Source of the DNA: Gammaproteobacteria bacterium
GTDB taxonomy: Bacteria; Pseudomonadota; Gammaproteobacteria; JAKDMP01
Direction of reading: 5' to 3'
Length of the DNA: 64,000 bases
NCBI GenBank assembly: GCA_027018875.1
Contig: JALUYA010000001.1
Span: 13,457-77,456 of the forward strand
Shown: piece after piece, positions 1 to 64,000 of the stretch
Position numbering within the stretch: position 1 is the stretch's first letter
Layout of the letters: each line of letters opens with the position of its first letter
Notes under the pieces: generated by a model
Told to the model about the DNA's origin: nothing
The model's input: the letters and a program-made list of their open reading frames with translations, nothing else
Database searches by the model: none
Program-made: the position numbers and the translations under genes

Positions 1-2
1 GG

Positions 3-335
3 CCGGGGGAACAAGCGGGCTATCCCACCATATGCAAGGGAAGGTTCCGGGTTGGAGAGCATGTCTATTATGCGATGGAAGAGCCTACCAGCCTGAATAC
101 GTTGGATATTCTTCCCGAGCTGATGCGGGCGGGGGTCGCGGCCATAAAGGTGGAAGGGCGGCAGCGCAGCCCCGCCTATGTTGCGCAAGTAACCGCGGTC
201 ATGCGGGCCGCCATAGATGCTTGCCTTGCGGATCCTCAGGCTTATAAACCGCACGCGGCCTGGCAACAGGCGTTGGCGTCGGTTTCCGAAGGGACGCAGA
301 CAACCCTGGGCGCCTATCACCGGCCCTGGCTCTAG
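3..335 (+). CDS. ubiU: U32-family peptidase-like protein, 3' end (5'-truncated by window); likely UbiU, the partner of the downstream UbiV
   Basis: Frame 3 is open from the window start. C-terminal motifs EEPTSLN...LPEL...GV.AIKVEGR.RSP.YV are typical of U32 peptidases. Sits immediately upstream of a UbiV-like gene, as in yhbU-yhbV. The specific UbiU assignment rests on synteny only. Confidence 0.5.
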   Translation, partial: PGEQAGYPTICKGRFRVGEHVYYAMEEPTSLNTLDILPELMRAGVAAIKVEGRQRSPAYVAQVTAVMRAAIDACLADPQAYKPHAAWQQALASVSEGTQTTLGAYHRPWL

Positions 336-586
336 GGGGTTGTCGGAGGTAGGACGATTTTGCGGGGGTGAAGGGGAAAACAGTAAAGATCTCCCCGATT
401 TTTTGTAGTCTATCCCCGCTATACGCCTAGAAATCGGGAAAATTCCGCTTCTGCTTTCCCGTGTTGCTTGCGACAAGCTTCTGGAGCCGATGGTTACTAG
501 GTATCCAGGTGGGACACAAGCGTTGGGATCGGGGTTTCTTGTTGAGAGGTATGGGGATGGATGGATCAAATACGGAGACTCGGCCT

Positions 587-1492
587 ATGCAGCTTGCCTT
601 AGGACCACTGCTCTATTGCTGGCCACGAGAGCAGGTACTGTCTTTTTACGAGCAGGCAGCTGGATGGCCGGTGGAGATCGTTTATCTTGGGGAGGTCGTG
701 TGCTCGAAACGTCGGGTACTTTCTCTTGATGAGTGGCTCGACTTGGCTAAACACCTGGAATCGGCGGGGAAGCAAGTTGTCCTCTCCACCCTGACCCTGC
801 TGGAAGCCGGATCGGAACTGGGCGCCTTACGCCGCTTATGCCGTAACGGCCACTTTGATGTCGAAGCCAATGACATGGCCGCGGTCAATATACTTGCTGC
901 GGCCGGAGTTGAATTTATTGGTGGGCCCACATTGAATATCTATAATCCGCGAACGCTTGCGGTTTTGGTCGGGCAGGGGCTGCGCCGCTGGGTTTTACCG
1001 TTTGAGTTGTCGCATCCGGCGGCAAGCGAGTTAATCAATGCGGCTCCGGCTTCCTGCACCTGCGAAGTCTTTGCCTGGGGGCGGTTGCCATTGTCCTGGT
1101 CGGCGCGATGCTACACGGCAAGAGCCGAAAACCGTGCTAAGGATCAGTGTGAGATAATTTGCCGTAATGACCCGGATGGACGCCTGGTATCTACCCGCGA
1201 AGGACAACCTTTTTTGACGATTAACGGGGTACAGATGCAGTCTGCCCTAACCCAGGACCTGGCCCCCTGGATTCCAGAGATGGAAGCGGCCGGAATCCAG
1301 GTATTGCGCTTGAGTCCTCAGTATTCCGGTATGGATGAGGTGGTGGAATGCTTTGATCGACTGCGGCGCGATCCGGGCGATCAGGAGGTATTACGGCGCT
1401 TGCAGTCATTGGCTGCGGTAGGTGTCTGTGACGGCTACTGGCATGGTGAGGCCGGCTTTGCCAACACCGCGAACGGTTTGCAGCAGTCGTGA
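587..1492 (+). CDS. ubiV: U32-family [4Fe-4S] protein UbiV (O2-independent ubiquinone hydroxylation accessory protein)
   Basis: N-terminal [13 protein letters not shown] matches the UbiV/YhbV N-terminus. Cys pattern C-X12-C-X3-C ([18 protein letters not shown]) plus an upstream Cys matches the UbiV Fe-S ligands. Start moved to the internal ATG at 587; the listed ORF starts at 461. Confidence 0.75.
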
Positions 1493-1557
1493 ATTTTCTG
1501 CAACTGGGCGAAGGGCCAGTGTCGCGGTGGTTGGAACGTCGTGGCCGGTCGCGGTGG

Positions 1558-3015
1558 TTGGATCTCAGGGTGTTTCTGGAGGACCTGGAACAGCACGGAG
1601 AGTTACGCCGGGTTGGTGAGGCGGTGGATTCCCACTTGGAAATCACCGCCATTTGCCGCCAAAGCCTACTGCGCCAGGGACCGGCCCTGTTATTTGAGCG
1701 GGTGAAAGGCCGGGATATGCCGGTTTTGGGCAATCTATTCGGCGACACCAGGCGGATCGGCAGGGCACTGGGGTTGGAATCTTTGGAGGAGTTGCGCGAG
1801 GTTGGACGGCTGCTCAGTTTCTTCAAGTCTCCCCACTTGCCAAGCAACTTTTGGGATGGATTACAGGATGCGCCGCAATGGATGCGCCTGGCTCATTTGC
1901 GTCCTCGGCTGCTCAGTGAGGCAGCCTGTCAACAGAATGTGTGGGTTGGATCCGAGGTGGACTTGGAGAGACTACCGATCCAGACTTGCTGGCCGCAAGA
2001 CGTGGGGCCGTTGTTGAGCTTTGGATTGGTGGTGACACGGGGCACGCGCCAGCCGCGGCTTAACGTGGCAATTTATCGCCAGCAGTTAATCGGTAGGAAT
2101 AAGCTCATCATGCGGTGGCTTTCGCATCGCGGTGGCGCCCAGGACTACCGTGACTGGCTGCAGGAGCACCCGGATCGACCCTTTCCGGTGGCCGTCGTCC
2201 TGGGGGCCGACCCGTCAACCATTTTGGCCGCCGTGGCTCCCGTGCCCGATACCTTGTCCGAATATCAGTTTGCTGGGTTGCTACGGGGGGCGCGAACGGA
2301 GCTGACCCGGTGTACAAGCCACGATTTACTGGTTCCGACGAAGGCCGAGATCGTTCTGGAAGGGCATATTTATCCCGGGGAAACGGCCCTTGAGGGTCCC
2401 TTTTGCGATCACACCGGATATTACAATGCGGTCGCGGAGTTTCCCGTGTTCACCGTGGAGCGGATCTGCACCCGGGAAAATCCTTTCTATCACACCAGCT
2501 ATATGGGCCGGCCACCCGAGGATGAACCCTCCGTTTTGGCCCGTGCGCTCAATGAAATATTTATCCCGTTGTTACAAACCCAGTTTCCGGAAATCGTCGA
2601 TTTCTACCTGCCTCCGGCCGCCTGCTCCTACCGCGTTGCATTGGTGAGTATTCGCAAGCAATACTCGGGCCACGCGCGGCGCATTATGATGGGAATTTGG
2701 TCCTGGTTACGTCAATTTACCTATACCAAGTACATTATTGTCGTGGATGAAGATATCGACGTGCGCGATACCGGCCAGGTGCTATGGGCGATCTCCACCC
2801 GGTCCGATCCGGGTCGCGACTCCCTGGTTATAGACCGCACCCCGATAGACTACCTGGATTTTGCCAGCCCGGAAAGCGGCTTGGGTGGGAAATTGGGGCT
2901 TGATGCAACCCGGAAATGGCCCGGAGAGAGCAACCGGGAGTGGGGAAGGGTGGCGGTGATGAGCCCCGAAATCGAAGCCCGTGCACAAGCATTGTGTGAA
3001 CGATTGGGTATTTAA
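1558..3015 (+). CDS. ubiD: UbiD-family decarboxylase (3-octaprenyl-4-hydroxybenzoate carboxy-lyase)
   Basis: [35 protein letters not shown] and the ~490-aa length are typical of UbiD. Start is ambiguous: GTG at 1489 overlapping the ubiV stop, or TTG at 1558. The 1558 start was chosen from alignment to the E. coli N-terminus. Confidence 0.8.
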
Positions 3016-3140
3016 CACGCAATTCCGGGCGCCGGCGAGGTGCGAGTGTCTCTCGTCTGGGGGTAGAGTTTCGGAGCGGTAGGGTACAGGGGGCAAAAAA
3101 ATATATAATAAAGCAAGTTTTTGGTCGTTGGTGCTGCAAG

Positions 3141-3923
3141 GTGCATAGTCCCATCGTAGTTGCCCATTCCAACGTAGCAAGGGAGTCCTCCCTTGGCGTA
3201 GATACCCACTGTATCGCCTGCAAACTCTACCCCATGTGTTTACCTCGGGGTTTGCCCGATAAAGAGCTGGAGGACTTTGGCAGCCATATCCGTCGGCGGC
3301 GGATACTGCATCGTGGCCGGATGCTCTATCATGCCGGGCAGTCCTCGAAATCCCTGTACACCATTCGCAGCGGGTCCATTAAAACCTTTGCACTCAGTTC
3401 GGAAGGGGATGAAATGGTGGAAGGGTTCTATTATCCCGGGGAGTTGTTGGGGTTCGAGGCGCTATCTTCGGAACCGCATGATCACTTCGCATTGGCCCTT
3501 GAAACTACCGAGTATTGTGAAATTCCGGTCTCGCCCTTGAATCGGCTCATGTTGCGATCAGAGTCCCTGCGAAGACAATTGATACACATAATCACCAGGC
3601 GGATCACCGGTGATCGCCGCCAGGGGTATATCCGCAACCGGCGGGATGCACGTAGCCGGGTGGCCGCTTACCTGGTCGATGTGTCCCTGCGCCGTTCCCG
3701 CTGGCGCAAATCGTTGGATCACTTCCAGCTGAGCATGGATCGGCGTGATATAGCGGAGTACCTGGGGCTTACGATGGAAACCGTGAGCCGGTGCCTTACC
3801 CAGTTTCAACGCGAGGGGCTGTTGCGGGTCAAGGCCAAGTGGATTCGCCTGCTGAACCAGCAGGCATTGAGGGCGGTCTGCGGCAGCGATGTTTGGGAAG
3901 AATTGCATCGTGCCGTTGTTTAG
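3141..3923 (+). CDS. fnr: FNR/CRP-family transcriptional regulator, FNR/ANR type with N-terminal Cys cluster
   Basis: HCIACKLYPMCLP (C-X2-C-X5-C) and a central Cys in EYCEIP (C122 equivalent). cNMP-binding fold YTIRSGSIKTF...GDEMVEGFYYPGELLGFEAL. C-terminal HTH RRDIAEYLGLTMETVSRCL, as in E. coli FNR. Confidence 0.85.
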   Translation: MHSPIVVAHSNVARESSLGVDTHCIACKLYPMCLPRGLPDKELEDFGSHIRRRRILHRGRMLYHAGQSSKSLYTIRSGSIKTFALSSEGDEMVEGFYYPGELLGFEALSSEPHDHFALALETTEYCEIPVSPLNRLMLRSESLRRQLIHIITRRITGDRRQGYIRNRRDARSRVAAYLVDVSLRRSRWRKSLDHFQLSMDRRDIAEYLGLTMETVSRCLTQFQREGLLRVKAKWIRLLNQQALRAVCGSDVWEELHRAVV

Positions 3924-4112
3924 AAAGCGTGGCGGCCGGCTCCGGGTGTTAATCCCGACATCGATTCCCGGCATATCAATATGGCTTAAAGAGAATTCAA
4001 TGCGGATCGATTGAATGCTTCATTGAGCTTTCCGTGCTCATGGAACCAGTTGTAAAAAACTCCATATCATGCGTTTCCATTATTCGGAAAAACCTATTCA
4101 GGAGAGAATTTC

Positions 4113-5165
4113 ATGTCAGTTGCATTTCAAGCCTACCAAGAGCAGTTCAGCAACACTTCCCACGAGGTGGATGCCCTGGCGAATGAGGAGAAAATACGCC
4201 GAATCCTGGAATTGAAAGAGGAAAAACAAGCCGCCATTCTAGGTCATAACTATATGAATCCGCTGATTTACAACCTTTCGAACAGGGTGGAACGAGGAGA
4301 TTCCTTGGCGTTGGCGCGCTATGTCGCCACCACCGATAATCCCCTGATAGTATTCGATGGTGTGCTGTTTATGGCGGAGACGGCCAAGATCTTGAATCCT
4401 GAAAAGAAGGTGCTTATCGCCAGCAAGGAGGCGGGATGCAGCCTCGCCGATCCCATTCGGGCTGGCGAGGTTCGACGCCTCAGGGCGCAATACCCCCAGG
4501 CCCCCGTGGTGACCTATATCAACAGCTATGCCGATGTCAAGGCCGAGTCGGACATTTGCTGTACCTCCGCCAATGCGGTTGCCGTGATTATCCACATGTA
4601 TGAACAAACCAAGAGTAATACCATTATTTTTCTACCGGATTCACTCATGGGGGCTAATTTGCAGATGGAACTGGACAAGCTGGGAATCCCGATCCGGTTG
4701 GTGTATCCCGGCAAGAATAACCTTTTGAAAATGGTAAAGTGCGAAGTGCATGATCAGTTTGCGGTAGAAGATCTTCTGAGTGTTCGGGCGCAGTACGATA
4801 TCCCCAAGGGGCATCCCAACCGCGCGGTAATGGCTCACTGGGAATGTCGCCCGGAAGTTTTGGCCGAGGCCGATTTTTACGGAAGTACATCGCAAATGGC
4901 CCGGTTCATACAGTCACACGACATGGAACGGGTTTACCTGGTCACGGAATGCGAAATGGCGGCCAACCTAGTCAGTGAGTTTCCGCAGGTAGAGTTTGTA
5001 CGCTCATGCCAGGCCTATTGCCAATATATGCGTAAAATTACCCTTGATGGAATTCTTTCGGCCCTGGAAACGGAAGACCCCGAAAAACATGAAATCAATG
5101 TTGATCCGGCGCTGCGCTATAAGGCCTTGGTACCCATTCAGCGGATGTTGGATCTGCGCCTCTGA
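4113..5165 (+). CDS. nadA: quinolinate synthase NadA
   Basis: GHNYM, CCTSANAV and Fe-S Cys residues; ~350 aa; followed directly by nadB. GC content is visibly lower than the neighbouring genes. Confidence 0.85.
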   Translation: MSVAFQAYQEQFSNTSHEVDALANEEKIRRILELKEEKQAAILGHNYMNPLIYNLSNRVERGDSLALARYVATTDNPLIVFDGVLFMAETAKILNPEKKVLIASKEAGCSLADPIRAGEVRRLRAQYPQAPVVTYINSYADVKAESDICCTSANAVAVIIHMYEQTKSNTIIFLPDSLMGANLQMELDKLGIPIRLVYPGKNNLLKMVKCEVHDQFAVEDLLSVRAQYDIPKGHPNRAVMAHWECRPEVLAEADFYGSTSQMARFIQSHDMERVYLVTECEMAANLVSEFPQVEFVRSCQAYCQYMRKITLDGILSALETEDPEKHEINVDPALRYKALVPIQRMLDLRL

Positions 5166-5167
5166 CA

Positions 5168-6739
5168 ATGGCCGATTTCAAGTACATCATCGTCGGCAGT
5201 GGGATTGCCGGGTTGTACGCAGCCTTGCTTGCCAGCGAGCAGGGTTCGGTTTTGCTTTTAACGAAGGGTGGGCTGCAGGATTGTAATACCCGGTATGCCC
5301 AGGGTGGCATTGCCGCTGCTATCGGGGCCGGAGATTCACCGGCACTGCATTTAGAAGATACGCTTGGTGCCGGCGCCGGTCTGTGTGACGTGGAGGCCGC
5401 CCGAATTTTGACCGATAATGCGCCTCGTGCCATTGCCGACCTGGTTCGTTTAGGCGTCATTTTCGATACCGATCATGGTGAAGTCGCGCTAGGGCGGGAA
5501 GGGGCGCACCGATTGGCGCGGGTGCTCCATGCGGGCGGCGATGCTACCGGTGCCCATATAGAAACCGTGTTGGCCCGATTGGTCCAGGCGCGGCCTATCC
5601 GGATAGACGAATATTCGGCCGCGGTTGGGCTCGTGGTGGATGCCCGTTCGGGGAAGGTAACGGCCGTTGATGCGGTACAAGTGCGAAATGGCCAGACAAA
5701 AAGGCGATACACGGGCGAGGCGATCGTCCTGGCAACGGGAGGTGCCGGTCGGCTTTTCCGGCACACGACCAATCCCGAGGTGGCTACCGGAGACGGGGTG
5801 GCGTTGGCCTTTAACGCCGGAGCGGCGGTGGCGGATATGGAGTTTTGTCAGTTTCATCCAACGGCGCTGCGTTTTCCCGGGGCCCCCGCATTCCTTATTT
5901 CGGAGGCCGTGCGTGGAGAAGGGGCCGTCTTGCTTACGGGCGATGGAGATGCCTTTATGGCCCGTTATCATCCCATGAAAGACCTGGCTCCCCGGGATAT
6001 CGTTTCGCGGGCAATCGTAACCGAGATGCAGCGCGCGGCCACGGATCACGTGTTATTGGATATGACGCACCTTCCCGAGCAATGGCTGATTACCCGTTTC
6101 CCGACCATCTATCATACTTGCTTGCAAAATGGCGTGGACATTACCCGGGAACCCGTTCCGGTGGCGCCCGCCGCCCATTACATGATGGGCGGCGTGCTGA
6201 CTAATTCCTGGGGAGAAACCAACCTTCCCGGCTTGTTTGCTTGTGGCGAGGTTGCCTGCAATGGGTTGCACGGGGCCAATCGACTGGCCAGTAATTCGCT
6301 CCTGGAAGCCCTGGTGTTCGCACGCCGGGTCGTGGAGCGTGCCGGTTCCGGTATCTGGGAGGGGATCCGGTTTGATGACCCGCTGATTCTTGATCAGCCG
6401 GGCCTGTTGAACGCGGATGCGCCAACCTTGACCGCGGAAAACCTGGTGCAGACGATGTGGAACAAGGTCGGTATCGTTCGGGATGGGGTGGGGTTGGAAG
6501 AGGCGGTAGCGATCTTCAATTCCTGGGCGGGCTCATTGCCCGCCAGTGAAGACTTGACGGTACAGTCCTTGGCTAACCAAGTTCTGGTTGGCAGACTGAT
6601 GGCCCATGCGGCACAAGCCAGGACCGAGAGCCGGGGAGCACATTTTCGGCTTGATTTCCCGGCGCCGCGCCCAGAATGGGTGCGCCGGATCGTGATGGTG
6701 GCACATCCACCCGGAAACCCCTTTCCGAGCGAATCATGA
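5168..6739 (+). CDS. nadB: L-aspartate oxidase NadB
   Basis: FAD-binding N-terminus KYIIVGSGIAGL, RYAQGGIAAA and HGANRLASNSLLE motifs; ~520 aa. Confidence 0.9.
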   Translation: MADFKYIIVGSGIAGLYAALLASEQGSVLLLTKGGLQDCNTRYAQGGIAAAIGAGDSPALHLEDTLGAGAGLCDVEAARILTDNAPRAIADLVRLGVIFDTDHGEVALGREGAHRLARVLHAGGDATGAHIETVLARLVQARPIRIDEYSAAVGLVVDARSGKVTAVDAVQVRNGQTKRRYTGEAIVLATGGAGRLFRHTTNPEVATGDGVALAFNAGAAVADMEFCQFHPTALRFPGAPAFLISEAVRGEGAVLLTGDGDAFMARYHPMKDLAPRDIVSRAIVTEMQRAATDHVLLDMTHLPEQWLITRFPTIYHTCLQNGVDITREPVPVAPAAHYMMGGVLTNSWGETNLPGLFACGEVACNGLHGANRLASNSLLEALVFARRVVERAGSGIWEGIRFDDPLILDQPGLLNADAPTLTAENLVQTMWNKVGIVRDGVGLEEAVAIFNSWAGSLPASEDLTVQSLANQVLVGRLMAHAAQARTESRGAHFRLDFPAPRPEWVRRIVMVAHPPGNPFPSES

Positions 6740-7728
6740 GCGCTTGAAACAGGTTGCAGGTGACTGCTGGAGCGGTAACCACATCTTCTCGGTATGAGGC
6801 GGTGATCCAGATTAGTTGTATCATTCCACTGTACGGGTAAGTAGTAGACCCTAAAAATCATACAGGTCATTGATTTATAAAGAGAAAATTACGGAATGGG
6901 GTAAAATATCGTCCAGAAACCGGTGTGAATCGTAATAAAACTGGACGAAAGGAATAATACGGATGATAGAAGACAGACGCCCAAACCCGGATCAATAAAT
7001 TTTTACACGCTTTTGACATAAGTGAGTTCCGGGAATGGCAGGAGGCCCGGCTCAAGCAGTCTGGCCCCAAGGTGCGGAGCATTCAATGAGAAATCTGAAT
7101 CTGACGGGAAATGAATTTACAGCAGTTCTGGGACTTGACCATGGTGGTCCCTTGCTGAAGTCGGTTTTGCCGAATGGATAAGTAGCAGGGGAGATACGCT
7201 GCCCATGAGTAAAGATAAAGATAACGTAGTTCGATTCTAGAAACCAGAGGAGGTGCAGGAGCCGTTGAGCGCTGCGCAGCGCGCAGTGGCGCCTAGCTGA
7301 TCTCTCGGCAATGGTGACGCGAGTGGGGCGACGGTGACGGCGCTGGGGCGCTGCTGGCTCGGGCCCGGCCTGGCCGGGGCCGGCAGCCCCTATGTCTACG
7401 TGGGCGATACCCCTCTCAGCGATGTCTGTCCCACGGGCGAGTTCTCGGGGTGTGGGATGCGCTCGGCATGGTTATATGAGGGTTGTCGTCACCTATTACA
7501 CGGGGGATCCGGAGTTCTGGGCGGAGCCGTGGGAGGGTTCGTGGCCGGATTTGGCGACTCGGGGGGCGAGGTTGAGGACGGGGTAGTCGGATATATTGCA
7601 GCGGGCTGCTACACTGATGAAGAAGATTCTTATCTTCCCGCATGGATGAAGGTTAGATGAATCAGACGGGCGATATCGGAGGGGTGTAAAGGAACTGCAG
7701 AACATGGTAGGAAACACCGTGACCCACC

Positions 7729-9645
7729 ATGGGTCATAACAGAGCATCTCGCGGTGGAACGGATGCGTGGCTGAAGGAGATTCTCGGACCGGGAGGCGAG
7801 TTCGTTCGCAAAATCCCGGGTTTCGTCCCGCGGTCGGGACAACTTGAGCTGGCGCAGGCGATCGCCTCTGCAATCGAAGATCGCGAGCACTTGGTGGCCG
7901 AAGCGGGGACGGGCATCGGTAAAACCTTTGCTTATTTGGTGCCTATTCTTACCGCGGGTCGCCGGGCGGTGATCTCGACGGCCACGCGGGCCTTGCAGGA
8001 TCAGATCTATGCACGGGATCTGCCCCAGGCGGCAGCCGTGCTGGGTCGTCCGGTCGAGGTCGCCGTACTCAAGGGACGACGTAATTATCTATGCCTGGAA
8101 CGCTACCGAAACCTGGAGCGGGATTGGGCCGGGTTCCCAGGATTGGATCGTGCAGCACTTGCGGCATGGGTTAGATCCACATCCTCGGGAGAATTTTCCC
8201 AATTACCGGGACTTGGAGAATCTTCTCCTGTTATTCGACAACTTGGAATCGATCGTGAAGCCTGTCTCGGTAGTGCTTGTCCCGAGTATGCACGGTGCCA
8301 TGTCTATGCCGCCAGGCGGCGGGCCCAGGCCGCCGATGTGGTTATTGTCAATCATCATCTTCTGGTAGCGGACCTGGCACTCAAGGTCGAGGGTTTTGGA
8401 GACCTGCTGGGGCAGGTCGATGTAGTCGTGGTGGATGAAGCCCATGCCCTGCCTGAAACGGCGCGTATGAACCTGGGGGAAACGGTCTCGCTGGGCCAGG
8501 TAAAGGATCTGCTCGGTGATTTAAATAGATTGCCCGAAATGAGGGAAAAAACGCTGCAGCGGGTCTTGAACGCTGTCGAAGCCGCGTTGCGTGCATTACC
8601 GCATCGGCTTGACCCCCCGCGGCGGGCGTGGAGCGAAGTGGCAGCCAAGTTCACTGCCGGGGTAAGTCGCCTGTTGGCTGCCATCCATGAACTCATCGAG
8701 ATACTGGAGCCGGTTCCGGAGTGGGAAACGCTGCGGGAACGCGCGCGCGGGATCGCACGGCATTTGGTGGCCTATGCGGATGAGTCCCCGGGGGATATTC
8801 AGAATTTTTCTTGGGTGGAGCAGGGTACCGGGGAAAATCTTGTGTTTCGCCGGACACCGCTTGAAATCGGACTCCATCTGGATGCATGGCGTCGCGCCGG
8901 GCAGGCAAGCTGGATCTTCACTTCCGCCACCTTAAGCGTGGCTGGGGAATTTACTGCCATCCTGCGCGAGCTGGGACTGGATACTGCGCGTACCTTGCAG
9001 GTTCAAAGTCCTTTCCGCCATGCCGAGCAAGGGCTGCTCTACCTTCCCCGTGGGCTTGTACCCGTGCATGAGAAAGGATACACCGAGGGGGTACTGAGAA
9101 AGGCTGTGCCATTGATCCGGGCCGCGGAGGGGGGGTGTTTCCTACTGTTTACCAGTTGGAATGCCTGCCGGCGGGCGGCGCTCTGGTTGCGGGCCGAGCA
9201 ATTAGGGTATCCTTTGTTCGTGCAGGGGGAGGCCCCCCGGGGATATTTGCTTGACACTTTTCGTGCCGTGGGTAATGGCCTGCTGTTGGGCACGGCCAGT
9301 TTTTGGGAAGGCGTGGATGTCAAGGGGGATGCCTTGGTTCTGGTAATTATCGATCGTCTCCCTTTTGCTTCTCCGGCGGATCCCCTGTTTGCGGCTCGCC
9401 TGGAATACTGTCGTTCCTGTGGCGGCCGGCCGTTTATCGACATCCAGTTGCCTGAAGCGGTCATGGCGCTTAAACAGGGGGCGGGGCGGTTAATCAGAGG
9501 TGAGTCCGACCGCGGCGTGCTGATGATCGCCGATCCCCGCCTTTCTTCCAAGCCATATGGCAAGGCCTTCCTGGATAGCCTCCCTCCCTTCGCGCGAACC
9601 CGGGATCAGGCTCGTGCCAAAGCTTTTTTGCGACGCAATGTCTGA
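7729..9645 (+). CDS. ATP-dependent DNA helicase, DinG/YoaA (Rad3-like Fe-S) family
   Basis: Walker A AEAGTGIGKTFAYLVP, DEAH box VVVVDEAHAL, Fe-S Cys cluster CLGSACPEYARCH, and the C-terminal helicase domain. Confidence 0.85.
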   Translation: MGHNRASRGGTDAWLKEILGPGGEFVRKIPGFVPRSGQLELAQAIASAIEDREHLVAEAGTGIGKTFAYLVPILTAGRRAVISTATRALQDQIYARDLPQAAAVLGRPVEVAVLKGRRNYLCLERYRNLERDWAGFPGLDRAALAAWVRSTSSGEFSQLPGLGESSPVIRQLGIDREACLGSACPEYARCHVYAARRRAQAADVVIVNHHLLVADLALKVEGFGDLLGQVDVVVVDEAHALPETARMNLGETVSLGQVKDLLGDLNRLPEMREKTLQRVLNAVEAALRALPHRLDPPRRAWSEVAAKFTAGVSRLLAAIHELIEILEPVPEWETLRERARGIARHLVAYADESPGDIQNFSWVEQGTGENLVFRRTPLEIGLHLDAWRRAGQASWIFTSATLSVAGEFTAILRELGLDTARTLQVQSPFRHAEQGLLYLPRGLVPVHEKGYTEGVLRKAVPLIRAAEGGCFLLFTSWNACRRAALWLRAEQLGYPLFVQGEAPRGYLLDTFRAVGNGLLLGTASFWEGVDVKGDALVLVIIDRLPFASPADPLFAARLEYCRSCGGRPFIDIQLPEAVMALKQGAGRLIRGESDRGVLMIADPRLSSKPYGKAFLDSLPPFARTRDQARAKAFLRRNV

Positions 9646-9656
9646 GGTATGGCTGT

Positions 9657-10340
9657 ATGCGTTTGATTGCCATTGATGCCGCCCCGGCGAAAGTCTCGCT
9701 CTGCTTGTGGCAAGATCGGCGGATTCTCGGTGATTGGGAGAGTTCTCGGCCCCACCCGGGAAGGGTCATGGAGGCATTGATAGATTTATTGCATAAGGCC
9801 GAGCTGGAGTTTTGCGACTTGGATGCGGTTGCTTTCGGGCGTGGCCCCGGCGCGTTTACCGGGCTGCGCTTGGCGATCGCTCTCGCCCAGGGGATTGGAT
9901 TAGGCGGCAATCTGGCGCTGGTTGCGATTTCGGATCTTGCCGCACTGGCCTGGAGAGCCCACCGGGCGCATGGCTGGGAGCGTATTGTCGCCGCGATGGA
10001 TGCCCGTCAAGGTGAAATTTATTGGGCGTGCTATGAGTGCTCCGGGCAAGCTCCCCTGCTGTGCGGCAATGAGCGGATCGATCGGATAGCGGAGGTGGTG
10101 CCGGCTCCGGGAGCATGGGCCGGGGCGGGCAGCGGCGCTCTTTTGCTGAATCATGCGGGCCTGGCCTTTACCGCAATGGACGCCGATCTGGTTCCCGATG
10201 CATCGGCGGTTGCCTGGTTGGGGGCCCTTGAGTTGGCTACCGGGCATGTGCTCAGGGCAGAGCAGGCCTGCCCGGTGTATCTACGCGATCGAGTTGCCGA
10301 GCCCAGGTCACGTAAACGTCATAAACCGCCGCTAAACTGA
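9657..10340 (+). CDS. tsaB: tRNA threonylcarbamoyladenosine biosynthesis protein TsaB (YeaZ)
   Basis: MRLIAIDAA...FGRGPGAFTGLRLAIALAQGI motif and ~227 aa. Confidence 0.85.
   Translation: MRLIAIDAAPAKVSLCLWQDRRILGDWESSRPHPGRVMEALIDLLHKAELEFCDLDAVAFGRGPGAFTGLRLAIALAQGIGLGGNLALVAISDLAALAWRAHRAHGWERIVAAMDARQGEIYWACYECSGQAPLLCGNERIDRIAEVVPAPGAWAGAGSGALLLNHAGLAFTAMDADLVPDASAVAWLGALELATGHVLRAEQACPVYLRDRVAEPRSRKRHKPPLN
10305..10322 (+). promoter_or_regulatory. Candidate Pho box (two GTCAC/GTCAT half-sites at 11-bp spacing) upstream of phoB
   Basis: AGGTCAC-GTAA-ACGTCAT lies 47-64 bp upstream of the phoB ATG, with a TAAACT -10-like hexamer about 10 nt downstream. It sits inside the 3' end of tsaB. 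Confidence 0.3.
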
Positions 10341-10368
10341 AAGTTAACTAACAGGACGGGGCCTTGGG

Positions 10369-11049
10369 ATGCGTATTCTGCTGGTTGAAGATGATACGGC
10401 CATTGCCGAAATGACGGCACTTTCCCTGCGTCGCGAAGGATTCACAGTAGAGGTGGTTGGCGCTGTTAATGCCGCCCGGCATGCGTTGGCGGCGCGCCCG
10501 CCGGATTTGCTGTTGTTGGATTGGATGTTGCCGGATCAGAGCGGTTTGGAATTTGCCCGGGCGCTGCGGCGCGACGAGAGCTTCGGCGACATTCCTATTA
10601 TCATGCTTACCGCGCGGGGGGAGGAAACCGATAAAGTACTAGGGCTGAAGTCGGCCGATGATTACATTACCAAGCCATTCTCGCCGCGGGAATTGACGGC
10701 CAGGATTCGAGCGGTTTTCCGGCGCAGTGGTACCGCCGGTGGAGAGCGGTTGACGGCGGGCGATTTGATCGTCGATCTGGCCGCGCATGAGGTCCGGGTG
10801 AATGGCTCTGCATTGAGTTTCGCACCTGCCGAGTTTCGCCTGCTGGCGTTTTTGATGCGCAATCCCGGCCGGGTGTTCAGCCGCCGCCAGTTACTCGATC
10901 GGGTATGGGGTCAGGATGCCGATATCGAGGAGCGGACCGTGGATGTACACGTGCGCCGTTTGCGGCGAGCGCTTGAACCTTGCGGACATGCCGAACGGAT
11001 AGCCACCGTGCGTGGAGCTGGATATCGATTTTCCAGAGTGGGGGGCTAA
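10369..11049 (+). CDS. phoB: phosphate regulon response regulator PhoB (OmpR family)
   Basis: Strong similarity to E. coli PhoB throughout: LDWMLPDQSGLEF, IIMLTARGEE, DDYITKPFSPRELTARIRAVFRR, VDVHVRRLRRALEP, VRGAGYRFS. Confidence 0.9.
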   Translation: MRILLVEDDTAIAEMTALSLRREGFTVEVVGAVNAARHALAARPPDLLLLDWMLPDQSGLEFARALRRDESFGDIPIIMLTARGEETDKVLGLKSADDYITKPFSPRELTARIRAVFRRSGTAGGERLTAGDLIVDLAAHEVRVNGSALSFAPAEFRLLAFLMRNPGRVFSRRQLLDRVWGQDADIEERTVDVHVRRLRRALEPCGHAERIATVRGAGYRFSRVGG

Positions 11050-12336
11050 ATGCGCCGCGCCTGGGGAATTGAGATTGCCTGGGCACTCCTGTTTGTCGGC
11101 ATTGGAGCGGGTATCGGTATCGCTGTCGGAAACCTAGCGTGGGGGATCGCCGGTGGCTTGGCCGCAGTGCTGGGGTGGCGCTTATGGATGCTCGGGTTAT
11201 TGCTCTGGCGATTGAGGCGAGGTACCGAACTTTATTTCGCTGGTGGTGGATTGGTCAGGGAAGTTGGGGATTATTGCCGCCGTTGCCATCGCGCCGATGC
11301 GGCTCTTCGGGGCGATCTAGGACGGTTGCGGCGCGAATTGGTGACCTTTGCCCGGGCCATGCCCGATGCCGCGTTGGTACTCGATCGGCATGGGACGATT
11401 CAGTGGGCTAATGCGGTCGGTCGGCGATGGTTCGGGCTGAGGCCGGAAGATACGGGCCGGCCGTTGATGCAGCTGGTACGCGATCCGATTTTGATTGACC
11501 GACTTGCCGCTAGCGATAAATCTGGCTCAATAGAGATGCCCTCACCGTCGGCTCCCGATACCGAATTGATGGTTCAGATAACGTCCTACGGAGACGATGG
11601 ACGTACACTGATTCTTGCACGCGATATGACTCGCTTGAAGCGGCTCGAGCGGGTGCGGCACGACTTTGTCGCGAATGTTTCGCATGAACTAAAAAGTCCG
11701 CTTACCGTGGTTTCCGGTTATGTGGAACTTCTAGCCGACGATCCCGAAATTCCTGCCACCTGGATCGAACCCGTTGCGGCGCTCAATCGGGAGGTCCGAC
11801 GCATGGGAGCGATCGTTAATGACTTGTTGACATTAGCCCGTCTCGAATCCGGGCTTCAGCTCCCCGAGCGGATTCCCGTGGCGATACCACAACTGTTGCG
11901 GCGGGTGCGCGCCCAGACCTATTCGGCAGCCATTGCACAGCGGTATATGGAATTGGATATACAGACCGAAGCGCGGGTGCTGGGGGATGAGGCCGAGTTG
12001 GAAAGTGCAGTAAGGAACCTGCTTTCTAATGCGTTGAAGTATACCTCCGATACGGGGCATATCCGGATTACTTGGCGGGTTGTCGGAGCGAATGCACAGT
12101 TGTATGTGGAAGACGATGGAATCGGAATCCCCGCGCGGGATATTCCCCGGCTGACCGAACGGTTTTACCGGGTTGACAAGGGTCGTTCCGCGCGCAGTGG
12201 GGGGACGGGCCTGGGGCTGGCTATCGTCAAGCACGTGGCCGAACGTCATGGTGCGCGGTTATGCATCGAAAGCGAGCTCGGCCAAGGAAGCCGGTTTACA
12301 CTGGTTTTCCCTCGTAGCCGCATTCTTTGGGAGTGA
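11050..12336 (+). CDS. phoR: phosphate regulon sensor histidine kinase PhoR
   Basis: N-terminal transmembrane segment, PAS region, HisKA box DFVANVSHELKSPLT, ATPase G-boxes DDGIGIP and GGTGLGLAIVKH. Adjacent to and overlapping phoB. Confidence 0.85.
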   Translation: MRRAWGIEIAWALLFVGIGAGIGIAVGNLAWGIAGGLAAVLGWRLWMLGLLLWRLRRGTELYFAGGGLVREVGDYCRRCHRADAALRGDLGRLRRELVTFARAMPDAALVLDRHGTIQWANAVGRRWFGLRPEDTGRPLMQLVRDPILIDRLAASDKSGSIEMPSPSAPDTELMVQITSYGDDGRTLILARDMTRLKRLERVRHDFVANVSHELKSPLTVVSGYVELLADDPEIPATWIEPVAALNREVRRMGAIVNDLLTLARLESGLQLPERIPVAIPQLLRRVRAQTYSAAIAQRYMELDIQTEARVLGDEAELESAVRNLLSNALKYTSDTGHIRITWRVVGANAQLYVEDDGIGIPARDIPRLTERFYRVDKGRSARSGGTGLGLAIVKHVAERHGARLCIESELGQGSRFTLVFPRSRILWE

Positions 12337-12705
12337 TATGAAGCGTTTAAATGGATCTGAGTTCTTTGCAGGAGGTTGTCGGGTTTAGAGCCTGTAACCC
12401 GATTCGAGTTGCTATTGCCGGAGGTTCTTATTGCGGGAGTATAACGGCTGCTTATCCTGGTGAACTTAATGGATTTGGAAGGGTGAAGGTGACTTACAGG
12501 CGGGAGAATACCCGTATTTTTTGACCTTTATGCTGGAGAGTAGAATGATCGACGAAACAGGATATCCCCATTATTACTCAAATTCCTGCTCCTCCGATTT
12601 CTTGGTATTGATAATCGGTAATCCCCAATCCCCTTAGTTCGAGAAAGGAGATCATAGGTCTCTGAATTCGGCAGTCTGTGTCGATATCGCTACAATAAAA
12701 GAAAT

Positions 12706-13290
12706 TTGTGCGTGAGTGCTTTCGTGTCATTCAGTCCTGAGAATCTGATTTGGATTGATCTTGAGATGACCGGCCTCGATTCCCGGTCTGATCGAATTCT
12801 CGAGATCGCAACGGTAGTAACCGACAAGCAATTGCGTCCCGTGGCCACGGGGCCGGTGCTTGCTATTCATCAGCCGGATCCCGTGCTGGCCGCAATGGAT
12901 CGCTGGAATGTGGAGCATCATTCCGCCTCGGGGCTGATCGAGCGGGTACGCTCCAGCTCAATTGACGCCGCGGAAGCCGAACACCGTACGCTCCAATTCT
13001 TGCGCCAACACGTTCCCGAGCGGGCCTCTCCCATGTGTGGTAATTCTATTTGCCAGGATCGGCGCTTTCTAGCTCGGTTCATGCCTACTTTAGAGGCGTT
13101 TTTTCACTATCGGCAGGTAGATGTCAGTACTTTTAAGGAACTTGCCAAGCGGTGGGCGCCCCAAATTGTGGCAGGATTCGGTAAGAAGAGCACGCATGAA
13201 GCCCTAGCCGATATCGAGGAATCCATCGCCGAACTGGCGTATTATCGCCGACAATTATTTTTGCCCGAATATGCCGGTGGAAAGGACTAG
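12706..13290 (+). CDS. orn: oligoribonuclease Orn
   Basis: [13 protein letters not shown]...[11 protein letters not shown]...[12 protein letters not shown]...[21 protein letters not shown]...[18 protein letters not shown] aligns with E. coli Orn along its length. Confidence 0.9.
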
Positions 13291-13293
13291 AAG

Positions 13294-13400
13294 CTTGTCG
13301 AGCTTAGGTCACCGTAGCGAGTAGGCTAAGGAAGTGAGTCAAAATGTTTCTGGTTCTGAGGAGCTTGGCGGCTGTGGGACGGTATTTTTGGCTGCTATCC
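13294..13400. repeat. Intergenic repeat, copy A: 56-nt conserved core, variable linker, 17-nt second box
   Basis: The core at 13297-13352 is about 89% identical to 15940-15995. The second box TATTTTTGGCTGCTATCC matches 16039-16055. Non-coding; no ORF is conserved between the two copies. Confidence 0.7.
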
Positions 13401-13528
13401 CACCAGCGTGGCGAATTATGCCCAGGCCTGACAGAATCCCAGAAGGCGGGCTGGTCCGGGTTTTGTTATTAGAGTGGATGGAAACTAATGGAGACCTGGA
13501 GGTGGATTCGTTTAGATAGGCCCCGGGA

Positions 13529-13990
13529 CTAGGCCCGCCAAGTGTCCGTGTGGCCTGATGAGTTCCGTAGCTTATGTTGTACCGCTTCCGGAGATGGCCC
13601 TTGGCGGGGCCGATCCCGACGGCGGGAGCAAGGGTCGGGGTTGGCGGCGGTGCCAATATGGACGGGAAGCTTGCCTTGAGCCCAGGCCAGTGTCCCATCC
13701 CCAACGATTATCGCCCGGGGAAAAGAGGCTACGATGCGTCTCCAGGCTTCATACGAGCGATATCCGGTGCGGCAGACAAGGTAGATTTGGACCCCCGGGG
13801 GGCACTGCCGCGCTTGTAGGCATTCCTCCAGGGCGGCGGAATCGAACTGACCAAGCGGCAGCGAGATGGCTCCCTTGATATGTATGAGCCAATACTCACC
13901 GGGTTCGCGCACATCGATGATCACGGCAGATTCCCCAGCGGAAATACGGCGATGCAGTTCGCGGGCAGAAATCGAGGGCGGACGTTTCAA
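13529..13990 (-). CDS. rhodanese-domain sulfurtransferase, single domain, with C-terminal extension
   Basis: VIIDVREPGEY...GHIKGAISLPL and active-site loop CRTGYRS. TTG start. About 45 extra Arg/Pro-rich residues follow the domain. Confidence 0.7.
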   Translation of the reverse strand: MKRPPSISARELHRRISAGESAVIIDVREPGEYWLIHIKGAISLPLGQFDSAALEECLQARQCPPGVQIYLVCRTGYRSYEAWRRIVASFPRAIIVGDGTLAWAQGKLPVHIGTAANPDPCSRRRDRPRQGPSPEAVQHKLRNSSGHTDTWRA

Positions 13991-14012
13991 CGGTAATTAC
14001 AGGAGTAAAACG

Positions 14013-15038
14013 ATGGATGACACGATAGCAGAATGTCGAGCGGTTTGTCCGGGTGATTGGGTGCGGCCGCCGGCCGCGGCGGAGATCGCTGCGGCACGTA
14101 CCCGCTTGGCTGCCCGGGTAGCACATACGCCGGTGTTGCGCCCGGCGGCATTGAAACGGGTCTATGGCGAAGATGTGTGGTTGAAATGCGAGCAATTTCA
14201 ACCGGTCGGTGCGTTTAAGGTGCGTGGGGCCGCCAACGCGGTACGCTCGCTTTCCGAGGCTGAGTTAAAGCGGGGGGTTGCAACTCACTCATCCGGCAAT
14301 CATGGTGCCGCCCTGGCCTGGGCGGCACGGGAAGCCGGCGCCAGGTGCCAGGTGGTAATGCCCCGGAGTGCTGTAGCATCGAAACGCGCTGCTGTGAAAT
14401 ATTTCGGTGGCGAGGTGATCGATTGTGGTCCGAGTCAGGAGGATCGGGAGGCCCGGTTGGCCGAGGTCCTCGCTGCCACCGGTGCCGTAATGATCCATCC
14501 CTATGATGATGCCCGAGTTATTGCAGGCCAGGCGAGTGCAACGATCGAGTTGTTGGAAGCCCTACCCGAGCTGGGTACCCTGGTTGTTCCGGTTGGTGGC
14601 GGAGGCTTGTGTGCGGGAGCCATCCTTGCGGCCCGATGGCTGTCCCGTTCACTGGCCATTATCGGGGTGGAGCCGGCGGGCGCCGATGATACCCGACGTT
14701 CGCTCGATGCTGGATGCCGAGTGGCTCTGGATCGGGTCGAGACCTGTGCCGACGGATTGCGTGCCCAAGTGGGTGAGGTGACCTTCCCGGTGCTGGAATC
14801 TGGACTTGCCGATCTGGTCACGGTTGACGAGGCGGCCATTCTTGCGGCGACCCGCTGGGCGGTGGAAGTGGCGAAAATGGTGATTGAACCTTCGGCGGCG
14901 ACCGTACTGGCGGCTTTGTTTCAAGGTGGGATCCCTCGGGGAAAGGGCGCTACTGCGGCGATTATCTCGGGAGGTAATCTGGACTTCGACGGAGCGGTCT
15001 GGCGTCGGGCTAGACTTGCAACTATGCCTGGAGGGTGA
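14013..15038 (+). CDS. PLP-dependent threonine/serine dehydratase family enzyme (fold type II; no ACT domain)
   Basis: PLP-Lys motif FQPVGAFKVRGA, SSGNHG, Gly-rich loop VVPVGGGGL. AGGAG Shine-Dalgarno 8 nt before the ATG at 14013; the listed ORF begins upstream at 13866. Confidence 0.8.
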   Translation: MDDTIAECRAVCPGDWVRPPAAAEIAAARTRLAARVAHTPVLRPAALKRVYGEDVWLKCEQFQPVGAFKVRGAANAVRSLSEAELKRGVATHSSGNHGAALAWAAREAGARCQVVMPRSAVASKRAAVKYFGGEVIDCGPSQEDREARLAEVLAATGAVMIHPYDDARVIAGQASATIELLEALPELGTLVVPVGGGGLCAGAILAARWLSRSLAIIGVEPAGADDTRRSLDAGCRVALDRVETCADGLRAQVGEVTFPVLESGLADLVTVDEAAILAATRWAVEVAKMVIEPSAATVLAALFQGGIPRGKGATAAIISGGNLDFDGAVWRRARLATMPGG

Positions 15039-15074
15039 CAGAATTAACACCCTCCTGTTACGGAATATCCAGCC

Positions 15075-15626
15075 ATGCGAGTTCAAAGTGTTCTTCTGAT
15101 GGGTGTGCTGATGGGTTCCCTTCCGGTTTTCGCCGCCCAACCGGCCCCGATTACTTCTGCCCAGCCTGCCGCTATGGTCACCGGGGTTTGGGTGACGCCC
15201 AACAACAAATCCCATGTACGGATCTACCGGGGCGCGGATGGTAAGTTTTATGGCAAGATCATCTGGCTCAAGCAGCCGGATTATCCTGCAAATTACAAAG
15301 TCAAGTCGCTTGCCGGCAAGCCGAAGATCGATCGACATAACCCCGATAAGCGTCTGCGTGACCGGGCGGTTCTAGGGCTCAACATCCTGACGGGCTTCCA
15401 ATATCTTCCGAAACAGCATGCCTGGGGTAAGGGTAAATGCTATGATCCGACCAAAGGCAAGACCTACAACTGCCGGATGTGGTTCACCGGTAATGGTAAG
15501 GACCTCAAGTTGCGTGGCTATATCTGGATCTTCTATAGGACCGAGACCTGGGTAAGATACCAGGCGCCCAAGAACCAAGCCACCCCTACTGCACCAATCC
15601 CGCAGACGGCAGCCACGATCCGCTAA
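15075..15626 (+). CDS. secreted DUF2147-family protein
   Basis: Signal peptide MRVQSVLLMGVLMGSLPVFAA. GVWVTPNNKSHVRIYRGADGKFYGKIIWL matches the DUF2147 signature. Confidence 0.6.
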   Translation: MRVQSVLLMGVLMGSLPVFAAQPAPITSAQPAAMVTGVWVTPNNKSHVRIYRGADGKFYGKIIWLKQPDYPANYKVKSLAGKPKIDRHNPDKRLRDRAVLGLNILTGFQYLPKQHAWGKGKCYDPTKGKTYNCRMWFTGNGKDLKLRGYIWIFYRTETWVRYQAPKNQATPTAPIPQTAATIR

Positions 15627-15937
15627 GCGGAATTATCTGCTGTGAATTTACTCGGGTAGGTTGTGCCGGTACGGGTTGTATTTTTATGCCGCTGGGTTTT
15701 ACCGGGATTGCGGTTTGCACTTCATCGACCGCATCATGAAATCTCGTCTGGGGTTCTCCTTCGGGCCTTCGAGAAATGCCTCATAACGGATTTCCTGCCG
15801 GGGTTGTACGCGACTGGTCGGTATCGGGTGTGATCCGGTAATCGCCTGCTTTATCGGCTCTAGCCAGGTGCCTCCCGGATTTTCCGGGATGGCACATGCC
15901 CCAGAGTAGATGATGTCCTATGTCGAACGGTCGGAGC

Positions 15938-16055
15938 CTGTCGAGCTTAGGCCATCGTAGCGAGTAGGCTAAGGAGGGGAGTCAAAACATTTCTGATTTT
16001 GCGGCGCATAGTGGGTCTATGTAATGAGGAATTAAAGATATTTTGGCTGCTGTCC
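15938..16055. repeat. Intergenic repeat, copy B (same family and orientation as 13294-13400)
   Basis: Core TGTCGAGCTTAGGCCATCGTAGCGAGTAGGCTAAGGAGGGGAGTCAAAACATTTCTG and second box TATTTTGGCTGCTGTCC. Confidence 0.7.
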
Positions 16056-16076
16056 TGCTACCGCAGCAGATTGTCT

Positions 16077-16841
16077 CTAAGTCCGACAGACCTCTAAAGG
16101 TCCCCATGCCTGGGCGGTGGGCATGAGTTCAATCAGGTTGATGTTGACGTGGGGCGGTTGTTCAATGGCCCATATGACGGTGTGAGCAATGTCGGCCGGA
16201 TGCAGTGGTTCGAGTCCACGGTAAACATTTGCCGCCTGTTTCCGGTCTCCCTTGAAGCGAATAATCGAAAATTCGGTTTCCGCCAGTCCCGGTGCGATTT
16301 CGGTTACGCGTACTCCGGTTCCGAGCAAATCGGCACGCAGATTGCGTGTAAATTGGCGTACAAAGGCTTTGGTTGCACCATAAACATTGCTGCCGAGATA
16401 GGGGTTATCCGCTGCGACCGAACCCAGGTTGATAATATGGCCGCGTCCGGATTCGACCATGCTGGGTAACAAGGCGTGGGTGAGGTAAGTCAGCCCCCGG
16501 ATATTGGTATCGATCATGATCTCCCAGTCATCCAACGAGGCGCGCTGGGATGGTTCAAGCCCGAGAGCAAGCCCGGCGTTGTTGACCAGTACCTCAATTG
16601 GCAAAAATTCCTCGGGTATTGTAGCCAGGGCCTGATTTACGGCGGTGCGCGTGCGAATATCGAAAGGCAACGGATACAGGTTTCCATCTGTGGATTCGGC
16701 CAGATCCCGCAGACGCTCGATCCGGCGCCCGGCGATTACGACCCGCCAGCCGTTTGCGGCCAGGATTCGGGCAATGGCCGCGCCGAACCCGGCACTGGCG
16801 CCGGTGACTAATGCCGTTCGGTTATTCGGAGTTTGAAGCAT
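16077..16841 (-). CDS. SDR-family NAD(P)-dependent oxidoreductase (YdfG-like 3-hydroxy acid dehydrogenase)
   Basis: TGASAGFGAAIA cofactor motif, NNAG, catalytic Y-x3-K (YGATKAF). Confidence 0.8.
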   Translation of the reverse strand: MLQTPNNRTALVTGASAGFGAAIARILAANGWRVVIAGRRIERLRDLAESTDGNLYPLPFDIRTRTAVNQALATIPEEFLPIEVLVNNAGLALGLEPSQRASLDDWEIMIDTNIRGLTYLTHALLPSMVESGRGHIINLGSVAADNPYLGSNVYGATKAFVRQFTRNLRADLLGTGVRVTEIAPGLAETEFSIIRFKGDRKQAANVYRGLEPLHPADIAHTVIWAIEQPPHVNINLIELMPTAQAWGPLEVCRT

Positions 16842-16907
16842 TAAGATTTTCCCGGTAGAATCATGCTTTCATGATACGGCATTGGCATAAATGGCAAAGT
16901 ATTCATC

Positions 16908-18002
16908 ATGATTTCCCCGCCGAATCCATTTATTCCCAACAAGCCCCCTCCTGATCTGGATGAGCGGACTCAGGCGGTATTACGGGGACTGATCGAGCGT
17001 TATATTCGGGATGGTCGCCCGGTGGGATCACGGGTACTTTCACGGGATCTTACTTTGGGATTGTCGCCGGCGAGCATTCGCAATCTCATGGCGGATTTGG
17101 AGGATCTTGGGTTGATTACTTCGCCGCATGTGTCCGCCGGCCGTATACCGACCCAGCGGGGTTACCGGCTGTTTGTTGACAGTTTACTCAAAATTGAACC
17201 TTTGAGTGCCGACGAATTACAGCGGTTGCGGGCCGGGATCTCCTCGACCGAGGAGGGCGCCAGAGGGATTACCACTCAGGCTTCGCGGGCAGTGGCCAGC
17301 ATTACGCGGATGGCGGGGTTGGTCAGTGTGCCGCGGCGAAATGCCGCTTCCTGGCGGCATATTGAATTTCTGCGCTTGTCTGATCATAGGGTTTTAGCGA
17401 TTCTGGTGCAGATTGATAATGAAGTGCAGAATCGGGTACTGGAGTTCGAGCAGGACTATTCGGAACAGATGCTGAACGCCGCCGCAGGATATCTCAATGG
17501 ACAGTTCAGCGGGCGTACGCTTGCCGATGTGCGCGCCGGGTTGCTTATGGCAATGCGCATGGATATGCACAGCATGAACGAGATTGTCCAGGCTGCGTTG
17601 GCGGTAGGCGAACGTTTGCTTTCCGAGGGTAGTATGCCGGATCCTGATTTCATGTTGGCGGGCCAGACCAACCTGATGGGAGTGGCCGAATTGGCCGATG
17701 TCGATCGGCTTAAGAGCTTGTTCGAGGCCTTCAGCGATAAGCGTGATATCCTGAATCTCCTGGATCGGGCGCTCGCGGCCCCTGGAGTTCAGGTATTTAT
17801 CGGTGAGGAATCCGGTTATGCGGTACTTGGGGATTTGAGTATAGTGACGGCAAGCTATGGCCCCCAGGATCGCCCCCTAGGGGTAGTTGGAGTTATCGGA
17901 CCTACGCGGATGGCATACCAGAAAGTGATCCCCGTGGTGGATGTAACTGCGCGCCTGCTGGGTTCGGCCTTGAATGATGGCGGTTTGCCCCCACAAAGCT
18001 AG
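16908..18002 (+). CDS. hrcA: heat-inducible transcription repressor HrcA
   Basis: N-terminal winged helix RPVGSRVLS...SPASIRNLMADLEDLGLI...GRIPTQRGYRLFVDSLL. Located before grpE-dnaK-dnaJ. The exact start is uncertain. Confidence 0.8.
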   Translation: MISPPNPFIPNKPPPDLDERTQAVLRGLIERYIRDGRPVGSRVLSRDLTLGLSPASIRNLMADLEDLGLITSPHVSAGRIPTQRGYRLFVDSLLKIEPLSADELQRLRAGISSTEEGARGITTQASRAVASITRMAGLVSVPRRNAASWRHIEFLRLSDHRVLAILVQIDNEVQNRVLEFEQDYSEQMLNAAAGYLNGQFSGRTLADVRAGLLMAMRMDMHSMNEIVQAALAVGERLLSEGSMPDPDFMLAGQTNLMGVAELADVDRLKSLFEAFSDKRDILNLLDRALAAPGVQVFIGEESGYAVLGDLSIVTASYGPQDRPLGVVGVIGPTRMAYQKVIPVVDVTARLLGSALNDGGLPPQS

Positions 18003-18034
18003 GCATTGACCTAAATTTATCAGAGGATCAATCG

Positions 18035-18613
18035 ATGAGCAAGGATTCGGGTATCCCGTCCCCGACACCCGAAGTGGAAGCCGCGGGTGTTTCTACTCAA
18101 GAGTCGCGAGCCGAAGGCGAAAGTCCGGGTAATCCAGAGGTAAATGATACGGCGACGCTGGAAGATCAGCTTGAAGCCGCGCGCGCTGAAATCGGCGAAC
18201 ACCAGGAGCGTTCTCTGCGTTTGGCGGCGGAGTTGGAGAATGTCCGGCGGCGGTTTGCCCGCGAGCTGGATTCGGTGCGGCGCCATGGGTTGGAGCATTT
18301 TGCCGCTGATCTTTTACCCGTGATTGACAGCCTGGAACTGGCGCTTGCCGCCGCCGCCGCTGCGCCGGAGTCTTTGCGTGAGGGCCTGGAAATGACTATT
18401 CGGTTGCTGCACGATATCCTTTCCCGGCACCACATCGAGCCGATTGATCCCATGGGGGAGCCCTTCGATCCCAATGTGCATGAGGCAATGGCTACGCAAC
18501 CGAGTTCCGAGCCTGCCGACACGGTACTTCAGGTGGTTCAGAAAGGTTATCGATTGCATGGACGGTTGCTGCGCCCGGCGCGGGTTATCGTATCCCGCCC
18601 TGGGGACGCTTGA
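18035..18613 (+). CDS. grpE: nucleotide exchange factor GrpE
   Basis: Coiled-coil region LRLAAELENVRRRFARE and C-terminal GYRLHGRLLRPARV. Confidence 0.9.
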   Translation: MSKDSGIPSPTPEVEAAGVSTQESRAEGESPGNPEVNDTATLEDQLEAARAEIGEHQERSLRLAAELENVRRRFARELDSVRRHGLEHFAADLLPVIDSLELALAAAAAAPESLREGLEMTIRLLHDILSRHHIEPIDPMGEPFDPNVHEAMATQPSSEPADTVLQVVQKGYRLHGRLLRPARVIVSRPGDA

Positions 18614-18637
18614 AACCATGCGGGTTGGCCCCCAAAT
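18609..18637 (+). promoter_or_regulatory. sigma32 (RpoH) heat-shock promoter upstream of dnaK
   Basis: CTTGAAA-N14-CCCCAAAT matches the consensus CTTGAAA-N13-15-CCCCATNT. It is about 50 bp upstream of the dnaK ATG. Confidence 0.6.
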
Positions 18638-18688
18638 AGGCTGGGGTCAAAGCCATTTATATTGATTGAATTTAAACGGAGAGGATTC

Positions 18689-20617
18689 ATGAGCAAGATC
18701 ATTGGTATCGATTTAGGGACGACCAACTCCTGTGTTGCGGTTATGGAAGGGGGCAAGCCCAAGGTGATTCCGAACAGTGAGGGAGATCGGACCACGCCTT
18801 CCATCGTTGCCTTTACCAAAGACGATGAAGTCCTCGTGGGTCAACCGGCCAAACGCCAGGCGGTAACCAACCCCGCAAATACGCTCTTTGCAATCAAACG
18901 TTTGATTGGCCGGCGTTTTGATGATGCAGTTGTGCAGCGCGATATCGATATGGTGCCGTACGGGATTGTCAAGGCCGATAATGGTGATGCTTGGGTTGAT
19001 GTCCAAGGTAAGAAGATGGCCCCTCCCGAAATCTCCGCACGAGTATTGCAGAAGATGAAGAAAACTGCCGAGGACTATCTTGGAGAAGCGGTCACGGAGG
19101 CCGTTATTACCGTACCGGCATACTTCAACGACTCCCAGCGTCAGGCCACCAAGGATGCCGGAAAGATTGCTGGTCTGGATGTCAAACGAATTATTAATGA
19201 GCCCACCGCGGCGGCCTTGGCCTATGGGATGGACAAGAAACATGGGGATCAGAAAATCGCCGTCTATGATCTGGGGGGGGGGACCTTCGACATATCGATC
19301 ATTGAGATTGCGGAGATAGATGGCGAGCACCAATTCGAGGTTTTAGCCACCAACGGCGATACCTTCCTGGGTGGTGAGGACTTCGATAAACAGGTGATTG
19401 ACTATCTTGCCCGGGAGTTCGAGAAAGAGCAGGGCATCGATGTACGCAAGGATCCGCTGGCCATGCAGCGCCTTAAAGAATCTGCCGAGAAGGCGAAGAT
19501 CGAGTTATCTTCGGCACAACAGACCGAGGTGAACCTGCCCTATATCACGGCTGATCAGAGTGGTCCCAAGCATCTCAACGTCAAACTGACGCGAGCCAAG
19601 CTTGAGGCGTTGGTGGAAGAGCTGATCGAACGAACGCTTGAACCCTGCAAGGTGGCCCTCAAAGATGCTGGCCTTACGGTTTCCGAGATCAATGACGTGA
19701 TTCTGGTCGGTGGGCAGATCCGTATGCCCAAGGTTCAGGAAACCGTGAAAAAATTCTTCGGTAAAGAACCCCGTAAAGACGTTAATCCGGATGAGGCCGT
19801 GGCTATTGGCGCCGCGATCCAGGGCGGGGTACTCGGCGGTGAGGTCAAGGATGTATTGTTACTTGACGTAACCCCGCTCTCGTTGGGTATCGAAACTCTG
19901 GGTGGGGTGATGACCAAGTTGATTGATAAGAATACGACCATTCCGACCAAGGCAACCCAGGTATTCTCCACGGCCGATGACAACCAGACGGCGGTCACGG
20001 TGCATGTGCTTCAGGGAGAGCGTGAAATGGCACGTGATAACAAGTCTCTGGGGCGGTTCGACTTAACCGACATTCCTTCGGCTCCCCGGGGAATGCCGCA
20101 GATCGAGGTTACATTTGATATTGATGCTAACGGCATCTTGCATGTTTCGGCGAAGGATAAGGCCACGGGGAAGGAAAATCGGATTGAGATCAAGGCCTCT
20201 TCCGGGCTGAGCGAGGAGGAAGTGCAGCGGATGGTGCACGATGCCGAAGCCCATGCCGAAGAAGATCGAAAGGCCAGGGAGTTGGTCGATGCCCGTAATC
20301 AGGCCGATGCGCTGATCCATGCGAGCGAAAAATCCCTCCAGGAATTGGGTGAAAAGGTGGGGGGCGCCGAGCGGGCGGAATTGGAGTCCGCCATTGCCGA
20401 ATTGCGCGAGGCGGTCAAGGGGGATGACAAGATCCGTATCGAAACCAAGACCCGGGCGTTGGGAGAGGCGTCGGCTAAGCTGGTCCAAAATGCGCAGCAA
20501 GCGCAGGCCCAGGCTGCCGCCGGCGATGCGGCATCGGCAGCGAGTAGCAGCGACGCTACCAAGGAGGAAGATGTGGTCGATGCGGAGTTCGAAGAAGTGA
20601 AGGATGAGAAGAAGTGA
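18689..20617 (+). CDS. dnaK: molecular chaperone DnaK (Hsp70)
   Basis: [26 protein letters not shown] and other Hsp70 signatures; GGAGAGG RBS. Start moved to the ATG at 18689; the listed ORF starts at a TTG at 18662. Confidence 0.95.
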
Positions 20618-20669
20618 TTTTGCTTATGAGGTATTGCACCTCGGCGGGCCCTGGTGGTGAACGGTAGTT

Positions 20670-21791
20670 ATGGCACGCGATTATTACGAGGTGTTGGGTG
20701 TTAGCCGGGGTGCCTCTCCGGCTGAAATAAAGCAAGCCTATCGGCGGCTGGCGATGAAATATCACCCGGATCGCAATCCGGGTGACCCGGGAGCCGCCGA
20801 GCGCTTCAAGGAATTGGGTGAGGCCTACGAAGTATTGAGCAATTCCTCCAAGCGGCAAGCCTACGACCAATTCGGCCACGCCGGCGTGCGCGCCGGGGCG
20901 GGAATGGGGGGAGGGGCCGGCCACGTGGACCCGGCCGATATTTTCGGGGATATCTTTGGAGATATCTTCGGCATGGGCGGAGGGCGTCGCCGGACCCAAC
21001 GGGGCGAGGATCTCAGTTATGAACTTGAGATCGAACTCGAACAAGTTGCACGGGGCGGGGATATTGTTATCGAGGTACCACGGCGGGTCGGTTGTGGGGT
21101 TTGCCGTGGCACCGGGGCTGCACCGGGCAGCAAACCGGGCGTGTGTCCTAGTTGCGGCGGTCAGGGTCAGGTTCGCATACAGCAGGGGTTCTTCACCCTC
21201 CAGCAGACCTGTCCGCAGTGTCGTGGGCGGGGTGAGGTTATCGGTACCCCCTGCCCCGAATGCCGCGGCAATGGCTTCGAGCGCAAGATATCGCGGTTGC
21301 GTGTACGGATTCCACGTGGTGTGGATGAGGGTACATTGATCCGGCTTTCCGGTCAGGGTGACGCCGGACCTCGTGGTGCCGCATCCGGAGATTTGTACGT
21401 GCAAATCCATATTAAACCGCATCCAATTTTTCGGCGTGATGGTGCCGATTTAATTTGTGAACTTCCGGTTGGCTATGCCGATGTTGTGCTCGGCGCCGAG
21501 GTGGAAATCCCTACTTTGGAGGGGCAGGGCACGCTCAGAATCCCGGCCGGAACCCAGAGTGGGCGCCATCTCCGGGTGCGGGGAAAGGGGTTGCCGACAC
21601 CTCACGGCGGGCGTGGTGATCTTTACTGCGTTGTGCGGGTGGAAACGCCGGTCAACCTCACTGTCGAGCAGAAACGCCTCGTTGAACAGTTGGATGCTAG
21701 TCTGCGGGCGGGCGGTGTGCGTCACCGGCCTGCCGAAAATGAGAGTTGGGCGGGTAAGGTTAAAAGTTTTTTTGAACAGTTAGCCGGATGA
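20670..21791 (+). CDS. dnaJ: molecular chaperone DnaJ
   Basis: J-domain with HPD ([10 protein letters not shown]), Gly-rich linker, four CxxCxGxG zinc-finger repeats. Confidence 0.95.
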
Positions 21792-22570
21792 GTATTGCCG
21801 TTGCCATTGCCGGCGCAAGTGGACGCATGGGCCGGGAATTGGTGCGTCATCTGTCCTTGTCACCCGGAGATTTTCGCCTGTGTGCCGCCTGGGTCGGTCC
21901 GAACAGCCGATGGCGGGGCCGAGACGTGGGTGAGGTGGTTGGAGCCGGGGTGCAGGGAGTGGTTTTTACGCCCCCAGGCGAGGTGGTGGGCGGCTGTGAT
22001 GTCGTAATTGATTTTTCCATTGCCCAGGCCTGTCCCATGATTGGCGAGGCGGCGATTCTGTGTGGAGCGGCCTGGGTTTGCGGAACCACGGGGCTCGATC
22101 AATCGGGTGAAACCGCATTGGCGCGGGCGGCGGAATTCATTCCTGTCTTGTATGCCGCTAATTTCAGCCCGGCCATGGCGGTGATGGAGGAATTGGTTAC
22201 GCGGGCCGCGCACAGGCTGGGCCCGGGCTTCGATGTGGAAATTCTGGAGTTGCACCACCGGGGCAAGTCCGATATTCCCTCGGGGACGGCTTTGATGCTG
22301 GGACGTGCCGCCGGGGGTACCAATCCGGGACGGATTCGTGCGACACCTCGGAATGGGGATGAGGTAGGCTATGCCGCCTTGCGTGGAGGGCGCGTTCCCG
22401 GGGAGCATACCGTGTTTTTTCTCGGTGATGGCGAGCGCCTGGAGCTTGTCCACCGGGTACATGATCGAGGAATTTTTGCCCGGGGAGCGTTGGCCGCAGC
22501 GCAAGTGTTGAGCCTCCGGTCGCCCGGGCGCTATCATATCGGTGAGGTCTTGCTCACGCGCAAAAATTGA
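21788..22570 (+). CDS. dapB: 4-hydroxy-tetrahydrodipicolinate reductase DapB
   Basis: [10 protein letters not shown] and [16 protein letters not shown] motifs; followed by carAB, as in E. coli. Confidence 0.85.
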
Positions 22571-22649
22571 GCACCCGTTACAATAACCCGCCGACGGGGC
22601 CTTTTAATTCGGCACCGCTCGTGCGAGGCTTTATCCAAGCGAGGGATCC

Positions 22650-23756
22650 GTGTTGCATACCGCTATTCTGGCCCTGGAGGACGGCAGCATCTTCCGGGGT
22701 GACTCTTTTGGTGCGCCCGGGGTGGCGGTTGGAGAAGTCGTGTTCAATACCGCCATGAGTGGTTATCAGGAAATCCTGAGTGACCCCTCCTATACCCGCC
22801 AATTGGTTTGCCTGACCGCGGCTCATATTGGCAATGTGGGCGTTAACCCCCAGGACATGGAATCGGATGCGGTTCATGCCGAAGGACTGATTGTCCGTGA
22901 AGCCGGTCCGGGCCCCTCGAGTTGGCGCGCCCGTGGGTCGTTACCCGATTTTTTGCTGGAGGCGGGACGTCCGGCAATTAGCGGCGTGGATACGCGCCGT
23001 CTTACTCGGATTTTGCGTACCCGGGGAGCACTGTCCGGCTGCCTGGCCACCGGGCTGGATGAAACGGAAGCCCGGGAGCGCGCATGCGCCTTCCCCGGAC
23101 TTGTGGGTATGGATTTGACGGAAAGTGTGAGTACCCGATCCGCCTATGACTGGAGCGAACCCCTGTGGGGCGGCAGGCAGATGGAACCGATGCATTTTCG
23201 GGTCGTGGTGTATGACTTCGGCGTCAAACGCAATATTCTCCGCTCACTGGTCAGTCAGGGATGCTCGGTGCGGGTGGTCCCGGCCCGGACTCCTGCCGCC
23301 CAGGTACTGGCGTCCAATCCCGATGGGGTGGTGCTCTCGAACGGCCCAGGAGATCCTGCTGCCTGCGGCTATGCTATTGCAGCAACCCGTGAGCTCCTCG
23401 CGGCGGGAATTCCCCTGCTGGGAATTTGTCTCGGGCATCAGTTGCTGGGGCTGGCGAGTGGAGCATCTACCGTCAAGACCAAATTCGGGCATCACGGGGC
23501 CAACCATCCGGTGCTTGAGCTGGGGACCCGCCAGGTGTGGATTACGAGCCAGAACCACGGGTTTGCGATCGACGGGGATAGCCTGCCCGATACGCTGAGG
23601 CAGACGCATGTATCGCTGTTCGACGGTACCCTACAGGGCATTGCCCGGTGCGATGTTCCGGCCATAGGCTTTCAAGGACACCCGGAGGCCGGTCCCGGAA
23701 CCCATGATGCAGCCCCCATGTTTCAACGATTTATCGATCTGATGAGGGCCGGCTGA
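22650..23756 (+). CDS. carA: carbamoyl-phosphate synthase small subunit CarA
   Basis: [12 protein letters not shown]-terminus. Glutamine amidotransferase Cys in GICLGHQLL, with catalytic H and E. GTG start. Confidence 0.9.
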
Positions 23757-26700
23757 TGCCCCGACGTGGCGATTTGGCGACAATCCTGGTGATCGGAGCT
23801 GGACCGATTGTGATCGGCCAGGCATGTGAATTCGATTATTCCGGCACTCAGGCCGTCAAGGCTCTGCGTGAAGAGGGTTACCGGGTGGTGCTGGTGAATT
23901 CCAACCCGGCCACCATCATGACCGACCCGGAGACCGCCGATGCAGTCTATATCGAGCCGATACACTGGAAGACCGTGGCGAGCGTGATCGAGCGGGAACG
24001 GCCCGACGCGTTGCTACCGACCATGGGTGGGCAGACCGCGCTTAACTGTGCCCTCGACCTGGTCCGTGAAGGCGTACTCGAAAAACATGGAGTAGAGTTG
24101 ATCGGGGCCTCACGTAAGGCGATCGATGTTGCCGAGGACCGGGAGCGGTTTCGTGAGGCTATGCATGAAATCGGGCTGGAGACGCCGCGTTCAGGGATGG
24201 CGCATAACCTGGAAGAGGCACTTGAGATTCAGCGCGGGGTGGGGTTCCCTACCATCATTCGGCCCTCTTTTACTCTTGGCGGATCCGGTGGCGGCATTGC
24301 TTACAACCGGGATGAATTCGTGGAAATCTGTGAGGTGGGGCTGGATCTTTCACCCACTTCGGAGCTTTTGATCGAGGAGTCGTTGCTGGGCTGGAAAGAG
24401 TTCGAAATGGAGGTGGTACGCGACTGCAAGGATAATTGCATCATTGTCTGTTCCATTGAGAACCTGGATCCCATGGGGGTGCATACGGGTGATTCGATCA
24501 CCGTGGCGCCGGCACAGACGCTCACCGACAAGGAGTACCAGCGCATGCGCGATGCTTCGTTAGCGGTGTTGCGCCGGGTTGGGGTGGAGACCGGGGGTTC
24601 CAATGTGCAGTTTGCGGTCGATCCCGTAATAGGCCGGATGTTTGTCATAGAGATGAACCCGAGGGTGTCGCGTTCCTCCGCCCTGGCATCGAAGGCAACC
24701 GGGTTCCCGATTGCGCGGGTGGCGGCAAAGCTGGCCGTAGGCTACACGCTCGATGAGCTTAGGAACGATATTACCGGTGGCTTGATTCCAGCCTCTTTCG
24801 AGCCGTCTATCGATTATGTGGTAACTAAAATACCCCGTTTCGATTTTGCCAAGTTTCCGGGAGCGAGTGACCGATTGACCACGCAGATGCATTCGGTGGG
24901 CGAGGCCATGAGCATTGGCCGGAGTTTTACCGAATCCCTGCAAAAGGCTATGCGTAGCCTGGAGTCCGGGGTCGATGGGCTCGACCCTATGTGGCGGGAT
25001 GAAGGTCCGGAATCGCATGATCGGTTGATGCGTGAATTACGCCAGACCGGACCGCGTCGCCTGTGGTATGTTGCCGACGCATTCCGCGCCGGATACACGC
25101 TTGATAAGATCCAGCAGGCTACCCATATCGACCCATGGTATCTGGCCACGTTGAAGCGTTTGGTCGAGGAAGAGAGGGGTATTGTTGCGGGGGGGATGGG
25201 GGTGCTGGATCACGATCGTTTGTTGCGCATCAAGCGGCTTGGCTTTTCCGACCGGCGTATCGCCCGCCTGCTCGATTGTCATGAAGATAAGGTCAGGGCG
25301 TTACGTTGGCGCCATGGGGTGCGCCCGGTCTACAAACAGGTGGATTCGTGTGCCGCGGAATTTCCTTCCACTACGGCCTATTTGTATTCGACTTATGAAG
25401 AAGAGAGCGAGGCTGAGCCTACCGATCGGCGCAAGATCATGATACTTGGCGGGGGGCCTAATCGGATCGGGCAGGGTATCGAATTTGACTATTGTTGTGT
25501 GCATGCCTCTCTGGCGTTGAAGGAGGTCGGATTCGAGACCATCATGGTGAATTGCAACCCGGAGACGGTTTCTACCGATTTTGATATTTCGGACCGCCTG
25601 TATTTCGAGCCGTTGACGTTCGAGGATGTGATTGAGATTATTGCGCGGGAGCAGCCCGAGGGAATAATCGTGCAATTCGGCGGACAGACACCGCTTAAGC
25701 TGGCCCGACCGCTTGAGGCGGCGGGGGTGCCCATAATCGGAACCTCTCCCGATGCCATCGACCGGGCCGAGGACCGGGGACGCTTCCAACGGCTTATTAA
25801 CCGACTCGGCTTGCGCCAGCCGGTCAACTACACCGCGCATACCGAGGCCGAAGCACTCAGGTTGGCGGCTGATGTTGGCTTTCCGCTTATCGTGCGGCCT
25901 TCCTATGTGTTAGGGGGGCGGGCAATGGAAACGGTGTATAACGAAGAAGATTTACTCGAATACATGCATCGCGCCATTACCTTATCAAATAATTCTCCGG
26001 TGTTACTTGACCACTTTTTGGATGCGGCGATTGAAGTGGATGTCGATGCGGTCGCCGATGGCGAGCGGGTAGTGATTGGCGGTATTATGGAACACGTTGA
26101 ACAGGCGGGAGTCCATTCGGGCGATTCAGGTTACTCCTTGCCTCCGCATACCTTGTCGGTCGAGGTTCAAGCAGAAATTACCCGACAGGTTGAATTGATG
26201 GCTCGTGATCTGGGTGTGATCGGGCTGATGAATGTCCAGTTTGCCATTCAAAACAGCTTGATTCATGTGTTGGAGGTCAACCCGCGGGCATCGCGCTCGG
26301 TACCCTTTGTTTCCAAGGCAACCGGATTGCCCTTGGCCCGGGTGGCGGCGCTGGCCATGGCAGGGCGCCTTTTGGAGACGCAGGGAGTTACCAAGATGCC
26401 ACGGCCCGGGTATTACTCGGTAAAAGAGTCGGTATTTCCGTTTATTAAGTTTCGCGGTGCCGACCCGATTCTAGGTCCGGAAATGAAGTCCACCGGTGAG
26501 GTTATGGGAACTGGATCGAGCTTCGGCGAGGCCTACGCCAAGGCCCAGTTTGCCTCCGGCGTTATACTTCCAACAAGCGGCCGGGCACTGCTTTCGGTAC
26601 GTGATATCGACAAGCCCGCTTGCATCGGGTTGGCTCGCCAGCTTTTGGATCGAGGTTTCGAGTTGGTTGCCACCCATGGTACGGCGCAGGCGATTTGTGC

Positions 26701-26974
26701 GGCCGGGGTGGCCTGCGAGGGGATTAACAAGGTTCGAGAAGGTCGCCCGCATGTGGTTGATCTGATCAAGAACGATGAACTCAGCCTGATAGTCAATACG
26801 ACCGAAGGCAAACGGGCGATTGAGGAATCGGTTTCAATTCGCCGCGAGGCCGTGGCGCACAAGGTAACCTACTATACGACCATTGCTGCAGCCATGGCGA
26901 CGGTGCAGGCTATGGACTACATCGATATGGCGGGAGTTAATGAATTGAAGGTCTTGCATAGGAGATCGACATGA
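23756..26974 (+). CDS. carB: carbamoyl-phosphate synthase large subunit CarB
   Basis: 1072 aa with duplicated ATP-grasp halves and an MGS-like C-terminal domain. ATGA overlap with carA. Confidence 0.95.
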
Positions 26975-27444
26975 GTCGTATTCCATTAACAGTTCACGGT
27001 GCTGAAATGCTTCGCGAGGAACTTAAACGTCTGAAAAGTCGGGATCGGCCACGCGTGGTTGCAGCCATTGCCGAGGCCCGGGCGCACGGTGATCTTCGCG
27101 AGAATGCCGAGTATCATGCGGCCAAGGAACAACAGGGCTTTATCGAGGCCCGTATCCGCGAGATCGAGTTTAAGCTATCCTTGGCCGAAGTAATCGATGT
27201 TACCCGCCTTAAATTGGAAGGGAAGGTGGTATTTGGGGCGACAGTTGTTGTCTCTGAAGGCGGACAGGAGGAGCAGACCTACCGGATAGTCGGTGAGGAC
27301 GAGGCTGATATTCGTGATGGCTTGGTTTCAATTGGTTCCCCCTTGGCACGGGCATTGATTGGGCACCACGAGGGGGATGAGGTTCGTGTTGCCGCCCCGA
27401 GCGGTGATCGGCTGCTCGAAATTCTGGAGGTTCGTTACGAATAA
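26971..27444 (+). CDS. greA: transcription elongation factor GreA
   Basis: [19 protein letters not shown]...[13 protein letters not shown]; ~157 aa. Confidence 0.9.
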
Positions 27445-27570
27445 GTTTTCTTTCTCGCGATCCTGCCGTTCTAGAAACCGGCAATGGCAGCGCAGAAATC
27501 TGCAAGAACCATTGTGCCGCGATTGGCGCGGATGGCACAGTCTGGGAAAATTTTGGGCGAGACCGTTCTG

Positions 27571-28191
27571 ATGGCGGCCGGGCGCAAGGCGAAACGGCGC
27601 TGGGCGCAGACCCAGGCTCATGACCCCTGGGTAAGACGGGCACGCAACCGGGGGTTGCCATCCAGGGCGGCATTCAAATTGGAGGAAATAGCGGCACGCC
27701 ATAGCTTGTTCAAGCCGGGCTTATCGATCCTGGAACTGGGATCCGCACCCGGGGGATGGACGCGACTCGCCGCGGCGGGTGTGGCTCCCCGTGGACGGGT
27801 GGTGGCAGTGGACCGGCTGGACATGGTTCCTCCTGCCGGGGTGTGTTTTATCCGTGGGGATCTGGCCAGTGCGCAAACACGCAACGAGGTACTGATGGCG
27901 CTTTCCGGCAAGGCCGATCTTGTGATTTGCGATCTTGCCCCCAACTTGACGGGTATACGCGATGTTGATGAAGCAAATCAGGTGGAATTGTCCTCCTTGG
28001 CGGCCGAAATGGCGGAGCTGGCATTGGGTGATGGCGGAAGTTTTCTTATTAAGGCCTTCATGGGGCTGGGTAGTACCGCGTTGGAATCGCGGCTTGCGGG
28101 TAAATATCGAAATGTCCGGTCGCTCAAGCCCGCGGCTTCACGCGCAGGCAGCAAAGAATTTTATTTTCTCGCTCAAGGATATCAACCTTGA
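27571..28191 (+). CDS. rlmE: 23S rRNA (uridine2552-2'-O)-methyltransferase RlmE (FtsJ)
   Basis: SRAAFKLEEI and LGSAPGGW SAM motifs, GDL, and the DLAPN region align with E. coli RlmE. Start chosen from that alignment; the listed ORF begins at 27484. Confidence 0.8.
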   Translation: MAAGRKAKRRWAQTQAHDPWVRRARNRGLPSRAAFKLEEIAARHSLFKPGLSILELGSAPGGWTRLAAAGVAPRGRVVAVDRLDMVPPAGVCFIRGDLASAQTRNEVLMALSGKADLVICDLAPNLTGIRDVDEANQVELSSLAAEMAELALGDGGSFLIKAFMGLGSTALESRLAGKYRNVRSLKPAASRAGSKEFYFLAQGYQP

Positions 28192-28279
28192 GGATAAGAC
28201 TAGCCACAGGAAGGTCGGACGCGTTATAGTGAAATATGCCTGAGCCCTGAGGATTTGGGGTGTTGGAGGATGGATTAGA

Positions 28280-30208
28280 GTGAAATTTAATGACATTACC
28301 AAGCAGTTGCTTTTAGCGGGCGTTGTTGTTGTCGCTGCACTGCTGATTTTTAACAGCTTTGGGCCGAAGAAGCCCCAGGCACAGAAAATCGATTACTCAA
28401 CCTTTATTCAAGAGGTGAATAATGGCAATGTAAGGTCGGTGAGTTTCGAGCAGAATTTCATTAAGGGCGTGTTGACCTCCGGCGAAAGGTTTTCAACCTA
28501 TAGTCCAAATAATGATCATACCGGGTTAGTCAAGGATTTACTGCAGAATAAGATCCAGATCAACGCCAAACCGCCGGCTAAACCTTCGTTGTTGATGCAG
28601 ATCCTGGTGAGCTGGGCTCCCTGGATATTATTTATCGGCATTTGGTTTTATATCATGCGGCAGATGATGCAGGGTGCCGGGGGTGGTCGAGGGGCGATGT
28701 CGTTCGGGAAAAGCAAGGCCCGATTGATGAATGAGGATCAGGTGAAGGTGACTTTTGCCGACGTTGCCGGGGTGGATGAGGCCAAGGATGAGGTTTCTGA
28801 ACTGGTCGAATTTCTTCGAGACCCCGGAAAGTTCCAGCGTCTTGGCGGGCGTATTCCACGCGGAGTATTGATGATCGGCGCGCCGGGGACAGGAAAGACC
28901 CTGCTCGCCAAGGCCATTGCGGGTGAGGCCAAGGTTCCGTTCTTTTCTATCTCGGGATCCGATTTCGTTGAAATGTTTGTCGGTGTGGGTGCCTCACGGG
29001 TTCGGGATATGTTTGAGCAAGCTAAAAAAAATGCACCTTGCATTATTTTTATCGATGAAATCGATGCGGTAGGCCGACACCGTGGTGCCGGGTTAGGTGG
29101 GGGTCATGATGAGCGGGAACAGACGCTTAACCAATTATTGGTCGAGATGGATGGTTTTGAGGGTACCGAAGGGGTTATTGTGATTGCGGCAACCAATCGT
29201 CCCGATGTGCTGGATCCGGCATTACTCCGTCCGGGACGCTTCGATCGCCAGGTTACCGTGCCCCTGCCTGACGTGCGGGGGAGAGAGCAGATCCTCAAGG
29301 TTCATATGCGGAAATTACCCTTGTCCGACGATGTGCGCCCAGCGATCTTGGCCCGTGCCACACCGGGTTTTACCGGGGCGGATCTTGCGAATTTGACTAA
29401 TGAAGCGGCGCTGTTCGCCGCCCGCGGCAATCGCCGGGCGGTGGATATGGAAGCATTCGAGCGGGCCAAGGACAGGATCATAATGGGTGCCGAGCGGCGA
29501 TCCATGGTTATGAGTATGGAAGAAAAACGCCGCACTGCTTATCACGAAGCCGGGCATGCCATTGTCGGCCTCAATCTGCCCGAACATGATCCGGTTTACA
29601 AAATCACGATTATTCCTCGCGGACGCGCCCTGGGTTTGACTATGTTTCTCCCTGAAGAAGATCGCTACAGCATAAGCAAGCAACGTCTGATGAGCCAACT
29701 TTCCAGCTTGTTCGGGGGGCGCATCGCCGAGGAGATGGTTTTCGGCAAGGATCAGGTAACAACGGGAGCCTCGAATGACATTGAGCGGGCAACCGAAATC
29801 GCCCGGAACATGGTCACCCGCTGGGGCCTGTCCGAGCGGCTGGGGCCCTTGAATTATTCCGAGGAAGAGGGAGAGGTATTTCTTGGTCATTCGATGATGC
29901 GCCATAGCCAGGTTTCGGATGAAACCGCGAATGTCATTGATGAAGAGGTTCGCAAGATCATAGATAGCACTTATCAGCGGGGGCATGATATTCTCAGCGA
30001 AAATCGGGGCAAGCTCGATGCGATGGCTCAGGCGCTGATTAAGTATGAATCCATTGACAGTCGGCAGATTGACGAGATCATGGCTGGGAAAGAGATCTCT
30101 CCTCCACGAAACTGGACAGACTCGGATGACTTGTCCGACGACAGTTCTGTCGGGGTTGACACCGGCAAAGGCAAGGAGCCACTCGGTGGATCGGCAGGCC
30201 TGCATTAA
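28280..30208 (+). CDS. ftsH: ATP-dependent zinc metalloprotease FtsH
   Basis: AAA+ Walker A GAPGTGKT, second region of homology, HEAGH zinc site, two N-terminal transmembrane segments. Confidence 0.95.
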
Positions 30209-30221
30209 GCCGATTTGACGC

Positions 30222-31088
30222 GTGCACCGCCGAGGGCTTGATTCATTTCCCGAGCTGGGTTGGCGGGATGGGACTTTACCGCTTGATCGGCCACGGGTCA
30301 TGGGTATCGTCAATGTAACACCGGATTCCTTTTCCGACGGAGGGCGTTTTCTGCAACCGGATGCTGCAGTGGATTATGCCTTGCGTTTGGTGGAAGAGGG
30401 GGCCGCCATTATCGATGTCGGGGGTGAATCGACTCGACCGGGAGCCGTACAACCCTCGGAGGAGACGGAAATCCGGCGAGTGGTTCCGGTTATAGAGCGT
30501 TTGGCAGCCGATCTTTCGGTGCCGATTTCGGTGGATACCAGTCGAGCTTCGGTAATCCGTGCTGCTACCCGTGCCGGGGCCTCGGTGGTGAACGATATTC
30601 GGGCATTGCGTGAGCCGGGGGCTTTCGATGCGGTTCTGGAGGCGGATTGTGCGGTTTGCTTGATGCATATGCGCGGAACCCCTCGTGATATGCAGATGCG
30701 GACAGATTACCGGGATTTGGTCGAAGAGGTATCGGTTTTTCTTCGCAAGCGTGTCCATGCTTGTGTGGATTCCGGTATGGCACCCAATCGGATTATGTTG
30801 GATCCCGGGTTTGGGTTCAGTAAAACCCTGGCGCATAATATGGAACTTCTAAGGCGGCTGCCGGAGCTACTTGATTTGGGATACCCACTACTGGTTGGCT
30901 TATCGAGAAAAGCAAGTATTGGCTTGATAACCGGGCGGGATCGGCCACGGGATCGGCTTGCCGGTTCATTGGCGGCTGCGGTTATCGCCGCTTGGCTGGG
31001 GGCTTCAATAGTCCGGGCGCATGATGTCAAGGACACCGTGGAAGCGCTTGCCATTGTCAGCGCGGTTCGCGAGGGGGATAAAGCATGA
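30222..31088 (+). CDS. folP: dihydropteroate synthase FolP
   Basis: VMGIVNVTPDSFSDGG, IIDVGGESTRPG and the rest of the pterin-binding domain. Confidence 0.9.
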   Translation: MHRRGLDSFPELGWRDGTLPLDRPRVMGIVNVTPDSFSDGGRFLQPDAAVDYALRLVEEGAAIIDVGGESTRPGAVQPSEETEIRRVVPVIERLAADLSVPISVDTSRASVIRAATRAGASVVNDIRALREPGAFDAVLEADCAVCLMHMRGTPRDMQMRTDYRDLVEEVSVFLRKRVHACVDSGMAPNRIMLDPGFGFSKTLAHNMELLRRLPELLDLGYPLLVGLSRKASIGLITGRDRPRDRLAGSLAAAVIAAWLGASIVRAHDVKDTVEALAIVSAVREGDKA

Positions 31089-32440
31089 ATGCAAAGCGTC
31101 GCTGGTTTGGAACCGATGGGATTCGCGGTCGGGTTGGTGGGCTGCCCTTGACGCCCGAGTTCGTGCTTAAGCTGGGTTGGGCTACTGCCCGGGTTCTTGG
31201 AACCGAGGGCGGTCGATTGGCTGTGATTGGCAAGGATACCCGGCGTTCCGGTTATATGTTCGAGTCGGCGCTGGAGGCGGGTTTTTCCGCGGCGGGTATG
31301 GATCTGAGGTTGCTCGGTCCGGTTCCGACACCTGCGGTGGCTTACTTTACGCGTACCTTTCGAGCCTCGGTCGGAGTGGTGATCAGTGCCTCACATAATT
31401 CATTTCACGACAACGGGATCAAGTTTTTTGGTGCCGATGGATTTAAGTTGCCCGATCATATCGAAGCCGAGATTGAGGCGGCCATGGATGAGCCGATGGT
31501 ATTGCCGAATTCCGCATTGCTGGGGAATGTACGTCGTATCGAAGATGCGCGGGGGCGGTACACCGAGTTTTGCAAGGCTTCCGTGCGTGGCGGCCTTTCT
31601 CTTTCCGGGTTGAAGTTGGTGCTCGATTGTGCCCATGGGGCTACTTATGTGGTGGCCCCCCAGGTTTTCCGTGAGTTGGGAGCCGAGGTGGAGGTGATCG
31701 GCAATGCCCCGGACGGGGTCAATATCAATGCCGGTTGCGGCTCGATGTATCCCGAGCATGTGTCGCAAGCGGTGCTTGCATCGGGAGCCGATTACGGCAT
31801 TGCCTTCGATGGTGATGGGGATCGGGTGCTCATGGTGGATGGGTCAGGCCGGGTTTATGATGGGGATGATTTGCTCTATGTGATTGCGATGCATCGTTCG
31901 GTACTGGGTGAACTTTCCGGTCCGGTCGTCGGTACGGTTATGAGTAATTTAGGGCTTGAACAGGCCTTGCTTCGCGCTGGGATACGGTTTGAACGAGCCC
32001 GGGTGGGCGATCGTTATGTCCTGACACGTTTGGCGGAAACGGCAGGGGTACTGGGAGGGGAATCTTCCGGGCATATAATCTGTTTGGACAGGACACAAAC
32101 GGGAGACGGAATCATTGCAAGTTTGGCGGTGATCTCGGCGGTAGTCGATAGCGGAAAATCCTTGGCCGATTTGACCGTGGATTTGGTTAAATATCCACAA
32201 GTGTTGATCAATGTGCCCGTTGAATGTGGAGAAAGGGTAGGTTCCGTGCTTGAGGACGATCAATTAGGTGCCACGGTAAAATTGATAGAAGGGCGTCTGG
32301 CCGATACGGGACGGGTACTCCTGCGAGCGTCCGGGACAGAACCTATGATCCGGGTTATGGTCGAAGGAGAAAAAGCAGATCAAGTCCGCGCCTGTGCCGA
32401 GGAATTGGTGGCAGCGGTGAAATCCTGCCCGGTACATTGA
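31085..32440 (+). CDS. glmM: phosphoglucosamine mutase GlmM
   Basis: RRWFGTDGIRG, active-site Ser in SASHNSFHDNGIKFF, and the sugar-binding loop. Confidence 0.9.
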   Translation: MNAKRRWFGTDGIRGRVGGLPLTPEFVLKLGWATARVLGTEGGRLAVIGKDTRRSGYMFESALEAGFSAAGMDLRLLGPVPTPAVAYFTRTFRASVGVVISASHNSFHDNGIKFFGADGFKLPDHIEAEIEAAMDEPMVLPNSALLGNVRRIEDARGRYTEFCKASVRGGLSLSGLKLVLDCAHGATYVVAPQVFRELGAEVEVIGNAPDGVNINAGCGSMYPEHVSQAVLASGADYGIAFDGDGDRVLMVDGSGRVYDGDDLLYVIAMHRSVLGELSGPVVGTVMSNLGLEQALLRAGIRFERARVGDRYVLTRLAETAGVLGGESSGHIICLDRTQTGDGIIASLAVISAVVDSGKSLADLTVDLVKYPQVLINVPVECGERVGSVLEDDQLGATVKLIEGRLADTGRVLLRASGTEPMIRVMVEGEKADQVRACAEELVAAVKSCPVH

Positions 32441-32494
32441 TTTGAATGCTTCGTCAGGCTATGATACAAAGTTTTCCTGGCCGGAGTCGGTTAA

Positions 32495-33259
32495 ATGCGC
32501 CGAGCGCTGATAGTGGCGAACTGGAAAATGTATGGCCGCCGCGAATTTGTCGCAGACTATGTGCGGGACTTGTCCGGTGGGCTTTCCGGATCTATCCCGG
32601 CCGATCTGGTCATTTGTCCGCCTGCGGTTTATCTGGGTGATCTGACGCGGCATTTGCCGGCGGCGATCGAGGCAGGAGCCCAAGATTGTTCACCCGATCG
32701 GGACGATGGTGCTTATACCGGTGAGATTTCCGCATCCATGTTTGCCGATATGGGCTGCCGCTGGGTGATTGTCGGTCACTCTGAACGGCGCCACCGCCTG
32801 CACGAGGACAATTCGCTGGTTGCCGCGAAATTTGCGGCCGTGCTAGCCGCGGGGGTCCGGCCTATTTTGTGCCTAGGAGAAACGGCCGAGGAGCGGGCTT
32901 CAGGGCATGCTGAATCCGTGGTCTTGAACCAGCTTGAGTCGGTGTTGGATACGATTGAAATTGGCGGATTGGCGCGAGCGGTCATTGCTTATGAGCCGGT
33001 CTGGGCAATTGGTTCTGGAACCTCGGCAACTCCGGCTGACGCCCAGGCCATGCATGAATTGTTGCGCCACGCGGTGGAACGTCGCAGTCCACGGATGGCC
33101 AAGGAGGTACGTATAATTTACGGCGGAAGCGTGAAACCGCAAAATGCGGTTGGCTTTTTCCGCCTGTCCGACGTGGATGGTGCTTTAGTCGGCGGGGCTT
33201 CGCTCAATGCCGGGATGTTTCTGGAGATTGTGTACGCAGTGGGCACGAGCCGGGTTTAA
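32495..33259 (+). CDS. tpiA: triosephosphate isomerase TpiA
   Basis: ANWKM, VGHSERR and AYEPVWAIGSG signatures. Confidence 0.9.
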   Translation: MRRALIVANWKMYGRREFVADYVRDLSGGLSGSIPADLVICPPAVYLGDLTRHLPAAIEAGAQDCSPDRDDGAYTGEISASMFADMGCRWVIVGHSERRHRLHEDNSLVAAKFAAVLAAGVRPILCLGETAEERASGHAESVVLNQLESVLDTIEIGGLARAVIAYEPVWAIGSGTSATPADAQAMHELLRHAVERRSPRMAKEVRIIYGGSVKPQNAVGFFRLSDVDGALVGGASLNAGMFLEIVYAVGTSRV

Positions 33260-33271
33260 CGGGAGTTTGAG

Positions 33272-33688
33272 ATGTTGTTTTCAATTTTGTTGGCGGTCAT
33301 GATTCTTCTCGGTGTCGTGATAACGGTGCTTATTTTATTGCAGCAGGGCAAGGGAGCTGATGCCGGAGCCGCTTTTGGGAGCGGCGCCTCGGGAACGGTG
33401 TTCGGCTCGCGCGGTTCAGGGGGATTTATGAGCCGAGCGACCGGCGGACTGATGGCATTGTTTATAGTACTCGCCGTAGTAATGGCCTGGATTACCCAGC
33501 ATAGTGGGGTACAGAGTTCCAGTGTCATGGTAGGGGCGGGCAGAGCGCCGGCGGCCATTACCCGCTCCTTGGCCGCCCCGGAGGTTCATACAACGACGGC
33601 TCCTGCATCTACGCCTGGAAATTCTTCGGGCACAAGCGGCATGCCGAAGAAAGCCGGTGAAAAGCCGGAGCCGGGAAAGGGGAGATGA
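33272..33688 (+). CDS. secG: preprotein translocase subunit SecG, with long Ala/Pro/Gly-rich C-terminal tail
   Basis: Two transmembrane helices flanking LLQQGKGADAGAAFGSGASGTVFGSRG. Followed by tRNA-Leu, as in secG-leuU of E. coli. Confidence 0.85.
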   Translation: MLFSILLAVMILLGVVITVLILLQQGKGADAGAAFGSGASGTVFGSRGSGGFMSRATGGLMALFIVLAVVMAWITQHSGVQSSSVMVGAGRAPAAITRSLAAPEVHTTTAPASTPGNSSGTSGMPKKAGEKPEPGKGR

Positions 33689-33719
33689 TAAATTTAGAGA
33701 TAGACTTAAAAGCTAAACT

Positions 33720-33804
33720 GCGGATGTGGTGGAATAGGTAGACACGCTGTCTTGAGGGGGCAGTGGCGCAAGCCGTGCCGGTTCGACTCCGGCCATCCGC
33801 ACCA
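33720..33804 (+). tRNA. tRNA-Leu (anticodon GAG), long variable arm
   Basis: GCGGATG acceptor stem pairing with CATCCGC. Anticodon stem CUGUC/GGCAG with loop UUGAGGG. Long variable arm, T-loop GGTTCGACTCC, encoded CCA. Confidence 0.85.
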
Positions 33805-33912
33805 GTTTGCGTGGTGAAAGTAGGCGAGGAGATGTGGGGGTATCGGGTTCGGATGACAATGGACTCGAATTTGCGTTAAAATATTTAAAATACGAAGCGG
33901 GAAGCGGCGAGG

Positions 33913-34269
33913 ATGCTGCAAAATTACCTGACGGTATTAATTTTCATTGGAGCCGGTATTGCGATTGGAGCCATACTCATTGTCGTCGGCTTGCTCTTGG
34001 CGCCACACCGGCCCGACGATGAGAAGGACTCGCCCTATGAATGCGGCTTTGAGCCTTTCGATGATAGTCGGCTTCGCTTTGATATCCGTTACTATCTGGT
34101 GGCGATCCTGTTTATTATTTTTGATCTTGAAATCGCTTTTCTTTTTCCCTGGGCGGTATCACTCCAGAAAATCGGGCTTACGGGACTGTTCGCGATGGCG
34201 GTGTTTTTAGCCATATTGATCGTAGGTTTCATTTATGAGTGGAAACGAGGGGCCATGGAATGGGAATAG
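33913..34269 (+). CDS. nuoA: NADH-quinone oxidoreductase subunit A
   Basis: Three transmembrane segments; PYECGFEPF motif. Confidence 0.9.
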
Positions 34270-34736
34270 AAGGTACGTTGCCGCAGGGTATGCTGACCAC
34301 CACGATGGACAAGATGGTCAACTGGGCCCGTACAGGATCCTTGTGGCCGATGACTTTTGGTCTAGCCTGCTGCGCAGTGGAGATGATGCATGCCGGTGCG
34401 GCTCGCTATGACCTTGATCGGTTCGGCGTGGTTTTCAGGCCCAGCCCGAGACAGTCAGATGTGATGATCGTGGCCGGTACATTGGTCAATAAAATGGCTC
34501 CCGCACTGCGCAAGGTCTATGATCAAATGGCTGAGCCACGATGGGTGATCTCCATGGGATCTTGTGCCAATGGCGGGGGGTATTATCATTATTCTTATGC
34601 GGTCGTGCGCGGTTGCGACCGTATTGTTCCCGTGGATATTTATGTTCCCGGTTGTCCTCCTTCGGCCGAGCAACTGATTTATGGCATTATTCAATTGCAA
34701 AAAAAGATTCGCCGAACCAATACGTTGGCACGTTGA
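34260..34736 (+). CDS. nuoB: NADH-quinone oxidoreductase subunit B
   Basis: [15 protein letters not shown] and the N2 cluster ligands CANGGGYY...PGCPP. ATG at 34260 overlaps the nuoA end. Confidence 0.9.
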
Positions 34737-34744
34737 AGGAGCTG

Positions 34745-35443
34745 ATGATGAGTGACTCGATTGAGGAGTTGGCGGGCGAAATTGACAAACGGTTTGATCA
34801 CTTGAAGCGCCAGGACTCAATCTCGGGTGAGTTAACCTATGAAATTCAACCCGGAGACATAGTCGGAACTTGCACGGCGCTACGCGATGAGACGTCGTTC
34901 CAATTTGAACAGTTGATTGATCTTTGCGGAGTTGATTATCTTACTTACGGTCAGTCGGAGTGGATCACCGAAGCGGCGACTTCACGGGGGTTTTCCCGAG
35001 GGGTCAAACGAGTTTCTCCCAGTCGTGACCCCGGGGCTTCCCGGCGTTTTGCAGTGGTATATCATCTTCTGTCTGTCCACTATAATCGCCGGTTAAGGCT
35101 GAAAACTTGGTGTGCAGATGAAGATTATCCGGTTTTACCCTCGGTGACCGGTATTTGGCCCTCGGCTAATTGGTTCGAGCGCGAAGCCTTCGACCTGTTC
35201 GGGATGCTCTTCACCGGGCATCCGGATTTACGCAGAATCTTGACTGACTACGGGTTTGTCGGCCACCCGTTTCGCAAGGATTTCCCCTTGTCGGGTGAAG
35301 TTGAAATGCGCTATGACCCTGAGCAAAAACGGGTTATTTACGAGCCGGCCAATATTGAACCGCGAACATTGGTTCCCCGGGTGATCCGCCACGATAATCG
35401 TTATAACGAAGTCCTTTCACGGCGGAGGGCAGGCGATGAGTGA
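34745..35443 (+). CDS. nuoC: NADH-quinone oxidoreductase subunit C (not fused to NuoD)
   Basis: NuoC/30-kDa family motifs [36 protein letters not shown] before ATGATG at 34745. The listed ORF start at 34541 overlaps nuoB and is rejected. Confidence 0.85.
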
Positions 35444-36689
35444 ATTCCAGACCTTCACCATGAATTTTGGACCCCAGCATCCGGCTGCTCACGGGGTGCT
35501 TAGATTAGTGCTCGAGATGGAAGGCGAGGTAATCTATAAAACGGATCCCCATATTGGTCTCTTGCATCGGGGAACCGAAAAATTAGCTGAGAGTAAAACC
35601 TTCAACCAGTCGATAGGCTACATGGATCGGCTTGATTACGTGTCGATGATGTGCAATGAGCACGCCTATGTGCTCGCCATAGAGAAATTGCTGGGCGTGA
35701 CTCCGCCGCTACGGGCTAAATATATACGGGTGATGTTCGATGAAATTACCCGTATTCTTAACCATCTTCTTTGGCTCGGGGCGCACGCGCTGGATGTTGG
35801 TGCGATGACGGTATTTTTATACTGCTTTCGTGAGCGTGAAGATTTGATGGATTGTTATGAAGCCGTATCGGGTGCGCGAATGCATGCAACGTATTATCGA
35901 CCCGGGGGTGTGTATCGTGATCTGCCGGATTCCATGCCCAAGTACAAACCTTCAAAATGGCACAACGAGCGTGAGACGCGCAAACGCAACGAATGGCGCG
36001 AAGGGTCATTGCTCGACTTTATCGAACATTTTAGCGAGAGTTTTCCCGACCGGGTTGATGAGTATGAGACGCTTCTGACCGAGAATCGTATCTGGAAGCA
36101 GCGTACGGTAGGCATTGGAACCGTGTCACCTGAACGGGCGCTTGCCCTTGGATTTACCGGGCCCATGCTTCGTGGGTCGGGGATTGAATGGGACCTGAGG
36201 CGTAAACAGCCCTATGAGGTTTACGATGATCTGAATTTTGAGATCCCTATTGGTGGTAATGGGGATTGTTATGACCGTTATTTGGTGAGGATTGAAGAAC
36301 TTCGGCAATCCACAAAAATTATCCGTCAATGTGTCGATTGGTTGCGTTCGAACCCCGGGCCGGTAATGCTTGAAGATGGTAAGGTTGATCCACCACGACG
36401 TGAAATCATGAAACGCGATATGGAATCGTTGATTCACCATTTCAAGCTTTTCTCCGAGGGATATTGCGTGCCCGAAGGAGAGGTGTATGCCGCGGTGGAG
36501 GCCCCCAAGGGAGAGTTTGGCGCTTATATTGTTTCCGATGGCGCCAACAAGCCTTATCGTCTTAAGCTACGGGCTCCCGGATTTGTTCATATTTCTGCAT
36601 TGGATGAGATGGTTCGCGGGCACATGGTGGCCGATCTTGTGGCAATCATCGGAAATCAGGATATTGTATTTGGCGAGGTGGATCGTTGA
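35436..36689 (+). CDS. nuoD: NADH-quinone oxidoreductase subunit D
   Basis: 49-kDa subunit signatures; LLHRGTEKL. Confidence 0.9.
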
Positions 36690-37189
36690 TGAACACCGAG
36701 GAAGCCAGGGCACGACTTGGTCAATCCGTGTGCGATGAGATCGACTCATGGATAGCAAAATTCCCCGAGAAACATTCGCGCTCGGCTTCAATTGCTGCAT
36801 TGCGGGCCGTTCAGCATGCAGAGGGGGGATATTTAAGCGTTGAGTCTATGGATGCCGTTGCAGCCTACTTGGATCTTGAGCCTATCGCGATTTACGAGAT
36901 TGCAAGTTTTTACTCCATGCTGGAAACTAGTCCGGTAGGCAGACATAGCGTATCGGTTTGCACCAATATTTCATGCATGTTGTGCGGAGGAGAAGCGATA
37001 TTGTCGCATATCGAGCGCAAGCTGAATATAAAAGTGGGCGAATCCACTCCCGACGGGAGAATTTTTCTCAAGCGCGAAGAGGAATGTCTTGCCGCCTGTA
37101 CGCAAGCGCCGATGATGATGGTTGATCATGTTTACTACACCAATCTGACCACCGAGAAAGTGGACCAGATATTGGACAACCTGGAGTAG
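36689..37189 (+). CDS. nuoE: NADH-quinone oxidoreductase subunit E
   Basis: Thioredoxin-like 2Fe-2S Cys (CTNISCMLCG...C); ATG overlaps the nuoD stop. Confidence 0.9.
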   Translation: MNTEEARARLGQSVCDEIDSWIAKFPEKHSRSASIAALRAVQHAEGGYLSVESMDAVAAYLDLEPIAIYEIASFYSMLETSPVGRHSVSVCTNISCMLCGGEAILSHIERKLNIKVGESTPDGRIFLKREEECLAACTQAPMMMVDHVYYTNLTTEKVDQILDNLE

Positions 37190-37192
37190 AAG

Positions 37193-38503
37193 ATGGAACT
37201 CAATCAGGTCTGCTATGAGACGCTTCGGTTTGATAAACCATGGACATTGGAAAATTACCGTCGGATAGGTGGTTACCAGGTCTGGGAGCGTATTCTGCGT
37301 GAGCAACCTGATCCAGTCTCTATTGTGGAAGAGATCAAGAAATCTGGCTTACGTGGCCGTGGTGGTGCTGGGTTTCCAACCGGTGTGAAATGGAGTTTCA
37401 TGCCTAAGGGCGACCCTTCTCCGTATAAGCACTTGGTATGTAATTCCGATGAAAGTGAGCCTGGCACCTGTAAGGATCGAGATATCTTGCGATTTAATCC
37501 CCATGCGCTGGTAGAGGGTATGGCGATTGCCTGTTACGCGATGCGCAGCGAGCTTGGATACAACTATCTACGTGGCGAGTTCATGGATGAGCCCTATGGA
37601 CGATTTTCTCAGGCTTTGAAAGAGGCTTATAACGAAGGGCTTTTGGGGAAAAATATTCGCAAAAGTGGGATAAACGTCGATCTGCATGCCGTTCTTGGAG
37701 CCGGTGCTTATATCTGTGGTGAGGAGACGGGGCTGCTCGAATCGCTTGAAGGTAAAAAGGGGATGCCGCGATTCAAACCGCCATTTCCGGCACAGTATGG
37801 CGTTTGGGGCCGCCCCACGACGGTCAATAACACTGAAACGTTGGCCTCAGTGCCCACGATATTGCGTCGGGGTTCCGGATGGTTTATGAAAATCGGGAAG
37901 GATGAGAAAAACGGAGGGACCAAGATCTTTTCGGTCTCGGGACATGTTAGTAAACCGGGAAACTACGAAGTCCCATTAGGGGTGCCGTTCGCCGAACTTT
38001 TTGAATTGGCAGGGGGAATGCGCTTGGGAAAAAAACTCAAGGCCGTTATCCCGGGAGGATCTTCGGTACCGGTGCTCCCTGCCGAACGGATCATGACGGC
38101 AACGATGGATTATGACGGAATCCAGAAGGCCGGATCAATGCTTGGATCCGGCGCCGTTATTGTGATGGATGAGGATACCTGCATGGTAAGGGTTCTGGAA
38201 CGTTTATCACGCTTTTACTATGCCGAGTCATGCGGCCAGTGTACCCCTTGCCGCGAGGGTACCGGTTGGATGTATCGTGCAGTGAGCCGAATTGAGAACG
38301 GTCGGGGGCACATGGAAGATCTGGATAAATTGGTGGATATTTCCCATCATATTGAGGGACACACCATCTGTGCCCTGGGTGACGCTGCATCCATGCCGGT
38401 ATGGAGTTTTATCAAGCACTTTCGGGATGAATTCGAATACCACGTACGTGAGCGCAGATGCCTTGTCGGACCTGGGGCGGTGCACAGAGAATTGGCGGCC
38501 TGA
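37193..38503 (+). CDS. nuoF: NADH-quinone oxidoreductase subunit F
   Basis: FMN/NADH site GAGAYICGEETGLLESLEG; 4Fe-4S ligands ESCGQCTPCREG. Confidence 0.95.
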   Translation: MELNQVCYETLRFDKPWTLENYRRIGGYQVWERILREQPDPVSIVEEIKKSGLRGRGGAGFPTGVKWSFMPKGDPSPYKHLVCNSDESEPGTCKDRDILRFNPHALVEGMAIACYAMRSELGYNYLRGEFMDEPYGRFSQALKEAYNEGLLGKNIRKSGINVDLHAVLGAGAYICGEETGLLESLEGKKGMPRFKPPFPAQYGVWGRPTTVNNTETLASVPTILRRGSGWFMKIGKDEKNGGTKIFSVSGHVSKPGNYEVPLGVPFAELFELAGGMRLGKKLKAVIPGGSSVPVLPAERIMTATMDYDGIQKAGSMLGSGAVIVMDEDTCMVRVLERLSRFYYAESCGQCTPCREGTGWMYRAVSRIENGRGHMEDLDKLVDISHHIEGHTICALGDAASMPVWSFIKHFRDEFEYHVRERRCLVGPGAVHRELAA

Positions 38504-38527
38504 ATTGGCTACGGGAATTGAACTGAA

Positions 38528-40906
38528 ATGAATGATAACCATGTCAAGCTGACTATCGATGGCCACCTGTTAGAGGCCCCCAAGGGGGAAACAATTATTC
38601 AGGTAGCCGACGAAGCGGGTATCTATATTCCCCGTTTTTGTTATCACAAGCACTTGCCGATTGTTGCGAATTGCCGCATGTGCCTGGTCGAGGTCGAGGG
38701 GGTGGGTAAACCGTTGCCGGCATGTTCGACCCCGATTACCGAAGGTATGTCAGTGCGAACCCGTTCCGAACATGCCACCGATGCACAACGCGCAACGATG
38801 GAGTTTCTGCTGATTAATCACCCTCTGGATTGTCCCGTTTGCGATCAGGGGGGCGAGTGCGAATTGCAGGATCTGGCCTTAGGGTTTGGTCGTGGGGTAT
38901 CGCGCTTTACCGAAACCAAGCGTGTCGTCCCCGACGAGCAGATTGGCCCCTTGGTTCAAACATCGATGACCCGCTGTATTTACTGTACCCGCTGTATAAG
39001 GGTTCTGGAAGAGGTTGGTGGCCGTCGGGAAATCGGTGCGACTGGTCGTGGCGAACACATGAAAATCGGCACCTATATCGAGCATAGCATCAACTCGGAG
39101 TTGTCCGGGAATATCATCGATGTGTGTCCGGTAGGTGCACTGAATTCGGCGCCTTTTAAAATGCAGGCCAGGGGCTGGGAATTACTCTCCCATGTTACGG
39201 TTTCGCCGCATGATTGCCTGGGATCGAATCTCTATGGTCACTCGCTTCGCGGGAAGTTACTTCGTGTTGTGCCGCGCGAAAACAATTCCATTAATGACAC
39301 CTGGATTTCGGATCGGGATCGCTTTAGTTATACCGGGTTGACCGCATCGGATAGAGCCAGGGTTCCATTGATACGGCGGAACGGTGAATTAATCCAGGTC
39401 GAGTGGGAAGCTGCACTCGAATATGCCGTGGGGATATTGAAGAAGGCTGGTGCAGATCTGGGTACGATCCTATCTCCCTCGACGACTTTGGAGGAGATGT
39501 ATCTCGCTCAAAAGCTGATACGTAGGCTGGGCTCGAACAATATTGATACCCGTATCCGCCAGCATGATTTTCGGGATGACGTGGGGGATCCCCGCTTTCC
39601 GTCACTGGGAGGGAGCATTCGCGAAGTCAGCAATGCCGATGCGATCCTGATTATTGGCTCAAGGCTAAATAAGGAAGTGCCTATCCTGGGTTATCAGGTG
39701 CGCAAGGCCGCCCGGAAGGGTTCGACCGTCATGGTGCTGAATCCACGTCGATATGATTTGGTCCTTCCGATTTCTCATGAGAAAATAGTTTCTCCACAAC
39801 AATTGGTTAATGCTGTGGCGGCGTTGGTGCGGGCATTGGCGAGAGAGGTGAATCGAAGTTTACCGGACTTTATGAGTCAATTTTCCCTCGATAAAGAGTA
39901 TGAATTCACGCCTATTGTTAAGCGACTAGCTGCTGCCGACCGTGCATACATCATCTTGGGCCATATCGCGGTGCAGCATTCCTCGTTTGCCGACCTTAGG
40001 CGTCTCGGGGCCTTGCTTGCAAAATTGTCAGATGGTAGATTTGGGGTAATTACCGAAGGTTCGAATCAGGCCGGGGCTTACCTGGCTGGCGCAGTTCCTC
40101 ATCGAGGTCCCGGGGGAGTTCCGGTTATGCCCGGGATGACGGCAAGAAACATGTTCGAGAAGCATCTTCCTGGCTACTTTATATGGAGTATCGAGCCGGA
40201 GTTCGACTGTTGGGATGGACCTGCGGCACGTGCTGCGCTTGATGCCGGATCGGTTGTCGCGGCAGTGTCTTTTATCACCCCCGCTATGCGGGAGTATGCA
40301 GATTGCATACTCCCGGTTGCCGCTTTTGGTGAGACTTCGGGCAGTTATGTCAATGTGGCCGGTGAACTGCAGCATTTTAATGCCGCTGCAATACCTATGG
40401 GAGAATCACGGCCAGGGTGGAAAATTCTTCGAGCCCTAGGAGCGGAAGCCGGTTTGGTGAATGAATTCAGCTATGCGCGGTTAGGCGAAATTCATGCTGA
40501 ATTGATGAGTTCAATCGGCGGGACGCCGTTGGCTGGTGGGGATATGGAATATTCTGGAAACTGGGAAGTCAAGCCGGGGATTCCGGATAATAAAAATCTC
40601 CATGCATTTATAGAAGTAGGACCTTATGCCGGTGATCCCTTGGTTCGCCGGGCCGAACCCCTGCAGCAAACTGAGGATGCGAAACACTCCGGATACGCCT
40701 GGATAAGCCCCACTGATGCCCGAGAACTGAACATTTTTGATAATCAGCTGGTTCGGATTTCCGGCTCTGGGAGCAATCGGGCCGATTTGGTGGCAAAATT
40801 AAGTAAAGACGTTACCAGAGGTTCTGTCTGGATTCCTTTGGGTTGTGGGTTGCCAATGCATGGGCAGGTGATGCTGTCGGCAATTCCGGTTGCGGCTGAA
40901 GCCTGA
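38528..40906 (+). CDS. nuoG: NADH-quinone oxidoreductase subunit G
   Basis: N-terminal 2Fe-2S and 4Fe-4S Cys clusters and a molybdopterin-like domain; 792 aa. Confidence 0.9.
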   Translation: MNDNHVKLTIDGHLLEAPKGETIIQVADEAGIYIPRFCYHKHLPIVANCRMCLVEVEGVGKPLPACSTPITEGMSVRTRSEHATDAQRATMEFLLINHPLDCPVCDQGGECELQDLALGFGRGVSRFTETKRVVPDEQIGPLVQTSMTRCIYCTRCIRVLEEVGGRREIGATGRGEHMKIGTYIEHSINSELSGNIIDVCPVGALNSAPFKMQARGWELLSHVTVSPHDCLGSNLYGHSLRGKLLRVVPRENNSINDTWISDRDRFSYTGLTASDRARVPLIRRNGELIQVEWEAALEYAVGILKKAGADLGTILSPSTTLEEMYLAQKLIRRLGSNNIDTRIRQHDFRDDVGDPRFPSLGGSIREVSNADAILIIGSRLNKEVPILGYQVRKAARKGSTVMVLNPRRYDLVLPISHEKIVSPQQLVNAVAALVRALAREVNRSLPDFMSQFSLDKEYEFTPIVKRLAAADRAYIILGHIAVQHSSFADLRRLGALLAKLSDGRFGVITEGSNQAGAYLAGAVPHRGPGGVPVMPGMTARNMFEKHLPGYFIWSIEPEFDCWDGPAARAALDAGSVVAAVSFITPAMREYADCILPVAAFGETSGSYVNVAGELQHFNAAAIPMGESRPGWKILRALGAEAGLVNEFSYARLGEIHAELMSSIGGTPLAGGDMEYSGNWEVKPGIPDNKNLHAFIEVGPYAGDPLVRRAEPLQQTEDAKHSGYAWISPTDARELNIFDNQLVRISGSGSNRADLVAKLSKDVTRGSVWIPLGCGLPMHGQVMLSAIPVAAEA

Positions 40907-40930
40907 AGACGTTAGAAGGAAACATAAATC

Positions 40931-41983
40931 ATGCAACATTTCGCGGGGTATTTCGTTAGCGCATGGGGTGCAATTCCCGCATGGGTGCAATATCTTCTTT
41001 TCACGCTTGGGAAAATTCTCGCTATAGCGGTCCCCGTTATTCTGTCGGTTGCTTATCTGACCTATGCCGAACGCAAGGTCATCGGTTACATGCAGTCACG
41101 AATCGGACCCAACAGGGTTGGGTTCCGGGGTTTGCTGCAACCCTTTGCCGATGTCATTAAGTTGATGATGAAGGAAGTCGTATTTCCTGCTAATGCCAAT
41201 CGCTACCTGTTTTTCATTGCTCCCGTGCTTTCAATGATGCCTGCGATTGCTGCCTGGGTGGTCGTTCCGTTTTTTCCGAATGGATCCGCAGCGAATGTCA
41301 ATGCGGGCTTATTGCTTATTCTTGCGCTGACTTCGCTGGGTATTTATGGCATTATTATCTCAGGCTGGGCTTCGAATTCTAAGTATGCTTTCTTGGGCGC
41401 AATGCGTTCCGCGGCCCAGATGGTAGCCTACGAGATTGCAATGGGATTTGCCATAGTGGGCGTATTGATGGCGGCGCAAACATTGAATCTAGGGCAGATT
41501 ATCCAGCATCAAAGTGGAGCATTTTGGCATTGGTATTTTATTCCTTTGGCGCCCTTGGTTGTGGTTTATTTCGTTTCCGCAGTTGCCGAGACTAATCGAT
41601 TGCCATTTGATGTAGCCGAGGGTGAGTCGGAAATTGTTGCCGGATTTCATGTGGAATACTCTGGAATGGCTTTTGCCGTGTTTTTTCTGGCTGAGTATGC
41701 CAACATGATTCTTGTTTCGGCGCTTGCGTCCATTATGTTTTTCGGCGGTTGGCTATCGCCGTTTGAGGGTATTCCCTATATTGGTGCCCCCAGTGCGGGT
41801 TGGCTTTTCCTTAAAATAGGCATACTTCTCTTCCTCATGCTCTGGTTCCGTGCTACTTTTCCCAGATACCGGTACGATCAGATCATGCGCCTTGGCTGGA
41901 AGGTATTTATTCCGGTTACCTTGGTATGGATCTTCGTGGAAGGTGCATTTTTAATTGTCCATCTTCCGCCATGGTTCAGCTGA
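40931..41983 (+). CDS. nuoH: NADH-quinone oxidoreductase subunit H
   Basis: Polytopic membrane protein with [22 protein letters not shown] signature. Confidence 0.9.
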
Positions 41984-41996
41984 TTCGGAGTTGATT

Positions 41997-42491
41997 ATGC
42001 TGAAGCTTAGACTCAAGGAGTGGATCAACAGTTTTCTTCTCCTGGAACTTCTGAAAGGTATGGGGGTAACCGGCAGGTATTTCTTAAAAACCAAGATAAC
42101 GGTTCAGTACCCGGAGGAGCAGGCACCTAAGTCTCCTCGCTATCGGGGCCTGCATGCTTTGCGTCGTTATCCCAACGGGGAAGAACGTTGTATTGCCTGT
42201 AAGCTTTGCGAGGTAGTATGTCCGGCTTTGGCTATAACCATTGATTCTGAGCGCCGTGAAGACGGGACACGCCGAACCAAACGATATGATATTGACCTGT
42301 TTAAATGTATTTATTGTGGCTTTTGTGAGGAGGCATGCCCAGTAGATTCTATTGTTGAGACCCGCGTCACCGAATTTCATTTTGAAGAGCGGGGGCAACA
42401 ATTGATGACCAAGGACAAGTTGATCGCTATTGGCGATCGTTATGAGAAAATGATTGCGGCCGATAAAGCTGCAGATTCTGCTTACCGATGA
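41997..42491 (+). CDS. nuoI: NADH-quinone oxidoreductase subunit I
   Basis: Two ferredoxin-type CxxCxxCxxxCP motifs. Start at MLKLRLKEW; the listed ORF starts at 41955 inside nuoH. Confidence 0.9.
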
Positions 42492-42513
42492 TACGCAAGT
42501 AGCGGAGAGTATT

Positions 42514-43146
42514 ATGTCGCCAGGCGCGATAACTTATCAGGCCCTGTTTTACCTATTCGCAGCAGGTATTGTGTTTTCTGGATTGCGTGTTATTACTGCT
42601 CGCAATCCTGTCCACTCGGCACTTTTTTTGGTTTTGGCTCTCGTTAATGCAGCGATCTTATGGGTTCAGATGGGTGCCGAATTTTTGGGCATTATTCTTG
42701 TCCTGGTTTACGTTGGCGCGGTCATGGTGATGTTCTTGTTTGTCGTGATGATGCTTGATATCAATGCGGCTACAATGCGCAAGGGTATGACTCGTTATGC
42801 ACCGCTTGGCCTGATTATTTCAGGATTGATCGCCGCCGAGATAGGTTGGGCTTTATGGGGACACTATCTGGGTATAGCCAATACTCCACATACGGCTGTT
42901 GCTCCTGCAGGAATAAGTAATACCGAAGAATTGGGGCGGGCACTTTACACCCATTACATCTATGTATTCGAAATTGCCGCTGTTATTCTGTTATTGGGCA
43001 TCATTTCGGCTATTGTCTTGACTTTGCGTTGGCGTCCGAATACCCGCCGCCAGGATATTAACCAACAGCTACGTGTTCATAAAACTAGTGATCACATGCG
43101 GTTGGTTGACCTCAGAGATAACTCCCGGGGGAGAAAGGAATCATGA
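42514..43146 (+). CDS. nuoJ: NADH-quinone oxidoreductase subunit J
   Basis: Membrane protein of NuoJ size and position. GGAGAG RBS before the ATG at 42514; the listed ORF start at 42454 overlaps nuoI. Confidence 0.85.
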
Positions 43147-43448
43147 TAGGTCTTTATCATTATCTCGGGTTGGGCGCTGTTGTTTTTGCTGTCGCGGTTG
43201 CCGGTATGTTTATTAACCGCAAGAATATGATTCTGCTGTTGATGTGCGTGGAACTTATGTTGTTGGCTGTGAATATCAATTTTATTGCGTTTTCACGATT
43301 CAGCGGGAATATTTCCGGCCAGGTCTTTGTGTTTTTCATTCTGACCGTGGCCGCTGCCGAGGCAGCGGTAGGTTTAGCTATTTTAGTCGTGTTGTTTCGA
43401 AATCGGAACAGCATAAACGTCTCTGAAATTAATCATCTGAAAGGCTGA
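43143..43448 (+). CDS. nuoK: NADH-quinone oxidoreductase subunit K
   Basis: 101-aa, three-helix protein with conserved Glu residues in the helices. Confidence 0.9.
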
Positions 43449-43452
43449 TAAC

Positions 43453-45405
43453 GTGGAAGCGATTCTTCTTGTCATATTGCTCGGGCCATTGGCGGCATCT
43501 GCGGTTATATTGCTTGGCGGTGAATATTTCGGCCGGCGCGTAGCACATACTTTGGCTATCAGCGCAGTATTTATATCCTTTGTGCTTTCCCTGTATGTGC
43601 TTTATCAAGGCATTTGGGGCGGAATGGGGCGTATAGAGCAAACACTTTACGTCTGGGGATTTGGCGGGCCCTATCAGTTCACTTTGGGGTTCTTGATAGA
43701 TCGTCTCAGCGCTTTGATGATGGCGATCGTGACCTTTGTGTCATTTGCCGTGCATGTTTATACCATTGGCTACATGGCCGATGATTCGGGGTATAAACGA
43801 TTCTTTGGTTATATCGCCTTATTTACCTTTTCCATGCTTTTATTGGTGATGGCAGATAATTTTCTGCAGCTATTTATAGGTTGGGAATTAGTCGGGCTGG
43901 TGTCTTATCTTTTGATTGGGTTCTACCTGAAAAAGGAAAGTGCGATATTTGCCGGTTTGAAGGCATTTATTGTTAATCGGGTTGGCGATTTTGGGTTCTT
44001 TATAGGTATTGCCACGGTTCTTTATTTTGCCGGTTCGTTGAATTATGAGACGGTTTTCTCACAGGCCGGGCTCATTGCAGGCAAGCATATATGGATTACC
44101 AGTCATCTTGCGGTAAGTGGGGCGACATTAATCGGTATTTTGTTGTTTGTCGGTGCTATGGGCAAGTCGGCGCAGATTCCATTGCATATTTGGTTGCCGG
44201 ATTCAATGGAAGGCCCGACTCCTATTTCCGCCTTGATTCATGCGGCTACCATGGTTACCGCTGGCGTTTACATGGTGGCCCGGATGTCGCCCATATATTC
44301 GCATTCGTTGCTGGCCATGACACTGGTTATGGTTGTGGGTGCGAGCGGTGCTTTTTTCCTAGGTTTGGTAGGAATAGTTCAGACGGATATCAAGCGAGTC
44401 ATCGCTTACTCGACAATCTCTCAACTAGGTTATATGACCGCGGCTCTTGGCGCGGGTGCCTATGCAGGCGGAATATTTCATCTTATGACGCATGCCAGTT
44501 TCAAGGCCTTACTGTTCCTTGGGGCCGGATCGGTGATCATTGCGCTGCACCATGAGCAGGACATGCGCAAGATGGGCGGATTGTGGAAGCGAATGCCGAT
44601 TACCTACATAACATTTTGGGCCGGTTCTCTGGCGTTGATCGGATTTCCCGGTTTTGCCGGATATTTCTCCAAGGATGCCATTATCGATGCGATTGCCCAC
44701 AGCGTTACTCCCGGCGCCGGCTATGCATACTGGATGGTATTGCTCGGCGTGCTGGTGACGACACTTTATACATTCCGCATGATTTTCCTCACCTTCCATG
44801 GAAAACCGAGAATGGATGCCCATACCTGGGAGCACGTTAAGGAGTCCCCCTGGGTGGTTACTTTCCCTCTTATTCTTCTAGCCATTCCATCCGTTTTTCT
44901 CGGTGGTATAGCACTCGGGCCTCTTGACTATGGAAATTTCTTCGGCACGTCGATTGTAAACCGTATTGGAGATAATCCCTTGTCACTGGGCGCAGCAGAT
45001 TTTCATGGTGCATGGCAGTTTTTCCTTCAGGGGTTCACCACACCGGCTTTCTATTTGATTCTTACCGGGATAGCCATTACCTGGGTATGTTATATCTGGA
45101 AACCTGGGCTTCCGGCAGCTCTCCGGCGCCGGTTTTGGCCCATTGCTGTTGTACTTGAAAGAAAGTTCTTTTTTGATGAAATATTTATTGGTGGTATTGC
45201 CCGTAGTGGAAGGGAACTCGGGACTTTTCTGTGGCGCTTCATCGACGCGGGAATCATTGATGGTTTGGTTGTCAACGGAACTGCGAGGCTGGTTGGTGCA
45301 AGTTCCCGGGTTATCCGGCGGCTGCAGACAGGGTATCTTTACCACTATGCTTTCGTCATGGTTGTTGGCCTTGCGGTTATGGTCGGCTGGCTAATTTGGC
45401 GTTGA
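43453..45405 (+). CDS. nuoL: NADH-quinone oxidoreductase subunit L
   Basis: 650-aa antiporter-like subunit with a C-terminal lateral helix; GTG start. Confidence 0.9.
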   Translation: MEAILLVILLGPLAASAVILLGGEYFGRRVAHTLAISAVFISFVLSLYVLYQGIWGGMGRIEQTLYVWGFGGPYQFTLGFLIDRLSALMMAIVTFVSFAVHVYTIGYMADDSGYKRFFGYIALFTFSMLLLVMADNFLQLFIGWELVGLVSYLLIGFYLKKESAIFAGLKAFIVNRVGDFGFFIGIATVLYFAGSLNYETVFSQAGLIAGKHIWITSHLAVSGATLIGILLFVGAMGKSAQIPLHIWLPDSMEGPTPISALIHAATMVTAGVYMVARMSPIYSHSLLAMTLVMVVGASGAFFLGLVGIVQTDIKRVIAYSTISQLGYMTAALGAGAYAGGIFHLMTHASFKALLFLGAGSVIIALHHEQDMRKMGGLWKRMPITYITFWAGSLALIGFPGFAGYFSKDAIIDAIAHSVTPGAGYAYWMVLLGVLVTTLYTFRMIFLTFHGKPRMDAHTWEHVKESPWVVTFPLILLAIPSVFLGGIALGPLDYGNFFGTSIVNRIGDNPLSLGAADFHGAWQFFLQGFTTPAFYLILTGIAITWVCYIWKPGLPAALRRRFWPIAVVLERKFFFDEIFIGGIARSGRELGTFLWRFIDAGIIDGLVVNGTARLVGASSRVIRRLQTGYLYHYAFVMVVGLAVMVGWLIWR

Positions 45406-45431
45406 TTTAAAAAAGTATCAAGGGGACGGTT

Positions 45432-46937
45432 TTGCCATACTTGAGTCTTGTAATCTGGATCCCGATTTTGGGTGGGCTTGTTGTTTTTGCGGCAGCGCGT
45501 ATTCCCAAGCTTGATGTTCGTTGGATCGCCCTGTTTTTTGCTGTCCTTGTATTCGGTCTTTCTATTCCGCTTTATACCGAGTTTAATATTCATACTGCGG
45601 CGATGCAGTTTACTGAAAAACTCCCGTGGATTTCGGCTTATCACGTCAATTATTTTCTGGGTGTCGACGGTATAGCGATGCCCATGATTTTACTTACGAC
45701 GTTCACCACGATTCTGGTCGTACTTGCAGGATGGAAGGTGATTCAATATCGCCTGGGGCAATATCTGGCTGCCTTTCTGATCATGGAAGGTTTGATGAAT
45801 GGCGTATTTGCCGCACTGAACGCCATGTTGTTTTACTTGTTCTGGGAAGCCATGCTTATCCCCATGTTCCTCATCATTGGTATTTGGGGAGGGCCGCGGC
45901 GGATTTATGCCGCTATTAAATTCTTTCTTTATACGTTTATCGGGTCGGTATTGATGCTGGTTGCCTTTATCTGGCTATATTTGTATTCAGGTAGCTTCAA
46001 TATTATTGATTTCAGCCATCTTCAACTTACGCCCACAACGCAAATTCTGTTATTTCTTGCCTTTTTTATGGCCTTTGCCGTTAAGGTACCGATGGTTCCA
46101 GTGCATACCTGGTTGCCGGATGCGCATGTGGAAGCACCAACCGGAGGCTCTGTCATTCTGGCTGCGATCATGCTAAAAATGGGGGCGTATGGTTTTCTGC
46201 GCTTCAGCCTGCCGGTTACCCCTTGGGCCAGCATGCGACTGCAATGGCTCATGATGGGGCTTTCCTTGGTGGCAATTATTTACATCGGGTTGGTTGCCCT
46301 GATGCAGAAAGACATGAAGAAATTAATCGCTTATTCCTCTATTACCCACATGGGATTTGTCACGCTGGGGTTTTTCTCGGTATTCATGATTTGGGCAAAT
46401 ACGCATAGCCTGGATGCCGGGAGATTGGCCGTTGAAGGCGGCTTGGTCCAAATGATTTCCCATGGGTTGGTCTCCGGCGCGCTTTTCCTTTGTGTCGGTG
46501 TGTTGTACGAGCGGATGCATACGCGTGCTATTGGTGAATATGGTGGCGTCATCAATACCATGCCCAAGTTTGGTTATTTTTTCTTGTTTTTTGCACTGGC
46601 AAATTCCGGTCTTCCTTTTACTTCCGGTTTCGTTGGCGAGTTCATGGTGACTCTTGGTGTATTTCATGCTAATTTTTGGATAGCCGTTTTAGCTGCTGTG
46701 GCCTTGATCACGGCGGCAAGCTATTCCTTATGGCTGGTAAAGCGTGTGGTTTTTGGAAAAGTTACCAGTAGCCGGGTGGCTGCATTGAAAATTATCTCTC
46801 CTCGCGAAATATTGATTTTAGCTTTGTTGGTGCTTCCAACCTTGCTGATTGGGATATACCCCGAGATCATCTTACGCGTCATGCACGCTTCGGTTACGCA
46901 CCTGCTGTTACAGGTTGTGCCGGCAGCGATGGGTTAA
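45432..46937 (+). CDS. nuoM: NADH-quinone oxidoreductase subunit M
   Basis: 501-aa antiporter-like subunit; likely TTG start after a GGGGA RBS. Confidence 0.9.
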   Translation: MPYLSLVIWIPILGGLVVFAAARIPKLDVRWIALFFAVLVFGLSIPLYTEFNIHTAAMQFTEKLPWISAYHVNYFLGVDGIAMPMILLTTFTTILVVLAGWKVIQYRLGQYLAAFLIMEGLMNGVFAALNAMLFYLFWEAMLIPMFLIIGIWGGPRRIYAAIKFFLYTFIGSVLMLVAFIWLYLYSGSFNIIDFSHLQLTPTTQILLFLAFFMAFAVKVPMVPVHTWLPDAHVEAPTGGSVILAAIMLKMGAYGFLRFSLPVTPWASMRLQWLMMGLSLVAIIYIGLVALMQKDMKKLIAYSSITHMGFVTLGFFSVFMIWANTHSLDAGRLAVEGGLVQMISHGLVSGALFLCVGVLYERMHTRAIGEYGGVINTMPKFGYFFLFFALANSGLPFTSGFVGEFMVTLGVFHANFWIAVLAAVALITAASYSLWLVKRVVFGKVTSSRVAALKIISPREILILALLVLPTLLIGIYPEIILRVMHASVTHLLLQVVPAAMG

Positions 46938-46945
46938 GGAATAAA

Positions 46946-48391
46946 ATGATGTCTCTAACTGCTACCGACTATATTGCAGCATTACCTCAAATTTTCTTGT
47001 TGGGGATGGTTTGTGTTCTCCTCATGTTTGCCGTTTTCGTTAAAAATGGACGTGACGAGGTGCTGCATTACGGCTCACTAGGGACTCTGGCCGCACTCGC
47101 GATCATAACCGGTGAGTTATTACGAGGGCACTCTATTATTGCCTTCAATGGCATGTTGATCCAGGACGCAATGGGCGATGTGCTGATGCTTTTCGCTTAC
47201 GCGATAACGGCGGCTATTTTTGTTTATGCACGAGGCTATCTTAAAGATAGAAATTTGCTTTCGGGTGAATTCTATATTTTGACTTTATTGGCCTTACTCG
47301 GTGCCATGATCGTGATTCAGGGTTATAACCTTATCACGTTGTATATGGGCATAGAACTGATGGCGCTCAGCCTTTATACGCTTGTTGCTTTATCGCGTGA
47401 GGATTCGAGAGCCTCGGAAGCGGCAATGAAGTTCTTTATTCTTGGCGCGATCTCTTCGGGCACCTTGTTATTTGGTATGTCGCTTATTTATGGTCTTACG
47501 GGGACGCTGAATATTGGCATTTTGGGGGCAAAACTTGCCGCAACTCCGGCACCGGGACTTGGTGTATGGATTGGCCTCGGGTTTGTGGTTGTTTCCATGG
47601 CCTTTGAGTTGGGAGCGGTCCCATTTCATATGTGGGTTCCGGACGTTTACGAGGGAGCCCCTTCCGGCATGGCGATTTTTGTCGGCTCCGTTCCCAAGTT
47701 GGCCGGTTTCGCCTTTTTCATGCGTTTGCTGGCCGAGGGCCTTGGTGATCTGCACGGAGGATGGTTATGGTTGTTGACGGCACTGGCTGTGGGGTCTCTT
47801 TTCATTGGGGCAGTGGTGGCCATTGCCCAAACCAATATAAAACGTATGCTGGCCTATTCAACAATCAACCATGCCGGGTTTATTCTCTTGGGAATTCTTG
47901 CCGGGACCGCTGAAGGTTATCGAGCGGCGATGTTCTACGTTATCGCCTATGTGATTATGTTTGCCGGCGCTTTTGGCATCATTATGTTGCTATCTCGTGC
48001 CGGATTTGATGTTGAGAAGATTGAAGATCTGCGGGGTCTGAATGAACGTAGCCCGTGGTTTGCGTTTGTGATGCTGATGATCATGTTTTCAATGGCCGGT
48101 GCCCCCCCGTTTCTCGGATTTTTCGCCAAGGTGGAGGTGATCAAGGCGGTTCTAGATATCAATATGACTTGGCTGGCGGTATTTTCGGTAGTGATGGCGG
48201 TAATCGCGGCTTTCTACTATCTGCGCATTGTTCGTTTAATGTATTTCGATCGTGCGGATCCGGATGCACCGGGAATTATCGCTACGCCTGATTTTAAACT
48301 ACTGCTCAGTGTCAATGGCTTAGTGTTGTTGGGGCTCGGAATATTTCCCGGTGGCCTATTGGCCTTATGCAAGGCGGTAATTGGATTTTAA
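46946..48391 (+). CDS. nuoN: NADH-quinone oxidoreductase subunit N
   Basis: 481-aa antiporter-like subunit; last gene of the operon. Confidence 0.9.
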   Translation: MMSLTATDYIAALPQIFLLGMVCVLLMFAVFVKNGRDEVLHYGSLGTLAALAIITGELLRGHSIIAFNGMLIQDAMGDVLMLFAYAITAAIFVYARGYLKDRNLLSGEFYILTLLALLGAMIVIQGYNLITLYMGIELMALSLYTLVALSREDSRASEAAMKFFILGAISSGTLLFGMSLIYGLTGTLNIGILGAKLAATPAPGLGVWIGLGFVVVSMAFELGAVPFHMWVPDVYEGAPSGMAIFVGSVPKLAGFAFFMRLLAEGLGDLHGGWLWLLTALAVGSLFIGAVVAIAQTNIKRMLAYSTINHAGFILLGILAGTAEGYRAAMFYVIAYVIMFAGAFGIIMLLSRAGFDVEKIEDLRGLNERSPWFAFVMLMIMFSMAGAPPFLGFFAKVEVIKAVLDINMTWLAVFSVVMAVIAAFYYLRIVRLMYFDRADPDAPGIIATPDFKLLLSVNGLVLLGLGIFPGGLLALCKAVIGF

Positions 48392-48504
48392 TTGGCGGTG
48401 GTGGAGTTCATGAACATCCAACACCTGGGTGTAGAATCGGAGATGTCTAAGGCAGAGCTCAACGCCGCTTCAGATCGGGGGCGCTGCTCGAGTACAAGTG
48501 GCTT

Positions 48505-50793
48505 TTACCGAGGTTGTTCAATTCGGGCTGGATAGTCGGTAGCCGCCAGTGCAGTGAGATTATAGATAGCCCGTTCGTCGGCTGATGGAGTCAATATATG
48601 GGCCGGTCTGTCGGCACCAAGTAAAATGGGCCCGACCTGCTCTGCATCACTGAGAACCTTGGCTAGATTCATGGCAATATTAGCCGCCTCTAGTGAGGGT
48701 AAAATTAGTAGATTTGCCTTTCCGTGAAGTAGGGAATTTGGGAATACGTGTTCACGGATGCTTTCCGACAGGGCGGCATCGGCATGCATTTCGCCTTCGA
48801 CTTCCAACTCCGGGGCACGTTCGTGGATCAACTCCAAGGCCTCACGCATACGCTCTGCATCCGGGAGCCTGGAGCTGCCAAAGTTGGAAAATGATAACAA
48901 GGCAATCTTGGGCTCGATCCCGAACCGTTTTAACACTTCGGCGGACATTTCCGTAACCTCGGCGATTTCCAGTGGACTGGGAGTCGGCTTGACGTAGGTA
49001 TCGGCGAAGAACAATGGGCCGGAGGGGAGAATCAGCCCGGATAGGGCAGCGAACCCGCTGATGCCCTTGCGGGTGCCCAGAATCTCTTCAATATAACGCA
49101 GGTGATCAACAAATCGGCCGATGGAGCCGCAAATCATGGCATCGGCTTCTCCGCGGCGAACCATCATGGCCGCGATCGCACTGGGTTGGGTACGCATGAT
49201 AAAGCGGGCCAGTTCGGGGGTTATGCCATGGCGCTCACGTAGGGCGTGATACTGCGCCCAGTATGCAGAATATCGAGAGTCGCTATTGGGGTTGACCAGC
49301 TCAAAATCTTGCTCCGGCTTGAGGTTGACGTGATGATGTCGCAGCCGGTAGTCGATTACTTCCGGGCGGCCGATGAGGATCGGATAGATGAGCTTTTCAT
49401 GCACCAGGTCACCGACCGCCCGGAGAATGGTTGTTTCTTCGCCTTCGGCAAAGACAACACGGCGTATTTTACGCCTGGCCCCGGCAAAAATTGGGCGCAT
49501 GACCAGGCCCGAGCGGTAGACCAGCGTTTCCAGATGGTGTCGGTATCCGTCGAGATTGTCGATAGGTCGCCGGGCGACACCCGATTCCATTGCGGCGCGG
49601 GCCACGGCCGGGGCAATTTGGCTGATCAGACGCGGATCGAAGGGCTTGGGAATCAGGTAGCCGGGCCCGAACTGAAGTTCTTCAAGTCCGTAGGTCGTTA
49701 GTACCAATTGGGGCAACGGTTTAAGCGCCAGATCGGAGATCGCCTTGACGGCGGCACGTTTCATTGCCTCATTGATTGCCGTGGCTCCGACGTCGAGTGC
49801 ACCACGAAATACATAGGGGAAACAGAGTACATTGTTGACCTGGTTTGGATAGTCCGATCGACCGGTCGCCAGGATGGCATCGGGGCGTATCCGCTGGATT
49901 TCCTCCGGCGGGATCTCCGGGGTCGGATTCGCAAGTACGAACACCAGCGGGCGGGGTGCCATTTCTTTTAGCCACTCGGCCCGGATCGAGCCTGGGGCGG
50001 AAAGACCGAGGACGATATCGGCGTCTTTCAGTGCCTGCTCCAGCGTCAGCGAGGAATCGTCGATCGCATACGTCGCTTTGTAGGGATCCATGCCTTCTTT
50101 ACGGTTGCAGTGGACGATTCCGTACAGGTCCGATACTATAATCTGCTCCTTTGGCAGTCCGAGATTGACCAGCTGATCAAGGCAGGCGAGGGCCGCCGCA
50201 CCGGCCCCGACACAAACGAGCCGAACTCGATCCCATGTTTTATCGGTGACCCGCAAGCCATTGACTACAGCGGAAGCCACAATGATCGCCGTGCCATGTT
50301 GGTCGTCGTGAAAGACCGGAATCCGCATCCTTTCCTTTAGCCGGCGCTCGACTTCAAAGCATTCGGGCGCCTTGATGTCTTCGAGATTGATTCCGCCGAA
50401 GGTGGGTTCCAGCGAGGCGATAATTTCGATCAGCCGTCCGGGGTTTAACTCGTCTATCTCCAGGTCGATCGCATCGATATCGGCAAACTTTTTGAACAGT
50501 ACCGCCTTGCCTTCCATGACGGGTTTTGCCGCGAGGGGGCCGATAGCACCCAGTCCAAGTACGGCGGTTCCATTGGTGATGACACCTACCCGATTGGCTC
50601 TCCCGGTGAGCAAGTCGGCCTGAAGAGGGTCGTCATGTATGGCCTCGCTAACATAACCGACACCCGGAGAATAGGCGAGGGCCAGATCCCGCGGGCCGGC
50701 AAGTCTGCGGGTTGAATGGATGGCCAGCTTCCCCGCCCGCTCCCCCCGATGATATCCCAGGGCACGTTGCTTGAAATCATTCTCCATGGTCAT
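48505..50793 (-). CDS. maeB: NADP-dependent malic enzyme MaeB (malic enzyme fused to phosphotransacetylase-like domain)
   Basis: N-terminal malic enzyme domain ([21 protein letters not shown]) and a C-terminal PTA-like domain; 762 aa. Confidence 0.9.
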
Positions 50794-50874
50794 CGGTTTA
50801 TTCCTTGAAAATCGTCCGTTTGGGTGACATACGCTGAGATGGTTGCAGCCGCAAAAGGGGGGTTACTCATGCAA

Positions 50875-51603
50875 TCAGATCGAGCTGAGGTGGATAAGCG
50901 CTGGAATGTCATTCAGCCACAATTCCTTTTGTTTTATTCCGATCAGGCCTTCGGTTTGGAGACGGGAAAAGGCCCGGCTCACGGTTTCCGAGGTGATATT
51001 CAGATAGTTGGCAATATCGCTACGCATCATGGGCAGAAAAAAATGTGTTGCCGATTGTCCCCGTTCATGCAGCCTACGGGAGAAATCAAGTAGAAACCAT
51101 ACGACACGTTCCTTAGCCGGGCGTTCAAGAACGGCTCGACGCGAGGCATTGATCTCTTGGCTCATCAGACGTAGCAAGGATTTTTGTAGATCCGGGAACC
51201 GACGGGCGGAATCCAGCAAAGCGTCAAATGAAAATCGACATGCGGTGGCCGTCCCCAGAGCAACCGCACAGGAGAAATACCGATTCGAGGCGATGCCGTC
51301 GAGGCCCACCAACTCGCCTGGTAGATGGAATCCCAGCACTCGTTGCAACCCGTCCCCATTCAGGGTATAGGTTTTGAAGACACCGGAACGGACCGCGTAC
51401 ACGGCCGAAAATGGATCCCCCTCCCGGTAGAGGTGATCGTCCTCGTGTAATACCGCACCAAATCGGGCAATTGTGTCGATTTCATGGAGTTTTTCCGGCT
51501 GCATGAGGGAGGGGATACATAGTTTAACGTTGCCACACAGGCTGCAACTGTGCGGGAATCTCCGCATTGACTCGCAACCCTTGCATGCAGCCTTGGCGCT
51601 CAT
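50875..51603 (-). CDS. fnr: FNR/ANR-type oxygen-sensing transcriptional regulator (second paralog)
   Basis: SCSLCGNVKLCIP (C-X2-C-X5-C-IP, as in E. coli CQDCSISQLCIP), central YFSCAVALG Cys, cNMP-binding fold, C-terminal HTH RSDIANYLNITSETVSRAF. Directly downstream of hemN. Start is either ATG 51603 or TTG 51645. Confidence 0.85.
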   Translation of the reverse strand: MSAKAACKGCESMRRFPHSCSLCGNVKLCIPSLMQPEKLHEIDTIARFGAVLHEDDHLYREGDPFSAVYAVRSGVFKTYTLNGDGLQRVLGFHLPGELVGLDGIASNRYFSCAVALGTATACRFSFDALLDSARRFPDLQKSLLRLMSQEINASRRAVLERPAKERVVWFLLDFSRRLHERGQSATHFFLPMMRSDIANYLNITSETVSRAFSRLQTEGLIGIKQKELWLNDIPALIHLSSI

Positions 51604-51680
51604 AGCCTTTTGTTTCCCCCATGTCAAGGAAAAAACCAACCCCAACGAAGGCTGATTTATTATAGCGCCTTAAAGGAAAC

Positions 51681-53087
51681 TCAGATAACCCGTGAGTGAA
51701 GTGTGCTTACGACTTTGTCGCTGGCTCTTGTACTACTGTGGGTATCGAAGACCATGGCAATGACCCGGAGCAATAGTCGGCCTCGACGGGTAATCCGAAA
51801 ACTCCCGCGAAGAAGGCCGTCGATCAGGCCGTCAGCCTCGAGTTTCGAGAGTGCCTGGAGTTCGGTGGCAAAGTAGCGCATGGCGTCAATTTCGTAATGT
51901 TCGGTTATCCGTGTAAGATCGATCTCGTCCTGGCACATTATGGCCTGGATGATGCTGCGCCGTATCAGGTCATCCCGGCTGAGCCGGTAGCCACGCTCGA
52001 TTGCCAGGGTTCCTGAATCAATGGCCTGGTAATAGGCAGTGAGGGTCTTGGCGTTTTGGGCGTAAACATCATCAACCGAGCTGATAGCACTCATGCCGAG
52101 GCCGAGAAGATCCCGGTAGGGTCCGACCGCATAGCCCTGAAAGTTTCGAATCAAATGCCCTTCACGCCGGGCACGGGCCAATTCATCACCGGGTAGGGCA
52201 AAATGATCCATACCGATATATTCGTAGCCTGCCGCGCCAAGCTGCTCGATGGCGTTTGTGATGAGTGCCAGCCGCTTTTCCCCCTGCGGCAGATCCGCTT
52301 CCGGGAGCATACGCTGGGACTTGAATAGCTGTGGCAAGTGCGCATACCCATATAGCGCCAGGCGATCCGGCGCGATATCTACAATTTGTTCCAGGGTGTG
52401 GCGAAACCGCGGTGGGTTCTGGCGAGGAAGCCCGTAGATTAAATCGAAGTTGATTGAACCGACCCCCGCCGCACGAGCGGCACGGGTCAGCGCTGCCACC
52501 TGCTTGGCAGGGAGAATGCGATTGACCGCAGCCTGCACTTCAGGGTCGAGATCCTGTACCCCGAAGCTCATGCGCTTGAACCCCATTGCCGCAAGGGCGC
52601 TGATATCATCAACCGTCACGCTACGAGGATCTATTTCAATAGACCAGACCTGGTCGCCTTCTCGATCTAGCGGTAGCCGTTGCCCCAGAGAATTGATGAA
52701 TTCAGCGAGTGCAGCAGGGGAGACAAAGCTTGGAGTGCCTCCTCCCAGGTGTAATTCCCGAATCGTTCTGGATGGATCGAGTAAAGGCGCGATTCGTGCA
52801 CTTTCTTCGAGTACGCGTTCAAGGTAAGGCCCGGCTTTTTCCGTATGCGGGGTAACGATTTTGGTACAGCCACAGTAATAGCAGAGCGTGTGACAAAAGG
52901 GGATATGGATATAGAGTCCCAGCGCCGAAGGGATTAAATCCTCATTGGAACGGTTGATAGCGGCCTTGAATTGATCTATGCCCGTGGCGCGATCAAATGA
53001 TGCCGCGGACGGGTAGGAGGTATAACGGGGGCCTCGGCGGTCATAGCGGCGGACGAGGTCGGAATCAAGAGTGGGCATGGCCGTCAC
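51681..53087 (-). CDS. hemN: oxygen-independent coproporphyrinogen III oxidase HemN (radical SAM)
   Basis: Radical SAM motif CHTLCYYCGC after YIHIPF, and the HemN C-terminal domain; 468 aa. Confidence 0.9.
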   Translation of the reverse strand: MTAMPTLDSDLVRRYDRRGPRYTSYPSAASFDRATGIDQFKAAINRSNEDLIPSALGLYIHIPFCHTLCYYCGCTKIVTPHTEKAGPYLERVLEESARIAPLLDPSRTIRELHLGGGTPSFVSPAALAEFINSLGQRLPLDREGDQVWSIEIDPRSVTVDDISALAAMGFKRMSFGVQDLDPEVQAAVNRILPAKQVAALTRAARAAGVGSINFDLIYGLPRQNPPRFRHTLEQIVDIAPDRLALYGYAHLPQLFKSQRMLPEADLPQGEKRLALITNAIEQLGAAGYEYIGMDHFALPGDELARARREGHLIRNFQGYAVGPYRDLLGLGMSAISSVDDVYAQNAKTLTAYYQAIDSGTLAIERGYRLSRDDLIRRSIIQAIMCQDEIDLTRITEHYEIDAMRYFATELQALSKLEADGLIDGLLRGSFRITRRGRLLLRVIAMVFDTHSSTRASDKVVSTLHSRVI

Positions 53088-53155
53088 GGTAGGGAGTCCC
53101 TTCGGAGGCCCGAAGTATGGCCGCTATCGATCCGCATAATGATAATCCGGGCCAA

Positions 53156-53198
53156 CGGGCGAATAAAAAGGCCTGTGGGGGAAATGCTCCCCCACAGG
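53156..53198 (-). terminator. Rho-independent terminator downstream of the cytochrome c gene (minus strand)
   Basis: Perfect 12-bp stem GGCCTGTGGGGG/CCCCCACAGGCC with a 7-nt loop. On the minus strand it is followed by TTTTTATT. Confidence 0.7.
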
Positions 53199-53219
53199 CC
53201 GATACAGGGCCTTGAGCCA

Positions 53220-53594
53220 TCAGGATTTCGGTGGTTTAACCGGCGGCTGCTTCAGAATCCAGGCGGCAATCGCATCCACCTGCTTCCTGCTGATGTTCGG
53301 ATGCGCAGGCATCGGAATGCCTCCGGTCCACTTTGACCAGTAGCCCGTGCCGCCATTAATGATGAACTTGGCGACCGCCTGGACCGCTTTTTGATGGTTC
53401 TCTCCCTTGTAGCGATACGCCACCCAGCCCCAGGCCGGGCCGAGTACCTTGTTGCTCTCGGCATGGCAGGCCGTGCACCCACGATTGCTCATCATGCTCG
53501 AGATGCTCGCAGCACTCGCCGCCGGCGCGGCGGCAAGTCCTATACCCCCTGCAGCGGCAAGAATCAAAGCGGGGGTAATGAATTTAATCCGCAT
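53220..53594 (-). CDS. periplasmic monohaem cytochrome c, class I (c551/c552 family)
   Basis: Signal peptide MRIKFITPALILAAAGGIGLAAAPAASA. CTACH haem site. GPAWGWVA...INGGTGYW...IPMPAH...AWIL pattern parallels Pseudomonas cytochrome c551 (GCVACH...GPA...NG..G.WG.IPMP...WVL). AGGAG RBS. Confidence 0.85.
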   Translation of the reverse strand: MRIKFITPALILAAAGGIGLAAAPAASAASISSMMSNRGCTACHAESNKVLGPAWGWVAYRYKGENHQKAVQAVAKFIINGGTGYWSKWTGGIPMPAHPNISRKQVDAIAAWILKQPPVKPPKS

Positions 53595-53681
53595 GACCTT
53601 TTCTCCTGAGTTCAGTTCTAACATGGAAAGTTGCAACCATGAATTATAACGTAGACAATCTAATGCTTGGCAATAACGCGG

Positions 53682-55034
53682 TCACCAAAGAATCCATGTC
53701 ATCAGGTAAAGCGTGTTGTTATCCGATGCACTGCGCCCATTTCCGTCATAGTTGCTGCTGGCACCGTTAAATTTGGTGTAAATCGTGTATTGCGCAGTCA
53801 ATTGTACATTCTGTGCCGGCAGATAGGTCCACTGCAGGATCCAGCCGCTGCTGTCCGGGGTACCTGTCCGGCTGCCCGAAACCGGGCCGGGAGCATAGAG
53901 CAGTGGATCGTAGCTTCCGGTCGTATGGAAATACCCGATCGATGGCCCAAACCGTCGGGCCCAATAGTATTGGGCCGAGACCTGCCAGGTATTGAGAGAG
54001 TCGTTGGGATTTGAGGCGAGGCCATTCGCAAAGCTGGCATTCAAGTCCTGTTTTTCATGGATATACATGAAATGTGCCGTCAGCGTCGAATGATCCCCAA
54101 AGAGCAATTGATACTGACTGTCCAGGCCCAGGTCCAGGTAGTTATCCGTGGCTCCGGATATGCCCCCCGGGAAAATGTGGCTATCCATACCGAAGGTGCC
54201 GATTTCGAATGAATTGGTGTTGTCATCCCGGTTCCAATTGTGCTGCCACGCGACCCGCCAGTAGGGGGCCAAGCCCGAAATGACGTCTGCCGAATATGGC
54301 TGAGATTGGCCGATTTGAGCGGAGCGGTAAACACTGACATTGGCATAAATGCTGTTATTAAACCACGCATAGGCCCCGATGCCCGCCACCTGTTGCATCA
54401 ACTGGATAATCATGGGTGTAGCCGATGGGGCCGGTGCGCTCGGCGATGCCACGTAGGGGAAACCTTCCGAAGGCGTGCCATTCCAGACATCCGCGAAAGT
54501 GGGTTGATTGTTGACATCAATACCCCAAACCACCGGATGTCCGGCTACCGTGGCATGGCGGGCGTAACGCAGGTCCGTCATGTCCATGGAAAAATGATCG
54601 GCTTGCGGGTCATAGGTAACCTGCAGGAAAGAGCCGATGTGATTGGCAATGCGCCCGGCATAATACAGGGCGAGAGCCCCTGGAAAGGCTACCGTATTAT
54701 TCTGGGTTCCCGGTACGGCTTGCTGCAGGGAAGTGTTCGATAGCATGACTGCTGCCGAAAGGGGCGGGAATCGGCTCAGACTCTCCTGCGGGGTTTTCGG
54801 CGGTGACGAGGGGTTGAAGGATTTCACACTCAGCACATAGCCGTTGATCTTGAAGTAACGGCCAAAAGGCGTTAGCTGCGGCGCAACAGTGTGGCAGGTC
54901 TCGCAGGGCAGTGCTGTCTGGCGGGAATAACTCGGTACGGCGAGCGCGCTTTGGGCCGCCAGCCCCAGCCCAAGAAAGCCCAACCCGGCTCCCCATGCCG
55001 CTTTCCTGATGAGGTGAAGATTCATTTTGGACAC
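53682..55034 (-). CDS. Cyc2-like fused monohaem cytochrome c / outer-membrane beta-barrel porin (candidate outer-membrane electron-transfer protein)
   Basis: Signal peptide ending AQSALA. A single CETCH about 15 residues into the mature protein. The rest (~400 aa) has alternating hydrophobic/aromatic beta-strand patterns. Ends LYLMTWILW, i.e. a terminal aromatic beta-signal typical of outer-membrane proteins. This is the architecture described for Cyc2 of Acidithiobacillus and neutrophilic Fe oxidisers. Confidence 0.65.
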   Translation of the reverse strand: MSKMNLHLIRKAAWGAGLGFLGLGLAAQSALAVPSYSRQTALPCETCHTVAPQLTPFGRYFKINGYVLSVKSFNPSSPPKTPQESLSRFPPLSAAVMLSNTSLQQAVPGTQNNTVAFPGALALYYAGRIANHIGSFLQVTYDPQADHFSMDMTDLRYARHATVAGHPVVWGIDVNNQPTFADVWNGTPSEGFPYVASPSAPAPSATPMIIQLMQQVAGIGAYAWFNNSIYANVSVYRSAQIGQSQPYSADVISGLAPYWRVAWQHNWNRDDNTNSFEIGTFGMDSHIFPGGISGATDNYLDLGLDSQYQLLFGDHSTLTAHFMYIHEKQDLNASFANGLASNPNDSLNTWQVSAQYYWARRFGPSIGYFHTTGSYDPLLYAPGPVSGSRTGTPDSSGWILQWTYLPAQNVQLTAQYTIYTKFNGASSNYDGNGRSASDNNTLYLMTWILW

Positions 55035-55084
55035 TCCGTGGATAAATAACTGCTATATGATAATCTCAATAAGTCGAGTGCCAG

Positions 55085-55098
55085 TTGATCTAGATCAA
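55085..55098. promoter_or_regulatory. FNR box TTGAT-CTAG-ATCAA at class II promoter spacing for the Cyc2-like gene; divergent from ccmA
   Basis: Perfect match to the FNR consensus TTGATnnnnATCAA. On the minus strand the box is followed by N22 and then TATCAT, so the -10 sits about 29.5 bp from the box centre (class II, -41.5). GGAG RBS 8 nt before the ATG at 55034. Confidence 0.6.
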
Positions 55099-55197
55099 GA
55101 AACTGCCATTTTTATTTCGTATGCAATCTCCTTGCGGTTTCCTTCCCCGGATTTTATCTCCCGTTTATAATGGGCGCTCAAATTAATTCGAGTAAGT

Positions 55198-55896
55198 ATG
55201 AAGCCAGCCCTGCCACAGGCCGAAACCGACTTGGCAAGATCCATGGCGACGGCTCGCGAGACGGCACCATGCCTGGAGTTGCGCGAGATTGAAGTCTGGC
55301 GCGGAGATTACTGCGTGTGCATCGATTTGAGTCTGCGGCTGCCGCATGGGCGGGTGCTGCATTTGCGTGGTGACAATGGCGCCGGCAAGACGAGCCTGAT
55401 CCGGGTTCTGGCCGGCCTCGCCCCACTTGAGTCCGGAAGCCTGCGCCTCGCCGGGCACCCGGCACGCAGCCTGGAGGCGCGTGCCGAGTTGCGATACCTC
55501 GCGCATCGCGATGGGATCAAGCTGGAGTTGACGCCGCGGGAGAATTTGCGCCTGGCCGCCCGCCTACTGGAACGGGTCGGAGAGGCGGCGATCGACAGAT
55601 CGCTGGAACGGGTTGGAATCGCCCACCTGGCCGAGCGCCAATGTGCCGATCTCTCGGCGGGGCAACGTCGACGCACCGCACTGGCGCGGTTGTTGCTGGG
55701 CCGGCCGCGCCTGTGGTTACTGGACGAGCCGCTGGTCAATCTCGATCGCCGGGGTGTGAGCCTGGTCGGTGATCTGGTGGCGGAGCAAATTGCCTCGGGC
55801 GGCAGCGTTGTGCTCGCCACCCACCAGCCGTTAGTACTGGATTCACAATGCGTGCTCCCCGTAGAATTGCCGGCGAATTCATTCCATGTTCATTGA
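55198..55896 (+). CDS. ccmA: cytochrome c biogenesis haem exporter ATP-binding protein CcmA
   Basis: ABC Walker A GDNGAGKTSLIR, signature LSAGQRRR, Walker B LWLLDEP; first gene of ccmABCDEFGHI. Confidence 0.85.
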   Translation: MKPALPQAETDLARSMATARETAPCLELREIEVWRGDYCVCIDLSLRLPHGRVLHLRGDNGAGKTSLIRVLAGLAPLESGSLRLAGHPARSLEARAELRYLAHRDGIKLELTPRENLRLAARLLERVGEAAIDRSLERVGIAHLAERQCADLSAGQRRRTALARLLLGRPRLWLLDEPLVNLDRRGVSLVGDLVAEQIASGGSVVLATHQPLVLDSQCVLPVELPANSFHVH

Positions 55897-56548
55897 GTTA
55901 TTGCGCCGGGAACTTCTTATCGCCTGGCGGCGACCCGGGGAATCGGGAGTGCCGGTCATATTTTTCCTGGTGACCGTCATGCTGTTTCCCTTGGGTCTGA
56001 GCCGTTCTCCCGAGCTGTTACGGCCGATGGCCCCGGGAATTATCTGGGTCGTCGCATTTTTGGCCGGTATGCTCGGTATGCAGGGGTTGTTTCGGGCCGA
56101 TTATGAAGATGGCACACTGGAACAATTACTGCTGACGCCCCGCCCGCTGACGCTGGTGGTGTTGGCCAAGGCCAGCGGTCACTGGCTGGTCACCGGTCTG
56201 CCGGTGGTGGTAGGTGCCGGGTTGGTGGCGGGAATGCTCTATGTGCCTTCTTCCGGCATCGTCGTGATGATGCTCGGCCTGCTGCTCGGCACCCCGATTC
56301 TTACTCTGTTGGCCACCCTGGTGGCGGCGTTGACACTGACGCTGCGCCAGGCCGCGGTGCTGGCTCCAGTGTTGATTTTGCCGCTTGCGGTGCCGGTGTT
56401 GATTTTCGGTGCCCACAGCGCCTCCTCGTCTACTCCCGGCGAGATTAATACCCAGGCATTCAGCGCCTTGGGCGCGATGCTGATTCTTGCCGTTAGTTTG
56501 CTGCCTCCCGCGGCTGCACTGGCACTCAGGATCAGTCATGAAAACTAA
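55886..56548 (+). CDS. ccmB: haem exporter permease CcmB
   Basis: Six-transmembrane CcmB family protein overlapping ccmA. Confidence 0.85.
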   Translation: MFIELLRRELLIAWRRPGESGVPVIFFLVTVMLFPLGLSRSPELLRPMAPGIIWVVAFLAGMLGMQGLFRADYEDGTLEQLLLTPRPLTLVVLAKASGHWLVTGLPVVVGAGLVAGMLYVPSSGIVVMMLGLLLGTPILTLLATLVAALTLTLRQAAVLAPVLILPLAVPVLIFGAHSASSSTPGEINTQAFSALGAMLILAVSLLPPAAALALRISHEN

Positions 56549-56599
56549 ATATATATATTTCAAGGGAACTCCATCACCACGGGAGGGTTCATAAACAAC

Positions 56600-57355
56600 A
56601 TGTTTACCTGGCTACATAAATTAGGCTCGCCTCCGCTGCTGTATCGGGTTGCCGGGCGAAGTACACCGTGGTTCAAGTGGACTGCGTTTCTGCTGCTCGC
56701 GCTCGGGTTGGTCGGCGGTTTGATCCTCGCGCCTCCCGACTATCAGCAAGGGGATGGTTTTCGCATCATCTATGTCCATGTACCGAGTGCGATCCTGTCA
56801 CTCGCAGTATTTGTGTTGATGGCGGTGGCCGGTGCGATCGGGCTGATCTGGCGGTTGCGTATGGCTCATGCCGTCGCCGTCGCCGCCGCCCCGCTCGGGG
56901 CCGCCTTTACGTTCATCACCCTGATTACCGGCTCGCTTTGGGGTAAACCGATGTGGGGTACCTATTGGGCCTGGGGGCCGCGCCTTACCTCGGAGCTGGT
57001 ATTGTTGTTCCTGTATTTCGGCTATATTGCCGTTATCAATGCCTTTCCCAACCAGCGCAGCGGTGACCGGGCGGGGGCGATTTTTGCCATTATAGCGGCG
57101 GTGGATATTCCAATCATCCATTATTCCGTATACTGGTGGACAAGCCTGCACCAGGGTGCAAGCCTCTCATTCACGAATTCATCGATCTCCCCGGCCATGC
57201 TGTGGCCGCTACTGGTCATGATCGTGGCGTTTACGTTGTATTTTTGCTGGTTGCTCAGTATCCGTTTACGCACGGAAATTCTGCGGCGCGAGCGGCGGGC
57301 AAGCTGGGTTCGAACCCTGACAATTACCGGAGCAAAAAATGCGAAGCTGGCATGA
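56600..57355 (+). CDS. ccmC: haem exporter protein CcmC
   Basis: CcmC-type WWD domain protein (HVPSA, WGKPMWGTYWAWGPRLTSEL); 251 aa. Confidence 0.9.
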   Translation: MFTWLHKLGSPPLLYRVAGRSTPWFKWTAFLLLALGLVGGLILAPPDYQQGDGFRIIYVHVPSAILSLAVFVLMAVAGAIGLIWRLRMAHAVAVAAAPLGAAFTFITLITGSLWGKPMWGTYWAWGPRLTSELVLLFLYFGYIAVINAFPNQRSGDRAGAIFAIIAAVDIPIIHYSVYWWTSLHQGASLSFTNSSISPAMLWPLLVMIVAFTLYFCWLLSIRLRTEILRRERRASWVRTLTITGAKNAKLA

Positions 57356-57509
57356 GTTCATTACCATGGGCGGGTATGCTCGGTATGTATGGTCCGCCTA
57401 TGGGGTGGTATTGATTGTTCTCGTGGCGAGTGCCTGGAGTTCGTGTAATGGCTTGCGGCGCATCCTGTTCCGGGTCCGGAATTATCCTGTAGGAGGAGGT
57501 GAACAATGA
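57339..57509 (+). CDS. ccmD: haem exporter protein CcmD (56 aa; below the 60-aa cutoff of the ORF track)
   Basis: Translated by eye: MRSWHEFITMGGYARYVWSAYGVVLIVLVASAWSSCNGLRRILFRVRNYPVGGGEQ. It has the CcmD pattern (W.EF..MGGYA.YVW.AY, single transmembrane segment) and overlaps both ccmC and ccmE. Confidence 0.7.
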   Translation: MRSWHEFITMGGYARYVWSAYGVVLIVLVASAWSSCNGLRRILFRVRNYPVGGGEQ

Positions 57510-57976
57510 CTCCCAGGCGGCAACGCCTGCTGTTGGTGGTCGGTATCCTTGCCGGTACTGCGATCGGTGCGGCCTTCGCGCTCAGGGCCTTCAGCGGTGA
57601 TATTCTTTACTATTACACTCCATCCAAGGTTTTCGCCAAACATATCCCGGACGGACGGGTATTTCGCCTCGGGGGATTGGTCGAGAAAGGTTCCGTCAAG
57701 CGGGAGTCGGGGACGCTTACGGTTCGGTTCGTGATTACCGACAATCACCGCACTATCCCGGTCGTGTTTACCGGCGTGCTGCCGGCATTGTTCCGGCCGG
57801 GCCAGGGGGTGATCGCCAGTGGGCATCTCGACTCCGGCGGGATGTTTGTCGCCAATAAGGTATTGGCCAAGCATGACGCCAAGTATATGCCACTCAAGAT
57901 ATATAACAAAAAACACGGTACGGACTATACCCGCCCCGGGGGAATGAATCGAGGAGGAGTCCGCGGTGGCGCCTGA
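57506..57976 (+). CDS. ccmE: cytochrome c-type biogenesis haem chaperone CcmE
   Basis: Membrane anchor followed by an OB fold with FRLGGLV...DNHRTIPVVFTGVLPALFRPGQGV. Haem-binding His lies in the C-terminal region. Confidence 0.9.
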   Translation: MTPRRQRLLLVVGILAGTAIGAAFALRAFSGDILYYYTPSKVFAKHIPDGRVFRLGGLVEKGSVKRESGTLTVRFVITDNHRTIPVVFTGVLPALFRPGQGVIASGHLDSGGMFVANKVLAKHDAKYMPLKIYNKKHGTDYTRPGGMNRGGVRGGA

Positions 57977-59930
57977 ACTCGGTCAATTTTCCCTTCTTCT
58001 CGCCCTGGTGCTGGCGGGCGTAATGGCTTTCAGCGGTATCGTGGGTCCATGGCGCAGAAATCCACACCTGATCGCGTTGGTTCGCCCCAGCGCCTATGCC
58101 CTGTTTCTGGTGACGGCGATTGCCTTCGCCTGCCTGACCTGGTCATTTGTGACCACCGACCTGACCGTGCGCTACGTGGTGGAAAATTCGAATGCCGCGA
58201 TCCCGTTGATTTACAAGTTTACTGGGGTATGGGGTGCACACTCTGGTTCGATGCTGTTGTGGATACTGATGATTAGTGTCTGGGGGGCTGCCGTAGCTTT
58301 TTTCAGCCGGCGGTTGCCCGCCGACTTTTCGGCTCGAGTCCTTGGCGTGATGGGAATGATCGGCCTGGGCTTTCTGGTCTATAGCGCCTGGCTGGCAAAT
58401 CCTTTCACGCGGGTGCTGCCGCCGCCCCAGAGTGGCGCCGATCTCAATCCGATTCTCCAGAGTCCCTTCCTGGCGGCCCATCCGCCGATGCTGTACATGG
58501 GCTATGTCGGACTATCGGTTGCCTTTGCCTTTTCCGCGGCCGCCTTGATTGGTGGGCGCATGGACACCGCCTGGGCGCGGTGGACCCGGCCCTGGGTGCT
58601 GGTGGCCTGGATGTTTCTCACCGTTGGCATCACGGTAGGCAGTTTTTGGGCTTATTTCGAACTCGGCTGGGGGGGATGGTGGTTTTGGGATCCGGTCGAA
58701 AATGCATCGTTTATGCCCTGGCTGGTCGCCACCGCGCTGATTCATTCCCTGATCGTTACCGAAAAACGTGGGGCCTTTAAAGGCTGGACGGCATTACTTG
58801 CGTTGCTGGGTTTCTCTTTGTCTCTGCTGGGAACCTTTCTGGTCAGATCGGGGGTGCTGGTTTCGGCACATGCCTTTGCGGTTGACCCCCGCCGGGGAAT
58901 CTATGTACTGGCGATTCTCGCCATCGCCGTAGGCGCGGGTCTTGCCTTGTATGCCTGGCGGGCTCCACGGCTTGCCGGTGGGGGTGGTTTCTCGCTATTT
59001 TCTCGCGAGACGGCAATCCTAACTATGAATTCGATTTTGGTAGTGGCTTGCGCGGCCGTACTGCTCGGAACTATCTTCCCGCTGTTCTATGATGTTCTCG
59101 GGCTCGGGCGGATCTCCGTCGGCCCACCCTATTTCAACCGGGTTTTTATCCCGCTGATGGTGCCATTATTCCTTCTGGTTGGTATCGGACCGGCGATTCG
59201 CTGGAGACGTGGCGATGGGCGTGAAGCCTGGCGGCGGATCCGGATACCGCTTGGCCTGTCTCTGATCCTGGGCATTGTGCTTGCCGTAGTTGCCTGGAGG
59301 GGCGTGCCGCCGGTGGCCCTGGCCGGGGTTACGCTGAGTGCCTGGGTTATTTTCAGTGCCGTTAACGAACCCTTACGCCGGGCCTTGCGTGCCCCCGCCG
59401 GGCAGTGGGGGAGATTTTCCCGAGGTGCCTGGGGAATGGGGCTGGCGCATTTCGGTGCCGGTATTTTGATTCTAGGCGTTACCTTGTCTTCAACCATGTC
59501 GAGTTTTCTGGATGTCAGCCTCAAACCCGGACAAACCGCAAGCGTTGGCGGATATCGCTTTTCAATGCTGGGAGAACGTGCCGTTCGGGGACCGAATTAC
59601 ATGGGGGAACAAGGCATCATTCGCATTAGTCACGAGGAACGGGTAGTCGCCACGCTTCGCCCGGAATCTCGGGTTTACAAGGGTGGCCTGCCGAGCAGCG
59701 AGTCGGCAATCAGTTGGAAGCCGACCCGCGACCTGTACGTCGCCATGGGTCGGGCCACCGGGGGCGGAGCCTGGAGCTTACGGCTGCAGGTTCGGCCGTT
59801 TGTACGCTTCATCTGGTACGGCGGCGGTCTCATTGCTTTGGGGGGGCTGTTGGCGTTGACCGATCCGCGCTACCGGCGGCGGCGGGAAGTTCGCCTGGGG
59901 CAGGGTGTCGTCGTGGGGACAACGGGATGA
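57966..59930 (+). CDS. ccmF: cytochrome c-type biogenesis haem lyase subunit CcmF
   Basis: 654-aa polytopic protein with a WWD domain (WGGWWFWDPVENASFMPW); GTG start (MAPELGQF). Confidence 0.9.
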   Translation: MAPELGQFSLLLALVLAGVMAFSGIVGPWRRNPHLIALVRPSAYALFLVTAIAFACLTWSFVTTDLTVRYVVENSNAAIPLIYKFTGVWGAHSGSMLLWILMISVWGAAVAFFSRRLPADFSARVLGVMGMIGLGFLVYSAWLANPFTRVLPPPQSGADLNPILQSPFLAAHPPMLYMGYVGLSVAFAFSAAALIGGRMDTAWARWTRPWVLVAWMFLTVGITVGSFWAYFELGWGGWWFWDPVENASFMPWLVATALIHSLIVTEKRGAFKGWTALLALLGFSLSLLGTFLVRSGVLVSAHAFAVDPRRGIYVLAILAIAVGAGLALYAWRAPRLAGGGGFSLFSRETAILTMNSILVVACAAVLLGTIFPLFYDVLGLGRISVGPPYFNRVFIPLMVPLFLLVGIGPAIRWRRGDGREAWRRIRIPLGLSLILGIVLAVVAWRGVPPVALAGVTLSAWVIFSAVNEPLRRALRAPAGQWGRFSRGAWGMGLAHFGAGILILGVTLSSTMSSFLDVSLKPGQTASVGGYRFSMLGERAVRGPNYMGEQGIIRISHEERVVATLRPESRVYKGGLPSSESAISWKPTRDLYVAMGRATGGGAWSLRLQVRPFVRFIWYGGGLIALGGLLALTDPRYRRRREVRLGQGVVVGTTG

Positions 59931-60472
59931 AGCGCTTTCGGTGGTGGTTGTGGGGCTTGATTCCGCTTGCCTTATTCGCGGTTCTGATCTGGGCGCTTTT
60001 TGGTGGATTGGGACGTAATCCCCGGTTTATTCCTTCTCCCCTGGTAGGAAAACCCGCTCCGGCGTTTTCCCTGCCGAGCCTGTACCACCCGGATCAAAGG
60101 ATAAGTAATGCCGATATCCGCGGTCGGGTTGTCTTGGTCAATGTCTTTGCCAGTTGGTGCGTGGCATGTACGGAAGAAGCCCCCGTGCTCGATTATTTGC
60201 ACCGGAACGGGGTTGCCATTTACGGGCTGGATTACTCCGATACCCGTTCCGCCGCCAAGGCCTGGTTGAAACGCTACGGCAACCCGTATCGTGCGATTGC
60301 TTTTGATCCCCGGGGGGAGCAGGCACTGAATTGGGGTATCTGGGGAGTTCCGGAGACGTTTGTTATTGATCGTAACGGGATCATTGTACGCAAATTTACC
60401 GGTATTATTACCTTGGAGATGGCAAAAACTCGGGTATTACCTCTGGTGCACAAGCTGGAGAAAGAAAAATGA
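59927..60472 (+). CDS. ccmG: thiol:disulfide interchange protein CcmG/DsbE
   Basis: Thioredoxin fold with WCVAC active site (VNVFASWCVAC) and GVPETFVID. ATGA overlap with ccmF; the listed ORF start at 59714 is rejected. Confidence 0.9.
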   Translation: MKRFRWWLWGLIPLALFAVLIWALFGGLGRNPRFIPSPLVGKPAPAFSLPSLYHPDQRISNADIRGRVVLVNVFASWCVACTEEAPVLDYLHRNGVAIYGLDYSDTRSAAKAWLKRYGNPYRAIAFDPRGEQALNWGIWGVPETFVIDRNGIIVRKFTGIITLEMAKTRVLPLVHKLEKEK

Positions 60473-60912
60473 AATCACGGGGATCGGTTGCCTTGTTGCT
60501 GATTCTCGCTGCACTCGGTGCGCCGGCATTTGCCGCCGCTCCCTCTTGGTCGGGCCCCAGTGTTCTGCCCCCGAAACTGGAAGCCCGCTATCAGCGCCTG
60601 ACCCAGGAATTACGTTGCCCGGTGTGCCAAAACGAGTCGGTCGCGGTTTCCAATAGTCGGGTGTCGGCTGACATACGTGCCGTCATCCGCCGGAAGCTTC
60701 TGGCTGGAGAAAGCAACCAGCAGATCAAGCAATTCATGATTGCGCGCTATGGCCTGTTTGCAGTCTTTAAGCCGCCACTTCAGCGGAGTACCCTGTTACT
60801 CTGGTTCGGACCCTTGATCCTGTTGTTGATTGCCGTCCTGATCCTGGGTGTCACCGTCCACCGTCGTCGCCGGGCCTTGCCTGCCCGCGGCGGCCGGACC
60901 CATACACACTGA
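60469..60912 (+). CDS. ccmH: cytochrome c-type biogenesis protein CcmH
   Basis: Signal peptide, LRCPVCQNESV motif, C-terminal transmembrane segment. Confidence 0.85.
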   Translation: MKSRGSVALLLILAALGAPAFAAAPSWSGPSVLPPKLEARYQRLTQELRCPVCQNESVAVSNSRVSADIRAVIRRKLLAGESNQQIKQFMIARYGLFAVFKPPLQRSTLLLWFGPLILLLIAVLILGVTVHRRRRALPARGGRTHTH

Positions 60913-62087
60913 TGGCGTTTCTACTTGCCACCGGACTGCTGCTGGCGTTGGTACTCGCTCTGCTGGGTTGGGCCTTGTGGCGTGTCCCCCAAAGGCGGGA
61001 TCCCGAGCCCCTGCGGGCGCGATTAACCGAGGAGCTGAATCTCGATGTTGCCGCCGGTCTGCTTGCCCGCGAGGAGCTCGATGCCGCGGCACACGACATC
61101 GAGGCCGACGCCGGGGAGAATGATTTTCGCCGTTCAGCTTCTCCACGGCGACGTATCTGGCCTTTGATTTTGCTACTGATGATTCCCTTGGTCTCCGGGG
61201 TGCTTTATTGGCGATTAGGAGATTGGAGGGCGGCGATTCAGGGAAATCGAACTGCCGTGATACATGAAGCCCAAAACCGGATGATCGCGCTGAAAGCGTA
61301 TCTGCGCGAGCATCCGGACAATCGCCAGGCATGGATCACGCTGGGAGAGGCCGAAAGCGCTTTTACCCACTATGCCCGGGCCGCGGATGCCTACGAGCAT
61401 GCGGTAAAACTGGAGAAACAGGTTAACCCGGATCTGCTGGCGGCCTGGGGCGGCGCCCTGATGCTAGCCAATCCAGGGCATCCCACAGATCGGGAACGGG
61501 CGATCTTCGCCGAGGTACTCAAGGCGGATCCCAATAATGTACGGGGGCTCTTTTATAGTGGCGCCTTGGCTTTTTCCGGTGGTGAACGCCGCCGGGGAAT
61601 CGCACTTTGGAAACGTCTTCTGGCCCAACCGCTGCCCCCTGCCATGCAACAATTGATTCAAACTCGACTTGCTGCGTTGGGTGTAACGGTAGAGGGAGGG
61701 AATCCCAAGGCGGCCGCCAACACTCCACGAATCGCGATTACCATCAATCTTTCTTCCCGGTTGCGGGAACGTATTAAAGTGGGAGAACGGTTATACGTTT
61801 ACGCTCGTTTTCCCAATGGCGGTCCACCGCTTATGGTCAAACGCCTGCGGGCTGGTACATTTCCCGTCAAGGTGATACTTGGTGTCGGCAATGTTCTGAT
61901 GGGCAGGAGGCTTGCTTCGGCGATGGGGCGGGAGATCGAGGTTGTCGCACGCATCTCCCAAACGGGAGAAGCCCTGCCTCAACCGGGTGATTGGTATGGG
62001 AAAAAGCGTCTGCGTCTCGGCGCAGGTGATAACCAGGTAGGGATCGAAATCAACCATCAGGTCGGCACCGAAAATTCGCGTGGCTAA
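60912..62087 (+). CDS. ccmI: cytochrome c-type biogenesis protein CcmI (CycH), TPR-containing
   Basis: Two N-terminal transmembrane segments, TPR-like repeats, final gene of the cluster. Weaker sequence signatures than the other ccm genes. Confidence 0.65.
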   Translation: MAFLLATGLLLALVLALLGWALWRVPQRRDPEPLRARLTEELNLDVAAGLLAREELDAAAHDIEADAGENDFRRSASPRRRIWPLILLLMIPLVSGVLYWRLGDWRAAIQGNRTAVIHEAQNRMIALKAYLREHPDNRQAWITLGEAESAFTHYARAADAYEHAVKLEKQVNPDLLAAWGGALMLANPGHPTDRERAIFAEVLKADPNNVRGLFYSGALAFSGGERRRGIALWKRLLAQPLPPAMQQLIQTRLAALGVTVEGGNPKAAANTPRIAITINLSSRLRERIKVGERLYVYARFPNGGPPLMVKRLRAGTFPVKVILGVGNVLMGRRLASAMGREIEVVARISQTGEALPQPGDWYGKKRLRLGAGDNQVGIEINHQVGTENSRG

Positions 62088-62109
62088 AAACCGGATGGGA
62101 ACGGATCGG

Positions 62110-62871
62110 TTATCCCGGTCTACCGTTGCCGCTGTAGCGATACCAACCCGAGGGGCCGGGTATTCCTAACAGGGCATTCAAGCTGCCGGTAAGACGCGTT
62201 TGCCCGGGACCGGGGCTGGGCTTCAGGTAGATCCGGAAGGTGTAGCGGCCGTTCTGAAACAAGAAGATCTCTCCCCGCAGGGCTAGATTACCCCCGGAAT
62301 TACCTATTTTTCCGGTAACTCCATGTTTTGAAGGTGTGAGGAGCAGGGTAATCGTACCCAAGTTGATACCCGCCCGGGGAAGGCGGGCACGTGATACTTC
62401 AAGGCGGCCTCTGGCGGAGGTTAAAAGGTGGTTACGATTTAATTGTGCCTCTTGCAACCGTAAACGTACCGTGCCAGTCATGCTTGGCGACATCTCCATG
62501 ACGCGGGCGAGCAGGGGCAGTGAGGCTCGACCGGTTACGTTTTTCAGTTCGATTTCGCTGCTGCCGACATTGAGTTGCCCTTGTACGGCAAGATGTTTCC
62601 CGCGCAGATCCAGGCGAGCATGAATTCGGCCTGTAACTAATCTCCAGGGGCTGAGATGCCAGTTAAGTCTGCCTAGCGGAATTTCCCGAAGGGCCAAGAT
62701 CCCGGAGCCATCCCAAACGCTCCCGCGAATATCCACCATATCCACCTTGGCATGCGGTTGCAGCCGTGCTTCGACTTTTGCCAGGGCCCAGGAAGCCGGG
62801 ATACCACTAACCAGGAATACGCCATAACTGATTATAAATACGGCAATCGACAGGGTGCCGCGCCAAATCAC
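62110..62871 (-). CDS. gspN: type II secretion system protein N (GspN)
   Basis: N-terminal transmembrane segment IAVFIISYGVFLVSGIPASWALAKVE; about 250 aa; directly downstream of gspM. Likely GTG start overlapping the gspM stop (GTGA); the listed ORF start at 62982 lies inside gspM. Confidence 0.6.
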   Translation of the reverse strand: MIWRGTLSIAVFIISYGVFLVSGIPASWALAKVEARLQPHAKVDMVDIRGSVWDGSGILALREIPLGRLNWHLSPWRLVTGRIHARLDLRGKHLAVQGQLNVGSSEIELKNVTGRASLPLLARVMEMSPSMTGTVRLRLQEAQLNRNHLLTSARGRLEVSRARLPRAGINLGTITLLLTPSKHGVTGKIGNSGGNLALRGEIFLFQNGRYTFRIYLKPSPGPGQTRLTGSLNALLGIPGPSGWYRYSGNGRPG

Positions 62872-63380
62872 CGGGAGGCCTTTAGACTCAGGGTGGCATT
62901 GATGCGGCCGGATACACTGGTACGTTCGATATTGGCATTCACGACCACGATTCCTTTTTTCTGCGCCAGTTCGGCCAACCATCGCACCAATTGATCGAAC
63001 GATGTGCCCTGGAGGGTTAGTTGAATTGTCCCGTCACCCGCCTGCTGCAACTGTTGCACGGCCGAAGCAATCGGGGATTCTTGTACGGAAGCCGAAACGA
63101 TACTGAACACCGAGGTTGAGCCGCCGAGGCGGGATGTTGCTTTCGACTCGTTTCCTTCGAGTGCCCGTATCCGGGCCGTATTTCGATTCAGCCACTGCAA
63201 TGTCGTTCGTTGTTCCTGGACGCGCTGCGTCAGGTGCAGGTAGGCGGAGTACAGTGGTTGAATCAGGGCCAGATACAAAATCAACCCGAGTACCAGCCCG
63301 GCACCACCGATTGCCAACCTCTGATCGCGTCGGGACAACTCCGCATACCAGCGCCGCCACGGCTCGGGTAGGCGCATCAT
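62868..63380 (-). CDS. gspM: type II secretion system protein M (GspM)
   Basis: 170 aa with a single transmembrane segment (AIGGAGLVLGLILYLALI) and a periplasmic domain; located between gspL and gspN. Confidence 0.7.
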   Translation of the reverse strand: MMRLPEPWRRWYAELSRRDQRLAIGGAGLVLGLILYLALIQPLYSAYLHLTQRVQEQRTTLQWLNRNTARIRALEGNESKATSRLGGSTSVFSIVSASVQESPIASAVQQLQQAGDGTIQLTLQGTSFDQLVRWLAELAQKKGIVVVNANIERTSVSGRINATLSLKASR

Positions 63381-64000
63381 GATGTGCCCTCAGGCGTTAT
63401 GCTGATCCGGGCAACGATTCCGCTTTTGCTTTGGTTGGCCGAACGGATTCGGGCTCGCACGGTACCGCCTTGCTCTAGGCGTTTACGCAGGCGTTCAAAT
63501 TCGCTCATACGGCGGGCTTGTACTTCAAGATCCAGTTGTTTGGCCTGGTAGGTCATTGATTGAATAACTAAATCATCACTGTGGGCAGATGCCAACGCCA
63601 CCAGCAATTCCAGAAATCCGTTGCGCCCGCCTTCCGATTCAAGTTGTCGCAGCCGTTGTGCAACTTGAACCCGAACGGCGACCAAGGGTTGCCCCGGCAG
63701 CAGTTGATGAAAGCGGGTCAATATGGCTTGATGCTGCAGGGCGGAGAAGTGGCTCAGTTGTATCCAGTTGATCATTAATCCGCTTAACGCCAATATCACG
63801 ACCATGGCTGCCGCCCCCAGGGCGGGCCGCCATGGACGGGACAGGGATTTCCAGTCGCGTGTTAGTCGCAGGCGCTCCTGGCGCAGGTTTAGCGGGATTC
63901 CGCTCGATAGCCCCAATGGAACCAGGCCCAGCAAACCTTCTGCCGCGGGTTCGGGTTGACGTTCGAGCCTGGCCTCATCGAAGTGCAAATCGATTTTTTC
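63377..64000 (-). CDS. gspL: type II secretion system protein L (GspL), C-terminal part; gene continues beyond the window
   Basis: Transmembrane segment AAMVVILALSGLMINWI and a periplasmic C-terminal domain; overlaps the gspM start. The N-terminal cytoplasmic domain lies outside the window. Confidence 0.6.
   Translation of the reverse strand, partial: EKIDLHFDEARLERQPEPAAEGLLGLVPLGLSSGIPLNLRQERLRLTRDWKSLSRPWRPALGAAAMVVILALSGLMINWIQLSHFSALQHQAILTRFHQLLPGQPLVAVRVQVAQRLRQLESEGGRNGFLELLVALASAHSDDLVIQSMTYQAKQLDLEVQARRMSEFERLRKRLEQGGTVRARIRSANQSKSGIVARISITPEGTS

Follow-up and report, generated by a model that had tools for sequence, protein, structure and literature searches.

A predicted FNR-controlled locus for oxygen-independent ubiquinone synthesis in an uncultured gammaproteobacterium

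Introduction

In Escherichia coli, ubiUV and ubiT are activated by FNR from a shared intergenic region (PMC10470549), and the oxygen donor of UbiU-UbiV is prephenate (PMC10990095). UbiU and UbiV are characterized as a heterodimer that is needed for ubiquinone synthesis under anoxia. The stretch of gammaproteobacterial DNA analysed here, 64,000 nucleotides in all and hereafter called the window, opens within a run of genes that a preliminary description, based on the letters and their open reading frames, assigned to this pathway and placed beside an fnr gene. The locus thus raises the question of whether these genes indeed belong to an oxygen-independent ubiquinone route under FNR control, and what lies across the left edge of the window. 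The upstream part was taken from the public contig L001, which matches the window with 0 mismatches over 7,059 shared bases. The checks proposed in the preliminary description that sequence analysis can address all came out in its favour. Our analysis makes it very probable that window positions 1-3923 are the right-hand part of an FNR-controlled locus for oxygen-independent ubiquinone synthesis (Table 1). The pathway itself, UbiTUV, is already known; what is new is its occurrence in this uncultured gammaproteobacterium.

Table 1. Features of the locus and of other oxygen-linked sites (window positions unless L001 is named)
Feature	Position	Strand	Description
ubiT	L001 7914-8606		outside the window, divergent from ubiU
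perfect FNR box (TTGATATTTATCAA)	L001 8681-8694		between ubiT and ubiU
ubiU, full length	L001 8745-9749
ubiU 3' end	1-335	+	last 110 codons; gene start 669 bp upstream of the window
ubiU-ubiV spacer	336-586		251 bp
ubiV	587-1492	+	[4Fe-4S] U32-family subunit of the O2-independent hydroxylase; 301 aa
ubiD	1489-3015	+	4-hydroxy-3-polyprenylbenzoate decarboxylase; GTG start
TATAAT hexamer	3104-3109	+	-10 candidate of fnr; in a block 100% conserved with the sister taxon L083
fnr	3141-3923	+	O2-sensing Crp/FNR regulator; 260 aa from GTG 3141
nadA-nadB	4113-6739	+	quinolinate synthase (nadA, 4113-5165) and L-aspartate oxidase
second fnr	50875-51645	-	PRK11161, 180.7 bits (cut-off 228)
hemN	51681-53087	-	TIGR00538, 526.8 bits (cut-off 324.95)
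CXXCH protein gene	53682-55034	-	450 aa
second perfect FNR box (TTGATCTAGATCAA)	55085-55098		beside the cytochrome gene and the ccm operon

Results

Identity of UbiU, UbiV and UbiD

The window (3-335, + strand) encodes the 110 C-terminal residues of the first protein, which match the NCBIfam UbiU model NF047963 with 163.8 bits over profile positions 223-330 of 331, against 29.2 bits for the TrhP model, and are 65% identical to E. coli UbiU. The full-length product encoded on L001 reaches 565.5 bits with the UbiU model (cut-off 440) and 172.3 bits with TrhP, and is 66% identical to E. coli UbiU. The preliminary description had named this gene from synteny; its identity as UbiU is independent of synteny because the profile match backs it directly. 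The second protein, for which the diagnostic cysteine spacing of UbiV had been claimed, passes the UbiV model NF047965 (372.6 bits, cut-off 275) and is 43% identical to E. coli UbiV; its U32 domain (PF01136) scores 47.6 bits (cut-off 22.4), and its profile matches are to two UbiV-type models only. When it is aligned with E. coli UbiV, C39, C180, C193 and C197, the cluster ligands in the C-Xn-C-X12-C-X3-C arrangement, are invariant (4 of 4), so that this claim stands. The proposed check for four conserved cysteines per protein can be completed with the L001 copy of UbiU, which retains C169, C176, C193 and C232 (ligand numbering for both proteins as defined in PMC6747719): all eight Fe-S cysteines of the pair are kept, but the window itself holds only one of the four in UbiU, C232. 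PDB sequence searches with UbiU and UbiV returned no relatives. In the genome collection, the closest match to UbiV is 69% identical, which places the organism no more precisely than near Ectothiorhodospiraceae/Thioalkalivibrio-type metagenome-assembled genomes.

The start of ubiD overlaps the TGA stop of ubiV by 4 bp (GTGA), an overlap that the sister taxon L083 retains and that recurs in the unrelated lineages L089 and L094. All 3 UbiD domains are matched (PF20695, UbiD_N; PF01977, UbiD; PF20696, UbiD_C), the score with TIGR00148 is 480.9 bits (cut-off 244.85), and that with PRK10922, at 706.6 bits, lies under the strict cut-off of 788. In the PDB, E. coli UbiD (5m1c/2idb) is matched best, over its full length and at 676 bits, whereas the next family member reaches 170. 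The reported position of ubiUV directly upstream of ubiD is thereby upheld. Neither a gene for UbiX, the partner from which UbiD receives prenylated FMN, nor any other flavoprotein gene was seen in the annotated parts of the window and L001. UbiD and UbiX have been described as necessary for ubiquinone only without O2, and UbiUVT as almost never present without UbiD/X (bioRxiv 10.64898/2026.03.05.709815); the joining of ubiD to ubiUV fits such an anaerobic-only need.

The spacer between ubiU and ubiV

One element of the preliminary description requires correction: ubiU and ubiV are not a contiguous pair, given the 251 bp between them. The spacer is 84% identical to that of the sister taxon L083, whereas synonymous sites differ by about 35%. 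An Rfam scan of window positions 1-4200 (E <= 1) gave no match, the RNA fold of the spacer is no better than that of shuffled sequence (z = +0.76), the only inverted repeat found in it is a weak one of 24 nt, and a scan of the + strand for sigma-70 promoters and terminators yielded nothing convincing. Since the spacer is conserved and otherwise unexplained, it may carry a separate promoter for ubiV-ubiD.

ubiT and the predicted FNR site

The search for ubiT suggested at the outset was successful on L001, where a gene for an SCP2 protein lies beside ubiU, in divergent orientation and 138-139 bp away; its product scores 127.2 bits with the UbiT model NF047962 (cut-off 46.9) and 49.3 bits with PF02036 (SCP2). 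A likewise anticipated FNR box upstream of ubiU is present in this intergenic region as one perfect palindrome, identical in L083 and conserved in position among relatives, for which the chance expectation in 138 bp is 6e-5. Furthermore, when FNR boxes that deviate at no more than 1 position are counted, their density in the 250 bp preceding ubiU is about 7 times the overall value for 74 loci. In 7 relatives, the corresponding region is otherwise unalignable, and no columns are invariant except those of the ATTGA...TCAA half-sites and of a TAnnCT hexamer exactly 22 nt beyond the box.

In the locus analysed here, the box is flanked on either side, at a distance of 22 nt, by a -10-like hexamer (TAnnCT towards ubiU and TAAATT towards ubiT). 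This spacing would fit class II FNR geometry, with candidate promoters on both sides: the box would be centred at about -41.5 of two divergent putative promoters, and we therefore propose that one FNR dimer could activate both.

FNR and other oxygen-linked genes

The regulator gene, expected about 130 bp past ubiD, starts 125 bp after it. The best NCBIfam match of its product is PRK11161 (Fnr), with 205.2 bits (cut-off 228), beginning at residue 9. Compared with E. coli FNR, the cysteines C20, C23, C29 and C122 and the residues E209, S212 and R213 are invariant in both FNR proteins of the window, so that the adjacent regulator, with its cluster ligands and E--SR DNA-reading motif, is most probably a true FNR. 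The public gene calls start it at ATG 3234 (229 aa), with the loss of two ligand cysteines; the full ligand set therefore requires the GTG start. The TATAAT hexamer upstream is likely the -10 element of fnr's own promoter. The window thus contains two FNR paralogues, either of which could be the user of the predicted ubiT-ubiU box.

The remaining genes that had been cited as oxygen-linked, namely hemN, the second fnr, nadA and FNR-boxed cytochrome genes, were all located. The nadA-nadB products match PF02445 (300.3 bits) and TIGR00551 (523.9 bits, cut-off 452.75), and the two genes adjoin the module also in L083 and in Lysobacterales clusters. The centre of the second perfect FNR box lies 57.5 bp before the gene for the 450-aa CXXCH protein and 106.5 bp before ccmA. 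No FNR box with up to 2 mismatches was found in the intergenic regions before ubiV, ubiD, fnr, nadA and hemN. From this gene content, it is reasonable to suggest that the organism may maintain both quinone and haem supply without oxygen.

A chorismate-mutase-like gene next to ubiT

Across the left edge of the window, the full locus has two divergent arms: fabB-fabA, a small gene and ubiT make up the one, and ubiU-ubiV-ubiD, with fnr and nadA-nadB behind them, the other. The small gene, located after ubiT on L001, encodes a 105-aa protein of the AroQ type that matches PF01817 (CM_2) with 64.5 bits (cut-off 27) and reaches none of the NCBIfam chorismate mutase equivalog cut-offs. Chorismate mutase yields prephenate, which is thus both the product of this enzyme type and the published donor of UbiU-UbiV. 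The protein keeps the equivalents of R11, R28, K39, R51 and E52, and has A at position 48 (A or S in the subfamily), F at 84 and V at 88, a pattern that holds subfamily-wide. The canonical active site, which we take, from 1ECM (E. coli chorismate mutase), to consist of R11, R28, K39, D48, E52, S84 and Q/E88, is thus incomplete, and we therefore refer to the protein as chorismate-mutase-like (CM-like) rather than as a proven mutase. Its closest known counterparts are the AroQ enzymes, including the N-terminal domains of E. coli PheA and TyrA, and the isochorismate-pyruvate lyase PchB. Where canonical enzymes have S84...Q/E88 in the third helix, the CM-like proteins show R-x-[FL]-x-x-P; position 48 is D in PheA, whereas TyrA, similar to the CM-like proteins, also lacks D.

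In Lysobacterales, a canonical chorismate-mutase domain that keeps R11, R28, K39, D48, E52 and Q88 is fused to the N-terminus of UbiT. Derivation of the CM-like gene from such a fusion by splitting was considered and rejected, since a comparison with 1.84 billion representatives found small stand-alone AroQ proteins, rather than the fusions, to be its nearest relatives. Likewise, decay of the reading frame was dismissed, given the dN/dS of 0.24, the intact frame and the conserved overlap with fabA. A metagenome scan with the alignment of the CM-like subfamily confirmed nothing.

Discussion

We infer the transcription units, start sites, FNR dependence and enzyme activities of this locus from sequence, and the following scheme is proposed on that footing. 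Without O2, a [4Fe-4S]-FNR dimer would bind the one perfect TTGAT-N4-ATCAA box, located in the 138 bp between ubiT and ubiU, and activate both ubiT, possibly together with the CM-like gene and fabAB, and ubiU-ubiV-ubiD. UbiU and UbiV, with one [4Fe-4S] cluster each, would then carry out the ring hydroxylations with prephenate as the oxygen-atom donor, UbiT would carry the lipid intermediates by means of its SCP2 domain, and UbiD would provide decarboxylation by a route that works without O2.

The closest parallel is the E. coli system, in which ubiT and ubiU-ubiV (yhbT, yhbU and yhbV) are likewise divergent and which shares with the present locus the FNR sites in a common intergenic region, the prephenate donor and the SCP2-domain accessory protein, the Fe-S cysteines all being kept here. 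However, E. coli has two imperfect FNR sites (F1 and F2), one per promoter, whereas here one perfect palindrome lies symmetrically between the hexamers; its ubiU-ubiV gap is 8 bp rather than 251 bp; its ubiV is followed by yhbW rather than ubiD; and it relies on PheA/TyrA, with no dedicated chorismate mutase, whereas here a CM-like gene stands beside ubiT. In E. coli K-12, fnr, fabA, fabB, nadA and nadB are located away from ubiTUV.

Lysobacterales (Rhodanobacter, Lysobacter, Stenotrophomonas, Thermomonas and Dokdonella) resemble the present locus in a different way: ubiD-ubiU-ubiV, fabB-fabA, nadB-nadA, CM::ubiT and fnr bring the same functions together within about 12 kb, and many of these loci have an FNR-like box at a distance of 51-57 bp ahead of ubiU. 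Nevertheless, gene order and strands differ, ubiD lies ahead of ubiU, and the chorismate mutase is fused rather than separate. The proteins of the two groups are only 36-68% identical, and these low identities do not support a recent transfer between the lineages. For Magnetococcus marinus, which is reported to lack O2-dependent hydroxylases, a cluster of ubiTUV and further ubi genes has been described (Pelosi et al. 2019, PMC6747719); by this published description, the two cases are alike in that genes of the O2-independent hydroxylase are linked to shared ubi genes.

Could the U32 pair instead comprise RNA-modifying, prephenate-dependent hydroxylases of the TrhP/RlhA type, or collagenase-type peptidases? 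These families have the PF01136 domain in common with the pair, TrhP and RlhA share the U32 fold, the four-Cys Fe-S site and prephenate as the oxygen donor, and UbiU has the secondary TrhP match given above. That score, however, is a third of the 534-bit cut-off, and the window proteins fall far below the TrhP and RlhA models while passing the UbiU and UbiV equivalog models widely. TrhP and RlhA act on other substrates and have another cysteine spacing, CX6CX15CX3/4C, which is not that of UbiV; the identities to the E. coli UbiU and UbiV proteins and the flanking ubiT and ubiD argue in the same direction. Thus, the pair groups with UbiU/UbiV by profile scores, as originally suggested, and the RNA-hydroxylase or peptidase reading is extremely improbable. 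Alternatively, the genes could be UbiU, UbiV and UbiD but serve as the sole ubiquinone hydroxylation route at all O2 levels, the neighbouring fnr being incidental and the genes a general ubi operon rather than an anaerobic switch. A sole route of this kind has been suggested for Magnetococcus marinus, Phaeospirillum fulvum and Oxalobacter formigenes. The conserved spacer, which could hold an FNR-independent promoter, would be compatible with this possibility, as would the fact that no genes for O2-dependent hydroxylases were seen within the window. Yet the 64-kb window and 9.4 kb of L001 amount to a small fraction of a genome, the two pathways coexist in 98% of the genomes with the O2-independent one (Pelosi et al., PMC6747719), and both ubiU and ubiT are preceded by the perfect FNR box, which is conserved in position and has a spacing that would fit a class II promoter. 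We accordingly consider a sole, oxygen-indifferent route improbable and favour FNR control.

The place of the CM-like gene is less certain. It might be unrelated to ubiquinone, belonging with fabA-fabB or representing a spare enzyme of aromatic amino acid synthesis: it overlaps fabA by 4 bp both here and in L088, stands ahead of fabA-fabB in four lineages, lacks the canonical S84 and Q88, and has diverged more rapidly than the genes around it (67% identity vs 84-96%). However, members of the subfamily adjoin ubiT/ubiUV in 7 of the 7 contexts with enough sequence; in L089-L091, L094 and L095, no fab genes are present and the gene is placed between ubiT and ubiV-ubiD, and a crp/fnr gene comes next after it in L087. 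The next-best-scoring chorismate mutase (P0279) lies within a trp/aro operon, an ordinary small one (P0134) has neither ubi nor fab neighbours, and the fusion of a canonical domain to UbiT in Lysobacterales is an independent case. A role outside ubiquinone synthesis hence appears somewhat unlikely. We tentatively propose, while leaning slightly to doubt on the proposal as a whole, that a dedicated AroQ chorismate mutase or CM-like protein may be a fourth, lineage-variable component of the pathway that makes or hands over prephenate at UbiT-UbiU-UbiV. At least two origins of the link would then have to be assumed, one for the separate gene beside ubiT, with the R-x-[FL]-x-x-P helix 3, and one for the Lysobacterales fusion. 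More broadly, ubiTUV, ubiD, fabA-fabB, nadA-nadB and fnr would together represent a recurring gene island for biosynthesis without oxygen. The connection between chorismate mutase and ubiT seems to be absent from the literature searched.

The predicted locus adds one more uncultured gammaproteobacterium to the organisms able to produce ubiquinone under anoxia. With a single perfect predicted FNR site for two putative divergent promoters, the regulatory arrangement is unusually clean, and the physical joining of ubiD to the same predicted operon supports the recent proposal of UbiD/UbiX as the oxygen-independent route of decarboxylation. The repeated linkage of chorismate mutase and UbiT, as neighbours and as fusions, is the more useful lead: it supports, from independent genomic evidence, the role of prephenate as oxygen donor and bears on how this donor reaches the enzyme.

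The ubiUV locus and its upstream half

The first 3.9 kb of the window carry four plus-strand genes, namely, a ubiU fragment, ubiV, ubiD, and fnr (Table). The preliminary description took this region for a module of O2-independent ubiquinone (UQ) hydroxylation, a reading borne out by the UbiU and UbiV profile matches, with ubiD and fnr alongside. The ubiU fragment covers positions 223-330 of 331, the last third, of the NCBI UbiU profile (163.8 bits, against 29.2 bits for TrhP, a U32 RNA hydroxylase). An exact-protein look-up identified a public contig, L001, which matches the window at every one of the 7,059 bases they share and reaches 9.4 kb further upstream. There, full-length ubiU scores 565.5 bits against the UbiU profile (cut-off, 440) and is divergent from ubiT (127.2 bits; cut-off, 46.9), which is followed on its own strand by a gene for a 105-aa CM_2 (chorismate mutase domain) protein, fabA, and then fabB, the CM_2 gene and fabA overlapping by 4 bp. 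The whole locus retains the identical order in a sister taxon, L083, with proteins 84-96% identical and synonymous sites differing by ~35%.

Alignment with the E. coli K-12 reference loci (ubiT-ubiU-ubiV and fnr) showed that the experimentally defined UbiV ligands C39, C180, C193, and C197 (PMC6747719) are all kept, as are UbiU C169, C176, C193, and C232, of which C232 alone is inside the window. The locus is a further member of the known O2-independent UQ system. The ubiU-ubiV spacer is 84% conserved between the sister taxa, above synonymous sites. No RNA family or consensus promoter was identified in it, nor any stable fold. Just 2 bp separate ubiU from ubiV in the next five relatives, against 251 bp here. 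Upstream of the locus, L001 encodes a rubrerythrin and, for the assembly of Fe-S clusters, an IscS-like/NifU_N pair, also kept in L083, in keeping with the many Fe-S enzymes of this region.

Coordinates of the features discussed
Feature	Source	Position	Strand	Description
ubiU fragment	window	3-335	+	110 residues up to stop
ubiU-ubiV spacer	window	336-586		251 bp
ubiV	window	587-1492	+	301-aa U32 protein; UbiV equivalog profile 372.6 bits, cut-off 275
ubiD	window	1489-3015	+	three-domain UbiD protein; GTG start overlaps ubiV stop (GTGA)
ubiD direct repeat	window	1521-1562		15 nt, twice
fnr	window	3141-3923	+	Crp/FNR protein, best profile Fnr; 125 bp past ubiD
small ORF	window	~53228-53594	-	CXXCH motif (CTACH); between porin-like gene and hemN
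450-aa (porin-like) protein gene	window	53682-55034	-	signal peptide, single CXXCH, long barrel-like body ending in W
second perfect FNR box	window	55085-55098		centre 57.5 bp before start of 450-aa protein
rubrerythrin, IscS-like/NifU_N genes	L001	1401-5684		upstream of locus
CM-like gene	L001	7477-7794	-	105 aa; 1.6-1.9 kb before window start
Lysobacterales gene cluster	L057	6869-18289		see text
CM::ubiT fusion	L057	15976-16836	-	N-terminal chorismate-mutase domain, canonical active site

Chorismate-mutase-like proteins linked to ubiT

Prephenate, the product of chorismate mutase (CM), is the oxygen donor of UbiU-UbiV, supplied in E. coli by PheA/TyrA (PMC10990095). The CM-like protein encoded after ubiT matches PF01817 (64.5 bits), and its gene is under purifying selection (dN/dS 0.24), the constraint being weaker than that on its neighbours. 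Of the active-site residues of the E. coli enzyme (EcCM; 1ECM), the protein keeps equivalents of R11, R28, K39, R51, and E52, whereas positions 48, 84, and 88 are A, F, and V. In a full HMMER search covering 1.84 billion representatives, its close relatives proved to share an odd helix-3 motif, R-x-[FL]-x-x-P, standing where canonical enzymes have S84...Q88; in a profile search, nine clusters score 115-161 bits, compared to at most 80 bits for all other chorismate mutases.

Members of this subfamily are found in loci L001, L083, L087, L088, L089-L091, and L093-L095. One member is on a 3-kb contig showing CM-fabA-fabB alone and another on a contig too short for any context. In all 7 cases with enough flanking DNA, ubiT is adjacent, in three arrangements (<>, divergent genes): fabB-fabA-CM-ubiT <> ubiU-ubiV-ubiD, as in the window's lineage and L083; ubiU-ubiV-(ubiT) <> CM-fabA-fabB, or <> CM-fnr; and (ubiU) <> ubiT-CM-ubiV-ubiD. 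The subfamily gene is often followed by fabA-fabB. Of the two controls, P0279, which ranks directly after the nine clusters by score, lies in a trp/aro operon, and P0134, a small chorismate mutase of the ordinary type, is without ubi neighbours. No published report of the subfamily was found in the searchable literature.

In Lysobacterales, the UbiT ORF itself bears an N-terminal CM_2 domain, both domains being confirmed by Pfam. Besides L057, the fusion occurs in at least 15 other loci of this group (e.g., L025, L029, L040, L043, and L044), and at least 120 protein clusters have the CM-UbiT architecture, labelled in some databases 'predicted lipid carrier protein YhbT/chorismate mutase'. The fused domains keep R11, R28, K39, D48, E52, and Q88. 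Derivation of the stand-alone gene from this fusion is rejected by the search of 1.84 billion representatives, so that the CM-UbiT link arose at least twice. Within our incomplete literature coverage, no work joining 'UbiT' with 'chorismate mutase' was found; for 'UbiU', the PheA work (PMC10990095) was the only one found.

FNR sites and regulators

The 138-bp ubiT-ubiU intergenic region of L001 contains one perfect FNR box, TTGATATTTATCAA (expected number in 138 bp, ~6e-5), identical in L083, where the region is 93% identical. In five further relatives (UbiV 66-69% identical), the intergenic DNA cannot otherwise be aligned: the sole invariant columns are those of the two half-sites, ATTGA...TCAA, and of a TAnnCT hexamer at exactly 22 nt past the box. 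A distance of 22 nt between box and -10 element is that of the class II FNR arrangement, in which the site is centred at -41.5. On the opposite side of the palindrome in L001, TAAATT lies 22 nt away, facing ubiT. Given these -10-like hexamers on both sides, one FNR dimer could, judging from the sequence, serve both divergent promoters; we infer the start sites and the FNR dependence. By contrast, E. coli ubiT-ubiUV has two separate, imperfect FNR sites (PMC10470549). Relative to their overall density across 74 loci, boxes with no more than one mismatch are ~7-fold enriched in the 250 bp upstream of ubiU, and perfect or one-mismatch boxes are present between the divergent ubiT and CM genes of L088 and L093.

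Both FNRs of the window, aligned with E. coli K-12 FNR, keep C20, C23, C29, and C122 as well as the DNA-reading residues E209/S212/R213. For the ubiD-adjacent fnr, all four cysteines require the GTG 3141 start (260 aa), which restores C-X2-C-X5-C and is backed by a profile alignment beginning at residue 9 and by the differences seen in the sister taxon, which stay in frame and are mostly conservative. Public gene calls begin this gene at ATG 3234 (229 aa), losing two of the four Fe-S cysteines.

ubiD beside ubiUV

The best solved relative of the window's UbiD is E. coli UbiD (676 bits end to end; next UbiD-family member, 170 bits). We placed the start at GTG 1489, later GTG/TTG codons being possible; the 5′ end of the gene includes the direct repeat GTCGCGGTGGTTGGA, the copies lying 27 nt apart and encoding SRWLE...SRWLD. 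Pelosi et al. reported that ubiD and ubiX mutants keep some UQ in air and none without O2 (PMC6747719), a result confirmed in a 2026 preprint, in which the aerobic bypass is ascribed to a route that depends on O2 and UbiUVT are found in only ~2% of genomes without UbiD/X (bioRxiv 10.64898/2026.03.05.709815). Thus, a probable ubiUV-ubiD operon would bring together the steps for which an oxygen-free solution is specifically required. In a set of 80 reference-genome loci, ubiD is near ubiUV only in Lysobacterales, and the ubiV-ubiD overlap was found again in a pair of unrelated metagenomic lineages. Magnetococcus has already provided a case of ubiTUV linked to other ubi genes (PMC6747719), so that the ubiUV-ubiD linkage is not new in kind.

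Rest of the window and wider gene set

After fnr come nadA and nadB; hemN and a second fnr are present, as initially described, and so are maeB and ccm genes. Further content is housekeeping (dnaK/dnaJ/grpE, carAB, ftsH, and type II secretion genes), and an ORF run at 34-48 kb looks, by size and order alone, like a nuo operon. The spacing of the second perfect FNR box to its downstream start equals that at ubiU. The 450-aa protein there, which has no family match in Pfam or NCBIfam, presumably resembles the Cyc2-type fused cytochrome-porins of iron oxidation, and the small CTACH ORF probably encodes a small c-type cytochrome in the same operon.

Rhodanobacter and its relatives group ubiD-ubiU-ubiV, fabB-fabA, and nadB-nadA with CM::ubiT and a gene of the fnr type in ~12 kb, the same gene set as that of the window's lineage but in a different order. 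The L057 cluster and similar Lysobacterales loci hold ubiD, ubiU, ubiV, fabA, fabB, nadA, nadB, ubiT, and fnr. FabA/FabB provide the oxygen-independent route to unsaturated fatty acids. As a hypothesis only, such clusters might be islands of oxygen-independent biosynthesis. The locus itself is of modest interest; the chorismate mutase linkage is the part worth pursuing.

Follow-up and report, generated by a model that had tools for sequence, protein, structure and literature searches.

Several short repeat families of bacteria bear comparison with the locus described here. RUP of Streptococcus pneumoniae, a repeat of 107 bp from the Firmicutes, has ends that match IS630-Spn1 (PMC2229807). The YPAL or RU-2 repeats of Yersinia are palindromes of ~167-168 bp that form a long stable hairpin and are not AT-rich, and an effect on the stability of the upstream mRNA has been proposed for them (PMC2229807, PMC2759123). 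Correia (NEMIS) and ERIC form hairpins when co-transcribed with neighbouring genes (PMC2229807). In Pseudomonas fluorescens Pf0-1 the R6 family numbers 50 copies of a 177-bp sequence with 34-bp inverted repeats and 59% G+C, and most repeat families of that strain are biased towards a tail-to-tail gene context (PMC2718517). IS630-type elements duplicate TA and prefer CTAG, according to the statement in PMC2170065 that cites Tenzen and Ohtsubo 1991.

Here we describe a family of ~168-bp elements with three copies, A, B and C, in the window, by which we mean the whole 64,000-nucleotide stretch of DNA analysed. A first-pass annotation had noticed A and B as a bipartite repeat of ~110 nt bracketing a three-gene islet, and had offered three readings: a REP/MITE-like dispersed repeat, the direct-repeat ends of an old insertion, or a conserved small-RNA or terminator module. 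We put the probability at roughly 85% that A, B and C are relics of a non-autonomous transposon (MITE) of ~168 bp, probably moved by an IS630-type transposase, and that the bracketed genes are ancestral.

Three copies of one element in the window

The repeat seen at two loci is real. Repeat finding aligned 13292-13371 with 15935-16014 at 83% over 80 nt, and the 56-nt core lies in both copies where it had been placed (13297-13352 and 15940-15995), with 6 mismatches, or 89% identity. The second box that had been described, TATTTT(T)GGCTGCTRTCC, falls inside a local alignment of 13292-13400 with 15935-16055. The sole matches in the window to a 37-nt core pattern were at 13296-13332 and 15939-15975, and 0 of 100 shuffles had any match. 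Stop codons occur in the core in all six frames, in agreement with its earlier description as non-coding.

A family HMM and a covariance model matched exactly three places in the window (Table 1), adding copy C to the two copies first reported. Copy A was matched by nhmmer at 13286-13442 (HMM positions 2-170, E=5.6e-16) and by the covariance model at 13285-13444 (43.7 bits, E=4e-9); the corresponding matches to copy B were 15931-16096 (HMM positions 4-169, E=6.3e-29) and 15928-16099 (104.9 bits). For copy C, nhmmer gave E=6.2e-10 and the covariance model spanned 330-503 with 55.6 bits. The model spans replace the ~110-nt extent given at first, and the family alignment recasts the bipartite layout: both boxes exist, as parts of a single hairpin element whose diverged apex (tip) had been taken for an unrelated linker. 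The 5' arm of copy A comprises the terminal inverted repeat, a conserved CGTAGCGAG motif and the 5' strand of the inner stem, in which TTTTGGCT of the second box pairs with AGTCAAAA of the core.

All three window copies are decayed, and only B has kept good folding. Its RNA forms one long hairpin at -62.4 kcal/mol (z=-3.49), which 0 of 200 shuffles matched, and copy A folds no better than shuffles (z=-0.33). Folding the partial coordinates of the first-pass annotation gave unremarkable z-scores; the structure emerges only from the full element. Copies A and B are closer to each other than either is to any other copy; gene conversion or re-insertion at a later time would best account for the unusually high similarity of their 5' arms (84-89%). 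In the sister species, elements occupy the sites of both A and B, and the sequences of these counterparts are not conserved.

Table 1. Features of the element copies and their surroundings in the window
Feature	Position	Strand	Remarks
Copy C, degenerate full-length element, 169 nt	332..500	-	Between two U32-peptidase-family genes, upstream of ubiD
Copy A, degenerate full-length element, 156 nt	13287..13442	+	Between convergent orn and rhodanese; ~11 nt missing near apex
5' flanking CTAG of copy A	13287..13290	+	Its TAG at 13288-13290 stops orn, whose ORF runs to 13290
Core of copy A (5' arm)	13297..13352	+	Assigned from family alignment
Second box of copy A (3' strand of inner stem)	13384..13401	+	Assigned from family alignment and consensus structure
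Non-coding stretch, site of a 900-aa M16 peptidase gene in relatives	15627..15929		Assigned from gene order in L005-L008
Displaced native SDR 3' coding end, probable relic	15910..15929	-	CCGTTCGAC... versus GCCGTCGAT in the relative L005, compared by eye
Copy B, best-preserved element in the window, 168 nt	15930..16097	+	Between convergent DUF2147 and SDR
3' terminal inverted repeat of copy B	16077..16097	-	Encodes (L)EVCRT and the TAG stop of SDR

Spread of the family

The family sample was obtained by scanning GTDB species genomes with a degenerate 29-nt pattern, which gave at least 121 matches at no fewer than 120 loci. The pattern picked the conserved 5' arm, so that family statistics are biased towards well-preserved members. 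The matches listed are mostly from Gammaproteobacteria of many genera, including Pseudomonas, the genus of P. fluorescens Pf0-1; others come from Betaproteobacteria, Geobacter relatives, Oryzomonas and one Haliangium MAG. The carriers include many proteobacteria of marine, soda-lake and soil origin, and the complete genomes richest in the element are those of Pseudomaricurvus alcaniphilus MEBiC06469, Thioalkalivibrio sulfidiphilus, T. denitrificans and Endozoicomonas elysicola DSM 22380, among the matches listed. Several genomes have five or more copies each among the matches listed, and ~15 of the matches listed are interrupted by contig ends. Both ends are present in 91 of the 121 matches listed, with 154-158 nt between the inner ends in ~80 of these. 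Identity between copies is 88-99% inside single genomes and averages 70% from genome to genome, which points to recent bursts. The core forms the 5' arm of an element that is ~168 nt long, is bounded by terminal inverted repeats and stands at 120 loci or more in many genomes, and of the three readings first offered it is the REP/MITE-like dispersed repeat that this bears out.

The exact 19-mer CGTAGCGAGTAGGCTAAGG, specific to the window subtype, had no match in genome or metagenome contigs, a zero that says little; it is carried by locus L002 (JGI sample 3300022695), a sample evidently absent from the metagenome collection scanned. The plasmid collection contained one weak, unannotated match (Pseudomonas sp. 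MPC6), and viral contigs contained no family match. A literature search with sequence words returned unrelated papers only, none of them with the element sequence. With no Rfam model and, out of some 8 million papers covered, no relevant one containing its sequence words, the family appears to be undescribed.

Anatomy and conserved hairpin

An intact element of ~168 nt opens with CTAG-GA-GCCTGTCGGACTTAGG, and its other end is the inverted complement of this, CCTAAGTCCGACAGGC-TC-CTAG. Its interior is self-complementary, enabling either strand to form one long hairpin; for an intact copy the folding energy is -104 kcal/mol (z=-15). Stops interrupt each of the six frames of the family consensus, the median over copies of the longest open stretch is 49 aa, and G+C is ~53%. 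Among the matches listed, 73-77 of 78 sequences retain the terminal pairs, with covariation between GGA..TCC and GCA..TGC (49 versus 24 copies).

Pairing is conserved well inside these ends. Over 70 consensus pairs, 89.7% of cells are paired, a share that drops to 76% for shuffles and to 36-47% on sliding the partners, and 45 of the 70 pairs have compensatory changes, with both sides altered. Two asymmetric internal loops are conserved, CGTAGCGAG / GCAGTAGA and GAGGCGAATAG / TTAACGA; the first contains a GTAG tetranucleotide in each arm, both on one strand. The top strand folds better than the bottom strand in 71 of 74 copies. Raw counts of G-U versus A-C are 271 to 99, with a weak excess of 28 to 22 by column; the asymmetry is carried by few conserved columns, and we therefore place no reliance on it. 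A plain MITE model does not require compensatory changes along the whole interior, a hint that selection acts on the hairpin itself.

No U-tract follows the hairpin. Rfam searches gave no match to the elements in the window at the gathering threshold, over 13000-16400 at E up to 10, or in intact copies from five loci at E up to 1. The models that did score were PVT1_6 in the 13000-16400 scan, not on the elements, and TwoAYGGAY, SorY and Leu_leader in two loci, away from the elements; all were judged chance-level or unrelated. A scan for sigma-70 promoters and terminators found nothing associated with the elements, and sigma-54, sigma-E and sigma-32 promoter readings of the core, attempted by eye, were rejected for misfitting spacing.

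Insertion sites and proposed mobility

The borders of the element are sharp, and among the matches listed the sequence outside CTAG is random. CTAG stands on both sides in 54 of 78 copies, again among the matches listed. Among the matches listed, deviations number 1 in 156 cases at the inner G/C and 45 in 468 at the outer six positions (Fisher p=2.7e-5), and cases with TTAG..CTAG and CTAG..CTAT flanks occur. Read from the flanks, this difference between inner and outer positions fits duplication of TA within CTAG. One filled site could be compared with its empty counterpart, at the 3' end of SDR; the site is degenerate and compatible with TA duplication.

According to crude ORF calls, the stop of the neighbouring gene lies inside the CTAG of the element at ~27 element ends in other genomes, and the commonest context is just past stop codons and between convergent genes. 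Orientation relative to the upstream gene had no significant bias, with 14 co-directional (>E>) and 6 opposite (<E<) cases by the same crude calls. A search for an autonomous partner covered ~120 loci of up to 8 kb, a small sample, and found neither a pair of matching ends spaced by 0.7-2.5 kb nor a transposase enclosed by such a pair; all that it yielded were truncated copies, copies with internal deletions, and ends that face outward at the edges of contigs. Since no autonomous element was seen in these loci, the mobilising enzyme and the cut-and-paste mechanism are ones that we infer.

We propose that a transposase encoded elsewhere would bind the terminal inverted repeats and excise the element, which would re-insert at the TA of a CTAG target with duplication of the TA, in IS630/Tc1-mariner fashion. 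The first base of the element is G and its last is C, so CTAG would be rebuilt on both sides, and since CTAG holds TAG on both strands, insertion into a TAG stop would leave the stop intact. Such stop-sparing insertion is probably why copies accumulate at gene ends, often between convergent genes. In the window, copy A would have landed on the orn stop codon and copy C on the stop of a U32-family gene; CTAG at 332-335 gives the TAG stop of the upstream U32 gene (ORF 75..335; Pfam). Copy B would have entered a CTAG that lay a few codons short of the end of SDR, replacing the tail of that gene. The insertions at the orn stop and the SDR 3' end would be older than the split from the sister species and younger than the split from the element-free relatives.

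Gene order and gene ends

The neighbours are those named by the first-pass annotation: orn (RNase_T), rhodanese, a PALP enzyme, DUF2147, SDR and HrcA. The 22-bp gap that it gave for the divergent rhodanese and PALP starts also agrees with the ORF coordinates (TTG ending at 13990, ATG at 14013), and relatives have a similar gap of 16-30 nt. Relatives have the order orn-rhodanese-PALP-DUF2147-(M16 peptidase)-SDR-hrcA without the elements. More distant relatives, at ~70% and ~67% amino-acid identity, share this succession of orn, rhodanese, PALP, (DUF2147) and SDR-hrcA; their gap between orn and rhodanese is only 15-22 nt and contains no element. Because relatives keep the order without the elements, the three genes between A and B are taken as ancestral.

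The gene ends differ from those of relatives. The rhodanese is ~37 residues longer here. SDR ends in PLEVCRT in the window and PLGVCRT in the sister species, versus PLAVDRSGD and PMAVHRDAAATP in element-free relatives, each directly before the stop; the family consensus in the SDR frame reads LGACRT followed by a stop. Judged by these translated ends, copy B supplies the last codons and the stop of SDR. The native SDR end probably survives as a relic beyond the other end of copy B, where the match is short and degenerate. In tblastn searches, the M16 protein of the relative L005 found a remnant in the sister species L004 (E=9e-8) and nothing significant in the window. We interpret the stretch between DUF2147 and copy B as an M16 gene eroded beyond recognition.

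Alternative explanations

Were A and B direct-repeat ends left as attL/attR-like scars by a 2.6-kb insertion carrying the rhodanese, the PLP enzyme and DUF2147, their common orientation and the bracketing of three genes would follow. We find this next to incredible, because the ~70% and ~67% relatives share the gene order and the short orn-rhodanese gap without the repeat, each copy is complete with two inverted ends of its own, and copy C lies 13 kb away on the other strand. An old insertion with cargo is refuted by relatives that hold the genes and no repeats; relatives with orn directly beside SDR-hrcA, which the synteny check first suggested had asked about, were not what we saw, the bracketed genes being kept instead. 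It is very unlikely that the similarity is a mere local duplication of one intergenic segment in this genome. The unmatched 19-mer and the mutual closeness of A and B would suit it, but both copies align end to end with a profile from other genomes (E=6e-29 and 6e-16; 104.9 and 43.7 bits), each has its own inverted ends and recognisable, if degenerate, CTAG-derived flanks, and both sites are occupied by elements in the sister species too. REP sequences are short (~20-40 nt) palindromes headed by GTAG, arranged as inverted doublets (REPINs) in genomes with a RAYT gene. A REP/REPIN moved by a RAYT (Y1/HUH), or a palindromic derivative of IS200/IS605 type, is suggested by the GTAG in both arms, the palindrome and the extragenic positions. 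Yet both GTAGs lie on the same strand, without the mirror symmetry of a REP doublet; ~168 nt compares poorly with two units of ~25-35 nt; and symmetric CTAG flanks misfit one-sided insertion without duplication, all of which makes such an origin highly improbable.

The hairpin invites a different question, namely whether the family exists primarily as a module of structured RNA or single-stranded DNA, selected for the hairpin and using mobility as its means of spread. Like YPAL, for which this has been reported, it might stabilise 3' ends as a mobile module or separate convergent genes as a barrier. The compensatory changes across subfamilies, the conserved asymmetric loops, the better folding of the top strand with its raw G-U excess, and the position past stop codons and between convergent genes all speak for such a module. 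Against it, the orientation bias is not significant, the G-U excess by column is weak, the U-tract and an Rfam family are absent, and the window copies and their sister-species counterparts decay freely. Matched changes in the two arms could also arise if the ends co-evolve with one transposase, or by repair within the hairpin. We consider this reading quite unlikely, and the narrower suggestion of a conserved small-RNA or terminator module went unsupported: Rfam has no match, the sister sequences are unconserved, copy A folds like shuffles, and orientation is without significant bias. The MITE relics that we favour could themselves belong to something more elaborate, a horizontally spreading, self-docking gene-end module that inserts into TAG stop codons, restores the stop of genes on either strand, and has a ~80-bp hairpin that compensatory evolution maintains from order to order and even between phyla. 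This is an outside prospect, unlikely and yet worth stating; if true, the conserved hairpin could function as RNA or single-stranded DNA, for example as a 3'-end stabiliser, a barrier between convergent transcripts or a structure for its own mobilisation.

Discussion

For the window, the consequence of the MITE reading is that there is no three-gene islet and no small-RNA gene, and a false lead is removed. What would remain are three fossil insertions that reshaped gene ends, with a new SDR tail, a longer rhodanese and an orn stop within the CTAG of an element. More widely, the family breaks assemblies at contig ends and may mislead the annotation of gene ends and of supposed non-coding RNAs, and its profile would be useful for repeat and annotation libraries. 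The habit of sitting exactly on TAG stops, together with a hairpin preserved by paired changes, makes the family a good test case for whether bacterial MITEs owe their hairpins to selection or just to inheritance.

The family appears to be a previously unreported member of the known MITE-type repeats. Two candidates were set aside on description, Chunjie for its 9-bp direct repeats and AT-richness and MITEPsy1/2 for their different ends. Correia (NEMIS) and ERIC are, like the present family, MITE-like, with inverted ends and TA at the termini; hosts and sizes differ (~104-157 bp in Neisseria for Correia, 127 bp in enterobacteria for ERIC), and by description they are set apart. R6 of Pf0-1 is alike in size class, inverted repeats and hairpin, with 59% versus ~53% G+C, and is a lead only, again by description. 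YPAL and RU-2 share with the present family a near-equal size, the long stable hairpin, a composition that is not AT-rich, insertion just downstream of genes, and the extension or replacement of gene ends. However, YPAL is without TA termini and has variable duplications of 3-26 bp (PMC2229807), in contrast to the uniform CTAG flanks found here, and identity was rejected when the family HMM failed to match published RU-2 (nhmmer --max, E up to 100). For RUP a matching IS is known, whereas none was found here, and the two families are set side by side by description. RUP and other IS630-mobilised MITEs are, like the present family, short and non-coding, with terminal inverted repeats; they insert at TA, as the present family probably does, and the movement proposed for RUP, through an IS630-family transposase acting in trans (PMC2229807), is the one we propose for the present family.

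A single hairpin element

A repeat search of the window recovered two similar stretches on the same strand, 13292–13371 and 15935–16014, with 83% identity over 80 nt, a likeness far beyond chance; a 37-nt core pattern matched the window only at 13296 and 15939, and shuffles yielded none. The first-pass annotation had described each copy as bipartite and non-coding, with a 56-nt core, an unrelated linker and a second conserved box. The core does have stop codons in all six frames, and local alignment of 13292–13400 with 15935–16055 takes in the second box in both copies. The repeat is confirmed as real but mis-delimited. Core and box both exist, though not as separate units: the core is the 5' arm and the box the 3'-arm strand of one element, the box pairing with the inner half of the core (AGTCAAAA with TTTTGGCT), and what had been taken for a linker is the diverged apex of the hairpin.

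An exact 19-mer of the window subtype had no match in genome or metagenome contig collections. A sister species (89% identity; loci L003 and L004) carries a diverged copy after orn, and the degenerate pattern GCYTGTCGRRCTTAGNNNNNNGTAGCGAG, derived from this copy and the two window copies, gave at least 121 matches at at least 120 loci in GTDB species genomes. Of the interpretations first offered, the MITE-like dispersed repeat was therefore the right one. Extended, the matches form a single element rather than a 56-nt motif, for example CTAGGAGCCTGTCGGACTTAGG-nnnn-CGTAGCGAGG...TTTGAGGCGAATAG-(loop)-CTATTTAACGAAAA...CCGCAGTAGA-nnnn-CCTAAGTCCGACAGGCTCCTAG. Both ends are present in 91 of the 121 listed matches, and in about 80 of these 91 the inner ends are spaced 154–158 nt apart, or ∼168 nt with the CTAG-GA and TC-CTAG ends. 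Borders are sharp; beyond CTAG the sequence is random.

The predicted fold of an intact copy is a single hairpin at −104 kcal/mol (z=−15). In a 78-copy alignment, the 70-pair structure has standard pairs in 89.7% of cells, compared with 76% in shuffles and 36–47% with partners slid, and 45 of the 70 pairs have changes on both sides. The family consensus has stops in every frame. Neither intact family copies nor the window elements matched Rfam, and literature searches with family sequence words returned unrelated papers only. Across the window, Rfam and ARAGORN picked out only a tRNA-Leu(GAG) gene at 33720–33804. A Pseudomonas MAG contig has two near-threshold Rfam TwoAYGGAY matches (L036 1253–1316 and 1496–1560; 39.4 and 35.2 bits against a gathering score of 43), which have no connection with the element.

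Hosts and variants

Gammaproteobacterial hosts among the matches listed include Thioalkalivibrio, Marinobacterium, Pseudomaricurvus, Endozoicomonas, Pseudomonas, Granulosicoccus, Woeseia, Steroidobacteraceae, Thiodiazotropha and many unnamed MAGs. Also among them are some Betaproteobacteria (Janthinobacterium included), Geobacter and Oryzomonas, and one truncated copy in a Haliangium MAG; several genomes contribute at least five listed copies each. About 15 of the at least 121 listed matches run off a contig end, as is usual for a repeat that breaks assemblies. In the sister species, the 93-kb scaffold (L003, ENA XULI22-1 scaffold_4) stops within rhodanese at a distance of a few hundred bases from the cluster of elements, consistent with assembly breakage by the repeats.

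Longer variants, of ∼277 nt or with 20–30 extra nt, were noted in Marinobacterium (L025 3346–3625, L074) and Granulosicoccus (L027, L112), the additional sequence being apical; internally deleted minis retaining both ends occur at L010, L024, L026 and L095. Three copies in one MAG, SuakinDeep_MAG79_4 (L032, L045, L048), share the same flanking sequence over tens of bases to either side; there the element is embedded in a larger repeat.

Copies in the window

Two models of the family, a profile HMM and a covariance model, matched exactly three places in the window, all full-length relative to the model.

Family copies in the window, with limits set by eye and scores from the family models
Copy	Limits by eye	Model hit	Strand	Covariance model (bits)	nhmmer E
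A	13287–13442	13285–13444	+	43.7	6e-16
B	15930–16097	15928–16099	+	104.9	6e-29
C	332–500	330–503	−	55.6	6e-10

Copy B retains one long hairpin when folded (−62.4 kcal/mol, z=−3.5); C is marginal (z=−1.4) and A gives no hairpin signal (z=−0.3). Mean identity of the window copies to other family members is 47–57%, compared with 88–99% among copies that share one actively colonised genome. The window copies are fossils. The degenerate copy C is flanked by two genes of the Peptidase_U32 family, which may be UbiU/UbiV-like, and lies a short way upstream of a UbiD gene (1489–3015).

Gene order in relatives

Genes around A and B agree with the earlier calls: orn (RNase_T family), rhodanese, a PLP-dependent (PALP) enzyme, a DUF2147 protein, SDR and HrcA. 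For synteny comparison, the surroundings of PALP-enzyme homologues were fetched; among named homologues, the closest are in MAGs carrying the label Gammaproteobacteria. L005 and L006 (∼70% identity) have orn, rhodanese (opposite strand), PALP, DUF2147, a 900-aa M16 peptidase, SDR (opposite strand) and hrcA; L007 and L008 (∼67% identity) have the same backbone with some additional genes and without DUF2147. The orn–rhodanese spacing in both groups is only 15–22 nt, and the repeat is absent. The three genes between A and B are thus ancestral neighbours, and the novelty in the window lineage is the DNA of the two convergent gaps. This conserved order rules out the suggestion that A and B are the direct-repeat ends of a 2.6-kb insertion carrying those genes.

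The M16 peptidase gene of relatives (L005 11696–14398) lies between DUF2147 and SDR. Only a remnant is left in the sister species (L004 2300–2950, tblastn E=9e-8), and nothing recognisable as this gene in window 15627–15929, so that this "intergenic" stretch is the scar of a lost gene. The rhodanese ORF (13529–13990, minus strand) has a C-terminus ∼37 residues longer than in element-free relatives; the sister extension is shorter (∼17 residues) and runs into a second, reverse-oriented element fragment (L004 326–398). Gene calls for L001, an ENA metagenome assembly contig with the same sequence as the window, missed the rhodanese and instead place a 72-aa ORF on the opposite strand (window 13601–13819). 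As first noted, the divergent rhodanese (TTG) and PALP (ATG) starts are 22 bp apart (13991–14012); this tight arrangement is conserved, with gaps of 16–30 nt in relatives, and a consensus promoter scan of the gap found no promoter.

Elements are present at both sites in the sister species as well, which dates the occupation of both to a time before the two species diverged and after the split from L005–L008. Window A matches window B at 84% in the 5' arm, 69% in the apex and 61% in the 3' arm, versus 65%, 42% and 42% for the sister copy at its own site; with the sister B-site copy the 5' arm is not alignable, and apex and 3' arm match at 67% and 55%. By these arm-by-arm identities window A looks like B-type sequence. 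Later gene conversion between copies 2.6 kb apart could have produced this, or alternatively a replacement insertion at the same CTAG.

Probable insertion at CTAG and at stop codons

CTAG is found on both sides of 54 of the 78 complete copies. The left inner G and right inner C are near-invariant (1 deviation in 156), versus 45 deviations in 468 at the outer six positions (p=2.7e-5). Exceptions include TTAG...CTAG and CTAG...CTAT, which would be expected from TA duplication at a non-CTAG target, not from a 4-bp duplication. We infer from these flanks a signature of IS630/Tc1-mariner transposition, which duplicates TA, IS630 itself preferring CTAG (PMC2170065, citing Tenzen and Ohtsubo). For RUP, another bacterial MITE, movement by a relative of IS630 has been proposed (PMC2229807). 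The element would insert at the TA of CTAG, duplicating TA, and since it starts with G and ends with C, such insertion would rebuild CTAG on both sides. Neither a transposase nor matching ends at IS-like spacing were found in the ∼120 fetched loci, so an IS630-type mechanism is the best-fitting reading rather than a demonstrated one.

CTAG holds TAG on both strands. By crude ORF calls in other genomes, a neighbour gene's stop lies inside the flanking CTAG at ∼27 element ends, and several elements lie between two convergent genes that both end within flanking CTAG. The same pattern is repeated in the window: the orn stop TAG (13288–13290) is inside the CTAG of A, and the CTAG of C (332–335) holds the TAG stop of the upstream U32-family gene. 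Copy B entered SDR a few codons short of the end of that gene. Up to the stop, the SDR protein finishes with PLEVCRT in the window and PLGVCRT in the sister, as opposed to PLAVDRSGD and PMAVHRDAAATP in element-free relatives; the family consensus in the SDR frame reads LGACRT, then stop. On the far side of B lies a short stretch, CCGTTCGAC, similar to the displaced native SDR continuation (GCCGTCGAT in L005), a weak filled/empty comparison.

Possible role of the hairpin and comparison with known elements

Paired changes along the whole stem and conserved asymmetric loops go beyond the needs of a plain MITE. They would suit an RNA-level or single-strand role, as would the top strand outfolding the bottom in 71 of 74 copies, and a comparable role has been proposed for YPAL of Yersinia (PMC2229807). 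We nonetheless consider such a role improbable. The G-U excess (271 versus 99) is carried by few columns (28 versus 22 by column), and orientation to neighbour genes has no significant bias, with 14 co-directional tandem (>E>) versus 6 opposite (<E<) arrangements. The stem has no following U-tract and the window copies decay, which, together with the lack of an Rfam match, leaves the small-RNA or terminator module of the first-pass annotation unsupported.

Chunjie and MITEPsy1/2 were each considered as the identity of the family and rejected, their ends and duplications being different. YPAL/RU-2 of Yersinia matches the family in size and habit, but homology was not detected, and its ends and duplications differ as well (PMC2229807, PMC2759123). 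Family R6 of P. fluorescens Pf0-1, 177 bp with 34-bp inverted repeats and 50 copies (PMC2718517), is a lead by description only.

What the first reader, a model, noticed from the sequence alone, without database searches (positions are those of the whole stretch)
53220..55100. Cyc2-like fused cytochrome c/outer-membrane porin with a c551-type cytochrome, driven by a predicted FNR class II promoter
The 450-aa protein at 53682-55034 (minus) has three parts:
- a signal peptide;
- a single CXXCH (CETCH) immediately after the cleavage site;
- about 400 aa with amphipathic beta-strand periodicity, ending in the aromatic outer-membrane beta-signal ...MTWILW.

This is the architecture of Cyc2, the outer-membrane Fe(II)-oxidising cytochrome-porin of Acidithiobacillus, Mariprofundus and Gallionella-type iron oxidisers. 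It is not a generic porin and not a multihaem MtrA.

The gene is followed, apparently in one operon, by a periplasmic monohaem c551/c552-type cytochrome (CTACH ... IPMP). The same Cyc2-Cyc1-like pairing is seen in neutrophilic iron oxidisers. A strong hairpin terminator then closes the operon.

Upstream sits a perfect palindromic FNR box, TTGATCTAGATCAA. It is exactly N22 before a TATCAT -10 hexamer, i.e. class II geometry at -41.5. Two fnr paralogs are encoded in this window. The prediction is that an extracellular-electron-transfer module is switched on under oxygen limitation.

The complete ccmABCDEFGHI haem c maturation operon is transcribed divergently from the same intergenic region.
Basis: partly seen in the sequence, partly recalled or inferred. 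Interest (0 to 1): 0.85.

Follow-up and report, generated by a model that had tools for sequence, protein, structure and literature searches.

The report
FNR-controlled Cyc2 cytochrome-porin operon
An uncultured gammaproteobacterium carries a true relative of Cyc2, the outer-membrane haem-porin that iron-oxidising bacteria use to take electrons from dissolved iron; it is paired with a small periplasmic cytochrome and sits behind a conserved low-oxygen (FNR) switch, so it is a new member of a known family with a regulatory link I did not find reported.

Summary
The 447-aa protein (53682-55025, minus strand) has a signal peptide, one CXXCH and a confidently predicted 16-strand porin barrel (pLDDT 92). 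It is a full-length homologue of the characterised Acidithiobacillus ferrooxidans Cyc2 (32% identity, E 1e-43). A profile comparison also links it to Mariprofundus Cyc2PV-1 (99.8% probability). It therefore belongs to the Cyc2 family, of the A. ferrooxidans type rather than the neutrophile Cluster 1 type.

The downstream 124-aa gene encodes a c551/c552-type monohaem cytochrome, followed by a strong terminator.

The perfect FNR box, 22 nt upstream of a TATCAT -10 hexamer, is the only exact box in the 64 kb. Similar boxes (at most 1 mismatch) lie 74-100 nt upstream of the cyc2-like start in 8 of 12 further relatives' loci (7 of 11 if the near-identical L081 is left out). Their flanking sequence mostly does not align, and an fnr gene is often adjacent.

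Fe(II) oxidation itself, and the direction of electron flow, remain inferred. The host is uncultured.

Verdict: a new member of a known kind. Its low-oxygen regulatory coupling is conserved in this clade and I found no report of it. Moderate interest.

The parts
55085..55098 (.). Perfect palindromic FNR/CRP-family box, TTGATCTAGATCAA. It is centred near -41.5 relative to the predicted start of transcription of the cyc2-like gene, and lies 100 nt upstream of the divergent ccmA.
   Evidence: It is the only exact match in the window. It is identical in the 92%-identical relative L081. Equivalent boxes occur upstream of the cyc2-like genes in L083, L087, L089, L091 (two copies), L001, L004 and L041.
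55057..55062 (-). Predicted -10 hexamer TATCAT, 22 nt downstream of the box (class II geometry).
   Evidence: The same spacing and hexamer are present in L081. This is a consensus match only and is not experimentally shown.
53682..55025 (-). cyc2-like gene: a 447-aa fused monohaem cytochrome c and 16-strand outer-membrane porin.
54939..55025 (-). Sec signal peptide (residues 1-29, cleavage after SALA).
   Evidence: Read directly from the sequence. Homologues align from residue 29 onward.
54858..54941 (-). Haem-binding region, AVPSYSRQTALPCETCHTVAPQLTPFGR. It is a variant of the Cyc2 signature AXPXFAR[Q/K][T/Y]...CXXCH...PXL.
   Evidence: Residues P31, Q36, C41, C44, H45, L51 and G55 are invariant in 121 sequences.
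53688..54761 (-). 16-strand beta-barrel porin domain (residues 89-446) ending in an aromatic residue (...MTWILW).
53220..53594 (-). Periplasmic monohaem cytochrome c of the c551/c552 (c8) type, 124 aa with a signal peptide, CTACH and IPMP.
   Evidence: Pfam PF00034. PDB c551/c552 at E 3e-11, aligned over the whole mature domain. A 117-124 aa orthologue follows the cyc2-like gene in L081, L083, L087, L089, L091, L001 and L002.
53170..53200 (-). Intrinsic terminator closing the two-gene operon (14-bp stem with 10 GC pairs, then a T-run).
51681..53087 (-). hemN, the oxygen-independent coproporphyrinogen III oxidase, immediately downstream.
   Evidence: TIGR00538 at E 5e-158. hemN is also linked to the cyc2-like gene in L081 and L092.
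50875..51603 (-). fnr paralogue 1. It is the [4Fe-4S]-type O2 sensor: CX2CX5C plus a central Cys, with an ETVSR helix.
   Evidence: The orthologue in L081 is 242 aa.
3141..3923 (+). fnr paralogue 2. It has the same Cys pattern and ETVSR helix and lies in a cluster of U32 peptidase, UbiD, fnr, nadA and nadB.
55198..62087 (+). Divergent ccmABCDEFGHI operon for cytochrome c maturation (System I).
   Evidence: plus the Pfam-labelled syntenic genes in L081 and L087.

Best explanation
The locus is a two-gene operon. It encodes a Cyc2-family fused cytochrome-porin and a soluble c551-type cytochrome.

Proposed mechanism:
1. The N-terminal monohaem domain of the outer-membrane protein is tethered to a 16-strand barrel.
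2. That haem exchanges electrons with a small soluble redox species that enters the pore, most likely Fe2+.
3. The haem passes the electrons to the periplasmic c551.
4. c551 feeds a terminal oxidase or a denitrification enzyme encoded elsewhere in the genome.

Transcription is switched on by an O2-sensing FNR protein bound at a class II site when oxygen is scarce. The same intergenic region also heads the cytochrome c maturation operon.

Shown here: family membership, the fold, the gene pairing, and conservation of the FNR box. Inferred: haem attachment, Fe(II) as substrate, the inward direction of electron flow, FNR binding, and the identity of the terminal acceptor.
For: Homology:
- 32% identity, E 1e-43, over the full length to the biochemically characterised A. 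ferrooxidans Cyc2. This is within or above the 27-30% identity that other members of its cluster share with it.
- The family HMM scores A. ferrooxidans Cyc2 at 340 bits.
- hhalign to the Cyc2PV-1 group gives 99.8% probability.

Signature:
- The spacing matches Cyc2PV-1 (RQT-x3-CxxCH) and is followed by PxL and FGR.

Fold:

Partner cytochrome:
- It is c551/c552 type, and it is conserved downstream in relatives with 57-92% identity that sit in different genomic contexts.

Regulation:
- The exact FNR box is followed by 22 nt and then TATCAT.
- Boxes with at most 1 mismatch lie 74-100 nt upstream in 8 of 12 further relatives' loci, against a background of 5.7e-5 per nt; binomial P is about 2e-18. 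One of the eight, L081, is near-identical to the window, which leaves 7 of 11 with unalignable flanks.
- An fnr-family gene is adjacent in L089, L091 and L092, nearby in L083, and two genes away in the window.
- Both window FNRs have the Fe-S cysteines and the E--SR helix that reads TTGAT.
Against: - There is no experimental data for this protein or its host, an uncultured gammaproteobacterium.
- Keffer et al. warn that function outside well-supported clades of known iron oxidisers is uncertain. This family is widespread in Acidobacteriota, Steroidobacteraceae, Binatia and other groups that are not known iron oxidisers.
- The literal published motif PXFAR[Q/K][T/Y] is not met: F is replaced by Y and A by S.
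- The PXL motif is 3 residues after CXXCH, not 4.
- No terminal oxidase, rusticyanin or carbon-fixation genes are in the window.
- The TTGAT-N4-ATCAA site is also read by Dnr, FixK and other CRP/FNR-family members.
- hemN, directly downstream, shows no box of its own.
Confidence: 0.55

Rival explanations
1. The parts are the same but electrons flow outward. Under anoxia, FNR induces a Cyc2 and c551 conduit that carries respiratory electrons out to soluble Fe(III) or another extracellular acceptor.
For: - FNR typically activates anaerobic respiratory pathways (established knowledge).
- The A. ferrooxidans Cyc2, Cyc1, Rus and CycA2 proteins are described as the chain for anaerobic Fe(III) reduction (PMC10937671).
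- In the 60%-identical relative L083, the module sits next to an fnr-family gene and an MtrB/MtrA/OmcA-like cluster.
Against: - All three biochemically tested Cyc2 proteins were assayed as Fe(II) oxidases.
- A single haem behind a narrow pore cannot reach solid acceptors.
- Mtr adjacency is seen in one lineage only.
Confidence: 0.2
2. The protein is a Cyc2-fold redox porin with a substrate other than iron, such as another soluble reductant or oxidant. It would be used under oxygen limitation in organisms that are not iron oxidisers.
For: - The family has thousands of members in taxa with no known iron metabolism.
- Keffer et al. state that Cyc2 may have additional functions.
Against: - The closest characterised relative is an Fe(II) oxidase.
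- No alternative substrate is indicated by any neighbouring gene.
Confidence: 0.15
3. The box is bound by a different CRP/FNR-family regulator (Dnr/Nnr type sensing NO, FixK type, or CRP), or it mainly serves the divergent ccm operon. In that case cyc2 expression would not respond to O2 through FNR.
For: - The consensus is shared across the CRP/FNR family (established knowledge).
- The box lies between two divergent operons.
- L092 carries a TTGAC-N4-GTCAA variant of the box.
Against: - Both regulators in the window have the FNR cysteine cluster.
- The box travels with the cyc2-like gene in loci that lack a divergent ccm operon: L083, L089 and both copies in L091.
- The 22-nt spacing fits the cyc2 side. 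I could not find a convincing -10 hexamer on the ccm side (read).
Confidence: 0.1

Closest known systems
Acidithiobacillus ferrooxidans Cyc2 (Cluster 2 of the Cyc2 family; the outer-membrane Fe(II) oxidase of the rus operon)
   Same: - Full-length homology: 32% identity, E 1e-43.
- Signal peptide, a single CXXCH preceded by ALPSFARQ, a PQL motif and a 16-strand barrel.
- The conserved blocks FPQQ.SLFYAG..H.GSF, APY.R.A.QH..EVGTFGM and YLP..N....Y..Y.KFN, and an aromatic C-terminus.
- A periplasmic c-type cytochrome gene follows it.
   Different: - The motif here is PSYSRQT.
- The PXL motif is one residue closer to the haem site.
- The partner is a monohaem c551, not the dihaem Cyc1.
- There is no cup, coxBACD or rus downstream (rus operon order from PMC10654088).
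- The host is a non-acidithiobacillial uncultured gammaproteobacterium.
- The promoter carries an FNR box.
Mariprofundus ferrooxydans Cyc2PV-1 (Cluster 1, neutrophilic Fe(II) oxidase)
   Same: - The same architecture and haem-region signature: IPAFARQTGAACLSCH...PAL..FGR against VPSYSRQTALPCETCH..PQL..FGR.
- Profile-profile probability of 99.8% across the whole length.
   Different: - Only 16% identity in the profile alignment, and 26% over the first 109 residues.
- The cluster-1 HMM scores the window protein at 32 bits.
- The Mariprofundus locus has no adjacent cytochrome c gene and no FNR box.
OprP/OprO, OmpF/OmpC and Omp32 16-strand porins
   Different: About 10% identity. These porins have no N-terminal haem domain and no redox function.
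MtrCAB, MtoAB and PioAB porin-cytochrome complexes
   Same: An outer-membrane beta-barrel combined with a c-type cytochrome for transmembrane electron transfer.

Membership tests
Cyc2 fused cytochrome-porin family (Keffer et al. 2021, PMC8406198) | N-terminal signal peptide, implying outer-membrane targeting | tested here: met
   A hydrophobic h-region and SALA|VP cleavage motif are read from the sequence. No dedicated predictor was run.
Cyc2 fused cytochrome-porin family (Keffer et al. 2021, PMC8406198) | A single CXXCH haem c motif near the N-terminus | tested here: met
   One CETCH at residues 41-45. Of 269 related proteins held, 255 have exactly one CXXCH.
Cyc2 fused cytochrome-porin family (Keffer et al. 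2021, PMC8406198) | AXPXFAR[Q/K][T/Y] motif upstream of CXXCH | tested here: inconclusive
   The window protein has AVPSYSRQT. The register and spacing match Cyc2PV-1, but F is replaced by Y and A by S, so the literal pattern fails. Homologues with 55% identity carry the canonical AVPSFARQT. Of 240 homologues, 29 share VPSYSRQT.
Cyc2 fused cytochrome-porin family (Keffer et al. 2021, PMC8406198) | PXL motif shortly after CXXCH | tested here: met
   PQL is present, 3 residues after the His. The paper, Cyc2PV-1 and A. ferrooxidans Cyc2 have 4 residues. The 3-residue spacing is found in 212 of 240 relatives.
Cyc2 fused cytochrome-porin family (Keffer et al. 2021, PMC8406198) | Length of at least 365 aa with a 16-strand porin domain | tested here: met
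Cyc2 fused cytochrome-porin family (Keffer et al. 2021, PMC8406198) | BLASTP E of 1e-5 or lower to a reference Cyc2 | tested here: met
   E 1e-43 to A. ferrooxidans Cyc2 and E 1e-8 to Cyc2PV-1. These are pairwise E-values.
Cyc2 fused cytochrome-porin family (Keffer et al. 2021, PMC8406198) | Covalently bound haem and Fe(II) oxidation activity | not testable with these tools
   This requires expression, haem staining and Fe(II) assays.
Cyc2 Cluster 1 (neutrophilic iron oxidisers) | Groups with the Cyc2 of Zetaproteobacteria, Gallionellaceae and Chlorobi | tested here: not met
   The HMM built from zetaproteobacterial cluster-1 sequences scores the window protein at only 32 bits, against 638 bits for Cyc2PV-1. 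Identity is 16% in the hhalign alignment.
Cyc2 Cluster 2 (A. ferrooxidans type) | Placement with A. ferrooxidans Cyc2 in the published tree or by the FeGenie cluster HMMs | tested here: inconclusive
   The 32% identity to A. ferrooxidans Cyc2 is within or above the 27-30% that published cluster mates share with it, and the family HMM scores it at 340 bits. I held no Cluster 3 reference (Cyt572), no FeGenie HMMs and no published alignment, so Cluster 3 is not formally excluded. A zetaproteobacterial MAG homologue with 46% identity (L022) also leaves this open, because McAllister et al. place the non-Cluster-1 zetaproteobacterial Cyc2 sequences in Cluster 3.
Class II FNR-activated promoter | A TTGAT-N4-ATCAA site centred near -41.5 relative to the transcription start | tested here: inconclusive
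   There is an exact box followed by 22 nt and TATCAT. The box is conserved in relatives. The transcription start itself is predicted, not mapped.
Class II FNR-activated promoter | FNR binding and O2-dependent activation | not testable with these tools
   This needs EMSA or footprinting and expression data.
Cytochrome c551/c552 (class I, c8 type) | A mature domain of about 80-100 aa with N-terminal CXXCH, a distal Met in an (I/V)PMP motif, and sequence similarity to c551 | tested here: met
   CTACH and GGIPMP are present. phmmer gives E 3e-11 to 1e-10 to Pseudomonas and Hydrogenobacter c551/c552 structures, aligned across residues 34-116.

The most novel reading that the evidence does not exclude
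A whole clade of uncultured Gammaproteobacteria carries a conserved module induced by low oxygen: an fnr gene, an FNR box, a Cyc2-type haem-porin and a c551 cytochrome. In some genomes the module is duplicated or sits next to an Mtr-like cluster. Under this reading, this branch of the Cyc2 family is not a classical aerobic or microaerobic iron oxidase. It would be a dedicated anaerobic extracellular electron-exchange conduit, serving either anaerobic Fe(II) oxidation or outward electron transfer to Fe(III). That would assign a function to the many Cyc2 homologues found in organisms that are not known iron oxidisers.
Probability: 0.2. Interest if true: 0.65.

Novelty: new member of a known kind. 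Interest (0 to 1): 0.42.

Why it matters
Cyc2 is the main genetic marker used to infer microbial iron oxidation from genomes. Most of its homologues, especially those outside Cluster 1, have no assigned physiology.

This locus shows that an A. ferrooxidans-type Cyc2 in an uncultured gammaproteobacterial lineage is wired to an oxygen-sensing regulator. That gives a concrete, testable condition (microoxic or anoxic, FNR-dependent) under which to look for its activity. It also identifies a defined partner cytochrome.

The subclade's PSYSRQT motif fails the literal PXFAR[Q/K][T/Y] screen used to build the published Cyc2 tree. Motif-based surveys may therefore under-count such genes.

Tried and rejected
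- Pfam and NCBIfam gave no hit for the 447-aa protein, so neither library has a model that detects it.
- A sequence search of the PDB found nothing.
- The afdb50 fold library was unavailable.
- The paper modelling A. ferrooxidans Cyc2 (PMC8284587) is not held. I therefore could not compare the haem placement with that model, and I had no access to my own model's coordinates to see whether the haem domain plugs the lumen.
- The genome-contig scan used the pattern A[VL]PS[FY][AS]RQTG. The window's own motif reads RQTA, so the source genome could not be found that way. Taxonomy rests on CarB neighbours only.
- I looked for FNR boxes upstream of hemN, of both fnr genes and elsewhere in the window. 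None has 1 mismatch or fewer in a promoter position.
- I looked for a plausible -10 hexamer on the ccm side of the box, by eye. None was convincing.
- A generic porin is rejected, because the haem motif is invariant.
- Cluster 1 membership is rejected.
- Literature searches for Cyc2 together with FNR found five co-mentions, of which four were listed; none appeared from its title or abstract to address regulation of cyc2 by FNR, and I opened only one of them.
Full report
**Observation**

- ORF. The ORF 53682..55034 (-) exists. The more likely start is the ATG at 55025, giving 447 aa. A GGAG lies 8 nt upstream, and gene callers report 447 aa for this exact protein and for its 92%-identical relative.
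- N-terminal region. It reads MNLHLIRKAAWGAGLGFLGLGLAAQSALA|VPSYSRQTALPCETCHTVAPQLTPFGR. That is a Sec signal peptide followed, 11 residues into the mature protein, by the only CXXCH.
- Second gene. After an 87-nt spacer comes a 124-aa ORF (53220..53594) with its own signal peptide, CTACH and GGIPMP.
- Terminator. A 14-bp GC-rich hairpin with a T-run at 53200-53170 follows it.
- FNR box. TTGATCTAGATCAA (55085-55098) is the only exact TTGAT-N4-ATCAA in the 64 kb. About 0.03 such matches are expected in the window and about 8e-5 in this 163-nt intergenic region. It is followed by exactly 22 nt and then TATCAT.
- Neighbours. ccmABCDEFGHI runs divergently from 55198 to 62087 (labelled synteny). 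hemN and an fnr gene lie directly downstream. A second fnr gene lies at 3141-3923.

**What the large protein is**

Pfam, NCBIfam and a sequence search of the PDB gave nothing. Even so, the protein belongs to a large family. There were 2,829 hits among the 8,000 scored candidates in the word-indexed search. The exhaustive search found 2,648 cluster representatives at E of 1e-3 or lower.

Most relatives carry AVPSFARQTG-xx-CxxCH-xxx-PQL. This is the signature that Keffer et al. 2021 give as unique to Cyc2.

I obtained two biochemically characterised references.

- Cyc2PV-1 of Mariprofundus ferrooxydans. I retrieved it by querying with the mass-spectrometry peptides printed in that paper's Table S1. 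Seven of the ten peptides match protein P0275 exactly.
- A. ferrooxidans Cyc2. Its sequence is printed in the supplement of PMC10937671.

The comparisons gave these results:

| Comparison | Result |
|---|---|
| BLASTP, window protein vs A. ferrooxidans Cyc2 | 32% identity over 473 columns, end to end, E 1e-43 |
| HMM of the window's family (window protein excluded) vs A. ferrooxidans Cyc2 | 340 bits |
| Same HMM vs Cyc2PV-1 | 86 bits |
| hhalign, window's family vs 69 zetaproteobacterial Cyc2 | 99.8% probability, E 6e-28, 379 columns, 16% identity |

The published identities of cluster mates to A. ferrooxidans Cyc2 are 27-30%, and identities between clusters are 17-23%. The window protein is therefore a Cyc2-family member of the A. 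ferrooxidans type (Cluster 2). It is not a Cluster 1 neutrophile-type Cyc2.

I could not formally exclude Cluster 3, because I held no Cyt572 reference and no FeGenie HMMs.

**Structure**

An AlphaFold2 model built on 121 sequences has pLDDT 92.4 and pTM 0.87. It shows three short helices around the haem motif (residues 32-60), a less confident linker, and 16 beta-strands over residues 89-446.

**Deviations from the published Cyc2 definition**

- The window's subclade has PSYSRQT rather than PXFAR[Q/K][T/Y]. Of 240 homologues, 29 share VPSYSRQT.
- The PXL motif is 3 residues after the haem-binding histidine, not 4.
- The literal motif screen used to build the published tree would therefore drop this protein.

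**The small protein**

It is a c551/c552-type monohaem cytochrome. It matches Pseudomonas and Hydrogenobacter c551/c552 structures at E 3e-11 to 1e-10, across the whole mature domain.

A 117-124 aa orthologue follows the cyc2-like gene in relatives with 57-92% identity. Their wider gene neighbourhoods differ.

| Locus | Neighbourhood |
|---|---|
| L081 | same context as the window |
| L087 | ccm on one side, tamAB on the other |
| L089 | fnr immediately upstream; nadB and nadA downstream |
| L083 | fnr-family gene and an MtrB/MtrA/OmcA-like cluster nearby |
| L091 | two tandem cyc2-c551 pairs after an fnr gene |
| L001, L002 | uncultured gammaproteobacterial MAGs |

More distant relatives carry a cytochrome of about 210 aa instead, with two CXXCH motifs in most of the loci scanned.

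The pairing resembles cyc2-cyc1 in the A. ferrooxidans rus operon, but the partner belongs to a different cytochrome class. The Mariprofundus ferrooxydans locus I examined has no adjacent cytochrome c gene.

**Regulation**

The FNR box is conserved where the surrounding DNA is not.

| Locus | Box | Mismatches | Distance upstream of start (nt) |
|---|---|---|---|
| Window | TTGATCTAGATCAA | 0 | 73 |
| L081 | identical box, spacer length and -10 hexamer | 0 | 73 |
| L087 | TTGATCCCAATCAA | 0 | 100 |
| L091, copy 1 | TTGATCAAAATCAA | 0 | 83 |
| L091, copy 2 | TTGATCGAAATCAA | 0 | 74 |
| L083 | TTGATTAAGGTCAA | 1 | 84 |
| L089 | TTGACTGGAATCAA | 1 | 81 |
| L001 | TTGACCCATATCAA | 1 | 81 |
| L004 | TTGATATAGATCAG | 1 | 97 |
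| L041 | TTGACGCAGATCAA | 1 | 92 |
| L092 | TTGACCTAAGTCAA (palindromic variant) | 2 | 101 |

Boxes with at most 1 mismatch occur at a background rate of 5.7e-5 per nt over 774 kb of fetched loci. Finding eight or more in twelve loci within a 50-nt span has a binomial probability of about 2e-18. One of those eight, L081, is near-identical to the window across the whole promoter. Without it the count is 7 of 11, which does not change the conclusion.

Genes of the fnr family are adjacent or close in L083, L089, L091 and L092. In L092 the order is cydAB, hemN, fnr, cyc2-like gene, cytochrome c gene.

Both FNR paralogues in the window have the CX2CX5C cluster plus a central cysteine, and the E-T-V-S-R recognition helix.

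Control by an FNR-type, low-oxygen regulator is therefore well supported by comparison. It is still a prediction: the transcription start, binding and the response to oxygen are untested, and other CRP/FNR-family proteins read the same site.

**Host**

The window comes from a 115,569-nt contig present in several public collections. The best named relatives of its CarB are unclassified Gammaproteobacteria MAGs, at 83% identity or less. Identity to Natronospira, Steroidobacteraceae and Lysobacterales is 72-73%. Nothing is known of the host's physiology, and no terminal oxidase or carbon-fixation genes lie in the window.

**Mechanism and rivals**

The most likely mechanism runs as follows. When oxygen is scarce, FNR activates the operon. 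The outer-membrane haem-porin oxidises Fe2+ that enters the pore. The electron passes to the c551 cytochrome and on to a high-affinity oxidase or a denitrification enzyme. I put this at about 0.55 overall. Family membership is near certain, FNR control is likely, and Fe(II) as substrate and the direction of flow are about even.

The rivals are:
- Outward electron flow to Fe(III) under anoxia, about 0.2. A. ferrooxidans is reported to use Cyc2 in anaerobic Fe(III) reduction, and one relative has the module next to an Mtr-like cluster.
- A substrate other than iron, about 0.15.
- A different regulator, or a box that mainly serves ccm, about 0.1.

**Novelty**

Cyc2 homologues are already catalogued in the thousands and are known to be widespread. 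The protein is therefore a new member of a known kind.

The parts I did not find reported are the conserved FNR box and the fnr/hemN linkage of this clade, and its c551 partner. These give a testable handle on the physiology of Cyc2 homologues outside Cluster 1. Interest is moderate.

Noticed in passing
window 461-6739: The second fnr paralogue (3141-3923) sits in a cluster of U32-family peptidase, UbiD, fnr, nadA and nadB. U32 proteins include the UbiU/UbiV O2-independent ubiquinone hydroxylases (my own knowledge), so this may be another low-oxygen adaptation locus. In relative L089, nadA, nadB and UbiD flank the fnr, cyc2 and cytochrome c module itself.
   Followed up: partly
L083 1-4554 (also L084 and L085): In a relative with 60% identity, the cyc2-c551 pair lies about 1.5 kb from an fnr-family gene. 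That gene is followed by an OmcA/MtrC-like multihaem protein, an MtrA-like protein and an MtrB_PioB porin. Two kinds of outer-membrane electron conduit therefore sit side by side.
   Followed up: no
L091 1893-6806: The cyc2-c551 module is tandemly duplicated after an fnr gene. Each copy has its own exact FNR box, 83 and 74 nt upstream of its start.
   Followed up: partly
L092 1-7122: The gene order is cydA, cydB, cydX, hemN, fnr, a cyc2-like gene (canonical PSFARQT motif), and a 208-aa cytochrome c gene. This links the module to a high-affinity bd oxidase locus. The box here is TTGACCTAAGTCAA.
   Followed up: partly
window 53088-53219: hemN, a classic FNR/Anr target in other bacteria (my own knowledge), starts only 83 nt after the strong terminator. 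It has no FNR-like box with 2 mismatches or fewer upstream. How it is regulated here is unexplained.
   Followed up: partly
window 54903-54929 (protein residues 33-41): The window protein has RQTA where almost all relatives have RQTG. Together with PSYS in place of PSFA, this means the published literal motif filter would miss it, and the back-translated pattern used in my genome scan did miss it.
   Followed up: yes
L001 5446-6242: The closest species-representative genome (59% identity) has two tandem c551-type cytochrome genes downstream of its cyc2-like gene, rather than one.
   Followed up: no
L022 (uncultured Zetaproteobacteria MAG): A MAG labelled Zetaproteobacteria carries a homologue with 46% identity to the window protein. 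McAllister et al. place the non-Cluster-1 zetaproteobacterial Cyc2 sequences in Cluster 3. The cluster label of this whole family therefore needs checking against the published tree.
   Followed up: no
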